Shown: piece after piece, positions 1-64,000 of the stretch
How positions within the stretch are numbered: the stretch's first letter is position 1
Layout of the letters: each line of letters begins with the position of its first letter
NCBI RefSeq assembly: GCF_003149375.1
Contig: NZ_QFWH01000001.1
Coordinates: 419,593-483,592 of the forward strand
Direction of reading: 5' to 3'
Source of the DNA: Vampirovibrio chlorellavorus
GTDB lineage: Bacteria > Cyanobacteriota > Vampirovibrionia > Vampirovibrionales > Vampirovibrionaceae
Length of the DNA stretch: 64,000 nt
Notes under the pieces: model-generated
Databases searched by the model: none
Told to the model about the DNA's origin: nothing
What the model saw: only the letters and a program-made list of their open reading frames with translations
Translations under genes and position numbers: made by a program

Positions 1-823
1 GTACTTTTAAAAAGCCGGTTAGTTCTTGTAAAAACGCTGGCAGGGTCTGCTCCGGCTCGGTTTCAATTTCCGAGAAATCCGCCAGTAGCAGCCCGGCAAT
101 GCCATCCAGTAGCCCGGCCATCCTCAGTTGCTGGAATTGGCGGTCCAGGGTGTAGTATTTTTCGTGCCAATCTTCAATGAACAGGATATGCCCGTCGGTG
201 CGGGGTTGAAAGGGCGTTCCGCACAGGGCGGTAAGCAAGGAAAGGTTCCCGCCCATCAGCCGCCCTTGGGCCACCCCCGGCTGAAAGCACTGGTAGGTGT
301 TTTGGTTGGGGATGCGGTAAGGGGCTTGGTTCTGCCCCTGAACCATTTGTAATAGTTGACTTTGGCTGTAGGGCTCGTTATGAATGAGATTGGAGGTGAG
401 CATGGGCCCGTAAAAGCCCATGAGCCCCGTTTGTTGGTAAATAGGCAGCAGCAGGGCGGTAATATCGCTGAAGCCAATAAACACTTTGGGGTTTTGTTGA
501 ATCAGGGCAAAGTCCAGTTGGGGAAGTAGTCGGGTGCAGCCATAGCCGCCCCGGGCGCATAAAATGCCTTTCACTGCTGGATCGGCAAAGGCCGCTTGCA
601 AATCGCTCAGGCGTTCGGCATCGGTGCCCGCCAGATAGAGGCGCTTGTTTTTGGCATTGGGCATCAACTTGACCCGAAAGCCCGCCTGCGCCAGCAGGGC
701 AACGCCTTGGTCAAAGGGATCGGGTTTAGCGGAATCAGCGGGCTCAATGGGCGTGGCCCCGGCCGGGGAGAGAATGGCGATGGTGTCACCGGGCTGTAGG
801 GCTGGGGCTTTGGTGGGGATCAT
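1..823 (-). CDS. ldcA: LD-carboxypeptidase (peptidase S66, LdcA/MccF-like). The C-terminus runs off the window start
   Basis: My own reverse-complement translation from ATG at 821-823 gives MIPTKAPALQPGDTIAILSPAG...GFSDITALL..., the S66 nucleophile-elbow motif. The frame stays open to base 1. The ORF track omits it because it has no stop. Confidence 0.8.
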   Translation of the reverse strand, partial: MIPTKAPALQPGDTIAILSPAGATPIEPADSAKPDPFDQGVALLAQAGFRVKLMPNAKNKRLYLAGTDAERLSDLQAAFADPAVKGILCARGGYGCTRLLPQLDFALIQQNPKVFIGFSDITALLLPIYQQTGLMGFYGPMLTSNLIHNEPYSQSQLLQMVQGQNQAPYRIPNQNTYQCFQPGVAQGRLMGGNLSLLTALCGTPFQPRTDGHILFIEDWHEKYYTLDRQFQQLRMAGLLDGIAGLLLADFSEIETEPEQTLPAFLQELTGFLKV

Positions 824-904
824 GTGGAGCGTCCTTGAACAAGCAATAGAGCCAGGCCATTAAAGACCTGACTCTATTATTTTAGTTGATTATTTAGTGG
901 TCGA

Positions 905-1999
905 TTATGTAGCGGTTGCTGGCTTGTCTTTGCCTGCGTCACCTGTGGCTTCAGCTGGCTTGTCTTTGCCTGCGTCACCTGTGGCTTCAGCTGGCTTGTC
1001 TTTGCCTGCGTCACCTGCGGCTTCAGCTGGTTTGCCTTTGCCTGCGTCACCTGCGGCTTCAGCTGGTTTGCCTTTGCCTGCGTCACCCGTGGCTTCAGCT
1101 GGCTTGTCTTTGCCTGCGTCACCTGTGGCTTCAGCTGGTTTGCCTTTGCCTGCGTCACCTGCGGCTTCACTCTCGGCTGATTTCGGCGGGGTCAGCTTGG
1201 TGTTGTAGGCACCTTCCGCCGTTTTGATGGCTTCCTCAAGATCGGTGACTTCCTTGGATTTGAGGACATCAGCCACCGCTTTATCTGCTTTCACGCCTTC
1301 AGCGATTTTATCGACATAGGCGGAGTGGGCGTTTTCAAGGTTTGTAAACAGCTTGTAATTTTCTTCTGTGACTTCCGATTGCAGGTTCTTGTCTTTCAGT
1401 TCATTAAACGTCTTTTTGAACTCTGTGACTCGGCTGTCCACGTTTTCTTTGTTTAAGTTGTCGTCAAATGCTTTTTTGGCTGTTTTGAGTTTATTAACCA
1501 GTCCATCGGCGGCAGTCTTTAAATCACCTGTGAGTTCATGCAGGGCTTTGGTGCCATATTCATTGCCGGAACCTGAGAAGATGTTTAATTTACCTTTATA
1601 AATGGCGATACCAGTGTAAACGGCGGCTCCAATACCGGCAGCAATGGTGCTAATGCCTTTCCAGCTGCTCCAAAAATTGCCGCCGGATAAATTGTTGTTA
1701 TTATCGGCATAGCCACCCGAAGGGTGCTGAAACACAGTGCCTTGCGGGTTGCCAGCGGCTGGCGCGCCGTTGGCAGGGGCAAAGGCGTCCTGGCCCATGC
1801 CAGCGGGCATCCCGGGAGTCATGGCTGCTTGGGGTACGCCGGGAAGGGCCATATTGGAAAAAGCACCCGGACCGCCCGGCATCGGCAGACCAGGCATGGG
1901 GGGGAGGGGGGGCATGGGGTTCTGTCCACCCAATCCCGGCTGTGGAAGCAGCATAGGGTTTGTGGGAGCATAAGGGGTATTGGGGGGCAGGTAGCTCAT
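905..1999 (-). CDS. Hypothetical single-pass membrane protein. It has a Pro/Met/Gly-rich N-terminal tail, one TM helix, a Lys-rich coiled-coil region and a C-terminal array of 12-aa tandem repeats (KPAEA[TA]GDAGK[GD])
   Basis: 364-aa ORF. The N-terminus MSYLPPNTPYAPTNPMLLPQPGLGG... is Pro-rich. A hydrophobic stretch ISTIAAGIGAAVYTGIAIY follows. The C-terminus carries 7 copies of a 36-bp repeat. Confidence 0.65.
   Translation of the reverse strand: MSYLPPNTPYAPTNPMLLPQPGLGGQNPMPPLPPMPGLPMPGGPGAFSNMALPGVPQAAMTPGMPAGMGQDAFAPANGAPAAGNPQGTVFQHPSGGYADNNNNLSGGNFWSSWKGISTIAAGIGAAVYTGIAIYKGKLNIFSGSGNEYGTKALHELTGDLKTAADGLVNKLKTAKKAFDDNLNKENVDSRVTEFKKTFNELKDKNLQSEVTEENYKLFTNLENAHSAYVDKIAEGVKADKAVADVLKSKEVTDLEEAIKTAEGAYNTKLTPPKSAESEAAGDAGKGKPAEATGDAGKDKPAEATGDAGKGKPAEAAGDAGKGKPAEAAGDAGKDKPAEATGDAGKDKPAEATGDAGKDKPATAT
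921..1172. repeat. Seven head-to-tail copies of a 36-bp unit (ggcttgtctttgcctgcgtcacctgtggcttcagct and close variants) inside the 3' end of the 905..1999 gene
   Basis: Read directly from the sequence with period 36. Variants differ at 2-4 positions (ggcttgtc/ggtttgcc, ctgtgg/ctgcgg/cccgtg). This explains the spurious repeat-frame ORFs at 877..1170, 897..1208 and 916..1227. Confidence 0.9.
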
Positions 2000-2350
2000 T
2001 GGGGAAAATCTCCTGAATTTTGGGAAACTTGCTTAATCTTGCCTTCTAAAAACCCCTCAATGGATGTTTGTGCGACATGACTGAAAGTTGAGTGTGAAAA
2101 ATCTTAATAATCGGGCGTGCAATGAACACCGTCACAGGCGCAGGGCTGGGGGGGATTCAGGCAGGAAGCGTTTCAGCGGATGTGGGATTTAAAATTTAAC
2201 TGAAAGTGAGGTAATTAAAGTGAGGCTATTATTGATGAAAGAAAAAAGGCATGCAAGGACAAGGCTTTTCAGGGCCCTTTCATGGTTTGTGGGTCTGGAA
2301 AGCGGACATGGCAAGGGGGAAGCCCCAACCATGAGTAAGCGGATTGGTTT

Positions 2351-3574
2351 TTAGCCCAATCCACCCAGAATCAATTGAGCATATTCCCCGGCTTCCCCCT
2401 CAGGATCCAGGGCCACGGTTTTCTCCAAATGGCGCTTGGCGTTCTCCACCTCACCCAGATTCAGGTAGCAGGTGGCTAAGTCACTGTGGCACCAGGGATC
2501 GTTCGCCTCGCTTTTCAGTTGAAACTGGTACTGGTTCAGGGCCTTGTCCCACTGGCCCAGTTTGGAATAAATGCGGGCCAGGTTTAAAAAGGTACGGAAG
2601 TCATCGGGGGCCAATTCTTGCGCTTTCAAAAAGTATTCTTCAGCGGCGGGGTAATTGCCCAGATCTTCCTGGGTGTTGGCAATGTTAAAGTAGGGGTTGA
2701 TGTAGCCGGGGTCATACTCAATGGCTTTATTCCACCACTGGAGGGCCACCGCATTTTTGCCCAGCAGGGCACAGCCCACCCCAGCCTCGGTGGCGTAAAT
2801 GGCTTTATTTCTGGCGGAGGCCCGGGAGATTTTAAGGGCTTCCCGATAAAAAATAACGCTTTTTTCCAGCTCGTATTCGCTGCGAAAACATCGGGCCAGG
2901 TGGTAGTAGGCTGTTTCCATGGCAGGATCTTCCCGCAAGGCGCTTTCGTAAAGCGCAATTTTTTCCGTATTGTTGGAAACGTGGTGGGCCTTGAGAATCA
3001 GCTTGATGGCCGAGAGCGAATTGCTGGCAACTGGTAAGTCCTTAGGGCGGTGGCAGATTGTTTCAGGCTCAAGGGTTTTTAGGATTTGATAGACCACAGA
3101 ATTAATTACCCGGTTTAATTCATCCACCGGAATTTCAGGATCCCCGCCATCGCCAATGTTCTCGGTATCCAGGCTGAGAACGGTGTTATCGGTGAACACT
3201 ATTACGTCTTGGGCCAGACTGTACAGGCTGATTTCAATGTGCAGCTCGCTTTTAATTTCTGCAGACTGCTGAAGAACTCCGGTTAACAGGAACTGGGTAC
3301 GGGTGGACTGGCAGATTTGCTTCAGTTTGTTCAGGGAGTCTCTGGTGTAAAGCGCATCGCAAGCGTGCAGCCACTGGGGTTCCACTTTATCGCTGACGGT
3401 GGCCAAGTCCTTGTATTGAACGTTGGTCAGTCGGGCGGCCTGACTGAGGATGCCATACATCAAAAGTTCTTCGCACTGGTGAAGCAGGCCGGAGGGGGAT
3501 GGTTTATATAATCCAATGGCCACCAGCTTTTGCGTCTCGGATCTCATGATGACGTTGTGTTCTCCCAATCCCAC
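2351..3574 (-). CDS. TPR-repeat protein. It has an N-terminal domain of about 200 aa of unknown function and a C-terminal TPR array
   Basis: 407-aa ORF. The C-terminal half has TPR-like 34-aa periodicity (AYYHLARCFR..., ALQWWNKAIEYDPGY..., FLNLARIYSKLGQWDKAL). Confidence 0.6.
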   Translation of the reverse strand: MGLGEHNVIMRSETQKLVAIGLYKPSPSGLLHQCEELLMYGILSQAARLTNVQYKDLATVSDKVEPQWLHACDALYTRDSLNKLKQICQSTRTQFLLTGVLQQSAEIKSELHIEISLYSLAQDVIVFTDNTVLSLDTENIGDGGDPEIPVDELNRVINSVVYQILKTLEPETICHRPKDLPVASNSLSAIKLILKAHHVSNNTEKIALYESALREDPAMETAYYHLARCFRSEYELEKSVIFYREALKISRASARNKAIYATEAGVGCALLGKNAVALQWWNKAIEYDPGYINPYFNIANTQEDLGNYPAAEEYFLKAQELAPDDFRTFLNLARIYSKLGQWDKALNQYQFQLKSEANDPWCHSDLATCYLNLGEVENAKRHLEKTVALDPEGEAGEYAQLILGGLG

Positions 3575-3709
3575 TAGGCGTTTTAGAGATGCGTGAACTC
3601 TACCCGTTCAACAGTAAAGTGATCGTTCGCTATTTTTAGTATAAGCCCACTCTGATATTTATTGGGGTTCTTCTCCAGTATGACCTGTGCGGGTGGCGTT
3701 TTGCCTCGG

Positions 3710-5236
3710 TCAGTTGTTGTAAAAAAGTATCTGGCTCTGCCGGGGCTTGGGCCTTGCCGACATGGGCGGCCAGGGGTGACTCTGTGTCAGGATGGCCCCC
3801 GTGCCGGACAAGATGGCCGATATGCCCGTATTGCTGGCAATGGCCAACGGTGTTCTGCTTTCTGCCGCCCGCAGTTGGCCGATGGCCAGAAACTGGGCCT
3901 CAATCAGCGGGTTTTGATGAAACCAGCCCAGATTGCTCAGGTTGATGAGTAAATCGGCACCTCGCTTGCGGTAAGCCTCAGTGAACGAGCCGTCAATGAG
4001 TTCAAAGCAGACCAGTCCGCCCAGTTGGTAAGGGCCTGCCGCTAAAGGCTGGGTGCTTTGCCCCATAGTATAAGGGGCGGAATACTCCACCTGAAAGGTT
4101 CGCAAGGCCTTGCTCAGAAAATCGCCCAGCTGGTACGGGGTGTATTCTCCAAAGGGAACCAGTCGCCGCTTGTGGTAAAAACGGATGGGCTCCTTTGCGG
4201 TGGCCGGTAATAAAGCGATGCTGTTGAACAGTTGCCCGTTTGGGGATTGGCTACTGATGCCCAGCGCAATGGAAACGGCTTTCAGTTGGGCTAGATGAGC
4301 CAGTTGCCCAAGAATCGGGTGATCCAGAGGGGATGCCAGATCTACCAGGCCGGGGGCTGCCCCTTCTTCCGGGAGTAAAATCAGGCTGCCCGTTGGAAAA
4401 TACGTGGTTTGTATGGGATGCAGGTATGCGGACTTGCTCTCTTCTTCGGTCAACTGGCCGGAGCGAATGAGTTCAATGGGCAAATTGGCCTGAACGATGG
4501 CCACCGGCATCGGGATATGGGCACCCTTCTGCGGCTCCGGTAATGCGTTGAGCAGGGCTAATAGGCCCGGTAGACAAAACAAGATTACCGTTTTCAGGAT
4601 GTTTGGGCGATTCAAAGGATTGGCTTCGATTGCTCGAACACTTTCAGCCAGCAGCACGGCATAAACAATCAGTGAAAACACAATGCCCACTCCCCCCAGC
4701 TGGCTGGCCAGCCAGCGCAGGGGCCATAATCCGGCTTGTGTATATTCCAGTAAGCCCCAGGGGAGGGCTAGTGGGGTGGCATTTAGCATCGAAAACAGTG
4801 CAATCCATGCTAGGGGAAGTCCAAAGAGCCGCCAAGCAAAAGGCTTATTAGGATCGGCCAGTCCAAAAAATCCACTGGTTAGAAGCCCCCCCTCGGTGCC
4901 AATCAGGAGCCATCCAGCCAGCGTGACCAGGCGGCTGCTAAGTTCATCAAAGCCCAGCCAGGTCAGGGGGTGTAAATCGAAAAACCAGAGGCAGTATGCG
5001 GCCTGAAAGCAAAACCCGAACCAGAATCCGCCCCAGGCCCTTTGTTGAAAGGTGGGGCATTGGTAGGTCCATAACAGTGCCGGGGCAATGGCCAGCCAGG
5101 CCAGCCACCACAGGTGGTATCCCGGCGCGCTGAGCCCCAATAACACTCCGAAAAATGCCATCGGCAAGGGCTTTTTCTGAAAGTTGGCCGCCAAGAACGT
5201 CTGTAAGCTGGACGACTGGGGAAAAGAAGCTGTCAT
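3710..5236 (-). CDS. lnt: Apolipoprotein N-acyltransferase. The N-terminal domain is polytopic membrane and the C-terminal domain is a CN-hydrolase
   Basis: The ORF is 508 aa. Multiple TM helices precede a nitrilase-like domain with FYHKRRLVPFGEYTPY. The start may instead be the internal Met (MAFFGVLLGL..., at 5161). Confidence 0.85.
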   Translation of the reverse strand: MTASFPQSSSLQTFLAANFQKKPLPMAFFGVLLGLSAPGYHLWWLAWLAIAPALLWTYQCPTFQQRAWGGFWFGFCFQAAYCLWFFDLHPLTWLGFDELSSRLVTLAGWLLIGTEGGLLTSGFFGLADPNKPFAWRLFGLPLAWIALFSMLNATPLALPWGLLEYTQAGLWPLRWLASQLGGVGIVFSLIVYAVLLAESVRAIEANPLNRPNILKTVILFCLPGLLALLNALPEPQKGAHIPMPVAIVQANLPIELIRSGQLTEEESKSAYLHPIQTTYFPTGSLILLPEEGAAPGLVDLASPLDHPILGQLAHLAQLKAVSIALGISSQSPNGQLFNSIALLPATAKEPIRFYHKRRLVPFGEYTPYQLGDFLSKALRTFQVEYSAPYTMGQSTQPLAAGPYQLGGLVCFELIDGSFTEAYRKRGADLLINLSNLGWFHQNPLIEAQFLAIGQLRAAESRTPLAIASNTGISAILSGTGAILTQSHPWPPMSARPKPRQSQILFYNN

Positions 5237-5253
5237 GCGGGGATACGGTCTCT

Positions 5254-5262
5254 TGCTATAAT
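5254..5262 (+). promoter_or_regulatory. Extended -10 element (TGcTATAAT) ending 6 nt before the ruvC ATG. The ruvC mRNA is probably leaderless or near-leaderless
   Basis: The sequence tcttgcTATAATgccgctATGaga is seen directly. No Shine-Dalgarno is possible in the 6-nt gap. Confidence 0.4.
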
Positions 5263-5268
5263 GCCGCT

Positions 5269-5805
5269 ATGAGAATTTTAGGCATCGATCCGGGATTGGG
5301 CAGAGTGGGCTTTGGCCTGGTGGAAACCGTGCGGGATACCAACTGTTCCGCAGGCTGGGCGGGGGAGGAGTTCGGGGCGTGCCAGTGGGGGATTATCGCC
5401 ACCACCAAAGATAAGTCGGACGGGGCCCGCCTGCAAGAGATTCACGATGATCTCACCCAGGTTCTGGAGCAGTTGCGGCCCGATGTGGTGTCCCTTGAGC
5501 GCTTGTTTTACTTTCGGAACAACACCACCATTATACCGGTGGCTCAGGCCCGGGGGGTCATCCTGATGTTGACCCATCGCTTTAACTTACCGGTTTACGA
5601 GTATACCCCCATGCAGGTCAAGCAGGCGGTTACCGGCTACGGTAAGGCTGAAAAGGCCGAGGTGCAGGAGGCTTTGATTCAGTTGCTGAAGCTGGATAAG
5701 AAGCCCACCCCGGATGATGCCGCCGATGGCCTTGCTTTGGCGGTGTGTTACTACAATCAGGTGGGTCGGCTGCAGGTGCTGCAAGGGGCTGGGAGGGCGC
5801 TCTAG
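5269..5805 (+). CDS. ruvC: Crossover junction endodeoxyribonuclease RuvC
   Basis: MRILGIDPGLGRVGFGLVE... The internal Met of ORF 5155..5805 is at codon 39. The RuvC fold motifs are present. Confidence 0.9.
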   Translation: MRILGIDPGLGRVGFGLVETVRDTNCSAGWAGEEFGACQWGIIATTKDKSDGARLQEIHDDLTQVLEQLRPDVVSLERLFYFRNNTTIIPVAQARGVILMLTHRFNLPVYEYTPMQVKQAVTGYGKAEKAEVQEALIQLLKLDKKPTPDDAADGLALAVCYYNQVGRLQVLQGAGRAL

Positions 5806-5912
5806 CGGAAAGCGCCACAGCGCCTGAGGGAGGGGTGTGGTTGTTCCACTGGCGTCTTTTGGGTAGAGTTGGATTATATATGCCATCAGCACAACGAGAT
5901 GAGGATTTTGCG

Positions 5913-6932
5913 ATGCAACAGGCAGTACGTGTGGCCGTTTTTGGTTTTGGTGGACTGGGCAAGGGCATGGCCCGTTTAATTCCCCATCGTCCTGATTTTA
6001 AGTTGGTGGCCGTGGCCGACAGCCAGGGCTTTGCCTTTAACGCCAATGGCTTGTCCCTGAACGAGTCTTACGAACTGAGCCAGCCTTTGCACTCCGACTC
6101 GGACTCCATCATCAGCCTGCTGAAGGCTCATGCCGATGAAATTGACGCTGTGTTTATGGCCTTGCCCAACTTGCCGGTGGAATTTTTCGCCGATACCGTG
6201 AAGCGCATTGTGGAGGAAACCGGCTTTAAAGGGGTGTTCGTGGACGCCCTGAAGCGCACTGAGGCGGTGGAGCGCTTGTTTGCGCTGCACAACGAATTGA
6301 GTGAGCAAGGGATTTTGTACGTCACTGGGGCGGGCGCCACTCCCGGCTTCCTGACCACCGTGGCCGCCGTGGCCGCGCATTCCTTTGTGGAAGTGCTGGA
6401 TGTCAACATTCACTTTGGGGTGGGTATTGCCAACTGGGAAGCCTACAAAGCCACGGTACGCGAAGATTTTATTCACCTGGAAGGCTTTGACGCCAAGCGG
6501 GTAGCCTGCATGAGCGATGAGGAAATCGCTGAAGAGCTGAGCGTCCGCAACGGCTTGCTGAAGCTGGTGGACATGGAACACGCCGATGATGTCATTCTGG
6601 AACTGGCGGGCGTTTGCCCCCGGGATCGGGTGCGTGTGGGCGGTTTGGTGGATACCCGTAACGCCAAAAAGCCGGTGAATACCACCGTTACCGTGACGGG
6701 CCGCACCATGAGCGGCGCCGTGGGCAGTCATCAATTCGTGGTGAGTGATGAAGCCACCATGGTGGACAACGTGTGCGGCCCTGCGCTGGGCTTTATGCTG
6801 CGGGCGATTGAAATGCACCAGCGGGGTTTCTACGGCCTGATTACTTCCGCCGACATTATGCCCCGCTTTGCCAGCCGGGTGCCGGGTGAGCAGGCTCAGC
6901 CTCTGCAAGCGGACATGGCCCTGAGCGTATAG
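5913..6932 (+). CDS. NAD(P)-binding oxidoreductase of the meso-diaminopimelate D-dehydrogenase (Ddh)-like family
   Basis: The N-terminal Rossmann motif is VAVFGFGGLGKGMARLI...KLVAV. VTGAGATPGF resembles the Ddh VSTGWDPGMF. GAGGA sits 7 nt upstream of ATG 5913. The longer ORF from 5745 would overlap ruvC. Confidence 0.45.
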   Translation: MQQAVRVAVFGFGGLGKGMARLIPHRPDFKLVAVADSQGFAFNANGLSLNESYELSQPLHSDSDSIISLLKAHADEIDAVFMALPNLPVEFFADTVKRIVEETGFKGVFVDALKRTEAVERLFALHNELSEQGILYVTGAGATPGFLTTVAAVAAHSFVEVLDVNIHFGVGIANWEAYKATVREDFIHLEGFDAKRVACMSDEEIAEELSVRNGLLKLVDMEHADDVILELAGVCPRDRVRVGGLVDTRNAKKPVNTTVTVTGRTMSGAVGSHQFVVSDEATMVDNVCGPALGFMLRAIEMHQRGFYGLITSADIMPRFASRVPGEQAQPLQADMALSV

Positions 6933-6949
6933 CCTGAGCGGACTCGCTG

Positions 6950-7627
6950 ATGTCTCTGTTTATTACCGGCACGGACACCGGGGTTGGTAAAACCGTTCTG
7001 ACTGCCGGGTTGGCGGCCTTGCTAACCCGGCAGGGCAAATCCTTCTGCGTGTTTAAGCCCATTCAAACCGGTTCGCCGGACCCCAGTCACCCGGAAGATC
7101 CCGAGCGGGTCAAGCATCTGGTCAGTGCGGAAGTGCCCACCTATTGTACGTACTGCTTTCCGTCGCCAGTGGCTCCTTATGCCGCCGATCCGCAGCGAAC
7201 CATTCAGCCTCGCCGAATCTTGACTCAGTTCAAGGAGCTACAGGCTCGCTATGAAGTGGTGCTGGTGGAAGGGGCCGGGGGCGTTCGGGTGCCGGTCTCT
7301 CCACACGTTGAAATGCTGGATCTGGCTCGTATGCTGCAATTGCCCGTGGCAGTGGTGGCTCGCCCCAATTTGGGAACCATGAACCATACTTTACTGACCG
7401 TGGACGCCCTGCTCGCCCAGCGGCTGGAGGTGAAGGGCGTGGTGATATCCAATTGGCAAGCCGATGATCCCGATCCGGCGGTGCATAGCTTGCGGGAAAC
7501 GCTGGAGCCGTTTCTGGCGGTGCCCATTTTGGGCTTATTACCGCCCTTACCCCAAGCGGCGGGCAGTTTTCTGGATGCGGCGGTCATCGAGCCGTTTGCA
7601 CGCCTCAATTTGCTGGAAGCCCGCTGA
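6950..7627 (+). CDS. bioD: Dethiobiotin synthetase
   Basis: The P-loop is ITGTDTGVGKT and the VLVEGAGG motif is present, at a typical BioD length. Confidence 0.9.
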   Translation: MSLFITGTDTGVGKTVLTAGLAALLTRQGKSFCVFKPIQTGSPDPSHPEDPERVKHLVSAEVPTYCTYCFPSPVAPYAADPQRTIQPRRILTQFKELQARYEVVLVEGAGGVRVPVSPHVEMLDLARMLQLPVAVVARPNLGTMNHTLLTVDALLAQRLEVKGVVISNWQADDPDPAVHSLRETLEPFLAVPILGLLPPLPQAAGSFLDAAVIEPFARLNLLEAR

Positions 7628-7738
7628 TTTTTTGATCAGGCAGAGTGCCTTTCAGTCCTTGCCTGTTGAGCCAGGCCCATTTTGTGCAGAGAGCCGTTAT
7701 TCAGGTGGACACCTCTGCGATGGGTGCTGCCTGTTTAC

Positions 7739-9232
7739 TCAGGAGGCGGACTGGCCGAAGTAATTCAGGTTGGGATTCCGGGCGGCGGCCACTTCATCCA
7801 CTTTGCTGACCGGCGTGGTGTGGGGGGCGTTCAGCACCAGTTCCGGCTGGGTGCGGCACTCTTCGGCAATGGCCTTCATGGCCGCTACAAAGTGATCCAG
7901 CGTGGCCTTGGACTCCGTTTCGGTCGGCTCAATCATCATGGCCTCCGGCACAATCAGCGGAAAGTACACCGTCGGCGGGTGATACCCATAATCCATCAGC
8001 CGTTTGACGATGGCCATGGTGTTCAGGTGCGAATCATGCACTTTTTGCTTGGCGTTGGTCAAAATAAACTCGTGCTTGCAAACCTGATCAAAAGCCACCT
8101 GATAGTCTTCCTGCAGGCAGGCTTTGAGGTAGTTGGCGTTCAAAACGGCATCCTGACTGACCTGAGACAGGCCTTGCGATCCGTAAGCCTGAATATAGGT
8201 GAGGGCCCGAGCCATCATCTCAAAATTGCCGTAAAAGGCCTTCACTTTGCCCACCGACAAAGGCCGATCCTCGTTCAGGAAGTATTGCTGCCCGTCAAAA
8301 TCGGCAATGGGGGCTGGCAGGTAGGGGGCCAGGGTTTTGGTCACGGCTACCGGGCCGCAGCCGGGGCCACCACCGCCATGGGGGGTGGCAAAGGTTTTGT
8401 GGGTGTTGATGTGCATGACATCAAAGCCCATTTGAGCCGGTTTGGCTTGGCCCATCACGGCGTTCAGGTTGGCGCCGTCATAGTACATAAAAGCGCCCAC
8501 CTCATGCACCAGACGGGTGATTTCCAGAATATCCTTCTCGAACAAGCCGACGGTACTGGGATTGGTCAGCATGACGGCGGCGGTTTTTTCCGAGAGCGCC
8601 GCTTTGAGGCGATCCAGATCCACCAGTCCATTGGCCCCGGATTTGATTTCCACGATTTTATAGCCACACATAGCGGCAGAGGCCGGATTGGTGCCGTGTG
8701 CGGAGTCGGGGACGATGACCTCGGTGCGCTGGGTGTCTCCGATATGGGCAAAATGGGCCTTGATCATCATAATGCCCACCAGTTCCCCTTGCGCCCCGGC
8801 GGCCTGCTGCAGACTCACGGCGTCAAAGCCGGTAATATCGGCCAAATACTGCTGCAAGGTGTAGATGATTTTCAAAGCCCCCTGGCTCAAATGGCCCGGG
8901 GTCATGGGGTGCAGGCGTGTCAATCCGTCCAGCATGCCGTAGTAGTCGCACACCTTGGGGTTGTACTTCATGGTGCAGGAGCCCAGCGGGTAAAACTCCT
9001 TGTCAATACAATGATTGAGCTGAGACAGGCGTAAGAAGTGCCGCACTGCGTCCATTTGGGAAATTTCCGGGAGGCGTGGGGCCGTTTCTCGTAAAAATTC
9101 CGGGGGAATTAAGGACTCCAGCGGTGTTTCGTCGACGCCGATCGCTGATAGGCTAACCCCTTGGGCCCCTGCGTGGGAGAGTTCGAAAATGGAGGGTTCC
9201 AATACGGGGGTGTTCAACAGGGGGGCGTTCAT
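7739..9232 (-). CDS. gcvPB: Glycine dehydrogenase (decarboxylating) subunit 2, the C-terminal P-protein half
   Basis: 497 aa. It has a PLP-fold region and the typical GcvPB motifs (SCTMKYNP, NTHKTFA.PHGGGGPG). Its start overlaps the gcvPA stop (TAATG). Confidence 0.95.
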   Translation of the reverse strand: MNAPLLNTPVLEPSIFELSHAGAQGVSLSAIGVDETPLESLIPPEFLRETAPRLPEISQMDAVRHFLRLSQLNHCIDKEFYPLGSCTMKYNPKVCDYYGMLDGLTRLHPMTPGHLSQGALKIIYTLQQYLADITGFDAVSLQQAAGAQGELVGIMMIKAHFAHIGDTQRTEVIVPDSAHGTNPASAAMCGYKIVEIKSGANGLVDLDRLKAALSEKTAAVMLTNPSTVGLFEKDILEITRLVHEVGAFMYYDGANLNAVMGQAKPAQMGFDVMHINTHKTFATPHGGGGPGCGPVAVTKTLAPYLPAPIADFDGQQYFLNEDRPLSVGKVKAFYGNFEMMARALTYIQAYGSQGLSQVSQDAVLNANYLKACLQEDYQVAFDQVCKHEFILTNAKQKVHDSHLNTMAIVKRLMDYGYHPPTVYFPLIVPEAMMIEPTETESKATLDHFVAAMKAIAEECRTQPELVLNAPHTTPVSKVDEVAAARNPNLNYFGQSAS

Positions 9233-10647
9233 TAGCAGGTGGCCTCCATTTGTTGCAGAATCTCAGGGGGTTGCGGGGTGCCGGGTGGGGCATTCAGCTT
9301 GAGGAACTTCCGCACGGCTTCCACATAGCGCTCAATTTCACTCGGTGAAGTCATTTCGGTGCAGGCAATCAGCAGGCAGTTTTTGGCGTCCGGGTAAAAG
9401 CGCTCCAGGGCAATACCGCCCAGAATGCCTTCTTGCTCCAGATGCTGGAGCAGAGGGGCCACCGGCACCGGGAAGCGCAGAGCCACTTCTGAAAAGAAGG
9501 CTTGGCCGGGTTTGTACAAATTGACGCCGGGTAGTTTTCGTAATGCGCTGGCCAGCGCGTGGGTGCGTTGCAGCGATAGATTGGCCAGGTGCTTTAGGCC
9601 GTTGGGCCCCACCAGAGTAAGATACACCGTGGCCTTGAGGACATTGAGGGCCTGATTGGTGCAGATGTTGCTGGTGGCCTTCTCTCGCCGGATGTGTTGC
9701 TCCCGGGTTTGCAGGGTCAGGGTGTAGCACTGTTTGCCGTGGCGATCCACCGTTTTGCCCACCAAGCGTCCCGGTAATTGCCGCACATACTTGTTTTGGG
9801 TGGCAATATAGCCGCCATAGGGGCCACCGAAAGACAGGTGATTGCCCAAGGGCTGGATATCGCCGGTGACAATATCGGCTCCGTAGCTGCCGGGCGCTTT
9901 AAGCAGTCCCAGTGAAACCGGTTCGGCGGAAACGATGAAGAGGGCCCCGGTGGCCTGGCAAAACTGGCGGATACTCTGGGTTTCTTCCAGTCCTCCCCAG
10001 TAGTTGGGCACTTGAACGATTACGCAGGCGGTTTTTTGGGCCTGCGGATGGTTGGGATTCAGTGCTTCGCCGGGTTTTAGCGGATCAAAGGTTTCCACAG
10101 TCACTTCGCCCAGCCCGTTGGCGTAGGTTTGCAGCACTTTGCGGTAGTCCGGGTGGACTGAGTTGGCGATGAGAATGCGATGGCGGCGAGTGGTGCGCAT
10201 GGCCATAAAGGCGGCCTCCGTCACGGCGGAAGCCCCATCGTAGACCGAGGCGTTGGCCACATCCATGCCGGTCAGTTCGCAGATCATGGTCTGGAACTCG
10301 TAGGTCACTTGCAGGGTGCCCTGGGCGATTTCCGGCTGGTAGGGGGTGTAGGCGGTGTAAAACTCGGAACGGCTGGCAATGGTATTCACGGCCATGGGGA
10401 TAAACCGGTTATAGGCCCCGCCCCCTAAAAAGCAGGTGAGTTCTGTGCCCTTGTTCTGGCGGGCCAGGGCTTGTAACTCGGCCTGTAACTCCGCCTCGGT
10501 CAAGCCCTGTTGGGGTAGCACCGAGTACTGCATATTCTGGCGCAGGGCGGCCGGGATGTCACTGAACAGGGCGTCGATACTTTTTACCCCGATTTTGGCG
10601 AGCATCAACTGACGTTCCGCCTCGGTGTGGGGAAGAAAGTTATACAT
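9232..10647 (-). CDS. gcvPA: Glycine dehydrogenase (decarboxylating) subunit 1, the N-terminal P-protein half
   Basis: MYNFLPHTEAERQLMLAKIGV... is a canonical GcvPA N-terminus. The start was chosen at Met65 of ORF 9232..10839, which is preceded by AGAGAGGAAAGG. Confidence 0.9.
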   Translation of the reverse strand: MYNFLPHTEAERQLMLAKIGVKSIDALFSDIPAALRQNMQYSVLPQQGLTEAELQAELQALARQNKGTELTCFLGGGAYNRFIPMAVNTIASRSEFYTAYTPYQPEIAQGTLQVTYEFQTMICELTGMDVANASVYDGASAVTEAAFMAMRTTRRHRILIANSVHPDYRKVLQTYANGLGEVTVETFDPLKPGEALNPNHPQAQKTACVIVQVPNYWGGLEETQSIRQFCQATGALFIVSAEPVSLGLLKAPGSYGADIVTGDIQPLGNHLSFGGPYGGYIATQNKYVRQLPGRLVGKTVDRHGKQCYTLTLQTREQHIRREKATSNICTNQALNVLKATVYLTLVGPNGLKHLANLSLQRTHALASALRKLPGVNLYKPGQAFFSEVALRFPVPVAPLLQHLEQEGILGGIALERFYPDAKNCLLIACTEMTSPSEIERYVEAVRKFLKLNAPPGTPQPPEILQQMEATC

Positions 10648-10810
10648 CACTTTGCCTTTCCTCTCTTTTGCCTTTTTTCTCGGTGTGCAGCCCCATGCAG
10701 GGTTTGGAGTGCGCTGCGCTGGATGACCCCTGACAGTTCCACTTGTTGGATGCGTAAGCGGTTTAACAATTGCGTTTGGACGCCTAGTATCCGCAAATAC
10801 CACCATGGTC

Positions 10811-10839
10811 ATTATAGTACGACGAGTTACCCCCGCCAA
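10811..10839 (-). promoter_or_regulatory. Candidate sigma-70 promoter inside the gcvH-gcvPA spacer (TTGGCG, 17 bp, TATAAT) on the minus strand
   Basis: Reverse complement reads ttggcgggggtaactcgtcgtacTATAAT. The -10 hexamer is perfect and sits about 165 nt upstream of the gcvPA start. Confidence 0.35.
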
Positions 10840-10895
10840 GTGAGCAAGGGCAGGTTACTGTTCAGAGCCGGTCAAGACAAACGTTAGGAGCGACT

Positions 10896-11297
10896 TTAGT
10901 TGGCTTCGCCGATGAATTTCAGGTAGCTGTCGGCGTCCATCAGTTTTTTTAAATCATCCGGGTTGGAGAGCAGAATTTCCAGCATCCAGCCGCCGTTGTA
11001 GGGATCGTCGTTGACCATCTGGGGTTCTTCGCTCAGTTGGGTGTTTACGGCGATGATTTCGCCCGCTACGGGCAAATAAAGCTCGGACTGGGCTTTAACG
11101 GACTCAATGGAGCCAAAGGACTCATTCTGGTCAAAGGTTTGGCCCACATCCGGCAGCTCCACAAACACGATGTCGCCCAATTGTCCGGCGGCGTATTCGG
11201 TAATGCCCACTCGCACCCGATCATCATCCATGGTGCGGACGTATTCGTGTGTCTCTGCAACTAAAATGTCATCCGGCATAATGAATTCGGTCGCCAT
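10896..11297 (-). CDS. gcvH: Glycine cleavage system H protein (lipoyl carrier)
   Basis: 133 aa. The lipoyl-lysine context ESVKAQSELY is present. Confidence 0.95.
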   Translation of the reverse strand: MATEFIMPDDILVAETHEYVRTMDDDRVRVGITEYAAGQLGDIVFVELPDVGQTFDQNESFGSIESVKAQSELYLPVAGEIIAVNTQLSEEPQMVNDDPYNGGWMLEILLSNPDDLKKLMDADSYLKFIGEAN

Positions 11298-11320
11298 GGG
11301 GGGTAATCTCCTAACGGGCT

Positions 11321-12499
11321 CTACTTCTGATAAAAAGGTCTTTCAACGATCTCAGCGTCCACATCCACCCCACGCACCCGGATTTGAATGGTGTCACCCG
11401 GGCCGATGACCGTTTGGGAGCGAATATAGCCCATGCCAATAGGCACATTGAACAAGGGTGAAATGGAGCCGCTGGTTACAGTGCCCACCGGTGTACCGTT
11501 TTTATAAATGATATCGTGCTGGCGGGCAATGGTTCGTTTGTTGATGGTAAAACAATAAAATTCCTTGTCCAGCCCTTTTTCCTGTTGCTGGCGGAGGGCC
11601 TGCTTGCCGATGAAATCTCCCGGCTTGTTGAGCTTGACCGACCAGGCCAGTCCAGCCTCCAGCGGCGTGTCAGACTCGGAAATGTCGTACCCGTGTAGGG
11701 GATAGGCCGCTTCCAGGCGCAAGGTGTCCCGCGCGCCCAGTCCAATGGGCTGCAAACCGATGGGTTTCCCCAGATCCAGCAGTAAATCCCAAAGGTATTC
11801 CGCTTTGGCGGCGGGAACAATGATCTCCACCCCATCTTCCCCGGTATAGCCGGTTCTGGAGAGGAGGACGCCCGTTTCCTGAATGGTAGCGTCGGTAAGC
11901 TGGAAGCGCTTGGGCAGATAGTCCGTATCAAAGCCGGTGCGGGCCAATATATCGGCGAACAGGGGTCCTTGTAGCGCAAACAGGCTGTAATGCGCGTACA
12001 AATCCTGAACCTGAATTTGCGGGTAATGCAACGCTTTGGCCTGAGTGTTCAGCCAGTCAAGGTCTTTTGCCGCATTGGCCGCGTTGCAGATGACCATAAA
12101 TTCCTGAAATTCAGGGAAGGCGGGGAGTTCAGGCAGCATATACACAATGACGTCATCGATAATGCCGCCCTGTTCGTTTAAAAACTGGGTGTAGAGGGCT
12201 TTCCCCGGAAACAGCTTGCGTAAGTCCTGTGGCACCAGTCGATCCAGAAAAGCCCGTGTGGTTTCCACATCCCCACAGGAGACAATGACCAACGCCATGT
12301 GGGAAATGTCAAACAGGCCTGCCGCTTGCCGGACGGCATGATGCTCCTCCAGCACTTTGCCGTATTGCAACGGCATTTGCCAGCCTGCAAAGTCAACCAT
12401 TTTGGCGCCCCGGGCCACATGGTTACGGTAAAGCGGTGTTTGTCTGGCGATTGTATTTAATTCAGGAGCGTTTGGCTCCGGCGTGGGTTGGATGGTCAT
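11321..12499 (-). CDS. gcvT: Aminomethyltransferase (glycine cleavage T protein)
   Basis: RQTPLYRNHVARGAKMVDFAGWQMPLQY is a canonical GcvT N-terminus. The start was taken at Met39 of ORF 11321..12613, where the open frame continues upstream. Confidence 0.9.
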   Translation of the reverse strand: MTIQPTPEPNAPELNTIARQTPLYRNHVARGAKMVDFAGWQMPLQYGKVLEEHHAVRQAAGLFDISHMALVIVSCGDVETTRAFLDRLVPQDLRKLFPGKALYTQFLNEQGGIIDDVIVYMLPELPAFPEFQEFMVICNAANAAKDLDWLNTQAKALHYPQIQVQDLYAHYSLFALQGPLFADILARTGFDTDYLPKRFQLTDATIQETGVLLSRTGYTGEDGVEIIVPAAKAEYLWDLLLDLGKPIGLQPIGLGARDTLRLEAAYPLHGYDISESDTPLEAGLAWSVKLNKPGDFIGKQALRQQQEKGLDKEFYCFTINKRTIARQHDIIYKNGTPVGTVTSGSISPLFNVPIGMGYIRSQTVIGPGDTIQIRVRGVDVDAEIVERPFYQK

Positions 12500-12835
12500 A
12501 GGTAGATTTTTCACCAGCCCCTGCCACTTGTCAAATTTAAAGATCCATTGGCCTGGAACGCGTTTCAGCTTGGGATGTTTTTCAGATAGCGGATGACCTA
12601 CGGCAGCAGCCACACCGTTAAAGCGTATGCCAAGCCAGCCAAGGCAACCTGAATCGCAAGGTTCTTCACAGGATTGGCAGGACTGACGCTGATGGCGATG
12701 GCCTTGGGTTGAGAGGGGTGCTGATTCGCACGAGAAGTTTGATAGGGTCGCATTCAGTCTTACGCTCCATCGTTATCTGCTTCTATATCCGCTTCGACGT
12801 TTCTGGTGAAAACTTTAGGGGAAAATTCTTTTTTG

Positions 12836-13750
12836 TTACGAAGCGTGTGTCTGGTAACTTTGCTCAATGACTTTTTCAATGAGAGACGGGTTTTCCCGCA
12901 GGGAAGAGCCATCTGCTCGGTAACATCCTCGGGTATAGTATAGCAGAAATTCGATATTTCCTTTTGGGCCGGTTATAGGAGAAAAATCCAGACCGGCCAA
13001 AGTCCAGTCCGGCAGTAAATCGTGGAGATCCCGAAGCACTCCGTTCACAATGGTTTTATGGGTTTCCAGGCCTTTTACCACTCCTTTGAATTTGGTGTCC
13101 TGAATGTAGTCCTTATGCTCGAACTGGGGCTTTAGCAGGGCAATCATCTCGGCATCCGGGCCAAGCAGGGCGCTTAAAGGGGGCAGCACCTTTTTTAAGG
13201 AGATGAACGAGGTGTCCACCACGCCCAGCGTGGGCTGTCCTTCCAGTTGTTCCGCTGTAAGTTCCCGAATGTTGGTTTTTTCCAGCACCTGAACCCGTGG
13301 GTCGCTGCGCAGCTTCCAGTCCAGTTGCCCATAGCCCACGTCTACGGCTATCACTTGACGGGCCCCGTGTTGCAACAGGCAATCGGTAAATCCCCCGGTA
13401 GAGGCCCCCACATCCATGCACACCCGATCCTGTACCGTAATTTCAAACCGGGGAAGGGCCTTGGCCAGTTTCAGTCCCCCACGGCTGACAAAGGGTTGCA
13501 GCCCGCTGACCTCAATATCGGTTTCTTCCACCGAAATCAGGGTGCCCGGCTTTTTCAGGACCTCTCCCCGCACCTTGACCTTGCCGTCCATAATCAGGGC
13601 CTGGGCTTGAGCCCGGGTACCGCATAGGCCCCGATCCATCACCAGTTTATCCAGTCTTTCTTTTTGAGTGGCCACGGCTTGGTTCTCTTTTTGATCGCTT
13701 TCTTTTGCATCTCTTATTGTAGACTTTTCTATACTACAAGGAATGGGCAT
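12836..13750 (-). CDS. tlyA: TlyA-family rRNA 2'-O-methyltransferase (hemolysin A-like). It has an S4 domain and an FtsJ-like methyltransferase domain
   Basis: KERLDKLVMDRGL..RAQAQALIMDGKVKV is the S4 domain, then VCMDVGASTGGFTDCLL. The start is uncertain. Candidates are Met7 at 13750 or an in-frame GTG at 13675 (giving V/M-ATQKERLDKL, a typical TlyA N-terminus). Confidence 0.8.
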   Translation of the reverse strand: MPIPCSIEKSTIRDAKESDQKENQAVATQKERLDKLVMDRGLCGTRAQAQALIMDGKVKVRGEVLKKPGTLISVEETDIEVSGLQPFVSRGGLKLAKALPRFEITVQDRVCMDVGASTGGFTDCLLQHGARQVIAVDVGYGQLDWKLRSDPRVQVLEKTNIRELTAEQLEGQPTLGVVDTSFISLKKVLPPLSALLGPDAEMIALLKPQFEHKDYIQDTKFKGVVKGLETHKTIVNGVLRDLHDLLPDWTLAGLDFSPITGPKGNIEFLLYYTRGCYRADGSSLRENPSLIEKVIEQSYQTHAS

Positions 13751-13776
13751 CCCGAGAAAGCAACGCAAACTGGCTT

Positions 13777-14370
13777 ATGAGCGATAAATATCTCATTGTG
13801 GGGCTGGGCAATCCCGGCAAACAGTACGAGGCCACCCGCCATAATATTGGCTTTATGGTGCTGGAGGCCCTGAGCCGTCGGGCCGGTATCGTCGGCAAGT
13901 CGGAGAGTCGCTTTAAGGCCGTGGTGGGTCTGGGCCGTCTGGGCAGTTACCCGGTGATTCTGGCTCAACCGCTGACTTACATGAATTTATCGGGTGAAGC
14001 GGTGCTGAAGCTGATGAACTATTATGATGTGCCCCCGGAGCGCCTGTTGGTGATTTATGACGAGGCGGCCTTGCCCTTCGGCAAAATCCGGGTACGGCCC
14101 GCTGGCAGTGATGCCGGTCAAAAAGGGGTGCGCTCCATTATTCAGCAGTTGGGCGGTAATCAGCAGTTCGCCCGGCTGCGGGTGGGCATTGGCTCTCCCC
14201 CCCCGCCCATGGCCATGCCGGATTTTGTGCTGTCCAAATTCGCCCCGGAAGAGCAGAAACATCTGCCAGAGATTATTGACGCGGCACTGGATGCCGTGGA
14301 AGCCTGGATGAGCGTAGGGGTGGAAGAAACCATGACCCGTTATAACGGGCGCCTGTTGTTACCGCAGTGA
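13777..14370 (+). CDS. pth: Peptidyl-tRNA hydrolase
   Basis: MSDKYLIVGLGNPGKQYEATRHNIGFMV is a canonical Pth N-terminus. Confidence 0.95.
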   Translation: MSDKYLIVGLGNPGKQYEATRHNIGFMVLEALSRRAGIVGKSESRFKAVVGLGRLGSYPVILAQPLTYMNLSGEAVLKLMNYYDVPPERLLVIYDEAALPFGKIRVRPAGSDAGQKGVRSIIQQLGGNQQFARLRVGIGSPPPPMAMPDFVLSKFAPEEQKHLPEIIDAALDAVEAWMSVGVEETMTRYNGRLLLPQ

Positions 14371-15339
14371 CGAGTGACCGCTCGCCCATTGTTTCAGGCA
14401 TTTGGCCAGCGGACGGTAGCTGTGATCCAGCACAAAGTTTACTCCATGGTCGATGGGATGCACGATAAAGGGGATGATGGCCATACTGCCGATTAACGGC
14501 AGGGCGATACACAGGTTCTTTTCGGCTTTAGGCCCCCATTTTTGAACCATTTCGGCGAATTTTTGAGAGGGCTTTAGTTTTTGCAGCAGGTGATCGTCAA
14601 TGCCTTTTTTCAGCTTGCCCAACCAGCGCTGATCGAAGCGGTACCAGCCTTTGGCCTCAATCTCGTGGCTGATTTCATGCTGAAGTATTTCCTTGACCGC
14701 CTTTTGCTTGCCCAATAGGCGGTTTAGTCCCAGCTTCAGACTGTCCCGGGTTACGGCCACCAAAAAGGCCGGAATGGAATAGCTGGCCCCATACTGGAAC
14801 AGGGCTGCATCCAGACCCGAGGTGGTGGCGCTGAGGACTTGAAGCCCTTGGCTCTCTCCGGCGTTTCTGGATTGCCGGTACCCTTTGACGGCTTTGTCAA
14901 AGGCATCCAAAGCCACGTAGCCACCCACCGCGGTATAGGAGTGCTTGACGATGCCATCGGCGTTATTGCTGGTAAGGGAAGAGGCTTTGAGCAGGTCCTT
15001 GAAGGATTCCCCCAGTTCGTTTACGTACCCCAGATAGCGCAAAGGCGTATCTCTATAGATATCTTTAGCTGCTCCCGTGGCCTGCTGGTGATGGTGGGAG
15101 CCTTGATGGGGCTGGTGATGGCGGGGTGTGGCCATGGGAGCCATTCCCTGGGCCGCCGACATTGGGTTTTGATTGGCAGGCGTCGCATGGAAGGCTTTGG
15201 TGGTTGCTGGACCACTCCAGATTGGGGAAGGCGATGCCAAAGAGGCTGGGCGAGCAGGGCCATAGCCGTTAGGCGGGTATGGCTGCTGGGCCGTCCAGAC
15301 GGGGATTGGCGGTAAGGTATTCGCTAGAGTCGGTTGCAA
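14359..15339 (-). CDS. MTP18/MTFP1-like domain protein. The core is homologous to eukaryotic mitochondrial fission process protein 1. It has a Pro/His-rich N-terminal tail and an inserted basic helical segment
   Basis: DIYRDTPLRYLGYVNELGESFKDL aligns to human MTFP1 DLYRDTWVRYLGYANEVGEAFRSL. YVALDAFDKAVK aligns to YVLADAIDKGKK, and IIPFIVHPIDHGVNFVLDHSYRPL to IPIIIHPIDRSVDFLLDSSLRKL. The human sequence is recalled from memory. Confidence 0.6.
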   Translation of the reverse strand: MQPTLANTLPPIPVWTAQQPYPPNGYGPARPASLASPSPIWSGPATTKAFHATPANQNPMSAAQGMAPMATPRHHQPHQGSHHHQQATGAAKDIYRDTPLRYLGYVNELGESFKDLLKASSLTSNNADGIVKHSYTAVGGYVALDAFDKAVKGYRQSRNAGESQGLQVLSATTSGLDAALFQYGASYSIPAFLVAVTRDSLKLGLNRLLGKQKAVKEILQHEISHEIEAKGWYRFDQRWLGKLKKGIDDHLLQKLKPSQKFAEMVQKWGPKAEKNLCIALPLIGSMAIIPFIVHPIDHGVNFVLDHSYRPLAKCLKQWASGHSSLR

Positions 15340-15436
15340 GGTCTTTGAATCTCTTTGCGGATATTACAGGCTTTATACACTTAACAACCCTGAAGCGGGT
15401 TTTTTGATAGTTTGTAAAGTCTGTTTAAGAGCAGGC

Positions 15437-16300
15437 TTATGCGATATGTTTCTGGCTTAAAATGCGGGCCCGGCCTAATGTCTGCGCCAACTGGGTCAGG
15501 AATCGTCTTACCTGGGGAATGGGGGCGTTGTTGTTGATGACCAAATCGGCCACTTCACGGGTGGGCAGAATATGTCGTTCCAGGCATTGCACGGTGGTAC
15601 GCCACATGTTGTCGGTAATACCCCGGTTTTCCTGAATATTTCGGGATAGCCAGCGTTGGCGACGGGTCTGTTCATCCACATCCACATAAATTTTAAAGTG
15701 GTATAAGGGCAAAATGGCCGATTCATAGAAGGCATGAATCCCTTCGGTGACCATAAAGGGTGTCACTGTGAGAGGCAGGTCTTCTTCAATGATGCTGGGT
15801 TTCTGTTGGGGGGTGCCAAAGCGCAGTTTGGGGATGTAGATGCTTCCGCCCAGCGGCTGAGCCTGAAAGCGTTGTAAGTCTCGCCCCAAATGCCGAAAGC
15901 GGATGTGATCGGGGTCATCAAAGTCGATATGATCGTAAAACAGGCTCAGGGGCACATGCGGAAAGTCCGCCTCAAAGTCCCGGTAGTAATTGTCCTGACT
16001 AAAGGAGGCCACTTCGGTGAACTGGCTCAGTTCCTGCACCAGTGTTTCCCGGATAAAAGACTTGCCGGAGCCGGAAGGGCCGGTGAGGGCAACCACAAAA
16101 GGCTGAGGAACAAAGGCGATATGGTGGGCCCACCGGGACAGGTCGTCCCAGAAAAACAGCGAAACGGACTGCACGACAGGCATTTCGCTTCGACTGTCCT
16201 CGGCCAGAAGCGCTTGCACCTGGGAAATGATCGAATCAATCCCTCTGGAGGGAGGGAAGGCGGTCTCGGGGCTATCGGCAGGGGGATTTCTATGAGTCAT
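15437..16300 (-). CDS. PRK-family P-loop kinase (phosphoribulokinase/uridine kinase/pantothenate kinase-like)
   Basis: The P-loop VVALTGPSGSGKSF sits about 75 aa from the N-terminus. KIYVDVDEQTRRQRWLSRNIQENR and the C-terminal ILPTREVADLV match the CoaA/Udk family. Confidence 0.6.
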   Translation of the reverse strand: MTHRNPPADSPETAFPPSRGIDSIISQVQALLAEDSRSEMPVVQSVSLFFWDDLSRWAHHIAFVPQPFVVALTGPSGSGKSFIRETLVQELSQFTEVASFSQDNYYRDFEADFPHVPLSLFYDHIDFDDPDHIRFRHLGRDLQRFQAQPLGGSIYIPKLRFGTPQQKPSIIEEDLPLTVTPFMVTEGIHAFYESAILPLYHFKIYVDVDEQTRRQRWLSRNIQENRGITDNMWRTTVQCLERHILPTREVADLVINNNAPIPQVRRFLTQLAQTLGRARILSQKHIA

Positions 16301-16432
16301 CGGGCGTCTGTTTTCGTACGGAAGTTCTCTTATTCTAGCGAAGAGCCGTCCGGGACAACAGAAAAATTTGCCATGGCAGGTAAGGGCAAGGGGTTTCGCC
16401 CCGGATGGTAAATGGTCGATCGTTGTTTTGGA

Positions 16433-16453
16433 AAACCGAACATTTATCGGTTT
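16433..16453. promoter_or_regulatory. Perfect inverted repeat AAACCGA-N7-TCGGTTT, a candidate operator in the divergent intergenic region upstream of the WYL regulator pair
   Basis: Seen directly. A second related inverted repeat (CCGAA-N14-TTCGG, with internal AACCGGTT) lies at about 16495..16518. Confidence 0.35.
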
Positions 16454-16529
16454 ACATCTAAAGTTGGCTCAGTCACCATGAAGATTCAATGAAAGCCGAA
16501 CCGGTTTTGTTCAATTCGGGGTTTCAAGC

Positions 16530-17642
16530 GTGATTAGTCAGCAATCGGACAATCTGGACGCCAATCTCGCTCCATTTCTGGAGCTGGGCGTGGAAACGGA
16601 AGAAGGCCTGCGATCTTCGGAAGACCAGCCCCTGTCCGCTCGTCGGGCTCTGAATGGAACGGCCTATAGGATTTATCGACTCCTGCAATGGCTCATTCAA
16701 GCGCCCCTGACCGTTGACCAGCTGAATCGAAAATTTGAGCAGGATCCGGGGATCGGCAAGCCTGTTTCCAACGATTCCATCTGGTTGTATGTCAATACCC
16801 TCAAGGCGCTGGGCTGTGTTATTCGTCGGCCCAGCCCACGCAATGGTTTTGCCTATCAAATGGTCAGTCATCCGTTTGGAATGACGCTCGAGCAAAACGG
16901 GCTGGAGGTTCTGGCGCAGGCCAAGGTGGTGGCGCAACGGCATTTCTCGCCGCAGGAAATGTTGGCCCTGGACAGCCTGCTGAAGAAGATGATCGCCCAG
17001 AGTCTGTTGCAAGGCTCTGAGGATGGTAGTGAATGGATGACCCAGTTGTTTGTGCAAAGCCGCAGTCTCGACTCTCAGGAATGCCGGACGCGCATTGAGC
17101 AACTGGAGCGCTCTATTCTGGAAGAGAGTTTACTGGAAGTCACCTACGCCTCTCCCCTGAAGGGTGAAAGTGTGTTCACCTTTCTGCCTGAGAGCCTGTT
17201 TTATCGTCAGGGGGTGGTTTATGTGCGAGGCGAACGTCTGGACTATCCGGGGCCCAGCAGTTTGCGAGTGGATCGTTTACTGGGTGTGCAAACGATTCAG
17301 GATGATGACTTACGCACTCAGCTGATTGACCGTCAGCAGGTCAAGGTTGAGATTGTGCTGAAGGTTTTTGTGAGATCACCGCGCGGTTTTCAGGGGTTTG
17401 CCCTGGACCCCAATCAGGGCGTCTATCAGGAAAGCCGTTTGTGGGTGGATGGCCCGGACCCCCATTACGAGGTTCGCCTGCTGGTGCGGGATTTCTTTTA
17501 TGTGAAGCAGACGCTCTTGTCTCTGGGCTTGCCCTTTGCCATTGAGAGCCCGGATGTATTCAGGCAGGACATGAGGGAAACCCTTGATACGATGCTGGAA
17601 TTTTACAAGGCGAAAGGAAGTACAGCGGATGGCCATGGCTAG
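16530..17642 (+). CDS. WYL-domain transcriptional regulator, 1 of 2. It has an N-terminal winged HTH, a central WYL-like domain and a C-terminal extension, in a PafB/PafC/BrxR-like architecture
   Basis: It has a GTG start. The wHTH is SNDSIWLYVNTLKALGCVIRRPSPRNGFAYQM. The WYL-like core is VFTFLPESLFYRQGVVYVRGERLDYPGPSSLRVDRL. Confidence 0.6.
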   Translation: MISQQSDNLDANLAPFLELGVETEEGLRSSEDQPLSARRALNGTAYRIYRLLQWLIQAPLTVDQLNRKFEQDPGIGKPVSNDSIWLYVNTLKALGCVIRRPSPRNGFAYQMVSHPFGMTLEQNGLEVLAQAKVVAQRHFSPQEMLALDSLLKKMIAQSLLQGSEDGSEWMTQLFVQSRSLDSQECRTRIEQLERSILEESLLEVTYASPLKGESVFTFLPESLFYRQGVVYVRGERLDYPGPSSLRVDRLLGVQTIQDDDLRTQLIDRQQVKVEIVLKVFVRSPRGFQGFALDPNQGVYQESRLWVDGPDPHYEVRLLVRDFFYVKQTLLSLGLPFAIESPDVFRQDMRETLDTMLEFYKAKGSTADGHG

Positions 17643-25692: not shown

Positions 25693-26328
25693 TTAAGTGG
25701 GGCTGAGCAGCCGGATATTATCCACAAAACCCAAAATCCAGCCCAATAAAAACAGCTGGGTGGCAAAGGGCGTGGCCAGAACGATCAGCGCCCGTTCGAT
25801 GGTCATGCGATAAGTCACCATCAGGGCCATGCCAAATAAGTAAACGCTCCACAGCCAGATGGCCAGGGTGGCGACTATGGCCAACGCGTTCCCCACCGGG
25901 CCAAGGCCGAATTTAATCAGGCTAACGGGCCCCAGCAGAAGCCAGGGAAGGGTCGCCAGCCCGGAGAGCGTCAAAAATTGTCCGATTCTGGCCTTTCCGG
26001 TGAAGGCGAAAGCCAGCAAGCCCGTGCAGAGTCCGGTAAAGGCCCAGGTGAACACACCGGTCAGGGCGCTCAAGGGAATGGCCCAGCTCAAACCAACGGC
26101 GTCTCCTCCCCGATTGGCCAGCTGAACGGCTGGAGCCAGGGCTGAAATTAGAACCACGGCGCATAGGGCGTGAAAGTACACCCGATTGGGCAGGGTGTCT
26201 GTTTCAGTCAGGGTTTTAAAAGTCGCCACCGGATGAAACAGGCTGTTATAAAGAGTATCAAGCGGGTCGGAGAATCCGGGTTGCGGATTCTCGGAGCTGG
26301 CGTATTCTTCGGTCATTGTTGCGTTCAT
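25693..26328 (-). CDS. Yip1-family polytopic membrane protein
   Basis: The N-terminal LYNSLFHPVATF is followed by 5 predicted TM helices, a Yip1/DUF1282-like topology. Confidence 0.5.
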   Translation of the reverse strand: MNATMTEEYASSENPQPGFSDPLDTLYNSLFHPVATFKTLTETDTLPNRVYFHALCAVVLISALAPAVQLANRGGDAVGLSWAIPLSALTGVFTWAFTGLCTGLLAFAFTGKARIGQFLTLSGLATLPWLLLGPVSLIKFGLGPVGNALAIVATLAIWLWSVYLFGMALMVTYRMTIERALIVLATPFATQLFLLGWILGFVDNIRLLSPT

Positions 26329-26337
26329 GAGTGCTGA

Positions 26338-27393
26338 TTACTCCAGGATCCAGAGGGGCTGGTTGGTGTAGCGCATACTGACCGGAAGCATTTTCAGGGC
26401 CAGGGCGGCGGAATCCTGAGCGCCAGAAGAGAACAGCCCTTCGGGTTTTATTCCCAGAAATTCCAGCAGGTGAAAGTTTTCTTGCGCATTTTCCAGCGGG
26501 AGGCGTTCTTTACCCTTCAGGAGAAACTTTTCCTTGGCCAGTCGATCCAGCTCGGTGTAGGCCAGATCCCAGTCGCCCAGCTTGTCAGCCAGTCCGGCCT
26601 CCAGGGCCTGCCGTCCGGTGACCACACGTCCGTCGGCCACGGCCTTGATTTTGGCCGTCAACGCAGCCTTCCTGGCGGTGTCCTTGATGAAGCGGGTGCG
26701 GCCTTCGATGACCGTACTGAGGAAGTCGTGATAGCTGTCGTTGATCACGGTCTGGATCAGGTTGATTTCATCCGGGCGGGGCTTGCGGTAGGGGGAAAGC
26801 AGGTCTTTGAATTTGCCGCTTTTCACCGTCACGGCGTGGACACCCAATTTGTTGTTCAGCAGGTCGCTGAGTTCCACGGTGCTGATGATCACCCCGATGG
26901 AGGCGGTTAACGTGCCGGGGTTGGTTACAATCATATCGGCGGCGCAGGCGGTGTAATAGCCGCCACTGGCCGCCAGATCGCCCATGCTGACTACCACCGG
27001 CTTTTTCTTGCTGACCCGTTTCACGGCGGCGTTCAGCTCCTGACTCATGCCCACCGTACCCCCGGGGGAATTAATGCGCAGCAACACGCCTTTCACGCTG
27101 TCATCCTTGGCGGCCTCATCCAGGCCCTTACGCACGGTGACGGCGTTGGATTCACTGGGGAAGAGGCCGTTGTCGTTCCCGCCATCCATAGTGATGGGGC
27201 CGCTCAGTTCTAAAAGGGCCAGATGGGGCTTTTTATTGAACAGGGCAGAGACGTTGCTGCCGCTGATCTCCGGCTTGGCTTTGGCGGATTCCCGGACAAT
27301 TCGGGCAGAGTTGAAAATGCCCACCACCAGGGCCAATAACGAAAAGGTCAGCAAGCCCAAGGCGACTTGGCGTGAAGTGATCTGGGTGTTCAA
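26338..27393 (-). CDS. sppA: Signal peptide peptidase SppA (36K type, S49 family)
   Basis: An N-terminal TM is followed by an S49 ClpP-like fold. The motifs are MGDLAASGGYYTACAADMIVTNPGTLTASIGV and KPVVVSM. Confidence 0.9.
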   Translation of the reverse strand: MNTQITSRQVALGLLTFSLLALVVGIFNSARIVRESAKAKPEISGSNVSALFNKKPHLALLELSGPITMDGGNDNGLFPSESNAVTVRKGLDEAAKDDSVKGVLLRINSPGGTVGMSQELNAAVKRVSKKKPVVVSMGDLAASGGYYTACAADMIVTNPGTLTASIGVIISTVELSDLLNNKLGVHAVTVKSGKFKDLLSPYRKPRPDEINLIQTVINDSYHDFLSTVIEGRTRFIKDTARKAALTAKIKAVADGRVVTGRQALEAGLADKLGDWDLAYTELDRLAKEKFLLKGKERLPLENAQENFHLLEFLGIKPEGLFSSGAQDSAALALKMLPVSMRYTNQPLWILE

Positions 27394-27608
27394 TGTGGTT
27401 CTCCTAGCCTCTCTCCGAATGGTGTCTCAAAATCCGACGATTTCACCGCAACCAGTGGCGCACAGTCTATTGTACCGTACCTTGCCGGAATGGAGTACGC
27501 GGCGGTTCATTTGTCCTAAAACCGAACATTTAACCCTTTGGCTTCCCGCGCGCTTTTTACACAATGCGAGGGTACAGTTTGTCTTGCGCTGGTGGAAACG
27601 GAGCGTTC

Positions 27609-29204
27609 ATGATTGCGACGGTTTATACAGGTTCCCTGACGGGGTTGGATGCCCATCCCGTGGTGGTAGAGGTCGATTTGAGCGCCGGATTGCCGGGGTT
27701 AACCATTGTGGGCTTGCCGGATACCGGGGTTAACGAGTCCAAGGAACGCATTAAGGCGGCTATTAAAAACAGCGGATTCGCCTTTCCATTGAAGAAGGTG
27801 GTCATTAATCTGGCGCCTGCGGCCTTGCGCAAGGAGGGCACCGGCTTTGATTTGCCGCTGTGTGTGGGCATTCTGCTGGCCGCGGAATATCTGACCCCCA
27901 CGCCCTTTTTGGAGAAGGCCTGCTTTATCGGGGAAGTGTCTCTGGAGGGCTCCTTGCGGCGAGTAAACGGGGTGCTTTCCATGGCCCTGATGGCCAAGCA
28001 GGAAGGTTATACAGCCTTGATCGTGCCGGATGAGAATGTGCTGGAAGCCTCTTTGGTAGAAGGGCTAGAGGTTTACGGGCTCAAGCATCTGAATGAACTG
28101 CCGGTGCTGTTTTTGCATCCGCCCAGTTTTTTAAAGCCGGTGGATCGGACGGCCCTGATTGCCTCCGCCACGGAATTACCGGTTCCCTCGGTCGATTTTG
28201 CCCATATTAAAGGGCAGGCCGTTGCCAAACGGGCCTTGGAGATCGCTGCCGCGGGCGGACACAACATGATGATGCTGGGGCCGCCGGGAAGTGGGAAATC
28301 CATGCTGGCCAAAGCCTTTGCCGGGATTCTACCGCCTTTATCCTTTGGGGAGGTGCTGGAAGTCAGCCGGATTTACAGCGTGGCCGGTCTGCTGGCCCAG
28401 GAGCCGGGTAGCACGCAACAAAGTCTCATGCGTCAGCGACCTTTTCGGGCGCCCCACCATTCGGCTTCCAAGGCCGGTATCACCGGAGGCGGTAGCCATC
28501 CCCGACCGGGCGAAATCACCCTGGCCCATCGGGGGGTGTTGTTTCTGGATGAATTTGTGGAGTTTCCCCGCAATGTGCTGGAGGTGATGCGTCAGCCTCT
28601 GGAAGATGGGGTGGTGACCATCAGCCGAGCGCATCAAAATATCACCTATCCAGCCAAGTTTATGCTGTTGGCGGCGCTGAATCCCTGTCCTTGCGGTTAT
28701 GCGGGCGATAGCGTGAAGCAATGCACCTGTAGCGAAATGCAAATTGCCCGATATTTACAGAAGCTATCGGGCCCTTTGCTGGATCGCATTGATATTCATC
28801 TGGAAGTACCCCGCCTGAATGAAAGTGAATTGCTCAATCAGCAAACCCATCAGGAGCCGGGTGCTTCCAGCGCCGAAGTTCGGGAGCGGGTGATTCAGGC
28901 TCGGCAACGGCAGGCCTTGCGCTTTGCGGGGGAGGGCATTCTGTGTAACGCCGAGATGACCCCGCTGCAAATCAAAAATGCCTGCCTGCTGGATACGGCT
29001 GGGCAGGGGCTCATGCAAAAGGCCATCCAGAAAATGCACCTGAGCGCCCGAACGTTTGATCGGATTTTGCGCATGGCCCGAACCATCGCCGATTTGGAGC
29101 AATCCGAGGGGGTCAAGGCCGCTCATATCGCAGAAGCCCTTCAGTATCGCTCCATCGATAAGCTGTATCGACTGCAAAAAGGCGCTCAAAGCAAGGCCGG
29201 TTAG
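27609..29204 (+). CDS. yifB: YifB/ComM-family Mg-chelatase-like AAA+ ATPase
   Basis: MIATVYTGSLTGLDAHPVVVEVDL. The Walker A is GPPGSGKS, the Walker B is VLFLDE, and the C-terminal ChlI-like domain is present. The start is Met16 of the ORF. Confidence 0.9.
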   Translation: MIATVYTGSLTGLDAHPVVVEVDLSAGLPGLTIVGLPDTGVNESKERIKAAIKNSGFAFPLKKVVINLAPAALRKEGTGFDLPLCVGILLAAEYLTPTPFLEKACFIGEVSLEGSLRRVNGVLSMALMAKQEGYTALIVPDENVLEASLVEGLEVYGLKHLNELPVLFLHPPSFLKPVDRTALIASATELPVPSVDFAHIKGQAVAKRALEIAAAGGHNMMMLGPPGSGKSMLAKAFAGILPPLSFGEVLEVSRIYSVAGLLAQEPGSTQQSLMRQRPFRAPHHSASKAGITGGGSHPRPGEITLAHRGVLFLDEFVEFPRNVLEVMRQPLEDGVVTISRAHQNITYPAKFMLLAALNPCPCGYAGDSVKQCTCSEMQIARYLQKLSGPLLDRIDIHLEVPRLNESELLNQQTHQEPGASSAEVRERVIQARQRQALRFAGEGILCNAEMTPLQIKNACLLDTAGQGLMQKAIQKMHLSARTFDRILRMARTIADLEQSEGVKAAHIAEALQYRSIDKLYRLQKGAQSKAG

Positions 29205-29311
29205 CCGTTGGGACGTTTGCGGGTGTTGTAGGCAATTTTGAGGAGCCAGTGACCTTTAACAGATCGAAAACTATTGGCTGGATCTTATTTTTTAACCTAC
29301 AATACGACACT

Positions 29312-31243
29312 ATGAGCATTATCGAAAAAGCAGATGTCATCGTCATTGGCGCTGGTCACGCCGGGATTGAAGCGGCCATGGCGGCTGCCCGACTGGGGTG
29401 CAAAACCCTGTTGATGACCATGAATCTGGATACCATCGGCCAGATGAGCTGCAACCCAGCCATTGGCGGCCCGGCCAAAAGCCAGTTGGTGAAGGAGATT
29501 GACGCATTGGGCGGGGTCATGGGCATTTGCGCCGATGCCACTTATCTGCAACTGAAAACGCTCAACGCCAGCAAGGGGCCAGCGGTTCGCGCCTTGCGGG
29601 CTCAGTCGGACAAGGCCGAGTACCGTGCCTTTGCCCGTAAATTGGTGGAGTCTGAGCCCAATCTCAAGTTGCGGCAGACCATGATCACCAAATTGCACGT
29701 CAATCCAACCGATAACAGTTTTAACGCCGTAGAAGACAACCTGGGCATTGTTTATCAGGCCAAGGCTTTGGTGATTACCACGGGCACCTTCCTTAACGGC
29801 AAGCTGTGGGTGGGTGAAAAAAGCATGGGCGGTGGCCGCCCCGGAGAATCTGGCTCTTATGGCATCACCGGGTGCCTGGCCGATTTGGGCTTAAAAACGG
29901 GCCGCCTGAAGACAGGGACACCACCGCGTCTGGATGGGCGCACCATTGATTTTGCTGGCCTGGAAGTGCATCCGGGGGATGCGGAACTTCGGTTTTTCTC
30001 CTTTTTGCCCAACCGGCCCGTGCGGGAACAAATGCCCTGCTACTTAACCCGTACCAATGAGTCTACCCACGCCCTGATTGACGAGAATTTACACCGCTCG
30101 CCCATGTATTCGGGCTTGTTGCAAGGGGCCGGGCCTCGTTATTGCCCCTCTATCGAGGATAAAGTCCAGCGGTTTCGGGATAAGGACAGTCACCATCTCT
30201 TCATTGAGCCGGAAGGCCGTGATACCTATGAGATGTACCTGCAGGGCTTTTCCACCTGTTTGCCCTATGAAATCCAGGTGGAAATGGTGCATTCTCTGCC
30301 GGGGCTGGAAAAAGCCGAGATTTTGCGGCCCGCCTGCGCGGTTGAGTACGATTATTTCCCCGCCTACCAGTTATTACCGTCCCTGATGACCAAAGTGGCC
30401 CCGGGCTTATTTTTAGCCGGCCAGATCAATGGCACCAGCGGCTATGAAGAAGCGGCGGCCCAAGGCTTGGTCGCAGGCATCAACGCCGCCCGGTTTTGTG
30501 GGGAGCAGGAACCGGTGGTGTTCACCCGGGAATCCTCCTATATTGGCACCCTGATTGACGATTTGGTGACCAAGGAAATCCATGAGCCCTACCGCATGCT
30601 GACCTCCCGCAGTGAGTACCGCTTGTTGCTGCGTCAGGACAATGCCGATCAGCGCCTAACCCCGCTGGGCCGGGAAATTGGTCTGGTGGATGCCCAGCGT
30701 TGGGAGGTCTTTCAGAAAAAGAATGAGGCCATTGCCGTTGAGCAGGAGCGTCTGAAAACGGTCAAGCTGGACCCCGTTGAAGGTGTGAACACCCTCTTGG
30801 AGTCTCAGTGCGGTGAAGTGATTCGTGAGAAAACGACTTTATTCCAGCTTTTGCGTCGTCCATCGGTAACCTACGAGGTGTTAAAACAGGTGGAGCCCGG
30901 TTGTATGCGGGTTGCTCAGGATGTTTTAGAGTACGTAGAGACGGAAATCAAGTACGAAGGGTACTTACAGCGGCAAAACCGGAATATTCAGCATTTGTCC
31001 GAAGCGCATAAGGTTAAACTGCCCTTGGATATGGACTACGCCAGTATCAAGCAGTTGTCCAACGAAGCGCGTGAGAAACTGAGCCGCATGAAACCGGCGG
31101 ACTTGGGTCAGGCTTCCCGCATTCCCGGGTTAACCCCCGCTGATATTTCCGTGTTGCAAATTTTAATGAGTCGTCAGAAGCAGGTGCAGGCTTTGGCGGA
31201 TGCTGAAACCGCTGAGGGTCCGAAAACGGAAGCCTCCGCCTGA
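29312..31243 (+). CDS. mnmG: tRNA uridine 5-carboxymethylaminomethyl modification enzyme MnmG (GidA)
   Basis: DVIVIGAGHAGIEAA is the FAD-binding motif. MSCNPAIGGPAKSQLVKEIDALGG is the GidA signature. The start is Met22 of the ORF. Confidence 0.95.
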   Translation: MSIIEKADVIVIGAGHAGIEAAMAAARLGCKTLLMTMNLDTIGQMSCNPAIGGPAKSQLVKEIDALGGVMGICADATYLQLKTLNASKGPAVRALRAQSDKAEYRAFARKLVESEPNLKLRQTMITKLHVNPTDNSFNAVEDNLGIVYQAKALVITTGTFLNGKLWVGEKSMGGGRPGESGSYGITGCLADLGLKTGRLKTGTPPRLDGRTIDFAGLEVHPGDAELRFFSFLPNRPVREQMPCYLTRTNESTHALIDENLHRSPMYSGLLQGAGPRYCPSIEDKVQRFRDKDSHHLFIEPEGRDTYEMYLQGFSTCLPYEIQVEMVHSLPGLEKAEILRPACAVEYDYFPAYQLLPSLMTKVAPGLFLAGQINGTSGYEEAAAQGLVAGINAARFCGEQEPVVFTRESSYIGTLIDDLVTKEIHEPYRMLTSRSEYRLLLRQDNADQRLTPLGREIGLVDAQRWEVFQKKNEAIAVEQERLKTVKLDPVEGVNTLLESQCGEVIREKTTLFQLLRRPSVTYEVLKQVEPGCMRVAQDVLEYVETEIKYEGYLQRQNRNIQHLSEAHKVKLPLDMDYASIKQLSNEAREKLSRMKPADLGQASRIPGLTPADISVLQILMSRQKQVQALADAETAEGPKTEASA

Positions 31244-31328
31244 TTGTTTGGGCCTTGCGGTTTGCCGTTTCGGGGTTTTGTGAATGGTGGGTTGACTCCT
31301 CCCGCTAATGGAAATTAAGCGCTTCGGT

Positions 31329-31355
31329 TAAAGCTCTGTTGTGTTTTGCCGAATC
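31329..31355 (+). promoter_or_regulatory. Sigma-28 (FliA)-like flagellar class III promoter (TAAAGctc-N11-GCCGAatc) about 125 nt upstream of fliJ
   Basis: Seen directly. It matches the TAAAGTTT-N11-GCCGATAA consensus at 6/8 and 5/8 positions with the exact 11-nt spacer. Confidence 0.45.
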
Positions 31356-31479
31356 CTCAATAAAATCCCAATACAAAGGATTGTCAGCGTATGGCCCTCC
31401 TCCTGAAGTGGCTGCCACGGACCGTCGTTTGTGACAGGATGAGACCCTGGTCAGCATTTACCGGAAAGCCCCTGAGATT

Positions 31480-31959
31480 ATGGCCCGCTTTGTCTACCGA
31501 TTGCAAAAAGTATTTGAGCTTCGAGAGCGCCGCAAAAAAGAGCAGGAGCAGCGCGTATTGGATGCTCAGAAGTATGTCCGTGAGGTGGAAATGGCCATTG
31601 AAGAAAAGAAGGATGAAATCCGTGATGTACAGAAAAACATGCTGGCCTCTCCGCATACATTAATGGCGGCGCATGACAGCTTTTTGCATCACCTCAACGG
31701 GCAACTGGATCAATTGCATGGGGATTTGAACTACGCCCAGTCCGAGCTGGAGTATGAGCGTCAGTTACTGATTAAGGCCCAGGCCGATTTGGAAGCCCTG
31801 GTCAAGCATAAGGAAAAGGCCCGGGAAGAATGGCTGGAAGAGGAAAAAAAGCTGGAAATGAAGCGCCTGGATGAAGTGGCGGGCCAGCGTTACTTTCGGG
31901 CTCAACTGGAAAAATCGGAAGAGGACGTTTTGTCTGAAGAAGAGGCGTTTGAATACTAA
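31480..31959 (+). CDS. fliJ: Flagellar export protein FliJ
   Basis: MARFVYRLQKVFELRERRKKEQEQRVLDAQKY... resembles the B. subtilis FliJ MAYQFRFQKLLELKENEKDQ. It is a 159-aa all-helical coiled-coil. Confidence 0.8.
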   Translation: MARFVYRLQKVFELRERRKKEQEQRVLDAQKYVREVEMAIEEKKDEIRDVQKNMLASPHTLMAAHDSFLHHLNGQLDQLHGDLNYAQSELEYERQLLIKAQADLEALVKHKEKAREEWLEEEKKLEMKRLDEVAGQRYFRAQLEKSEEDVLSEEEAFEY

Positions 31960-32030
31960 GTTTTCTCCTTGAAGTCAGTTTTCAAAGATCCATTTTTTAG
32001 AAAGTTATAAGTCAGAAGGAATCGAAGTGA

Positions 32031-32789
32031 ATGAAAATCGAAGATTCCCCCTTTCCCAATCGCTCCCCGGTTGAAAAATTGCGGGCCAATTCCTTGCAGA
32101 CGTCTTTTGAGTTTGCCCTGGATGAATTGGACATGTCTTTTCTGGAACTGCTGGACTCCATCAACACCAAGGCCGATGCCCGGAATCAGGCCTCGCTGCC
32201 GGGCGTGAAGGCTGATGCTGGATTGATGTCAGGCAAGGCCCCTGTGTCGGAATCCAAAAAAGTGGTGCGCTTGCCGGTACCCGAAAAAGCAGCGATTTCC
32301 GCCAAGGATGAAGGGGAGTTTAATACCGCGGTGGATGCCGATATGGTCTTAAAGCCGGATGATCTGACCCTGCTGGATATTCAGTATCTGAAGCAGGAGG
32401 TCATCCCGGGGCTGCCCATTTTGGTGGGTCAGGTGCCCTTTAACACGGTGTTTCCCACCGGTGGAGACGGGGAAATCAGTTACAAGGGCTTTGATGTGTC
32501 TCCCAAATTATCCGAGTTGATCGAAAAAGGGTTTAAGACCGGTCGGCCCATTCGGGTGGAGTTGGACGCCACTTCGGCTCTGGTGCTGAAGATTCGCAAT
32601 GGGCAGGTTTCCGCCGAGTTTGTTTCCGCCGATCGGGCCGCCGCCTTTGCCGTCCAGCAACAACTGGATGAACTGCGAAACCGAATGACCGCCCGCAATT
32701 TACCCGTGGGCACCCTGGAATACAAGTATCAAAACCCCCGGCAAAACCACAAGCAAGGGGATGAAGAAACCCCATCCCGCTCCGAGTGA
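32031..32789 (+). CDS. fliK: Flagellar hook-length control protein FliK-like, with a C-terminal Flg_hook-type domain
   Basis: The C-terminal GRPIRVELDATSALVLKIRNGQVSAEFVSADRAAAFAVQQQLDELRNRM matches the FliK C-domain pattern. Confidence 0.6.
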   Translation: MKIEDSPFPNRSPVEKLRANSLQTSFEFALDELDMSFLELLDSINTKADARNQASLPGVKADAGLMSGKAPVSESKKVVRLPVPEKAAISAKDEGEFNTAVDADMVLKPDDLTLLDIQYLKQEVIPGLPILVGQVPFNTVFPTGGDGEISYKGFDVSPKLSELIEKGFKTGRPIRVELDATSALVLKIRNGQVSAEFVSADRAAAFAVQQQLDELRNRMTARNLPVGTLEYKYQNPRQNHKQGDEETPSRSE

Positions 32790-32826
32790 GTACCAGGCCT
32801 GAACGTTAAACGGAGGACACCCCATC

Positions 32827-33663
32827 GTGATTGATCCATTTATCACCGCCTTAAATACCCAAAAGGCCGCTTTGGGCTGGTTTGATTCCTTGGCCTCCAA
32901 CATGACCAATATGTACACCCCCGGCTTCCGGGAAGTGAAAACCACTTTTGGGGATTTTGTGAATGGGGTGCAGTTGCTGGAATTGCCCCGCAATGAAGGG
33001 CAAGGCAAGTCCATGCCGGGCCGGGGCCCCAATAACCTGATGGTGGAGGGCAAAGGCTACTTTGTGGTTCGCAAGCCGGATGGCAAGCTGCTTTATACCC
33101 GCAATGGCGACTTTGATCTGAATGCGGAAGGCACCCTGGTGAATACGCAAGGCTACGTGGTGCAGGGTTACCTGCTGGGAGAAGATGGCCAGATGGTCAA
33201 CACGGGGGATTCCAATGCCTCGCCGGTGGCCAATAATCCCAACCACAGCGCCGGGGGGCCGGGACACATTCCCACGACTGAAATCAACATGTGGATGGAC
33301 CCCAGCAACGGTAAGTTTTTTGGAAAATACGACGAATACAAGGTGAAGTCCGATGGGACGGTGGTGGGGGTGGCCGATAAAGGGAAAACCATGACCCCCC
33401 TCTACAAAATTGCCCTGGTCAATTTCATTAACCCGGGTGCCCTGGGCATGCCGGAAGATCAGATGTTCGAGCCTACCGAGCTATCCGGTGAGCCCGTGGA
33501 AGGCTCCGGGGAAGTGCGGGTGGGTCTGCTGGAATCGTCCAACACGGATTTCAGAACCAACGCCAACTATCTGGCTCAGGCCAAGTTACAGCTGGATGTG
33601 ACCTCCAAGCTGATCAGTACCAACAAGACCCTGCTGGAAGAGGCCCTGCGTCTGATTCAGTAA
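32827..33663 (+). CDS. Flagellar hook/rod protein of the FlgE/FlgG family
   Basis: The N-terminal rod motif is MIDPFITALNTQKAALGWFDSLASNMTNMYTPGFRE. The C-terminal LLESSNTDFRTNANYLAQAKLQLDVTSKLISTNKTL is a Flg_bbr_C motif. Confidence 0.75.
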   Translation: MIDPFITALNTQKAALGWFDSLASNMTNMYTPGFREVKTTFGDFVNGVQLLELPRNEGQGKSMPGRGPNNLMVEGKGYFVVRKPDGKLLYTRNGDFDLNAEGTLVNTQGYVVQGYLLGEDGQMVNTGDSNASPVANNPNHSAGGPGHIPTTEINMWMDPSNGKFFGKYDEYKVKSDGTVVGVADKGKTMTPLYKIALVNFINPGALGMPEDQMFEPTELSGEPVEGSGEVRVGLLESSNTDFRTNANYLAQAKLQLDVTSKLISTNKTLLEEALRLIQ

Positions 33664-33762
33664 CTCGAGTCGCTTCCTCAAGATTTGGCGGGCCTGCTAC
33701 ACTGAATAGCGGGCCCGTCTTCGGGTTTGGTTGATCAGTCTGTTGACAAGGGAGAGCCGCCC

Positions 33763-36306
33763 ATGGGCCGGACAGAGAGCGAGCAAGTTGCAACATCAGC
33801 GGAGGCATTGACCGTGCCCGCGCCATTGTCCGTTTACTACCATACGCATTGGGATCGGGAGTGGTACCTACCCTTCCGGGCCTATCAGTTGAGGTTGGTG
33901 GAGGTGGTGGATGATATTCTGGAGCGCTTGGAAAGCGGCGTTTTCTCCTGCTTTATGCTGGATGGGCAAACGGTGGTGCTGGAGGACTATCTGGCACTTC
34001 GTCCCCAACAGGCGGATCGGTTGCGGCATTTCATTCAGTACGGACAACTCAGTATTGGTCCCTGGTATGTCATGCCCGATGAGTTTTTGGTGGGCGGGGA
34101 AAGCCTCATTCGCAATTTGGCGCTGGGGCTGCGTCAATCCCGGGATTGGGGTTGTAAGGCCTTCACCGGCTATTTGCCGGACACCTTCGGGCATTCCGCG
34201 GATATGCCCACCCTTTTTCAGCACTGCGGCCTTGATTCGGCGGTGGTGTGGCGGGGAGTGTTCCCGAAAAAAAGCGTGTTCCAATGGCAAAGTCCTGCGG
34301 GTCATCTGGTTAAAACCTTGCACCTGACCGACGGTTATTTTCAGATGATGTTGCAGGACTGGACGGCGGAGCCGGAGGCGCAGGCTGCTGCCTTGCGGGG
34401 GTTGGTGCAAAAATTGAAAGCGGTTCAGGTGGAGGGCGTTCCGCCGCTGTTGCCCATGGGGGGCGATCATTTGGGGCCATTGCCAGCCGAAGCCCATCAG
34501 CGACTGAAGGCGTTGTATCCGAATTTACAGGCAACCACGCCCGATGCTTACTTGCGCCAATTTACCCCTATCGAGGCATTGGAAACGGTGGCTGGGGAAT
34601 TGGTGGATAATACGGGCAGTTTTCTGCTGCCGGGGGTGTATTCCGCCCGCATGTACCTGAAACAGGCTAACCGCAGGCTGGAGCATGCCCTGGTGCGTCA
34701 ACTGGAACCGTTGCTGGCCATGGCGCAGGGGTTACTCCCCAATCGGCAAGCTGAGTATCCTGAGCAGGCTTTGGCGTTAGCCTGGCAAACCCTGATCCTG
34801 AACCATCCCCACGATAGCATTTGCGGTTGCAGCGTGGATGCCGTACATCGGGAGAATGAGGTGCGCTTTGATCAGGTGGCGCAGATCGCTGAGGGGTTGC
34901 GGCAGCGCAGTGAACAGCGCTTTCGTCGGGTTCTGGCCACTGGGGATGAGTGGATTGTTTTCAATACCAGCGGGCAACCCTATACGGGGGTGGTGCCGGT
35001 GACAGAAGATGTTCCCGATGGGCAGGCTCCTTCTTTCCTGACCCAGCAGGCTTCGGAAACCGCTGTGCTACAGGATGAGTATCTCCACGATAGTCAGCGG
35101 ATTCCCCTGTCGCACCTGACCAAAGTGCGTCGTCAGGGCTGGATTTGGGTGGAGAACATTCCGCCGTTGGGCTATGCCGTGCTGAATCGGGATACAGCCC
35201 TTGGGAAGCAGGGCCACGCGACGGTTTTGGCTGATTCTGCCCGGCTGGAGAATGATCAGTTGCGGGTGTCTGTCGATGCCCAAGGCCGCTTATCCGTTGA
35301 GTGGATGGCCACCGGTCAGCGGTTTGAGGATTTGTTGACCTTTACCGATCGGCCGGATCAGGGGGATTCCTACAACAGTGGGCCGGTACCGGGTACGGTT
35401 CCTCAGGTGGCCGTGTTTACTGGTAGTCGGGTGGTGCAAGCCGGGCCGCTGGTGGGCATACTGGCGCTGACCCATCACTTCCCGGATTCTGATTGCTCGC
35501 TGGTCACGCAGGTTCGGCTAGATGCGGGGAGTGCCCGCCTGGATTTTGAAACCACCTTTATCAACCATGCCTCCCAGCATAAGCTGCAAGCGGTGTTCAA
35601 TACCGGGCAGCCGATTCGTCGGGTGGTGGCGGAAAGTCATTTGGGCGTGGTGGCGCGTACTTATGACCCAGCGTACCGGGAAGTGGATCGGATGCCTGTA
35701 GCGCCCATGCAGGAACTGGCGACCAATACGGGCCCCGTTCAGCGCTTTTTGAGCGCCAACGGTCAGGGTTTTGTTACCGAAGGCCTGTGCGAGTACGAAG
35801 TGTTTCAGGACACGCTGGCAATTACCTTGCTGCGGGCTTTTGGTGCTTTGTCCAGTGCGGATACGGGCGTACGAGGGGCTCAGGCTGGGCCTCCTTTTGA
35901 AACGCCGGAAGGGCAGTGTCTGGGGCGTATGTTCCGGTGTCGGTACGCCTGGACTCCCCAAGGGGATGAGCCGAGCGCTCTGTTTGAGATGGCGGATCGG
36001 TTTTATGGCACCGTATGGGGCCTGACCGGTGTTGCCCAGCAGGCCAGCGCAGCGCCAGCCGGGGCGCTGATCACGGTGGAAAACCCTGAAGTGGTGGTGG
36101 CGGCCTGCTACTGGTCGGTTGGGCAGGGCTGGATTCTGCGGTTACTGAACCCCACCGGACAGGAGCAACAAACGGCCCTGCATACCGGGTTTGAATGCGC
36201 TTCTCTGTGGGAGGTGAACTTTCTGGAGGAGCGGCAGCAGGCTGTTTCAGCGGCATCTGTGACCATTCCGGCCCGAAGTGTTAAAACCTTGCTGTTTGCG
36301 GTGTAG
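33763..36306 (+). CDS. Glycoside hydrolase family 38 alpha-mannosidase
   Basis: SVYYHTHWDREW is at the N-terminus. The motifs DGQTVVLEDY, GPWYVMPDE, GYLPDTFGH and LNHPHDSICGCSVD are present. The start is taken at ATG 33763 with AGGGAG upstream. Confidence 0.9.
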   Translation: MGRTESEQVATSAEALTVPAPLSVYYHTHWDREWYLPFRAYQLRLVEVVDDILERLESGVFSCFMLDGQTVVLEDYLALRPQQADRLRHFIQYGQLSIGPWYVMPDEFLVGGESLIRNLALGLRQSRDWGCKAFTGYLPDTFGHSADMPTLFQHCGLDSAVVWRGVFPKKSVFQWQSPAGHLVKTLHLTDGYFQMMLQDWTAEPEAQAAALRGLVQKLKAVQVEGVPPLLPMGGDHLGPLPAEAHQRLKALYPNLQATTPDAYLRQFTPIEALETVAGELVDNTGSFLLPGVYSARMYLKQANRRLEHALVRQLEPLLAMAQGLLPNRQAEYPEQALALAWQTLILNHPHDSICGCSVDAVHRENEVRFDQVAQIAEGLRQRSEQRFRRVLATGDEWIVFNTSGQPYTGVVPVTEDVPDGQAPSFLTQQASETAVLQDEYLHDSQRIPLSHLTKVRRQGWIWVENIPPLGYAVLNRDTALGKQGHATVLADSARLENDQLRVSVDAQGRLSVEWMATGQRFEDLLTFTDRPDQGDSYNSGPVPGTVPQVAVFTGSRVVQAGPLVGILALTHHFPDSDCSLVTQVRLDAGSARLDFETTFINHASQHKLQAVFNTGQPIRRVVAESHLGVVARTYDPAYREVDRMPVAPMQELATNTGPVQRFLSANGQGFVTEGLCEYEVFQDTLAITLLRAFGALSSADTGVRGAQAGPPFETPEGQCLGRMFRCRYAWTPQGDEPSALFEMADRFYGTVWGLTGVAQQASAAPAGALITVENPEVVVAACYWSVGQGWILRLLNPTGQEQQTALHTGFECASLWEVNFLEERQQAVSAASVTIPARSVKTLLFAV

Positions 36307-36335
36307 AATGGGGAGCATTAACGAGGTAAGTTTGG

Positions 36336-36758
36336 ATGACCCGCATGCGTTTTGTCACCCTTTGCATGGTTGCTGTGTGCCTGGCTTGGGCCGGGATGCA
36401 GCCAGTACAAGCCAGGTGGTTTGAGAAAAAAACACCCCCGGAAAACGATCCGGTCAAGCAGGTGCAGACGTTTCAGCCACCGCCGGAAAATGCCATGCTG
36501 ACTTATTGCGAGCCTTACCGAAAAAGCGCCGTGGATTTGAGCAAAAAACCGCTGCTGCTCAAGCCTTTCTATGAACCCCGGTTACTGTGGCTGATGAATG
36601 AGTACCGCAAATGTACCAACGAGCTGATGACGCAAGAGCATGAGTATCTGAAGCACGTGGACATTGAGCTTCCGCCCAGTTTGCCTAAAATGAAGCCGGT
36701 GGTGCTGCCCATCAACCAGCCGGAAGCCAAGCAGGAAGTGCCCAATGGAAACCTGTAG
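36336..36758 (+). CDS. Hypothetical secreted protein (signal peptide)
   Basis: The N-terminal MTRMRFVTLCMVAVCLAWAGMQPVQA is a signal peptide. No domain is recognised. Confidence 0.5.
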   Translation: MTRMRFVTLCMVAVCLAWAGMQPVQARWFEKKTPPENDPVKQVQTFQPPPENAMLTYCEPYRKSAVDLSKKPLLLKPFYEPRLLWLMNEYRKCTNELMTQEHEYLKHVDIELPPSLPKMKPVVLPINQPEAKQEVPNGNL

Positions 36759-37047
36759 TGCGTTGAGTGGCATCTTGTTGATGCTGGCTGAATTTGGCTT
36801 GTTATTGGCTTTGGGCTTTTTGTTGTTGCGCCTGATTTACTGGCAAACGCTGGTTGCCGAGCGTCAATCGCAGTGGTTGGCGGATTGTCGGTTGGCGGCC
36901 CGCCGGATTCGTGGCCTGCGTCGCCAAATTCTGGCGGTGGAGGCATCGGCTGTGGCATTGCCGCTCAGCCCCCGTTTGCGGCGAACCTGGAAATGGATTC
37001 GCTGGACGGCCCGGCTTTTCAAGCGCTCTGGAATGGCCTGTTCTTGA
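36745..37047 (+). CDS. Hypothetical small membrane protein, Arg-rich after one TM
   Basis: The TM helix is ILLMLAEFGLLLALGFLLL. It overlaps the upstream gene by 14 nt. Confidence 0.4.
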   Translation: METCSALSGILLMLAEFGLLLALGFLLLRLIYWQTLVAERQSQWLADCRLAARRIRGLRRQILAVEASAVALPLSPRLRRTWKWIRWTARLFKRSGMACS

Positions 37048-37110
37048 CGCTTCTGACCCGGTGGCGTAGACTGGCAGTAGTCGTTGTTGTTCAAGAAAGA
37101 GGAGAGAACG

Positions 37111-37446
37111 GTGGCTAACGAATCTTACAAAAGTGACGGCGACGGTATCCTGCTTTTTTTGTCCGGCATGGCTCTGGGTATTTTAGGTGGCGGACTGGCC
37201 GGGGTTTTGTTTGCTCCCAAGTCTGGCGATGAGTTGCGGGCCGATGCCAACGCCTTTGTGCGGAGCTTGCCCGGGCGCATGAATGAGGAATTACACAATC
37301 CCAACGCCCGCACCCGGGAATTCATTGAAAAGACTCGCTACAGTATTGAGAATCAGGTGGGCAAGGTCAAAAAAGACCGGGACGCTGATCGCATGGCCAA
37401 GGCCAAAATGGCCGAAGAGCTGGCCAGTGGTTACGAGTTTAACTAG
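37111..37446 (+). CDS. YtxH-like general stress protein, copy 1
   Basis: GILLFLSGMALGILGGGLAGVLFAPKSGDELR is the YtxH signature. It has a GTG start with AAAGAGGAGAG 5 nt upstream. Confidence 0.7.
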   Translation: MANESYKSDGDGILLFLSGMALGILGGGLAGVLFAPKSGDELRADANAFVRSLPGRMNEELHNPNARTREFIEKTRYSIENQVGKVKKDRDADRMAKAKMAEELASGYEFN

Positions 37447-37482
37447 CGAACGCACGAATTAACCTTTGGGGGAAACAGGCTG

Positions 37483-37839
37483 ATGGAACCAAATGCCACC
37501 CAAGCGGAAATGGCTCATCTACTGCGAGTGAGCTGGATCGTTCTGATACCGGCTGGCGTTTTGCTGAGTCTGGTGCTGTACAAGCTGGCCATGTTGTTGC
37601 ACAGTTTGTTGGATTTTCTGAATTTGGCCCGCTACGAGCTGGCCCCGGCCATGAAAGACGTTCGTTTGATTGCCGAGCATGTGGAAATGCTCAGTGATCG
37701 GGCCGCCAGTGGGGTGAAGTCCATTGAGGAAGGGGTGGCTTCCACCAAGCCTGTCTTACAATCCCTGGGCCGAGAGATTCAACATGGATTCCAGTCCTTC
37801 TGGGGTGGAATCATCAAGTCATTTAACCGCAAGCGATAG
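37483..37839 (+). CDS. DUF948 (YtxG-like) membrane protein
   Basis: An N-terminal TM is followed by a helical region of about 80 aa, a DUF948-like architecture. Confidence 0.55.
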   Translation: MEPNATQAEMAHLLRVSWIVLIPAGVLLSLVLYKLAMLLHSLLDFLNLARYELAPAMKDVRLIAEHVEMLSDRAASGVKSIEEGVASTKPVLQSLGREIQHGFQSFWGGIIKSFNRKR

Positions 37840-37850
37840 GGAGATACACC

Positions 37851-38162
37851 ATGTCCAGCTCATCCTCACTGGGAAAATTTATTTTAGGCACCCTGGTTGG
37901 CGGGGCGGTTGGTGCGGCCATTGGCATGTTGCTGGCGCCACGCAGCGGCGCTGAAACCCGTGAACTGATTCGGGAGGAACTGGATAACCGTTACCGGGAA
38001 TCCTCGGACGCCCTGCGGGAGAAGTCTGATTTGCTGAAAGAAAAGGCTGCCGCTTTCAAGGATAAGATGTGCGATCTGTCGTCCGAGCTGGAAGAAACTG
38101 GCCGCAAGACGGTCAGCCGCCTGACGGATGCGGTGAAAAAGACGTCTGAGACCCCCTCGTAA
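37851..38162 (+). CDS. YtxH-like general stress protein, copy 2
   Basis: GKFILGTLVGGAVGAAIGMLLAPRSGAETRELIREEL is the YtxH signature. Confidence 0.7.
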   Translation: MSSSSSLGKFILGTLVGGAVGAAIGMLLAPRSGAETRELIREELDNRYRESSDALREKSDLLKEKAAAFKDKMCDLSSELEETGRKTVSRLTDAVKKTSETPS

Positions 38163-38178
38163 TCGGGGGCGTTTTTGG

Positions 38179-39024
38179 GTGACACGGCTTTATATTTCCG
38201 CGGATATTGAGGGGGCCTGCGGCGTGGTCTCTACGCACCATTGCGCCCCACACCCCGATCGCACCGTCTATGACTGGGCCGTGAATCAGTTGGCCGCGGA
38301 AGTCAACGCCGTGGTTCAAACTGCCCTTGCCGAAGGTGTGTCCCACATTTTGGTGAATGATTCTCATTTCACCATGACCAATTTACGGCTGGATCAGCTG
38401 GATTCCCGGGTGTCGGTGTTGACGGGCAAGCCCAAGCGCTGCGCCATGTCCGCCGGGCTGGACGCCAGTTATGACGCGGCCATTTACGTGGGCTACCACG
38501 CCAAAGCGGGTACCCATCAGGGCGTGTTGTGCCATACGTTTCACTCCAAGCTGTTTGATGTCTCGATTAATGGCGTGTCTTATGGGGAAGGCGGGATCAA
38601 TGCCTTGTACGCCAGTTTGGTACACGGCGTACCGGTTATTTTAACCAGTGGGGATCGGGCTTATTTATCAGAAATTCGTTCCTTGATTCCCGGGCTTGAA
38701 ACCGTGGAAACCAAAGTGGGCCTCACGTACACGGCGGCTGAATGTCATCCGGTGCAGGCCGTGTTGGCGGATTATCAGGCCAAAACCTGTCAGATTCTCA
38801 AAAATCATGCTGTCTGGTCGAAAAATCTCCTGACATTAAAGGGGCCTTACGAGTTGGTCTTGACCTTTATCAACCCCTTGGCCGCCGATGCCGCCAACAC
38901 CATTCCTGGCGTTCAGCGTGTGGATGGCACTCGCATTGCCTTCCAAACGGATCAGTTTGAAGTGGTTTATCAGATGCTGCAATCTTGCTACAGCATTTTG
39001 GCCTATACCCAGTACCTGGAATAA
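38179..39024 (+). CDS. dppA: D-aminopeptidase DppA (peptidase M55)
   Basis: MTRLYISADIEGACGVVS... LVNDSH... VGYHAKAG resembles B. subtilis DppA MKLYMSVDMEGISG...LVNDSH...GYHA. Confidence 0.85.
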   Translation: MTRLYISADIEGACGVVSTHHCAPHPDRTVYDWAVNQLAAEVNAVVQTALAEGVSHILVNDSHFTMTNLRLDQLDSRVSVLTGKPKRCAMSAGLDASYDAAIYVGYHAKAGTHQGVLCHTFHSKLFDVSINGVSYGEGGINALYASLVHGVPVILTSGDRAYLSEIRSLIPGLETVETKVGLTYTAAECHPVQAVLADYQAKTCQILKNHAVWSKNLLTLKGPYELVLTFINPLAADAANTIPGVQRVDGTRIAFQTDQFEVVYQMLQSCYSILAYTQYLE

Positions 39025-39170
39025 ACCCCCAAGCGGCTTGTTTCCAAAGATCTTGTCAGCATGGCGAAGTATTTGCGGAGATTGGTAAAGATTTGAAACG
39101 ATTTAGGAATTGCTTCACAAATTTTTGAGTTTTGTAGCAATTTGTTACGTTGTAACGTTTTTATACCAGT

Positions 39171-39422
39171 GTGATCCATTTTATATTCGGGTCATTTCAG
39201 AAGCAGTATCGTAACTTTAAAGGTCTAGCACCCATGATGCCCTCCATTCATCCTTTGATGGCGGCGCTGATTATTTCGTATTCTCAGGGGCAAAAGGTTC
39301 ATCAGGATTTATCCTCTGAAAAACGAGAAAAAGAACGCCTTTTTCATCAAAAAGACATCCTGTGGAAGCAGTTCGTAAGCCAGTCCAGGGCCGTTGATAC
39401 GTCTAAAGGCATTCTGGCCTAG
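39171..39422 (+). CDS. Hypothetical small ORF inside an AT-rich islet
   Basis: 83-aa ORF in a locally low-GC segment (about 39030..39430). No similarity is recognised. Confidence 0.2.
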   Translation: MIHFIFGSFQKQYRNFKGLAPMMPSIHPLMAALIISYSQGQKVHQDLSSEKREKERLFHQKDILWKQFVSQSRAVDTSKGILA

Positions 39423-39434
39423 CACTTGGCTCGG

Positions 39435-40172
39435 CTAAAAGGGCTTTTGCCCCACTTGCAGAGAGACCGAGCCCAGCATGAGCGTTTGAGACGCCACGTT
39501 GACGCAGCCTGTCTGCTCAAACAATTGCTTCAGCTCCTGCGGGGTTAAAAAGTGCCGGGTGGAGTTGGAAAGATACTGGTAAGCCTGACTGTCCTGGGCC
39601 AGCATGCCGCCCAGTAGGGGTACTATTTTGGAGAAGTAGAACTGCATACCGGGCAACAGGGGCTTGGGCGCCGTATCCAGATTGACCATCCAGCCGCCCG
39701 GCTTGATGACCCGGTGCATTTCGGTCAAGGCCCTGGGGATATCGGTCACATTCCGCAGGCCAAAACTGATAATGGCCCCATCAAAGCGGTTGTCCTCATA
39801 GGGTAAAGCCAAGGCATCGCCCTGAGTGAGCGATACTTGGGCCTGATCCTGATAGCGCTGCCGGGCAAAGGAGAGCATTTGGGCCGAAAAATCGAGCCCG
39901 CAGACCTGGCCTTGTTCTCCTACCAGCGGCAAGAGGTAGGCAATCAGGTCGCCGGTGCCGGTGCAGATATCCAGGGCCTGATGGCCGGGCTGGAGCTTCA
40001 ACTTTTGGCAGGCCAAGCGTTTCCACTGCTTATGAAATCCCATGGAGATCCAGTTGTTCAGGCGATCGTAGCTCCCGGCAATGCGGTCAAACATTTGTTC
40101 CACCTGCTGGGCTTTGCTGGTGGCCGCCTTCTGGGGATCGGGCAGAATGCTGGAGAGAGAGGATTTGCTCAT
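39435..40172 (-). CDS. ubiE: Demethylmenaquinone/ubiquinone C-methyltransferase
   Basis: QVEQMFDRIAGSYDRLN... LDICTGTGD... DGAIISFGLRNVTD are the UbiE/MenG signatures. Confidence 0.9.
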   Translation of the reverse strand: MSKSSLSSILPDPQKAATSKAQQVEQMFDRIAGSYDRLNNWISMGFHKQWKRLACQKLKLQPGHQALDICTGTGDLIAYLLPLVGEQGQVCGLDFSAQMLSFARQRYQDQAQVSLTQGDALALPYEDNRFDGAIISFGLRNVTDIPRALTEMHRVIKPGGWMVNLDTAPKPLLPGMQFYFSKIVPLLGGMLAQDSQAYQYLSNSTRHFLTPQELKQLFEQTGCVNVASQTLMLGSVSLQVGQKPF

Positions 40173-40232
40173 AATGCTTCTATTGTGCCACGAAGGCGGG
40201 TGCTTGGCGATGGCTGTCCTGTCTGGAGTACC

Positions 40233-41369
40233 TCAAGACTCGAAAGTCGGGTAGCTGACCTTGGGCGGGGGCAGTGTGCCGTAGACCACCCGATTTTTAC
40301 CCTGCTTTTTGGCCTCATACAGTGCCGCGTCTGATTTCTCGATGATTTCATAGCCCTTGCTGTCATGTAAATCCAGCTGGGCCACCCCCACGCTGATGGT
40401 GGCGGTAATGGGGTTATCGGGCAGGCAAAACACGGTGCGCTCAATCATGGCCCGCAGGCGCTCCAGTAACTCGTAAGCGTCGATTTGTCCGGTTTCCGGC
40501 AAAATCAGGGCGAACTCTTCCCCGCCATAGCGGGCCGCCACATCGGATTCCCGGATGTTCTGGGTGATGAGCTGGCCCAGCTCTTTTAATATGCGATCGC
40601 CGGTGGTGTGGCCGTAGAAATCGTTTATTTTCTTGAAATCATCAATGTCAAACAACGCCAGCGATAAGGGCTTGCGGTACCGCCGGGCCCGGGCCATCTC
40701 GGCATCCAGTTGCTGGTTGAATTGTCGCCGGTTGATGAGGCCCGTTAAACCGTCGGTGGCGGCCAGCGATTGCAATTTGGAGACTCGGTTGGAGGTGTGC
40801 CGCTGGGTGGAAGCCACAATGCCTCCCAGATGATGAAGGGCCAGCACCGCCGGGCCCAGCATGCCAAGCAGGCGAAGTCCCAGCGGAACCCCACTGAAGG
40901 CATTGGCCTGTAGGCCCACTAAAAAAGGGTAGCCCAGCGCGAAGCTGGCCATATAAAGCAGTCCGAAAATGACCAGCAAGGTTCGGGCCACCCCGTTGTG
41001 GCCAAATAACTGGGCTTGTAAACTGATGACCACGCCCAGCAGGAGCAGTCCGAGCTGCCCCGACAGCAGGTAATGAAAGCCCACCAGCAAGGCGGTCACC
41101 AGCGGTAGCAGGAGGCTTAGCTTCTCCAGTGTGACATCATCCAGCCGGGGGTGCCGTTTGAAGGAGCGCAGGCTGATTTCGTTCAGCAGTAGAAAAAGTA
41201 CGGCGCTCAGCCCGGCCAGACTTAAGCGAAGGCCAATCCAGGGCGCGCCCAAATCGAGGACGCTGCCTGGCAACCTGACCGAGACAAGCGCCAGCAGCGT
41301 ATAGGCCAGCAGACAGAAGCCGACGGTTCGGCTGAGTCGAAATCCATGTTTTAAGTGACTATGAAACAC
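40233..41369 (-). CDS. Diguanylate cyclase (GGDEF). It has an N-terminal 5-6 TM sensor-less membrane domain
   Basis: GLTGLINRRQF... RYGGEEFALILPETG, an intact GGEEF active site. Confidence 0.9.
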   Translation of the reverse strand: MFHSHLKHGFRLSRTVGFCLLAYTLLALVSVRLPGSVLDLGAPWIGLRLSLAGLSAVLFLLLNEISLRSFKRHPRLDDVTLEKLSLLLPLVTALLVGFHYLLSGQLGLLLLGVVISLQAQLFGHNGVARTLLVIFGLLYMASFALGYPFLVGLQANAFSGVPLGLRLLGMLGPAVLALHHLGGIVASTQRHTSNRVSKLQSLAATDGLTGLINRRQFNQQLDAEMARARRYRKPLSLALFDIDDFKKINDFYGHTTGDRILKELGQLITQNIRESDVAARYGGEEFALILPETGQIDAYELLERLRAMIERTVFCLPDNPITATISVGVAQLDLHDSKGYEIIEKSDAALYEAKKQGKNRVVYGTLPPPKVSYPTFES

Positions 41370-41405
41370 AGGGTCAGCCTCTCCTTCTGGCTGCGAGTTC
41401 TGCGG

Positions 41406-42182
41406 TTATGGCTTTTTCAGGGTGCTGTTAATTTCTTCCAGGCGCCGGATGGCCTCCAGGCCAATGGAATTGCCGATTTCAACCCCTTTTGCTTTTTCAT
41501 AATAGGGGCGGGCCTTTTCCAGCTCTCCCTGATTTTCGTACAGAGTCCCCAGGTTAAACAAGGTGCGCTGATCGTTGGCTTGTACTTTCAGGGCTTGCAG
41601 ATACGCTTGTTCGGCCTCCTGAAGGCGTCCCGATTTTTGAAGCACACTGCCCTTATTGAACCAGTACTGGCTATTTCCGGGGTCCAGTGTGGTCAGCTTG
41701 TCGAAGGTTTTCAGGGCCTGATCGATATTTTTGTTAAAGGCGTAGGCCGTGGAAAGCCCGTTGAGGGTGTTGAGGTGGTTGGGGTTGATGGTGAGGGCTT
41801 TCTCAAAGGCGGCAATCGCCTTACGGTAATCCCGCAAGGTCAGGTAGGCAAACCCGATGTTGCTTTGGGCTTCCACCAGCTTGGGATTGGTGCCCAGGGC
41901 CAGCTCAAACTGCTTGATGGCTTCTTTCAGCAGTTTTTTCTGGCCCTCACTGTTCCCTTTTTCATTTTGAATCTGGGCGATTTGAAAGAGTTCCACCCCT
42001 TTGTTATAGGTCTCCGCTCCGGGAGGCAGGTTGCCTTCCTTCTCCGCTTGGGCGGAGGGACTGGTTTCGGGACGCTGGCCGCTGGCCTTGGTATCGGCCA
42101 AGCTGGGGCTTCCACCCAGCCAGAGCAGCAGAATGAGGAACAGGGAATACCAGGGGTTACGCAAATTGAAGCGATGGCGCAT
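41406..42182 (-). CDS. TPR-repeat protein with an N-terminal signal peptide
   Basis: It has a signal peptide and several TPR units (AEQAYLQALKV..., YWFNKGSVLQKSGRLQEA). Confidence 0.7.
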   Translation of the reverse strand: MRHRFNLRNPWYSLFLILLLWLGGSPSLADTKASGQRPETSPSAQAEKEGNLPPGAETYNKGVELFQIAQIQNEKGNSEGQKKLLKEAIKQFELALGTNPKLVEAQSNIGFAYLTLRDYRKAIAAFEKALTINPNHLNTLNGLSTAYAFNKNIDQALKTFDKLTTLDPGNSQYWFNKGSVLQKSGRLQEAEQAYLQALKVQANDQRTLFNLGTLYENQGELEKARPYYEKAKGVEIGNSIGLEAIRRLEEINSTLKKP

Positions 42183-42187
42183 GCGGA

Positions 42188-43537
42188 CTATACAACCTCC
42201 GTCCAGGCGTCGTGATTATTGAGAATGTCGCGGTTCAGTTCGCCTTCACTGGAGGCCACCAGGGTGGCCACGGTGCAGCTACTGACCACATTGACCACGG
42301 TACGGCACATATCCAGCACCCGATCGATGGACCACAACATGGCAATGCCCCCGGCCAGCAGATCCATCTGGAAGTGGCCGATGCTGTTGAGGACGATGGC
42401 GATGGTAATTAGTCCGGCGCTGGGCACGCCTGCCGCCCCGATGGAGGCCACGATGGAAAAAAGGACGATGAAGCCGACTTTATCCGGGGTGACTTCAATT
42501 TGATAGGCCTGTAACAGGAAAATGACGGCGATGACCTCGAACATGGTGGTGGCCGTTTTGTTGATGGTGGCGCCAGTGGGCAGCACAAAGCTGGCAATGC
42601 GGTTGGATACCCCGGCCCGACGTTCCATGCAGGCGATGGTAATGGGTAATGTCGCAGAGCTGCTGGCCGTACCGAAGGCCACCATGATGGCTTCCGAAAT
42701 GGCCCGATACACGTTCATAAAGTTGATTTTGCCCAAAAACTTCAGCATGAGCGGAAAAATAATGAATAGCTGGATGAGCAGCCCCATCAGGATGGTGAGG
42801 GCATAGACCCACAGTTGTCCGAACACGCCCAGCCCGGATTTGGCCACGGTGATAAAGGCCAGTGAAAAGACCCCGGGTACGGCCAGAATCATGACCCAAT
42901 CGGTCAGTTTCATGGTGGCCGTAAACAGGGATTCAAAAAAGTTGATGATGGGCTTGCCGGCTTCGCCCACACTGGCTACCGCCGCCCCAAATAGCAGGGT
43001 GTACACAATCACCGGTACCAGGTCGGCCTGTGCCAGCGACTCCATGGGGTTCCGGGGAATCATATTGAAAAACAGCGCCTGTAAACTCTGGCTGGGGGCG
43101 TTCTGAAGTTCCCGGATAATGGTGGCGGCATCGGCGGTCATCAGCAGATTCTGCTGAATTTGGGAGCCCGGCTCCATCCACAGGGCTAAGCCTGCTCCAA
43201 GCAGGGCGCTAATGCCCATTAGCAGCAGGAAATAAAACAGGACCTTTCCGCCCATGCGGCCCAATTGACGAGAATCTCCCAGGGAGGACACACCCACAAT
43301 CAGGGAGCTGACCACCAGCGGCACCACCACCATGGTAATCAAACGGATGAAAAGCTGACCCACGACATCAAACAATTGGTGAATGAAATAGTAGGAATCC
43401 GGTTGCAGGGATTGATTGGGGTAGGGCAGGTAGATGCCCAGCACCACGCCCAGTAAAATGGCCGCCAAAATGTGCCAGTGCCGCTTGGTACCCAGTCCCA
43501 ACGCTACCAGTATCAACCAGAAGGCTTTAGCTCTCAT
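42188..43537 (-). CDS. gltP: Dicarboxylate/amino acid:cation symporter (DAACS family, GltP-like)
   Basis: About 8 TM segments and the hairpin motifs GTASSSATLPIT and AGVPSAGLITI. The start is at Met6 of the ORF. Confidence 0.85.
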   Translation of the reverse strand: MRAKAFWLILVALGLGTKRHWHILAAILLGVVLGIYLPYPNQSLQPDSYYFIHQLFDVVGQLFIRLITMVVVPLVVSSLIVGVSSLGDSRQLGRMGGKVLFYFLLLMGISALLGAGLALWMEPGSQIQQNLLMTADAATIIRELQNAPSQSLQALFFNMIPRNPMESLAQADLVPVIVYTLLFGAAVASVGEAGKPIINFFESLFTATMKLTDWVMILAVPGVFSLAFITVAKSGLGVFGQLWVYALTILMGLLIQLFIIFPLMLKFLGKINFMNVYRAISEAIMVAFGTASSSATLPITIACMERRAGVSNRIASFVLPTGATINKTATTMFEVIAVIFLLQAYQIEVTPDKVGFIVLFSIVASIGAAGVPSAGLITIAIVLNSIGHFQMDLLAGGIAMLWSIDRVLDMCRTVVNVVSSCTVATLVASSEGELNRDILNNHDAWTEVV

Positions 43538-43608
43538 CGGGGATCCTTCCACTCCATAAAAAGATAGAATCTTTATTATATGTCATAGATGGCGGCACAC
43601 GTACGGAA

Positions 43609-43648
43609 TTCCAGTGTGAAAGCCCAGTGCGTAATCCCAGTGTGTAAT
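43609..43648. repeat. Three tandem direct repeats of about 13 bp (tCCAGTGTGaaag, cCCAGTGCGtaat, cCCAGTGTGtaatt) in the gltP promoter region
   Basis: Seen directly. It lies upstream of a TATAAT (minus strand) that precedes the gltP start. Confidence 0.5.
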
Positions 43649-43706
43649 TATTGTAAACGGCGTAAACCGCCATTGCTGCCTGACACGTCAGCAACTCAAT
43701 ATCGCT

Positions 43707-44213
43707 TTAGCGCCGCCGCTTTTTGGGGGTAAACGCCGATGTGAGGGCATCCAGGGCGATATGGATGAGGGCTCCTATCCAAAGGCCCACACCCAGCATG
43801 AAAAAATCCGGCTGGTGGGCATTAAAAAATTGCTGCGTTGTGAGCAGTGAGGGCAAAGTGGTGCGTACCCCAAAAAAAGTCAGGAGCTGACGCAGGCCCA
43901 CATAAATCAGGGCCAGCATGCCGGTCAGGTAAAACAAGCGCAGCCAGGAAGCCCAGAGTAGTCCGTGAGAGAGCGGCGAGCGGTGCCGGGCTGCCCACTG
44001 GTAGGGAATCCAGATCCAGCGCAGCGCCCCCCAGCGGTAAAACGGACGGCTGGGAGTATCCAGATCCGGGCTCAGGTAAAAACCGCCCACCCAAGTGCCC
44101 ATGGTGATCAGCAGGCTTTGATGAAACGGTAAATTGAAGCCCCAGTGGGCAATCAGCCAGACGGATGGGAGCAGGGCCACGGTGACCCAGTCATGTGTTT
44201 TGCCACTTGCCAT
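43707..44213 (-). CDS. Putative metal-binding polytopic membrane protein (DUF2227-like)
   Basis: The N-terminal MASGKTHDW is followed by four hydrophobic segments with His-rich loops. Confidence 0.4.
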   Translation of the reverse strand: MASGKTHDWVTVALLPSVWLIAHWGFNLPFHQSLLITMGTWVGGFYLSPDLDTPSRPFYRWGALRWIWIPYQWAARHRSPLSHGLLWASWLRLFYLTGMLALIYVGLRQLLTFFGVRTTLPSLLTTQQFFNAHQPDFFMLGVGLWIGALIHIALDALTSAFTPKKRRR

Positions 44214-44339
44214 TGCTTGACTTTAGCATAGTTGGCCATTCCGTTTGGTTGAAGTGATCGCGTGTTCATCGGGGTTGCCTGTTGATTGAAGGGCAGGCGT
44301 AGTATAATACGCTAGCAGTGTTGAGGAGGAGGGAAGTTT

Positions 44340-45878
44340 ATGGCCGTTACGCAAGCCAATCCCCAGTTGAATTTTGAAATTAAACCCAGTGCCTTTAGTA
44401 AGCAAAGCCAGTTTTTAAACTACATTGACGGGCAATGGGTGCCCGCCAAATCGGGAAAAACCTTTGAAAGCCGCAACCCGGCCGAGCCTTCGGACCTGGT
44501 GGGCGTCTTTCCTGCCTGTGGGCCGGAGGATGTTAACGCGGCGGTGGCTGCCGCCAAAAAGGCCTATGAGCGCTGGCGTTTGTACCCCGCTCCCAAGCGT
44601 GGCGAAATCCTGTTCAAGGCCGGACAAATTCTGGTGGAACGCAAGGAGCAATTGGCCCGGGAAATGACTCGGGAAATGGGCAAAGTGCTGGCTGAAGCCC
44701 GTGGCGATGTGCAGGAAGTAATCGATATGACTTTTTATGCCGCCGGAGAAGGCCGCCGTATGTTCGGGCAGACTGTGCCGTCTGAATTGCAGAACAAATT
44801 TGCCATGTCCGTGCGGGTGCCCTTGGGCGTGGTGGGCCTCATCACCCCCTGGAACTTCCCCATGGCCATTCCCAGCTGGAAGCTGATGCCCGCCCTGATT
44901 TGCGGGAACACCTGCGTGTTAAAGCCCGCCAGCGATACGCCCTTGTTGTCTCATCGTCTGGTGGAAATTTTAGAGGAAGCTGGCCTGCCCAAAGGGGTGG
45001 TCAATGTGGTGTACGGCTCCGGGCGGGAAGTGGGCGAACCGCTGATGGCCCATAAGGACGTTTCCCTGATTTCCTTTACGGGCTCTACCGATATTGGCCG
45101 TCGGGTTAATGAGGCTTGCGCCCCGACCTTCAAGCGGGTGTCTCTGGAAATGGGCGGTAAAAACGCCATTATCATCATGGATGACGCCAATCTGGATTTG
45201 GCGGTGGATGGGGTTTTGTGGGGAGCCTTTGGCACCTCCGGGCAGCGTTGTACCGCGGCCAGCCGGGTCATTGTCCATCAAGCGGTGCATGCCCAGGTAC
45301 GGGACAAACTCAAAAAACGTATCGGTGAGCTGAAATTGGGCTATGGTCTCAACCCAGAGGTCAAAGTGGGCCCCGTGGTGAACGAGGCGGCCATGAAGAA
45401 AATCCTGGAGTACATCGAAATCGGCAAAAGCGAAGGCGCTGAGTTGATTGCCGGGGGGGCTCGGGATACGCAGGCGGGCTCCGGCTGGTTCGTGCAGCCC
45501 ACCTTGTTTGATAACGTAAAATCCACCATGCGCATTGCCCAGGAGGAAATTTTCGGGCCGGTGACGGCCCTGATTCCGGTGGGCAGCTTTGCAGAAGCCA
45601 TTGAAGTGGCCAATGGCATCGCCTTTGGCTTGTCCACGGCCATTTACACCAAAAACGTCAATCAGGCCTTCACCGCCCTGCGCGATTTGGACTCCGGCTT
45701 GTGCTACGTGAATGCCCCCACCATCGGGGCGGAAGTCCATCTTCCCTTTGGCGGTACCAAGGACACCGGCAACGGACACCGGGACGCTGGCACCACGGCT
45801 CTGGATGTGTTCTCCGAGTGGAAGAGCCTGTACGTGGACTACAGCGACAAGTTGCAACGGGCCCAAATTGACGATTAA
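44340..45878 (+). CDS. NAD(P)-dependent aldehyde dehydrogenase family protein
   Basis: [19 protein letters not shown] and the catalytic GQRCTAASR are ALDH signatures. Confidence 0.9.
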
Positions 45879-45902
45879 TTTCAACTGAAATTCAAGACCA
45901 CA

Positions 45903-45942
45903 GCGATCCTGCTTTCTCTTGGGAAGCGGGATCGTTTTCTTT
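45903..45942 (+). terminator. Rho-independent terminator after the aldehyde dehydrogenase gene
   Basis: GCGATCCTGCTTtctcttggGAAGCGGGATCG followed by TTTTCTTT. Confidence 0.55.
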
Positions 45943-46033
45943 AAAAGGCACAACAGGCCGAATGAGGACGGCGGCTTGTTGTGTTGGTCACCGGCTCGCA
46001 CTAAGATAGAGCCAACGTTCAATCAGGAGATTC

Positions 46034-47368
46034 ATGATGGCAGTTGAAACCCAAACCCCACTGAAGCGAATTTACGTGGAAAATATTGGTCAGCACGATG
46101 GGCAGACCGTCACCTTGCATGGCTGGCTGTACAACAAGCGCTCCAGTGGCAAGCTGCACTTTTTGCAACTGCGGGATGGCACCGGGATTATTCAGTGCGT
46201 GGTGTTCAAGGGCGATGTGGCTCCCGAAGTATTTGAGGCCGCTGATAAAGTCAGCCAGGAATCCTCCATTCAGGTAACTGGCATGGTAAAGGCGGATACC
46301 CGTTCCAAGTTGGGCTTTGAACTGGGCGTGACAGACTTTAAAGTGCTGGGAGAATCCGTAGATTATCCCATTAGTCCCAAGGAGCATGGGGTGGCCTTCC
46401 TGATGGATCACCGTCATTTGTGGCTGCGGTCGGCTCGGCAAAACGCCATCATTCGCATTCGGGCCGAAATTATTCGGGCGGTGCGGAATTATTTTGATCA
46501 GAATGGCTTCACTTTAGTAGACGCCCCCATTTTTACGCCCAACGCCTGCGAAGGCACCACCAACCTGTTTGAAACCGACTACTTTGATGAAAAGGCCTAC
46601 CTGACCCAAAGCGGACAATTGTACATGGAGGCCGCCGCCGCCGCCTTTGGCAAGGCCTATTGCTTTGGCCCCACCTTTCGGGCGGAAAAATCCAAAACCC
46701 GCCGCCACTTAACGGAGTTCTGGATGGTGGAGCCGGAAGTGGCGTTTATGGATCTGTATGAGGACATGGATCTGGCGGAGGATTTTGTGTGCTTTATTGT
46801 GCAGCAGGTGCTGCAAAACCGCCGGGCTGAACTGGAAGTGCTGGAGCGGGATATCAGCAAGCTGGAGGCCATCCGGAAGCCTTTCCCCCGCATTACTTAC
46901 GATGAGGCCATTGCGCTGATCCGCAAGCACGGGCCGGAAGAGGAACATAAAAACTTCCCGTGGGGCGAAGATTTTGGCGGTGATGAGGAAACCATTATCT
47001 CCAGCCAGTTTGATCGCCCTGTGTTTATTCACCATTATCCCGCTGAGATTAAGCCTTTTTACATGAAGCCGGATGCCGAGAACCCCAAGTACGCCCTGAA
47101 CGTGGATATGATTGCCCCGGAAGGCTACGGGGAAGTCATTGGCGGCGGTCAGCGGGAAGATGATTTGGAGGTGCTGGTCTCCAAAATTCAGCAACACGGT
47201 TTACCCATGGAAGCGTTTAACTGGTACCTGGATGTGCGCAAGTATGGCAGCTTTCCCCACGCCGGATTTGGTTTGGGTATTGAGCGCACCGTGTCCTGGA
47301 TTTGTGGGCTGCACCACGTTCGGGAAACCATTCCATTCCCCCGCTTGATGGATCGTTTAAGCCCCTAG
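46034..47368 (+). CDS. asnS: Asparagine--tRNA ligase
   Basis: N-terminal OB-fold, then the class II core motifs [19 protein letters not shown] and [10 protein letters not shown]. Confidence 0.95.
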
Positions 47369-47395
47369 GGCACTGCTTCCTATCAGTACCTACTA

Positions 47396-47428
47396 AACAG
47401 AGGACCTTTGGTTCTCTGTTTTTGTTTG
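47396..47428 (+). terminator. Rho-independent terminator after asnS
   Basis: AACAGAGGA-cctttgg-TTCTCTGTT is a 9-bp stem, followed by TTTGTTTG. Confidence 0.6.
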
Positions 47429-47536
47429 TCCACCGGCTGTAATTCATTCGGATAGAGGATCAGCCTGGCAGGGATAGAAGGGTATGCTGGACAGAGGACA
47501 AGATCCAGATTTTTGAGTAATCACTGAGCGAACGAT

Positions 47537-48550
47537 ATGCCTGCAGCCCGTAAGCCTAAAAAGATTTTCATCCAGTTTGCCATCGCCATGGTGGTGGCTG
47601 TCATCTTTGGGGTTTCTGCCATTGTCGTCGGGTTTATGGTGATTCAGGGTATTTCCACCAACGCGGAGCAGGTGCAAAAAGAAGCGGCTGCCAAGGCGGA
47701 AGCCGCCAAGGTGGAAGCGGAAAAGTATCGTAAATTGCAGGAACAACTGAGCAGAACGCCCAAAACCTATCGCGTGGTAACGGCTTTGGTCGATTTAAGG
47801 CCCGGTCAAACCATTACCAAAGATATCGTGACCCTGGCGGAGGTTGTGGAAAGACCCTTGCCCGGTACTTTGAGCCTGATTTCCCAGGCGATGGGCAAGG
47901 TGGTCAAGTCGCCGGTACTGACCGGAGAACCGCTGGACAGCTCCAAATTGATGGATACCGGTGGTATTTCGGTGGAACCCGGGATGCGGGCCATTACGAT
48001 TGAAGTGAATAACATCGGTGGGCTTGGAGGCGCATTGCCGCCGGGCGCCCATGTGGATGTATTGACCACCGTGTTCAAGGAAGATGAGGCCATCACGCGT
48101 ACCTTGCTGCAAAATGTGCCGGTTGTCGCTGTGAACGCTGCCGGGGCGGGCTCCGCGGCTCGTTCGGGTTCTGCGTCAAAATTGACTGCTGTGACTGGTG
48201 GTAATTATGCCGTTACTTTGGTGGTAAACCCTGCTCAGGCGGAATTGCTGACTTTGGCCGGCCAGCTGGGAGGATTTCATTTAACCCTTCGTAATTTCTC
48301 GGATGCTCGGAAATCGACTTTGGCGGGTGCGGATTTGACCAGTGTGATGACCGGAATTCAGCCGGCTACTTTCAAAGGAAACATCCCCGTACGGCCAGCA
48401 AAAGGGACCGACAAATCCGGCTTTTACAACGTGAATTACTCCCCTGCGGATAATTTGCCTTACCCGGAGCCGGATAGCAAGGCCGGTAATAAATTTACGA
48501 TGCAGGTGTATCGGGGAACCGGTACGGAAACCATTGATTTTCAGCGCTAA
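47537..48550 (+). CDS. cpaB: Flp pilus assembly protein CpaB/RcpC
   Basis: An N-terminal TM is followed by a SAF-like domain (TYRVVTALVDLRPGQTITKDIV) and a C-terminal beta-rich domain. Confidence 0.85.
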   Translation: MPAARKPKKIFIQFAIAMVVAVIFGVSAIVVGFMVIQGISTNAEQVQKEAAAKAEAAKVEAEKYRKLQEQLSRTPKTYRVVTALVDLRPGQTITKDIVTLAEVVERPLPGTLSLISQAMGKVVKSPVLTGEPLDSSKLMDTGGISVEPGMRAITIEVNNIGGLGGALPPGAHVDVLTTVFKEDEAITRTLLQNVPVVAVNAAGAGSAARSGSASKLTAVTGGNYAVTLVVNPAQAELLTLAGQLGGFHLTLRNFSDARKSTLAGADLTSVMTGIQPATFKGNIPVRPAKGTDKSGFYNVNYSPADNLPYPEPDSKAGNKFTMQVYRGTGTETIDFQR

Positions 48551-48600
48551 AAACCCCGCTGATGATTGGTCAGTATCTATTTAACCAAAAGGATGACGCT

Positions 48601-50139
48601 ATGAACGGGAGAAGTGGAAAAAGGCTGATGAGAATGGCCTTGGCTGTGGTGGTGGCCGCACATCTGCTTCCCGTGTCCGCATTGTTGTTGGGGGCGGTGG
48701 CCGCTGACGGAAATGGGGGCAAGCCCGCCAAGATGGTGGTGCAGATGCCTGAGTTAAACCCTCAGCCTTTAGAGGCCTCTAGTCTGCCCGCTCCGGTCGC
48801 GGTTCAGCAGGCAACCCCCACCAAGGCAGAAACGCCTGCTTTTATCCTGCAGCATCTGGATGAGAGTGAAACACTCAATCGTGTGGCTGGGGCACCCCAA
48901 AAAACCAAAGCGCTGCAAGGGAGTGTCACCAGTATTCACGTGACGCGGGGACGCTCTCAAATCGTTAAGTTCGCCCAGCCCATCATGCGCTTGTCCATTG
49001 CGGAGCCTTCGGTGGCCGACATCATTCCTTTGTCTCCGGATCAAATCATGGTGAATGGCAAACTGCGTGGGGTAACCAGTTTGATTGTATGGGATGAAAA
49101 CGGACAAGAGGGTATTTTTGATCTGTACGTTCAAAATGATAGCAGTGAGCTGCTGGATGCGGTCAGTAACATTGCTCCCAATGAGAAAATTCAGGCTCGG
49201 GTGACCGATGATTCCTTTATCCTGTCGGGCCAGGTATCGAGTTCCGTAGTACTGGACGAGATCCGAAAAACAGCGGCCGCCTATGGCTACCGGGATGATA
49301 AATTTATCGATCTGACCGATACCCCGGTACCTCAGGTTTTGCTGGAAGTTCGGATTGCGGAGGCCAACCGCAGTATTGGTCGTGAATTAAAAACGGCCTA
49401 TCAGATGCGTTCTGCCAAAGGTGATCTCAATATGATTCGGCTGGCCAATCCGTTGGATGGATCTTTTCTATCAAATATACAGAGAGCGACCAGTGGACTC
49501 AATCCCAGTGCCTTTGGCCCAATACAGAACAATCAGGCCAGTACCAATGTGGGTGGCTCTACAGGCTCGGTTACCCCTTTTCGAAATTTCAGCGTAATGT
49601 GGGACATGCTGGAAACTTCCGGCAAGCTGAATACGCTGGCCAATCCAACCCTGGTATGTACGCATGGGCGCAGTGCCAGTTTTCTGGCCGGGGGAGAATT
49701 TCCATACGTGGCTGGCACGGATCAGAACGGCAGCCCGATTATTCAGTTTAAGGAATTTGGGGTGAAGCTGGGCTTTACACCGTGGATTGCCATTAAGTCT
49801 GGCCGTATCGAATTGAAAGTTTCTCCCGAAGTCAGCAATGTGGATACTTCCAATTGTCAGACTACCACCGGGGGGACACAGGTTTGCGGTATCGCCAGAC
49901 GTTCCACGGATACGACCGTAGAACTGATGGATGGGGAAACGCTGATGATTTCCGGTATTTTAAGCAGAGAGGAGCAAAATACTTTCAGCAAAATACCGTT
50001 TATTGGAAATTTGCCCATTTTAGGCAACTTCTTTAAAAATGCCGATATGAGTAAGAGTGATCGGGAGTTGGTGGTGGTGATAACTCCGCATATCGTCAAG
50101 GCAGCCGATTACGGCAAGGTTTTAGGAACCGTGCAATAA
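48601..50139 (+). CDS. cpaC: Tad/Flp pilus secretin CpaC/RcpA
   Basis: A signal peptide is followed by the secretin C-domain (GGEFPYVAGTDQNGSPIIQFKEFGVKLGFTPWI...ELVVVITPHIV). The start is at Met14 with an AAGGA RBS. Confidence 0.9.
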   Translation: MNGRSGKRLMRMALAVVVAAHLLPVSALLLGAVAADGNGGKPAKMVVQMPELNPQPLEASSLPAPVAVQQATPTKAETPAFILQHLDESETLNRVAGAPQKTKALQGSVTSIHVTRGRSQIVKFAQPIMRLSIAEPSVADIIPLSPDQIMVNGKLRGVTSLIVWDENGQEGIFDLYVQNDSSELLDAVSNIAPNEKIQARVTDDSFILSGQVSSSVVLDEIRKTAAAYGYRDDKFIDLTDTPVPQVLLEVRIAEANRSIGRELKTAYQMRSAKGDLNMIRLANPLDGSFLSNIQRATSGLNPSAFGPIQNNQASTNVGGSTGSVTPFRNFSVMWDMLETSGKLNTLANPTLVCTHGRSASFLAGGEFPYVAGTDQNGSPIIQFKEFGVKLGFTPWIAIKSGRIELKVSPEVSNVDTSNCQTTTGGTQVCGIARRSTDTTVELMDGETLMISGILSREEQNTFSKIPFIGNLPILGNFFKNADMSKSDRELVVVITPHIVKAADYGKVLGTVQ

Positions 50140-50163
50140 TGCGTCCGGCAAGAGAGTAAGGAC

Positions 50164-51384
50164 ATGTCAAATAATTTAACCGTTGTGATTATTGAGGAAA
50201 ACCCGGCTGTTCGAGCGTTATTGCAGACGGCTTTACTGGGCATTCCCGGTGTGGAAATTCTGGCCGAGACCGATAGTCTGGTTTACGGTTATGAATTGAT
50301 TCGCCAGAATCGTCCTAAAGTGGTATTTCTGGATTTACGGGAGAATGCCGCGAAAAGTCTGGACACGGCCCGGCGAATTTCCTCTTATTTCAAAGATGTG
50401 CTGCTGATTGCCTCTGGGCCGGATATGAGTCTGGAGATGATCAAGGCTTGCATGGAAGTAGGCATTCGCGATTTTCTCAAGCGGCCTTTCGATGCTGCTC
50501 AGGTCAAGGAGGTGCTGGAGAAACATCAGTTGGCCTTACTGGCCAGTACCGATGCGGGCGATAGAAGCGGTCGAATTGTGACGGTGTTCAGTAACAAGGG
50601 CGGGCTGGGAAAAACCACCATTGCCGTTAATCTGGCTTTGGCCCTTTCAGAAACCATTGGCAAACCGGTTGCCCTGGTTGATTTGAACTTGCAACTGGGC
50701 GACATTACCACTTTCCTGGATGTGGAGCCCAAGCAGACCATTGTCGATGTTGCGCGTAATATTGGGCGCGTGGATGCGGCGTATCTGGAAGGCTCCCTGG
50801 CACAGTATCAAACCAAAAACGCCACGGTTTACGTGTTGGCTGATCCCTTGTATGTGGAAGACGCCGAGGAAGTAACCGCAGAACAGATTAACGCTGTTTT
50901 GACCGTACTGCGGGCCACCTTTGAATACGTGATTATTGATACTACCACGTCTTTTGACTCTAAAACGCTGGCGGCGCTCGATTTGGCCGATTACATTCTT
51001 CTGGTGACCATGGTTAATCTTCCCAGTATTCGCAGTAGCCAGCGATTGCTCAACCTGTTTGAGCGGCTTGGCTATGATGCTCAAAAAATAAAGCTGGTGA
51101 TCAATCGTTATATTCCGGGTGAGGAAATTACCATTGAGGACGTGGAAGAAACGCTGGAGCATCCCCTGTTCTGGAAAATCCCCAATAATTATGGGGTGGT
51201 GATGACGGCAATCAACCGGGGTATTCCAATCTCAATGGTGGAGAACAGCAAGGCGCTGGAGAAAAATTTCCTGGAACTGGCCCAGAAACTGAGCGGTGTC
51301 CTGTCATCATCCGGTGTCGCCTATTCCACACCCGCCCGCAAGGAGTCCAAAAGTATTTTAGGCAACTTGTTCGGCAAACGGTAA
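50164..51384 (+). CDS. cpaE: Flp pilus assembly ATPase-like protein CpaE/TadZ, with a receiver-like N-domain and a ParA/MinD-like domain
   Basis: VIIEENPAVRALLQTAL... then SNKGGLGKTTIAVNLALAL, a deviant Walker A. Confidence 0.85.
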   Translation: MSNNLTVVIIEENPAVRALLQTALLGIPGVEILAETDSLVYGYELIRQNRPKVVFLDLRENAAKSLDTARRISSYFKDVLLIASGPDMSLEMIKACMEVGIRDFLKRPFDAAQVKEVLEKHQLALLASTDAGDRSGRIVTVFSNKGGLGKTTIAVNLALALSETIGKPVALVDLNLQLGDITTFLDVEPKQTIVDVARNIGRVDAAYLEGSLAQYQTKNATVYVLADPLYVEDAEEVTAEQINAVLTVLRATFEYVIIDTTTSFDSKTLAALDLADYILLVTMVNLPSIRSSQRLLNLFERLGYDAQKIKLVINRYIPGEEITIEDVEETLEHPLFWKIPNNYGVVMTAINRGIPISMVENSKALEKNFLELAQKLSGVLSSSGVAYSTPARKESKSILGNLFGKR

Positions 51385-51413
51385 GACAATTCAATTAAGG
51401 TCTGGGAGCCTCT

Positions 51414-52892
51414 ATGTCTTTAAGGGATCGTTTAAAAAAACCGGGAGTGCCACAGAGTGGCTCCTCTTTTGGTTTGGAAGCCAACAGTTCCCAGGCGTCC
51501 GGAAACGCACAGACTTCGTTTGGCTCGCTATCGTCGTCCGGATATGGAAACACCACGCCGGGAGCGGCAGGCGCCCCTGAGAACCATAACAACCAGCCTA
51601 GAAAGGGAGACCGGTTTGAGGAGGTAAAAACGAAAGTTCATAACATGCTGGTGGAAAATTTGAATATTACTTCCACTGATGTGTTGAGTAAGAATGATGT
51701 GTCTCTAGCGGCCTATCAGTTTCTGGAAAAAATCCTGATGGCTGAAAAAGTGCCCATGGGCACTTCAGAACGCTCCATGCTGATTCAGGAACTGGTGGAA
51801 GAAGTGGTGGGCCTGGGGCCTCTGGAGCCTTTGCTGAGGGACCCTACCATCTCTGAAATCATGGTGAATGGGCCCAAGAATGTTTACATCGAGCGCATGG
51901 GTAAGCTGCACAAGACGACCGTCAGCTTTAAAGACAATGCGCATGTCATGCATATTATTGAGCGGATTGTTTCTGCGGTGGGTCGCCGGGTGGATGAGAA
52001 AACGCCCATGGTGGATGCCCGCCTGAAGGATGGTTCCCGGTTTAACGCCATTATTCCCCCATTGGCGCTGGATGGCCCTTCTATCTCCATTCGTAAGTTC
52101 AAGGCGGATGCCGGGACATTGGAAAAACTATTGGGCTGGGGCTCCATGACCCCCGCGATGGCCAAAACATTAGAGGCCGCTGTGAGGTGTCATTTAAATA
52201 TCATTATTTCCGGGGGAACCGGCTCCGGTAAAACAACCATGCTGAACTCGTTATCGGCGCTGATTGCTCCCGATGAACGGATTGTGACCATTGAGGACTC
52301 CGCGGAATTGCAGTTGAAGCAAGAGCATGTGGTGCGCTTGGAAACCCGTCCGCCCAACATTGAGGGGGAAGGTCAGATTACGGCCCGGCAACTCATGATC
52401 AACTCGCTGCGGATGCGTCCGGATCGCATTGTGGTGGGTGAGTGTCGGGGCCCAGAAACCCTGGAAATGTTGCAGGCCATGAACACGGGACACGATGGCT
52501 CCTTGACCACACTGCACGCCAACACGCCTCGGGATGCCATTGCCCGTATTGTGACCATGTGCATGATGAACGATAATCCCCTGCCTGAAAAAACCATTCG
52601 GCAACAAATTGCCTCGGCCGTCCATCTGATTGTGCAGGTCAGCCGTTTAATGGATGGACAGCGCAAGACCACTTCCATCTCCGAGATTACAGGAATGGAA
52701 GGGGACATGGTCACCATGCAGGAAATTTTTAAATTTGAGCAATACGGTCTGGATGAAAATTTCAAAGTGATTGGCCGTCACGTGGCGACCGGTGTTCGTC
52801 CCCGCTTTGCCGATATTTGCAAGGCCAAAGGGATTGAGTTGCCCCATAACATTTTTGAGCGGGATGATTCTCCGCCACCTGAGGTGAAATAG
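51414..52892 (+). CDS. cpaF: Tad/Flp pilus secretion ATPase CpaF/TadA
   Basis: Walker [13 protein letters not shown], His box and Asp box, VirB11/GspE-like. Confidence 0.95.
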
Positions 52893-52919
52893 ACTGTACT
52901 TAACTGGAAGCGCCTGTTA

Positions 52920-53924
52920 ATGAGTCCAATGCTGCTACTGATTCTGATGCTGATGGCCTTCTTATTGATGGCGGTTGGTTTTGGGGCGGCTGTTTTTTTG
53001 TTCCAGAGATATGCCAATCCTGAGCCGACCGAAGTTCAGAAGCGGTTAATGATGCTCAAGCAAAGGACGGTCAGCGAGAGTCAGGGCCCCGCTGAAGATC
53101 AGTTGAAAAAGCTGGCCTCTCTGTTTAAGGAGGCCGATTATCAAAATGAAAAACTCGGTGCCAAGCTGGAGCGGATTCCTTTTTTCCTGACCCTGAAAAT
53201 TCGGATGCAGCAGGCTGGTATTAACACACCCGCTGATAAATATTTCATTATGAATATGTTGATGCCAGTGGTGATCCTGACGGTTCTGGCGCTTGTCAGT
53301 GGTTTTTTCATGATGATATTGCTGGGATTGATATGGTCGGTGGGTTCCTACCTTTTGGTTTTATTCAAACGCAAGCAGCGTTACGCGAAATTTATTGCCC
53401 AGTTTCCAGACGCTTTGAGTATGATTACCAGCGCGCTGAGGGCTGGCCATTCTTTCCAGTCGGCTTTGACCGTGGTTGCCAGTGAAATGCCCAATCCAAT
53501 CGCCCTGGAGTTCGCGTCCATGGTGAAAGATATTAATCTGGGCATTCCGGTTCGGGAGTCTCTGTCGCGTCTGGTGGCCAAACTGGATACGTTGCCCGAT
53601 GTTCGCATGTTCGCCACCGCCGTGATGATTCAGCGAGAGGCGGGTGGTAACCTGGCTGAGGTGCTGGAGAGTTTGGGATACACCATTCGTGAGCGTTTTA
53701 AATTAAAAGGTCAAATCTCGGCTTTGACCGGTCAGTCCCGATTAACCGGTTATGTGTTGGGCGGGGCTCCGGCGTTTTTGCTGATTCTTTTATCGGTGTT
53801 CTTCTATGGCTATGTTTCCCCACTCTACGAGACTGAAATGGGTCATGTGGCCTTGATGATCGCTGTGGTTTTACAATGTATAGGCTTTTCTATTATGAAA
53901 AAAATTGTGGATATTCGGGTGTAA
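52920..53924 (+). CDS. tadB: Tad pilus inner-membrane platform protein TadB (T2SSF family)
   Basis: GspF-like domain with conserved IQREAGGNLAEVLESL. Confidence 0.85.
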   Translation: MSPMLLLILMLMAFLLMAVGFGAAVFLFQRYANPEPTEVQKRLMMLKQRTVSESQGPAEDQLKKLASLFKEADYQNEKLGAKLERIPFFLTLKIRMQQAGINTPADKYFIMNMLMPVVILTVLALVSGFFMMILLGLIWSVGSYLLVLFKRKQRYAKFIAQFPDALSMITSALRAGHSFQSALTVVASEMPNPIALEFASMVKDINLGIPVRESLSRLVAKLDTLPDVRMFATAVMIQREAGGNLAEVLESLGYTIRERFKLKGQISALTGQSRLTGYVLGGAPAFLLILLSVFFYGYVSPLYETEMGHVALMIAVVLQCIGFSIMKKIVDIRV

Positions 53925-53926
53925 TC

Positions 53927-54913
53927 GTGGCTGAGGCGAATCTTCAAATTATCAATCCGACTCACTTTCTGTTATTGATTGGTGGGGGCATTGTGGTTAT
54001 TTTGGCCACATTTGGCGTGCTAACCGTGATTATTTCCTTGCTCAACTATGAGGAAAATCCGGTGAAGCAGCGGCTTTATCAGCTAAAGGGAGACGGGGCG
54101 TTCGAGGGAGCCGGTTATGAAAAGCCGACACCCTTTGATGATTTGCAGGAACTCTTGATGAAGGTGGCCAAGCCCGTTTCTTACAGTCTGTATGCCCAGA
54201 ATGACAAGTACAAGAAGCAGGTCAAAACCTTGTTGACCGAAGCGGGTTTACAGGATACAGAAGACCGGGTCCTGAGCTTTATGGCCCAGCGTGCCGCTGC
54301 TGGCCTGTTGGCTGGAATGGTAATGGCTGTGGTTGGCACGGTTTTTGGCCTGGGTAATTTACTGTGGACGCTGGCCAGCGCCCTCGGTGGTTTTATGTTG
54401 GGCAGTTTGCTGCCTCAGTTCAGATTGAGGGGTGCCGCCAGTAAACGCAAGGTGGAAATACGGTTTAAGCTGGCTGATACGCTGGATCTGATGGTGGTGT
54501 GCGTGGAGGCGGGTTTGGGTCTGGATTCCACCATTCAGCGGGTGGCGGATGAAACCGAAAAAATGGCGCCGGAAATTTCCTATGAATTCAGGCGATTGAA
54601 TAAAGAGCTGAATGCCGGTATTTCCCGGATTGAGGCGTTTCAGAACATGGGGCAGCGCTCCGGGGTGGATGAGGTGCGCTCCTTGTGCGCCATGATTGTG
54701 CAGTCTGACAAAATGGGAACCAGTGTGGCGGATACTTTGCGGGTTTACGCCGACGATCTGCGCACCAAGCGTCGTCAGCGCGCTGAGGAGTTGGCCAGCA
54801 AGGCCAGTATTAAAATGACCTTTCCCCTGGTGTTGTTTATTTTCCCACCGCTCTTTATTGTGCTGATGGGGCCGGTGGTGATCAACGCCGTATTGCAGTT
54901 TATGACGAAGTAA
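53927..54913 (+). CDS. tadC: Tad pilus inner-membrane platform protein TadC (T2SSF family)
   Basis: GspF-like domain with IVQSDKMGTSVADTLRVYADDLR. GTG start chosen at 53927, immediately after the tadB stop. Confidence 0.8.
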   Translation: MAEANLQIINPTHFLLLIGGGIVVILATFGVLTVIISLLNYEENPVKQRLYQLKGDGAFEGAGYEKPTPFDDLQELLMKVAKPVSYSLYAQNDKYKKQVKTLLTEAGLQDTEDRVLSFMAQRAAAGLLAGMVMAVVGTVFGLGNLLWTLASALGGFMLGSLLPQFRLRGAASKRKVEIRFKLADTLDLMVVCVEAGLGLDSTIQRVADETEKMAPEISYEFRRLNKELNAGISRIEAFQNMGQRSGVDEVRSLCAMIVQSDKMGTSVADTLRVYADDLRTKRRQRAEELASKASIKMTFPLVLFIFPPLFIVLMGPVVINAVLQFMTK

Positions 54914-54978
54914 GCCGGGCAAAGTTTTGTGGCTTTGTCGGGTTAAAAACAGGGCCGGTTGTTGATAGAATAGCAGGC

Positions 54979-55782
54979 ATGGATGTTCTCACGCACAATC
55001 AGCTCAGGGTTTCTCAGCGTCAAATTTGCCTGCCCAGGCTCCCGCAAGCCTTCCACGGATTGCGCGTGGTTCAGCTGTCGGATTTGCATTTTTACGAATA
55101 TACCAGCCCGGACTTTTATAATGCGGTCGTTCGGCAGGTCAACGCTTTAAATCCGGATTTGATTTTATTGACGGGTGATGTGGTGCATTACGGGCCCGAT
55201 TACATCGAGCCAGCCCGATCGTTCTTGCATCAGTTGCGGGCGAATTTCGGAAAATGGGCCATTCTGGGGAATCACGATTACAACGACAGTCAATGGGGCC
55301 AATTGATAGAGGCTATGCTCCCTCAGGCCGGGTTTCGGTTGCTTAAAAACGAAAGCGACTGTCTGCAACGGGATGGGCAGCGCTTGTGGCTGGCCGGTCT
55401 GGACGATCTCTGGTATGGGGCGCCCAATATCTCCCAAGCTCTGGCCGCCATTCCCACGGAGCGGGAAGTGACCCTGATGATGGCCCATAATCCCTTGTTG
55501 TTTGACCCCATTGCCCTGGGGGCTCACGGGCAGGTGGATTTGGTATTGGCAGGGCATACCCATGCCGGGCATGTGTACATTCCTTTTTTAGGGCCTATTT
55601 ATCGCAAAATTTTCAGGATGAAGTACCGCTACGGGCTGTATGAAAAAAATGGGTGTCAGTTGCACGTCACCAGCGGGGTAGGGTCGGCGGCGTTTTATCT
55701 TAAAAAGCGAAAAATCGGGTTTCCCCGATTTCGCTTTAATACCTGGCCAGAAATTGCCGTTTTAACCTTGAGCAAAAGCTGA
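54979..55782 (+). CDS. Calcineurin-like metallophosphoesterase
   Basis: VVQLSDLHF, LILLTGDVVH and ILGNHDY are the MPP motifs. Confidence 0.85.
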   Translation: MDVLTHNQLRVSQRQICLPRLPQAFHGLRVVQLSDLHFYEYTSPDFYNAVVRQVNALNPDLILLTGDVVHYGPDYIEPARSFLHQLRANFGKWAILGNHDYNDSQWGQLIEAMLPQAGFRLLKNESDCLQRDGQRLWLAGLDDLWYGAPNISQALAAIPTEREVTLMMAHNPLLFDPIALGAHGQVDLVLAGHTHAGHVYIPFLGPIYRKIFRMKYRYGLYEKNGCQLHVTSGVGSAAFYLKKRKIGFPRFRFNTWPEIAVLTLSKS

Positions 55783-55783
55783 A

Positions 55784-56575
55784 TTATTTTCCAGGTTTCA
55801 GCATATTTTCAAAAATATCAGCCAGCGCTGGGCATGCTTTTTTGAGTTCTTGGGCGGTTTCTCCATTTGGGTCAAGTATATCTTTTATGGCGTCTACAAG
55901 ATCCTTTACCAAACTTTCGCCGGTATTCTCAGCGTTCTTTGTCACAGCTGCTTTAGGGGGCGTTATAGGCGACTGTTGGGACACTTTGCCTTTGGGCTTG
56001 GTATCAGACGCTTCGCTGTTTTGTGAAGTGGTTTCCGTAATAGTGATGCCTGTTAGTTTCGTATATTTGGCGGCCAGTTTTTCTATCTTTGGAGTCAAGG
56101 CCTCCAGCTTTTTCTTTGCTTTTTGGCCATCCTTTACAATAAATTCTTGCTCTGTGGACGTTAAGGCTTCTAAAGGCGCTTGTAATTCTGGCGGGCCTTT
56201 TTCAGGGGCTTGGAGGGCTTCTTGCAAAGAGATACGGTCCAAGTATTTCCGTTGTTTTGAACCAGCTTTGGCCAGCGATTTTTCAATGGCTTCTTTGGAG
56301 GTGGGGGTGAAAAAATCCATGAACTTTTGATAGAGTTTTTTAATAAAGCCCAAAAGATCCTGCAACGGCTCAAAAAACAGGTTTGTATTCTTGGTCGGGT
56401 TGGGTACTTCCTCGGCCGGAACGGCTGACGGCTTATTGCCCTGAATTTTGACACTATCAGAAGTTATGGGGTCAGCGCTGGGTTGCGTGGACAGGTTCGG
56501 CACAGAGTTTGAGCGTCTCAATGCAGATGGGGGTGTTAAGGGGTTCGCTGTAGAGATGGATGGAGTGCTGGCCAT
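55784..56575 (-). CDS. Hypothetical Lys-rich protein with a Pro/Ser/Thr-rich N-terminal tail, in a locally low-GC region
   Basis: 263-aa ORF. It is K/E/A-rich and helical, with no recognisable domain. The DNA is visibly more AT-rich than its neighbours. Confidence 0.5.
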   Translation of the reverse strand: MASTPSISTANPLTPPSALRRSNSVPNLSTQPSADPITSDSVKIQGNKPSAVPAEEVPNPTKNTNLFFEPLQDLLGFIKKLYQKFMDFFTPTSKEAIEKSLAKAGSKQRKYLDRISLQEALQAPEKGPPELQAPLEALTSTEQEFIVKDGQKAKKKLEALTPKIEKLAAKYTKLTGITITETTSQNSEASDTKPKGKVSQQSPITPPKAAVTKNAENTGESLVKDLVDAIKDILDPNGETAQELKKACPALADIFENMLKPGK

Positions 56576-56745
56576 AATGAAATCCTCACGGTTGGGCTGT
56601 CAAGCCAAAGCTCGGCAATGGTTCCAGCGAGCCCGGCTGGGCTGTCTTTTCCCCATAAAAACGGCTGATTGCATTTTTGTGTTAGTCAAGGCGGATTCAC
56701 AGCGGCCAGGCTGGAAGCCCCAACCGCCGAAACGGAACTCAGGAT

Positions 56746-57501
56746 TCAGACGGGTCTTTTTTTGCACACCCAAAAGGTTTTCAGCGGAAAGTCCGCTGGT
56801 AAATCTTCCACCGGATTGAAGGGTGCATAGCTTATCTCACAGAAATCAGCGGCCATCAGGTATTTTTCCACCGCCTTCTCGTTGAAGTACTGCTCAAAGA
56901 CAGTCTCCTCATGGTGATGCAGCTCACCCGCGTCATTGTATTCATCCACGGTAAACTGAACTTCCGCCTTGCCGCTTGCTTCCTGAAAGTGGGAAACGGT
57001 TTTAAGCCGGTAGTTGGGGCCCTCGTAACTGTCCTTGCCGTTCCAGAAGGTCTGGTAATTTTCCAGCGTGTTGAGGTCAAACAAAAACAGTCCGTCTGGC
57101 TGGAGGGCCTGGGCCACCTGTAAAAAGGCGCAGCGCAGTTCGGTTTCATTGGAAAGGTGGTTCAGGCTGTCGTAGTGGCATAGCACGGCATTGACCGGCG
57201 CTTCCAGCACAAAGTCCCGCATATCACCCTGCACCCATCGCACGGTCATGGGCTCGGGGTACTCCGCTTGCTTGGCTTGGGCCTGGGCCAGCATGGCCGC
57301 CGACAGATCGATGCCAGTTACCTGATAGCCTTTTTGGGCCAGCGATAAGGCCAGGGTGCCGGTGCCGCATCCCAAATCCAGTAGGTGGGCACCGGGCTGG
57401 ATGCCAAATTCGCTCAAAATCTGAAGGTCTTTGTCGGTGATTTTACGGGCAAACTCCAGGGCGCCGGGCCAGTCGTACAGGTGAGCGAGTTGATGGTACA
57501 T
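56746..57501 (-). CDS. Class I SAM-dependent methyltransferase
   Basis: LLDLGCGTGTLALSL is motif I. The start is at Met163 of ORF 56746..57987. Confidence 0.85.
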   Translation of the reverse strand: MYHQLAHLYDWPGALEFARKITDKDLQILSEFGIQPGAHLLDLGCGTGTLALSLAQKGYQVTGIDLSAAMLAQAQAKQAEYPEPMTVRWVQGDMRDFVLEAPVNAVLCHYDSLNHLSNETELRCAFLQVAQALQPDGLFLFDLNTLENYQTFWNGKDSYEGPNYRLKTVSHFQEASGKAEVQFTVDEYNDAGELHHHEETVFEQYFNEKAVEKYLMAADFCEISYAPFNPVEDLPADFPLKTFWVCKKRPV

Positions 57502-57612
57502 AGCGGAAGGGGTCCTTCGATCTGCCCGGTTGATGGGCGTTTGAGGCAACGCAAGGCAGCTTGATGATGGAAATAGATTGTCACAATCCGAAGATAGCCG
57601 GATAATAATACT

Positions 57613-58689
57613 ATGGCAGAAGTGGTTTTGGAAAACGTAGCCAAGTCCTACGATAAGACCCCCGTGATACAGGATGTGTCGTTGACCGTTCAGGATCAGG
57701 AGTTTGTGGTGATGGTGGGCCCCAGCGGGTGCGGCAAGTCCACCATTCTGCGCATGATTGCGGGTTTGGAGAGCATTACTGGCGGTACCATCCAGATTGA
57801 AGATCGGGTGGTAAACGAGGTGCCTCCCAAGGATCGTGACATTGCCATGGTCTTTCAGAACTACGCCTTGTATCCGCATATGAGCGTGTACGAAAACATG
57901 GCCTTTGGCCTGAAGATGCGCAAAACCCCCAAGGCGGAAATTGACGCCAAGGTCAAGGAAGCCGCCCGTATTCTGGATTTGGAGCATTTGCTGGAGCGCA
58001 AGCCCAAGCAGTTATCCGGTGGGCAGCGCCAGCGGGTGGCCTTGGGCCGGGCCATTGTGCGCAATCCCAAAGTCTTTTTGATGGATGAGCCCCTGTCCAA
58101 CCTGGATGCCAAGTTGCGGGTGCAAATGCGCTCGGAAATCGCCGCTTTGCACAAACGCCTGAAGGCCACCACGATCTACGTGACCCACGATCAGGTGGAA
58201 GCCATGACCATGGGGCATCGCATCGTCATCCTGAACAAGGGCAAGATTCAGCAGGTGGATACGCCGCTTCAGGTGTATCATCAGCCCGCCAATATGTTTG
58301 TGGCCGGTTTTGTGGGGCAAATGAATTTTCTGACCGGGGTGATGGAGTCAGAAGGCTTGCGTCTGGGTGATCAAACCCTGTTGCCCCTGCCACAGGCCTT
58401 GCGGGAGAAACTACAAGATCTATCGGGCCGGGCGGCGGTCATGGGCATTCGTCCCGAGCATTGGGTGCCGGAAACCGCTCCAGAGGCTGGGCCGGTGTTT
58501 GAGGTCGTGCCGGACCGGGTGGAAATGCTGGGCAGTGAACAGATGGTGCATTTCCCCTTCAATGGTCAGTTGGTGGTGGCCCGTTGGCCATCGGATTTAC
58601 CGGCGGCAGAAGGGGAAACTCTCAGCATCAAGCTGGATTTGGATAAAGTGCTGTTGTTTGACGGGGCCACCGAGCAGCGCATTCAGTAG
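57613..58689 (+). CDS. ABC transporter ATP-binding protein, sugar-import type (MalK/UgpC/MsmX-like) with a C-terminal TOBE-like domain
   Basis: Walker [10 protein letters not shown], signature [14 protein letters not shown], Walker [13 protein letters not shown]. No permease or binding protein is adjacent. Confidence 0.9.
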
Positions 58690-58703
58690 ATTCGCCCGAT
58701 TGT

Positions 58704-59630
58704 TCAGGCAGCCATTTTGCGCAGTAAATCCCCATGTTTTGAAATGAGAAATTCCTCAAAGGTTTTGTCATCCACCTGGGCGGCGGCCAGCATCAGGAAT
58801 TGATCGGGCAGTTGGGAGAGCAGCTTGATCAGGATTTCCGGGGGCAGGACTTTGCAACCCTCCATCAAGACGGGCTTGGAGCAGGGGGCCAGCAGCTTCA
58901 GGATAAACCCATCGCTCATGCCCATCAGCAGCACCGGATCTTTCTTGATGAAACCGGTGACCAGTTGTTGCAGGGCCTTGAAAGGCATGGTTTTGAACGC
59001 TTCCATAATGCGTTCTTTGGGGGTGTGCATAAAAATACGCATGATGTCGTAGGGCTTGAGTTTGGAATAATCGTGCTGGCCGTAAATTTTTTGCAGTAAC
59101 ATCAGGATGAACTTGGGCTCCAGGGTCAGGATGCCTTTGGCCAGTTCCCGGCTGTTGAGACGTTTGTTTCTCATAATGCGCAGCAGTTCGGCGGTGGGCA
59201 TTTTCTTGATCAGATCTTCCAGCTTGTAGATGCGCAGGAGCATTTTGATGAGGAACGGTTTGGGCAAGTGCAAGATGAGCTTGAGCAGTTTGGCCTTGCT
59301 GAACAGGCGCAGGGCGTTAATGAGCATTTCCTTGGGCAGCAGGCGCAGCAGCTCTATCCAGTTGCTGCGGCGCATCATACGTAAAATGCGCAGTTTTTGG
59401 GAGTGTACCTTGAGTAGCTTAATGAGCGATTTTAAATCCAGGCTGGCGGTCAGCAGGCCGCCGGAGCGATCGATCTGTTTGGCGCTGGCTGAGGCCTGCG
59501 CCTGAATGTACTGGGTCAGGGGCATGCCCAGTCGTTTCAGTTCTTTTTCGCTGGGCTGGGTGTACCAGTGAATTTCCGGTACGGCGTTGCCAAGGCCCAA
59601 GGCGGCCTCGATACCTTCAATACGCATCAT
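58704..59630 (-). CDS. Hypothetical Leu/Lys/Ile/Met-rich all-helical protein
   Basis: ORF with a helical-repeat-like composition (LLKLILHLPKPFLIKMLLRIYKLEDLIKKM). GC is lower than its neighbours. The start is chosen at Met16. Confidence 0.45.
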   Translation of the reverse strand: MMRIEGIEAALGLGNAVPEIHWYTQPSEKELKRLGMPLTQYIQAQASASAKQIDRSGGLLTASLDLKSLIKLLKVHSQKLRILRMMRRSNWIELLRLLPKEMLINALRLFSKAKLLKLILHLPKPFLIKMLLRIYKLEDLIKKMPTAELLRIMRNKRLNSRELAKGILTLEPKFILMLLQKIYGQHDYSKLKPYDIMRIFMHTPKERIMEAFKTMPFKALQQLVTGFIKKDPVLLMGMSDGFILKLLAPCSKPVLMEGCKVLPPEILIKLLSQLPDQFLMLAAAQVDDKTFEEFLISKHGDLLRKMAA

Positions 59631-59881
59631 GATCCTTCCCAATGGCGGTGCTTGGACTGGGTTTGATCCCTTCACCCGTCTTTCGGCAGGCTGGCAAGAA
59701 CCTTGAGGGGTTTGTTACATTTTTTCACGCTGGTAATGTACGGATTGCACAGATTCCATGGTGTCTGGAACGCAAGCGCCGGTTGAGAGTCTACTGGATT
59801 AGCACCGGGTGGTTGGGCCTTTGCTATAATGGGCGAACCAATCCCCACAGGATGTCAACGCTGGAAAGAGGTTAGAGCAGA

Positions 59882-62161
59882 ATGATGCAGCCCCGGAATT
59901 TTTGCCTGTTTTACAAAGCGCCACTGGCTTTGACTGTGACCCTTGGGCTAGCCTTTACGGCTTTGACGGGGAGTGGCTGGGCCTTGTCCCCTCAGTCCCG
60001 GCAATATTACCTGGAGGCCCAGCAGGCGGAGCTGCAGGGCAAGCTGGAACAGGCCGAGCAGTCCTTGCGCAAGGCCGTGGCCCTCGATTCCCAGGATTAC
60101 CTGAACTTCGTCAAACTGGGCTCTATCCTCAACCAGCTGGGTAAGCCCAATGAAGCCCTCAGCTATTATCAGCAGGCTTTAAACCTGAACCCTCAGGACA
60201 ATATGATCCTGTACAGCATGGGCGGTATTTACGAACAATTGGGCCAATACACCAAAGCCGAAGAGGCTTATGAGCTATGCCTGCAAAATAACCCCCGGTA
60301 CCAGTTTGCCTTGCTCAATCTGGCCCGTACCGAAATCCAGCAGAAGAAGTATCCGCCCGCCATTGCCCACTATCAGCAATTTTTAGGAAAATACCCTGAT
60401 CACTACGAGGCCCGCCGTCATTTGGCCAAGTTGTACCTTGTCAGCGGACAGGAATCGGCTTCGGTGAAAGAATTTGACATTCTCAAGCAGCGCTTCCCCA
60501 GCCGGTTTGAGGAACATCTGGATCTGGCCCGTGCCCTGACCGGCTCCAACGCGCCGGAACAGGCTTTGGAAGAGCTGAAAGTCGCCTACGCCAAGGAAGG
60601 TAGCAAGTCTGATATTGATGAGGAAATGGGGCGGGCCCATTCCGCTTTGGGGCAGGTGGATCTGGCCATTCAAAACTACCAGAAGGCCCTGGCCCTGAAT
60701 CCCAAAAAGGATGACCTGCTGCCCCGTATTGCGGATCTGTACCGGGCCCAAAAGCAGTGGGCACCGGCTGCGGAAAATTATCAGCTGTACTTGAAAGCGC
60801 ATCCTGATGCCCAAGGGGTGCGGCAGTCTCTGGCTACTACCTATCTGGACGCTGATAACTTCGAGGCGGCTTTCAATGAGTTGGGCCTGTTGCTTCAGGC
60901 TACGACTGACCCGCAGCAGCGTTTTTTAATCCAGAAGGATATGGCCTATTCCCTGCAAATGCTGGGCGATATGCCCAGGGCCATCACCCTCTCGGAGACC
61001 TTGCTGTCTGATCCGATGGCCCAAAAGGATTTGCAGCTCAAGTCCAATCTGGCCATTGCCTATCACCGGGAAGGCCAGTACGACAAGGCCGTAGACTTTT
61101 ACAAGCAGGTTTACTATGCCGAGCCAGCCTTGCGGCAGCAGTTCAAGATCAATCGAGAAAGCCTGGGCAATGATCTGGCGGTGGCCCTCACCGCTCTGGG
61201 CGATGCCGCCTACAAGAGCAAGGACTTTAAACAGGCCGTTTCCCGCTATGGTGATGCCCGCCTGACCGCCGACACCAAGAATTTTTACCCGGATTTGGGT
61301 TTGGCCAACACCTATTACGCCATGGAGCTTTTTGAGCAGGCCAACGACGCCTACGGCAAGGTGCTGGAAAAAGATCCGGCAAACGTGACGGCCAAGCTGT
61401 ACCGCACCAAGTTGGCCATGGCCCGGGCGACTGCCAATCCCACGGGCACCGGCAATGCCGCTCCGGTCGGGGTGTCGGATGCCAATATTAGTACGCTGGA
61501 ATCATTGGCCCAGCAAAACCCCACCAATCAGGATGTTTTACTGACGTTGGCCAATGCCTACGAGCGTCAGGGTAACACCACGGCGGCCATCAACACCTAT
61601 CAGAAACTGTTGGCGCTGGATGCCAACAATCCCGATTTGCTTTCCTCCATTGGCACCTTGTGGCAACAGGCGGGCAATCTGGAAAAAGCCCGGGAGCATT
61701 ATTTAAAGGCCCTGACCCTTAATGAGCGCATGCCCTTTGTGCATTACAATCTGGGCATTGTGTATAACGAACTGGGGCAACTGGATCAGTCCGCGGAAGC
61801 CTATAAAAAGGCCATGAGTCTGGATCCGGCCAATAGCGACTCCCGCTACGGGCTGGCTGTAACTCTGGAGAAGCAGCGGAAGTATCAGGAGGCGCTGGAT
61901 TCCTATCAGTCCTACATCAAAGACCCCTCCGCCAAATATACGCAGGAGGCCTTGACCCGTATTGAGCTGTTGAAGCAGGCCTTGGGCGCTACTTCTGGCG
62001 TGAAACCGGTTTCCGGCCAGACAGGAGCAGCCTCCGGCAACGCCGCTCAGGCCAGCTCGACGGGCTCATCGGCTGGTTCGAAAGGGAATGTCACCCCAGT
62101 CAACTCTATCGGGCAGACGGGTAAAGTTCAGCAGTCCCCCTTGCGGATTGAGCCCCACTAG
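59882..62161 (+). CDS. Large TPR-repeat protein (759 aa) with a signal peptide and a Ser/Gly/Ala-rich C-terminal tail
   Basis: More than 15 TPR units (e.g. ALSYYQQALNLNPQDNMILYSMGGIYEQLGQYTKAEEAYE). The N-terminus is hydrophobic. Confidence 0.8.
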   Translation: MMQPRNFCLFYKAPLALTVTLGLAFTALTGSGWALSPQSRQYYLEAQQAELQGKLEQAEQSLRKAVALDSQDYLNFVKLGSILNQLGKPNEALSYYQQALNLNPQDNMILYSMGGIYEQLGQYTKAEEAYELCLQNNPRYQFALLNLARTEIQQKKYPPAIAHYQQFLGKYPDHYEARRHLAKLYLVSGQESASVKEFDILKQRFPSRFEEHLDLARALTGSNAPEQALEELKVAYAKEGSKSDIDEEMGRAHSALGQVDLAIQNYQKALALNPKKDDLLPRIADLYRAQKQWAPAAENYQLYLKAHPDAQGVRQSLATTYLDADNFEAAFNELGLLLQATTDPQQRFLIQKDMAYSLQMLGDMPRAITLSETLLSDPMAQKDLQLKSNLAIAYHREGQYDKAVDFYKQVYYAEPALRQQFKINRESLGNDLAVALTALGDAAYKSKDFKQAVSRYGDARLTADTKNFYPDLGLANTYYAMELFEQANDAYGKVLEKDPANVTAKLYRTKLAMARATANPTGTGNAAPVGVSDANISTLESLAQQNPTNQDVLLTLANAYERQGNTTAAINTYQKLLALDANNPDLLSSIGTLWQQAGNLEKAREHYLKALTLNERMPFVHYNLGIVYNELGQLDQSAEAYKKAMSLDPANSDSRYGLAVTLEKQRKYQEALDSYQSYIKDPSAKYTQEALTRIELLKQALGATSGVKPVSGQTGAASGNAAQASSTGSSAGSKGNVTPVNSIGQTGKVQQSPLRIEPH

Positions 62162-62195
62162 CACGCCAGTTCTCTATGTGCTGGCGCTTTGCAGA

Positions 62196-62963
62196 CTAAA
62201 GCGCTGAAAGCGGCTTTAATTCCAATAGAGCCACTTGCCGTCCAGTTTCGCCCCGGCGGTGAGACCAGAGCCGCTCGGGTTCGCACAGGGTGCAGGCCGG
62301 GAGACTGTCAATCTGGCTGATCCCCAAGGTCTGTAATTGCAAGGCGTTGACCTGCTTCAGGTCAATTTGGGGCTTGCCGTTGAGCGAAAGGCTGGTGTAT
62401 TGGCGGGCGGTCACTTGGGGGAGGCTTTGGCCGACTTGCTCCGCCACTTCCGGCGAGACTTCATAGCAACATCCGCCAATGGAGGGGCCGATGACGGCTA
62501 ACAACCGATGGGGGCTGGCCTGATATTGACTTATCAGGATCTGGGCCACTTTGGCGGTGATGCTCTGGGCGGTGCCACGCCATCCGGCATGAATGACCGC
62601 CCCAATGTGCCGATCGGGCTCGTAGAGGATGATGGGGACACAATCGGCCACCTGCACCATGGCGGCTACGCCGGTTTCGGTCAGGATGACGGCGTCGGTT
62701 TCCCGGTCGCAGGGGATGTCGTTCAATCGGAATTGGTCGGTGTGGGTTTGCCGAGGGAGGGTCAGTCGAGCGACCGAGAGCCCGGTGTGCTCGCAGACTA
62801 GCTCCCGGTTGGCTCGGGCCTGCGCCGGGGGGCAGGCTTGGCCGCCCAGCGTGATCGGCTTGCCGGTAAAACCGTGGATCACCCGTTCGGTGTAGGTATT
62901 GAGCAAGGCGGATTGATACAATACAAAAGGTTCGGTGATGACGGGTACAGCGGTTTTGGGCAT
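62196..62963 (-). CDS. pgeF: YfiH/PgeF (LACC1) family purine nucleoside phosphorylase / laccase-domain protein
   Basis: QTHTDQ, AVILTETGVAAMVQVADCVPIIL and HAGWRG are the YfiH signatures. The start is at Met45 of the ORF. Confidence 0.85.
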   Translation of the reverse strand: MPKTAVPVITEPFVLYQSALLNTYTERVIHGFTGKPITLGGQACPPAQARANRELVCEHTGLSVARLTLPRQTHTDQFRLNDIPCDRETDAVILTETGVAAMVQVADCVPIILYEPDRHIGAVIHAGWRGTAQSITAKVAQILISQYQASPHRLLAVIGPSIGGCCYEVSPEVAEQVGQSLPQVTARQYTSLSLNGKPQIDLKQVNALQLQTLGISQIDSLPACTLCEPERLWSHRRGETGRQVALLELKPLSAL

Positions 62964-62982
62964 TATGACTTCCCACAGGTTA

Positions 62983-63501
62983 ATGAAACGGCTACGACCA
63001 ATGGCTTCCATTATACTGGTGGGCCTGGCCCTGATGGCAAGCGCCGGGCAAGCGGGAGAGCCGGTGGGTTTGCGGCTGGACATTGAGCCCATCAAGCAAA
63101 TTTACTCGGTGCGGGAAGGCTTGGTGGTGAAGCTGGTATTTAAAGCCACCCAAAGAACCAAGCTCTGTCTGGCCAAGGATATTCTTAGCCAGATGGATAT
63201 TACCATTTCCCGTCCGGGTCAGGGCAAGTTGGCCTTGCAGCCCCTGGTGATCAAGGACAACAGCACTATTTTTCAGGAACCCATGAAGGTGCAATGGCTG
63301 GAAAGTGGCCAGAGCCTGACCTTGCGCGCCAATTTGAAACGCTATCATTTTTTGGATACGGATCAGTGGACACCGGGGGAATACCATGTCAGCGCCACCT
63401 TTAATTTGTGCGAGCAAACCCCCGCGGAAATGGTCACCGATCCGGGGCGGGAGATTCCGATCAAGGCCATCCGTCAGGGCTGGTTTATGATTATGATTTA
63501 A
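62983..63501 (+). CDS. Hypothetical periplasmic protein (signal peptide)
   Basis: MKRLRPMASIILVGLALMASAGQA is a signal peptide. It is divergent from pgeF with about 19 bp between start codons. Confidence 0.5.
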   Translation: MKRLRPMASIILVGLALMASAGQAGEPVGLRLDIEPIKQIYSVREGLVVKLVFKATQRTKLCLAKDILSQMDITISRPGQGKLALQPLVIKDNSTIFQEPMKVQWLESGQSLTLRANLKRYHFLDTDQWTPGEYHVSATFNLCEQTPAEMVTDPGREIPIKAIRQGWFMIMI

Positions 63502-63536
63502 GGTGAGTGAGCAGAAGTTGGAAGCAGAGGTTGGTA

Positions 63537-64000
63537 TGAAACAGGCACCGGACGCGATTTATATTGTCACCGCTTCTCCCGCCCGGGCAGAGGCTATTCA
63601 GCAGGTGATGGTGCTGCGGGGCTTTGACGAACTGATCTGTATGCCCCTGGGGGCCATTGACTGGAAGGCTGTGGAGCCCGCCAACCAACCCGCCCTGCTG
63701 ATTGTGGATGCGGAGGGGAATGAGGCTGCCTTACTGGCGTTTATGGCCACTGTTCCTGCCGGGGTCAAGCCACTGGTTTTGGCGGATCGTTTTGAGGAGT
63801 CTCTGTTTTTGGCCTGCCACGATGCCGGGGCTCGTGACTTTATGGTGAAGCCGGTTCCCGATGCCTACCTGATGTCCCGAGTTATCAGCATGTTGCAGGA
63901 GCATCGGTTGGCCCAGATCGCCCGGCAAAAGGATCAGATTCTGGAAGAGTTGGGCGTGATTTCGGCTCGTTCTGGGGTGTTGACCACCAACTACCTGCTC
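63537..64000 (+). CDS. Response-regulator receiver-domain protein, cut by the window end
   Basis: CheY-like IYIVTASP...LLIVDAEG...KPLVLADR...GARDFMVKPV. It continues beyond base 64000. Confidence 0.6.

Follow-up and report, generated by a model that had tools for sequence, protein, structure and literature searches.

A divergent homologue of the mitochondrial protein MTFP1/MTP18 encoded by a long-resident gene of Vampirovibrio chlorellavorus

Mitochondrial fission process protein 1 (MTFP1, also MTP18) is the subject of intensive research on the heart, the liver, and cancer. What role it plays in the cell is disputed, and it has been regarded as a fission factor, as a brake on proton leak, or as a regulator of inner-membrane fusion. 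To our knowledge, its partners ANT, DRP1, and the permeability transition pore are absent from bacteria. The eukaryotic protein (PF10558; exemplified here by sequences of a crab, P0071, of Trichoplax, P0061, and of the green alga Coccomyxa, P0015) is a small helical protein that resides in the mitochondrial inner membrane. Published work is divided on its function, covering fission, a proton leak that depends on ANT, and the sensitivity of the permeability transition pore (10.1101/2021.10.21.465262). A review from 2025 describes MTFP1 with a GTPase domain at residues 101–300 and transmembrane domains at residues 400–500 (PMC12477198). We set this structural description aside, as it evidently confuses mitofusins with MTFP1. 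This is apparent from the length of the protein, since human MTFP1 has only 166 residues, and most of the eukaryotic homologues in this study have about 150–250.

Outside eukaryotic nuclear genomes, MTP18 homologues are carried by giant viruses (Terrestrivirus A0A3G4ZNQ0, Tupanvirus, Fadolivirus, and 33 IMG/VR contigs, e.g., L029), where the protein presumably acts in the mitochondria of the host. Bacterial MTFP1 homologues were described in no paper of the literature searched, and none linked MTFP1/MTP18 with Vampirovibrio or Melainabacteria. By this literature search, the bacterial family reported below is previously undescribed. Vampirovibrio chlorellavorus, in which it was encountered, belongs to the non-photosynthetic cyanobacterial class Vampirovibrionia and is an alga-killing predator of Chlorella.

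The locus and the architecture of the protein

The window, i.e., the whole stretch of 64,000 nucleotides of V. chlorellavorus DNA that was analysed, contains an open reading frame for a protein of 326 aa with a TTG start (positions 14359–15339, minus strand, stop codon included; ORF listing of the window), assigned here as an MTFP1/MTP18-like protein. The NCBI entry "hypothetical protein [Vampirovibrio chlorellavorus]" (P0001) was 100% identical to the ORF product over 258 aa; the current annotation gives the protein as hypothetical only, with a truncated start. The TTG start, the subsequent QPTLAN residues, and the reading frame were all kept in four Vampirovibrio genomes.

The gene lies, as originally predicted, between pth (13777–14370, plus strand), which overlaps its 3′ end by 12 nt, and an upstream same-strand gene for a divergent P-loop kinase of the PRK/uridine-kinase family (287 aa; 15437–16300, minus strand; PF00485, E = 8.6e-15). 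NCBIfam udk models scored far under their cut-offs on this kinase. It adjoins the MTFP1-like gene in loci L001–L004 and L012, but not in L008 and L009. An operon link with the kinase was considered and rejected, since the adjacency is found only inside the synteny block at the level of Vampirovibrio and unrelated neighbours stand beside other family members. No conserved partner gene emerged across the neighbourhoods of family members. Upstream of the TTG codon (15351–15368, minus strand), an extended −10-like string TGTAATAT (15368–15361) and a purine-rich AAAGAG (15356–15351) are possible expression signals of the gene itself, as read from the sequence, and strings resembling them were kept upstream of the gene in L001–L003. 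A consensus promoter scan upstream of the start revealed no full sigma-70 site, and the promoter and terminator scan of the locus was uninformative.

The MTFP1-homologous core occupies residues ~90–322. It is preceded by the Pro/His-rich N-terminal tail of about 90 aa noticed originally (residues 1–88; 15076–15339, minus strand), which is rich in Pro, Ala, Gln, and His (17, 15, 9, and 7, respectively, in the first 90 residues), is predicted to be disordered (AF2 pLDDT <50), and has no hydrophobic segment (hydropathy <0). Its frame is free of indels and frameshifts in L001–L003. Codon differences in the tail were 188 non-synonymous vs. 93 synonymous, compared to 168 non-synonymous vs. 384 synonymous in the core; the tail is far less constrained than the core.

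All four signature blocks of the family are present in the protein (RDTPLRYLGYxNExGE; SY..Y..D..DK; D..WQ..AS..PG; IPFIVHPID..R), with FQ instead of WQ and PA instead of PG as variations. Block 1 (residues 93–116, DIYRDTPLRYLGYVNELGESFKDL; 14992–15063, minus strand) is the signature motif of the family and contains G104, E108, and E111, which were invariant among 72 bacterial and eukaryotic sequences, and D93, R96, R101, Y105, N107, and G110, which were nearly so. Block 2 (residues 134–152, SYTAVGGYVALDAFDKAVK; 14884–14940, minus strand) is part of a long helix of weak hydrophobicity in the AF2 model (127–159); its Y141 and D145 were invariant and Y135 and K149 nearly invariant in the bacterial and eukaryotic alignments. 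Block 3 (residues 176–194, LDAALFQYGASYSIPAFLV; 14758–14814, minus strand) lies in the long helix 164–208, and its residues 176–192 (LDAALFQYGASYSIPAF) align to the eukaryotic D-T-L-x-W-Q-x-L-A-S-V-x-I-P-G-F. Across the 72 sequences, A185 and P190 of this block did not vary, and Q182 and S186 were nearly invariant. Block 4 (residues 277–311; 14407–14511, minus strand) consists of a strongly hydrophobic helix followed by IPFIVHPID...YRP, and AIIPFIVHPIDHGVNFVLDHSYRPL corresponds to its residues 287–311. D297 was invariant and L286, I289, P290, P295, I296, and R309 nearly so in the same 72 sequences, with P281 invariant in smaller alignments. The three strings quoted in the original prediction were all recovered in the translation (blocks 1 and 2 and the part of block 4 just given); block 3 was absent from that list, so that the conserved blocks total four.

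Between blocks 3 and 4 lies the basic helical insertion of about 70 aa that had also been noticed (residues 205–276; 14512–14727, minus strand; 17 K+R and 9 D+E). It is predicted to form three helices (212–227, 232–250, and 259–267; pLDDT about 77–95 in the AF2 model).

Hydropathy analysis revealed one strongly hydrophobic segment, with the strongest peak of the protein at residues 280–296, and two long, weakly hydrophobic helices. These two, the first two of the three putative membrane helices, had mean Kyte–Doolittle values of 0.41 and 0.68 in the bacterial proteins. The profile was thus not clearly the two-transmembrane topology attributed to MTFP1. Loops on both sides are positively charged, which makes the positive-inside rule ambiguous on topology. 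Neither a signal peptide nor an N-terminal hydrophobic signal was detected by hydropathy.

Homology to MTFP1 and the bacterial family

The Pfam test proposed in the original prediction failed at the Pfam threshold: PF10558 scored 16.3 bits (E = 0.0098) on the protein, with residues 100–160, from block 1 through block 2, as the sole matching stretch, whereas the gathering threshold is 25 bits. NCBIfam models yielded nothing on the single protein. Since the single-protein Pfam test is sub-threshold, the homology was established by profile methods, with which the original claim of homology to MTFP1/MTP18 held. A profile built from bacterial members only, run against 5.8e9 sequences, retrieved named MTFP1 proteins of Trichoplax, crustaceans, a diatom, and a red alga with E values from 1e-27 to 1e-18. 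In hhalign, the subfamily of the window protein (subfamily a) and 15 eukaryotic MTFP1 sequences, most of them with a source name, aligned with 99.9% probability over 158 columns, i.e., the whole domain (E = 2.9e-34). An HMM made from those 15 eukaryotic sequences alone gave the window protein 100.8 bits. A single-sequence search reached PF10558 proteins, including that of Coccomyxa viridis (P0015). The same blocks aligned to named animal MTFP1 in BLASTP, with E = 6e-19 against the crab protein (P0071; residues 93–309) and E = 6e-14 against the Trichoplax protein (P0061). The AF2 models of the window protein (core pLDDT >90) and of crab MTFP1 have five core helices in the same order, and a BFVD structure search with either of them led to the same MTFP1 models of giant viruses. 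Chance falls far short of explaining the similarity, and the core of the protein is a true but divergent homologue of eukaryotic MTFP1/MTP18.

The window protein and eukaryotic MTFP1 share homology over the whole domain (about 29–41% identity in conserved columns), the four blocks with their invariant polar residues, and the character of a small helical membrane protein. In contrast to the eukaryotic protein, the window protein has the 88-aa disordered tail, the three helices of the Lys-rich insertion (~70 aa) placed between core helices 4 and 5, and one more helix at the C-terminus; its block 3 has F-Q for W-Q and P-A for P-G, and its first two membrane helices are less hydrophobic. Among BFVD models, those of giant-virus MTFP1 proteins matched the structure of the window model best (target-normalised TM-scores 0.51–0.59). 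Unlike the window protein, they pass the Pfam threshold (47.7 bits), and they have 41% identity to green-algal MTFP1 vs. 29% to the window protein.

The window gene is no isolated oddity but one member of a diverse bacterial family with paralogues. Clustered at 50% identity, it comprised 57 clusters or more, which fall into four subfamilies (a–d), with up to three copies per genome; of 1091 search matches, the best 150 were covered. On the neighbor-joining tree, 57 of 237 representatives were on the bacterial side; mean pairwise identity was 29% on this side vs. 43% on the eukaryotic side. A genome scan with two peptide patterns located family members in four Vampirovibrio genomes, one Gastranaerophilales MAG (from mouse gut, L005), and one Vampirovibrionales MAG with three copies. 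Wherever the taxonomy is known, which is for a minority of the bacterial-side sequences, the family has so far been confined to the class Vampirovibrionia. The genomic contexts of bacterial-side members were bacterial in all those examined; for instance, the PolA protein encoded at L011 had its best named matches in Vampirovibrionales and Melainabacteria.

Subfamily a, within which the insertion is conserved, has so far turned up, among the matches listed, nowhere but in Vampirovibrio-like genomes and in metagenome contigs of no assigned taxon. Subfamilies b (P0011 type), c (P0016/P0017 type), and d (L005/L006/P0121/P0146/P0205 type) come from the same bacterial class where taxonomy is known and, like the window gene, are stand-alone chromosomal genes, mostly with Pro/Tyr/Gln-rich low-complexity N-terminal tails. 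They differ from the window protein in the lack of the insertion, which is missing from eukaryotic MTFP1 as well, and in their genomic neighbours, and have about 25–35% identity to it. PF10558 matched 6 of 14 bacterial members at E ≤ 0.01 (best E = 1.2e-4). Unlike the window protein, subfamily d passes the Pfam threshold (39.5 bits for L006), and precomputed PF10558 matches are on record for its members P0121, P0146, and P0205.

Residence in the genome and proposed function

The MTFP1-like gene has long resided in the chromosome of Vampirovibrio and is inherited vertically. Its GC content (0.558) and GC3 (0.636) are close to the means of the window genes (0.552 and 0.637, respectively), and its codon distance is inside their distribution, in agreement with the native codon usage originally reported. 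The block WYL-WYL-PRK-gene-pth-tlyA-gcvT-gcvH was kept in L001–L004 and L012, down to 39% identity of the MTFP1-like gene, which is the fastest-evolving of the block. The initial view of a resident gene rather than contamination was borne out by this composition and synteny, and neither GC, GC3, and codon distance nor the synteny gave signs of foreign composition or of patchy recent acquisition.

The original prediction hypothesised a membrane-dynamics or host-interaction function. We consider it fairly probable that the protein, as a divergent MTFP1/MTP18 member long resident in Vampirovibrio, acts as an integral membrane protein in the cytoplasmic membrane of the bacterium itself. Being encoded by a bacterial gene, it has no mitochondrial inner membrane in its own cell in which to sit. 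It would be a small helical integral protein of the cytoplasmic, energy-transducing membrane, probably anchored by the strongly hydrophobic helix 277–297 and the two long weakly hydrophobic helices. The core activity of the family may be carried by the conserved polar residues R96, R101, E108, E111, D145, Q182, D297, and R309 and, by analogy with mitochondrial MTFP1, could keep the coupling membrane tight or modulate its remodelling. Such an activity in bacteria cannot need ANT, DRP1, or the permeability transition pore, since these partners are lacking there. The tail and the Lys-rich three-helix insertion appear to be lineage-specific additions, which probably face the cytoplasm and may mediate lineage-specific interactions. 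In favour of an endogenous role are the occurrence of the family in a gut Gastranaerophilales genome, the paralogues in some genomes, the lack of an N-terminal signal peptide, and the lack of adjacent secretion-system or mobile-element genes. Gastranaerophilales are not known as predators. Against it, the fastest evolution in the block would also fit a protein of the predator–prey interface.

The weaker rival to a protein of the bacterium's own membrane is a prey-directed mimic, which would be delivered into Chlorella, e.g., by a conjugative type IV system, and act in the algal mitochondrial inner membrane. There, a deregulated MTFP1 would fragment or uncouple the mitochondria and aid the killing of prey, and the disordered tail, together with the basic insertion, would be used for targeting or translocation. 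A conjugative type IV system has been proposed for effector transfer in V. chlorellavorus (Soo et al., 2015; PMC4451040), an obligate epibiotic predator of a eukaryote with predicted protein transfer into its prey (PMC4451040). The mimic is also favoured by the homology to a eukaryotic organelle protein, by the rapid evolution of the gene, and by the restriction of the insertion-bearing subfamily, among the matches listed, to Vampirovibrio-like genomes and unassigned contigs. The MTFP1 copies in giant viruses of eukaryotes provide a precedent for manipulation of MTFP1 function from outside. Conceptually, Legionella Dot/Icm substrates are similar, as there too a bacterium exploits eukaryotic cells with a homologue of a eukaryotic organelle protein. 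Unlike for Legionella-type effectors, the window protein showed no N-terminal translocation signal, no linkage to a secretion locus, no atypical composition, and no patchiness in its distribution among strains, and the MTFP1-like family is deep and diverse inside one bacterial class. The gene is neither plasmid-borne nor located beside secretion genes; it is surrounded by pth, tlyA, gcv genes, the PRK kinase, and WYL regulators, and the Tad pilus cluster is 32 kb off. Its native composition and stable housekeeping synteny, the gut MAG, the multiple paralogues in other Vampirovibrionales, and the absence of a signal peptide speak further against delivery, a strongly hydrophobic helix would be awkward in a translocated substrate, and the protein resembles green-algal MTFP1 no more closely than that of other eukaryotes. 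On this evidence, we hold a prey-directed mimic to be unlikely.

That V. chlorellavorus took up the MTFP1 gene of its prey in a recent horizontal transfer ("you are what you eat") is very improbable and largely refuted. The lifestyle of the predator gives the opportunity, the Coccomyxa viridis protein was among the single-sequence matches, and green-algal proteins also have additional residues between blocks 3 and 4. Nevertheless, by identity to the window protein green-algal sequences rank only 80–119 of 180 eukaryote-side sequences, a ranking which gave no evidence for recent acquisition from algal prey and on which a recent green-algal transfer was rejected. The native GC and codon usage, the synteny shared by genomes whose gene has diverged to 39% identity, the four deep subfamilies, and the presence of the family in other orders of Vampirovibrionia are likewise at odds with capture. 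In the neighbor-joining tree (158 columns), verified bacterial sequences were separate from all named eukaryotic ones, with a bootstrap of just 42/100. An artefact (eukaryotic contamination, misassembly, or chance or low-complexity resemblance), for which only the sub-threshold Pfam match and the low-complexity tail could be cited, is refuted with next to no residual doubt by a gene that sits in a 492-kb contig and overlaps pth, by loci in several genomes with synteny in at least five independent assemblies, by the eukaryote-only HMM score, and by hhalign similarity in four blocks across the domain, outside the tail.

Origin of the family and its significance

The tree has a single split between bacterial and eukaryotic sequences and no outgroup, so its root cannot be placed and the direction of transfer is not readable from its topology. 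The bacterial family is old and more diverse than the eukaryotic one, with subfamilies and paralogues, and the eukaryotic gene could therefore derive from such bacteria. We put forward tentatively, as a doubtful possibility, that MTFP1 is not purely eukaryotic in origin and that eukaryotes acquired their gene from Vampirovibrionia-like bacteria earlier than the last eukaryotic common ancestor, and not the bacteria theirs from eukaryotes. Giant viruses were rejected as a source, since the viral copies form a clade of their own nearer to green algae and none is on the bacterial side.

The family raises the question of whether the gene passed from eukaryotes to a bacterial class with predators of eukaryotic algae among its members, or the other way. 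Delivery of the Vampirovibrio version into prey, if it took place, would make the protein an organelle-targeting weapon of a new kind. The bacterial branch keeps the invariant polar residues in the absence of ANT, DRP1, and the pore, which means that the conserved core has to perform some more basic task in a coupling membrane. Whichever the direction of transfer, the bacterial branch of MTFP1 offers a simpler membrane system in which the ancestral activity of this protein may be found.

Homology to MTFP1/MTP18

By homology and predicted fold, the 326-aa product of the window gene is a member of the MTFP1/MTP18 family. The kinship proposed in the original prediction was decisively confirmed by profile search, hhalign, and an HMM of eukaryotic sequences alone. 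Searched as a single sequence against 5.8 billion proteins, the window protein retrieved bacterial relatives first and then PF10558 proteins, with a JGI 'fission process protein 1' (E 4.6e-11) and a protein of the green alga Coccomyxa viridis among the matches. A bacterial-only profile retrieved named MTFP1 of Trichoplax, crustaceans, a mayfly, a diatom, and a red alga (E 1e-27 to 1e-18). Alignment of the window's subfamily with 15 eukaryotic MTFP1 by hhalign covered the whole domain (158 columns) at 99.9% probability and E 2.9e-34, and the HMM from the same 15 sequences scored the window protein at 100.8 bits. BLASTP matched crab MTFP1 (P0071; E 6e-19, residues 93–309) and Trichoplax MTFP1 (P0061; E 6e-14); these named animal proteins served as an indirect check of the human strings quoted in the original prediction. 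The Pfam search suggested with the original prediction fell formally short: PF10558 scored 16.3 bits (E 0.0098), below the 25-bit cut-off, and covered residues 100–160 only. NCBIfam models gave no match to the window protein.

The strings quoted for three conserved blocks were all present in the translation of 14359–15339; the conserved blocks are in fact four, since LDAALFQYGASYSIPAF (176–192) had been overlooked. G104, E108, E111, Y141, D145, A185, P190, and D297 were invariant in 72 bacterial and eukaryotic sequences. Compared with eukaryotic MTFP1, the window protein is divergent, bacterial, and below the Pfam threshold, and it carries two extra modules.

Gene, product, and conserved neighborhood

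The ORF (14359–15339, minus strand) starts with TTG. Its neighbors are as originally described: pth (13777–14370, plus strand) shares 12 nt with its 3′ end, and, 97 nt upstream, the gene strand also carries a PRK-family P-loop kinase (15437–16300, minus strand). No second copy was found within the window. Both extra modules had been correctly recognized. The N-terminal tail (residues 1–88) is abundant in Pro, Ala, Gln, and His, is disordered in the AlphaFold model, and has no hydrophobic segment by hydropathy; the basic insertion (residues ~205–276) is Lys-rich (17 K+R) with three predicted helices.

The deposited protein P0001, encoded on a contig of 492 kb and annotated as 'hypothetical protein [Vampirovibrio chlorellavorus]', is 100% identical to the window protein over 258 aa and begins at Met69, the upstream region being 15133–15339 (minus strand). 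The NCIMB 11383 annotation (P0002, 311 aa) uses a different start again. The long 326-aa form is probably the real one, with the deposited annotation cutting off the N-terminus, because the TTG start, the following residues QPTLAN, and an open frame through the tail are kept in four Vampirovibrio genomes, with 93 synonymous and 188 non-synonymous codon differences in the tail.

GC content (0.558) and GC3 (0.636) agreed with the window gene means (0.552 and 0.637), and codon usage matched likewise, as originally stated. The block WYL-WYL-PRK-gene-pth-tlyA-gcvT-gcvH was kept in four Vampirovibrio genomes (L001–L004) and a metagenomic contig (L012). These results show the gene to be an old resident: its composition is native and synteny is maintained even in L012, where its counterpart is 39–41% identical vs. 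51–80% for the neighbors. In L004, the values were 55–60% vs. 64–88%; gcvH showed no difference (100% identity) among the closest three genomes. Within the conserved nine-gene block, the window gene evolves fastest at every distance (vs. L001–L004 and L012). The two overlapping WYL/WCX-type putative regulators (16530–17642 and 17584–18609, both plus strand) are divergently oriented relative to the PRK-MTP18-like pair and syntenic with it in all five loci.

Bacterial and viral relatives and the origin of the family

When each GTDB species, represented by one genome, was scanned with just two peptide patterns, all relatives found were in Vampirovibrionia: in four genomes of Vampirovibrio, in a Gastranaerophilales MAG from mouse gut, and in one Vampirovibrionales MAG (CAYMIG01) with three copies. 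In CAYMIG01, one gene belongs to subfamily d (L006:5923–6594), and two adjacent subfamily-c copies (L007:5998–6663 and 6766–7494) lie between aconitase and class II ribonucleotide reductase. When 1.84 billion cluster representatives were searched exhaustively by HMM, 1091 of them matched at E ≤ 0.001. The best 150 of these and earlier matches (237 sequences, 158 columns) were used for a neighbor-joining distance tree. On one side of its single split were 57 of the 237 sequences, including all 18 of verified bacterial context, and on the other all named eukaryotic sequences; bootstrap for this separation was modest (42/100), and taxonomy is known for a minority of the bacterial-side sequences. 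Four bacterial subfamilies were distinguished: a (window type, carrying the insertion; 13 representatives), b (P0011 type), c (P0016 type), and d (L005/L006/P0121 type), whose members exceed the Pfam threshold. Many bacterial members have N-terminal tails rich in Pro/Tyr/Gln. Bacterial surroundings were seen in every genomic context examined, and the neighbors included flagellar genes, PolA, DnaN, MetH, and Tad pilus genes; the PolA beside one subfamily-d gene had its best named matches in Vampirovibrionales and Melainabacteria.

The window itself holds a Tad/Flp pilus cluster (47528–54913, plus strand) encoding RcpC/CpaB, secretin, a CpaE-like response-regulator ATPase, CpaF, TadB, and TadC. 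Two other Vampirovibrionia contigs (L048, 5411–12460; L011, 8001–16381) have a cluster of this kind immediately preceded by an MTP18-like gene from a different subfamily, and in L013 (5001–9078) such a gene precedes the same Metallophos/methyltransferase pair as that after TadC in the window (54814–58011). This proximity may be mere order-level synteny. A few genes from its MTP18-like gene, L011 also encodes (1–261, plus strand) a match to PF05394 (AvrB_AvrC), a family with known members among the type III effectors of plant pathogens.

All 33 IMG/VR viral contigs returned (L015–L047), several of them named giant-virus MAGs, carried a full-length, intron-less MTP18/MTFP1 homologue. In L029, this gene (3875–4555, plus strand; PF10558 47.7 bits) adjoins an NCLDV major capsid protein (5071–6168, minus strand; PF04451, PF16903) and mannitol dehydrogenase. 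The viral copies grouped in a separate clade, with green-algal MTFP1 as its nearest neighbor.

An ancient transfer may have proceeded in either direction, and the tree gives none because it has a single split and no outgroup. Transfer from eukaryote to bacterium is favored by the limitation of bacterial copies to one class and by the wide distribution of MTFP1 in eukaryotes, including the jakobid Andalucia (PMC7050145). The opposite direction would fit the more diverse bacterial family with its paralogues (mean identity 29% within the bacterial side vs. 43% within the eukaryote side), but faster bacterial evolution could instead account for this diversity. Contamination and recent capture of the prey's gene are both ruled out by the conserved synteny, the divergence within the bacterial family, and the ranking of green-algal MTFP1 (80–119 of 180 by identity to the window protein, no closer than other eukaryotic MTFP1).

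Proposed role and significance

The window protein is predicted to be small and all-helical, with one strongly hydrophobic helix (277–297) and two long, weakly hydrophobic helices (127–159 and 164–208); hydropathy revealed no signal peptide. Its membrane topology is ambiguous because both loops are positively charged. Several polar residues are common to bacterial and animal members. No conserved operon partner was found among the family gene contexts examined. We lean towards a joint reading in which the protein would be integral in the bacterium's own cytoplasmic membrane and carry out the family's core activity there, with the tail and the basic insertion serving as putative lineage-specific modules for cytoplasmic interactions. 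Bacteria are not known to have ANT, DRP1, or the permeability transition pore, and the conserved activity therefore cannot depend on them. In mitochondria, the core activity appears as inner-membrane tightness and modulated remodelling (10.1101/2021.10.21.465262).

The main rival, a mimic delivered into the prey and acting on Chlorella mitochondria, seems unlikely. It fits the predatory lifestyle (V. chlorellavorus preys on Chlorella as an obligate epibiont; PMC4451040), the fast evolution of the gene, and the so far exclusive occurrence of subfamily a in Vampirovibrio-like genomes and unassigned metagenome contigs, but the housekeeping gene context, native composition, hydrophobic helix, and wider distribution of the family argue against it. 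Relatives are present in a gut lineage with no known predation on eukaryotes. The window also encodes a GH38 alpha-mannosidase with four Pfam domains (33706–36306, plus strand), which could act on prey glycans, and two proteins without a Pfam match at E ≤ 0.01 (22444–25167, plus strand, 907 aa; 20816–22300, minus strand, 494 aa).

The family outside eukaryotes is already visible in databases, since automated pipelines have assigned PF10558 to a few of the bacterial proteins, and named viral homologues from Terrestrivirus, Tupanvirus, Fadolivirus, and Yasminevirus are in UniProt. Literature searches found no paper naming MTFP1 or MTP18 with Vampirovibrio, Melainabacteria, or Vampirovibrionia, citing PF10558 or IPR019560, or linking MTFP1 with giant viruses, and the searched passages of the V. 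chlorellavorus genome paper (PMC4451040) do not mention an MTFP1-like protein. For specialists in mitochondrial dynamics, a bacterial relative of MTFP1 would come as a surprise. Its function here is wholly inferred, but it gives a handle on what MTFP1 actually does.
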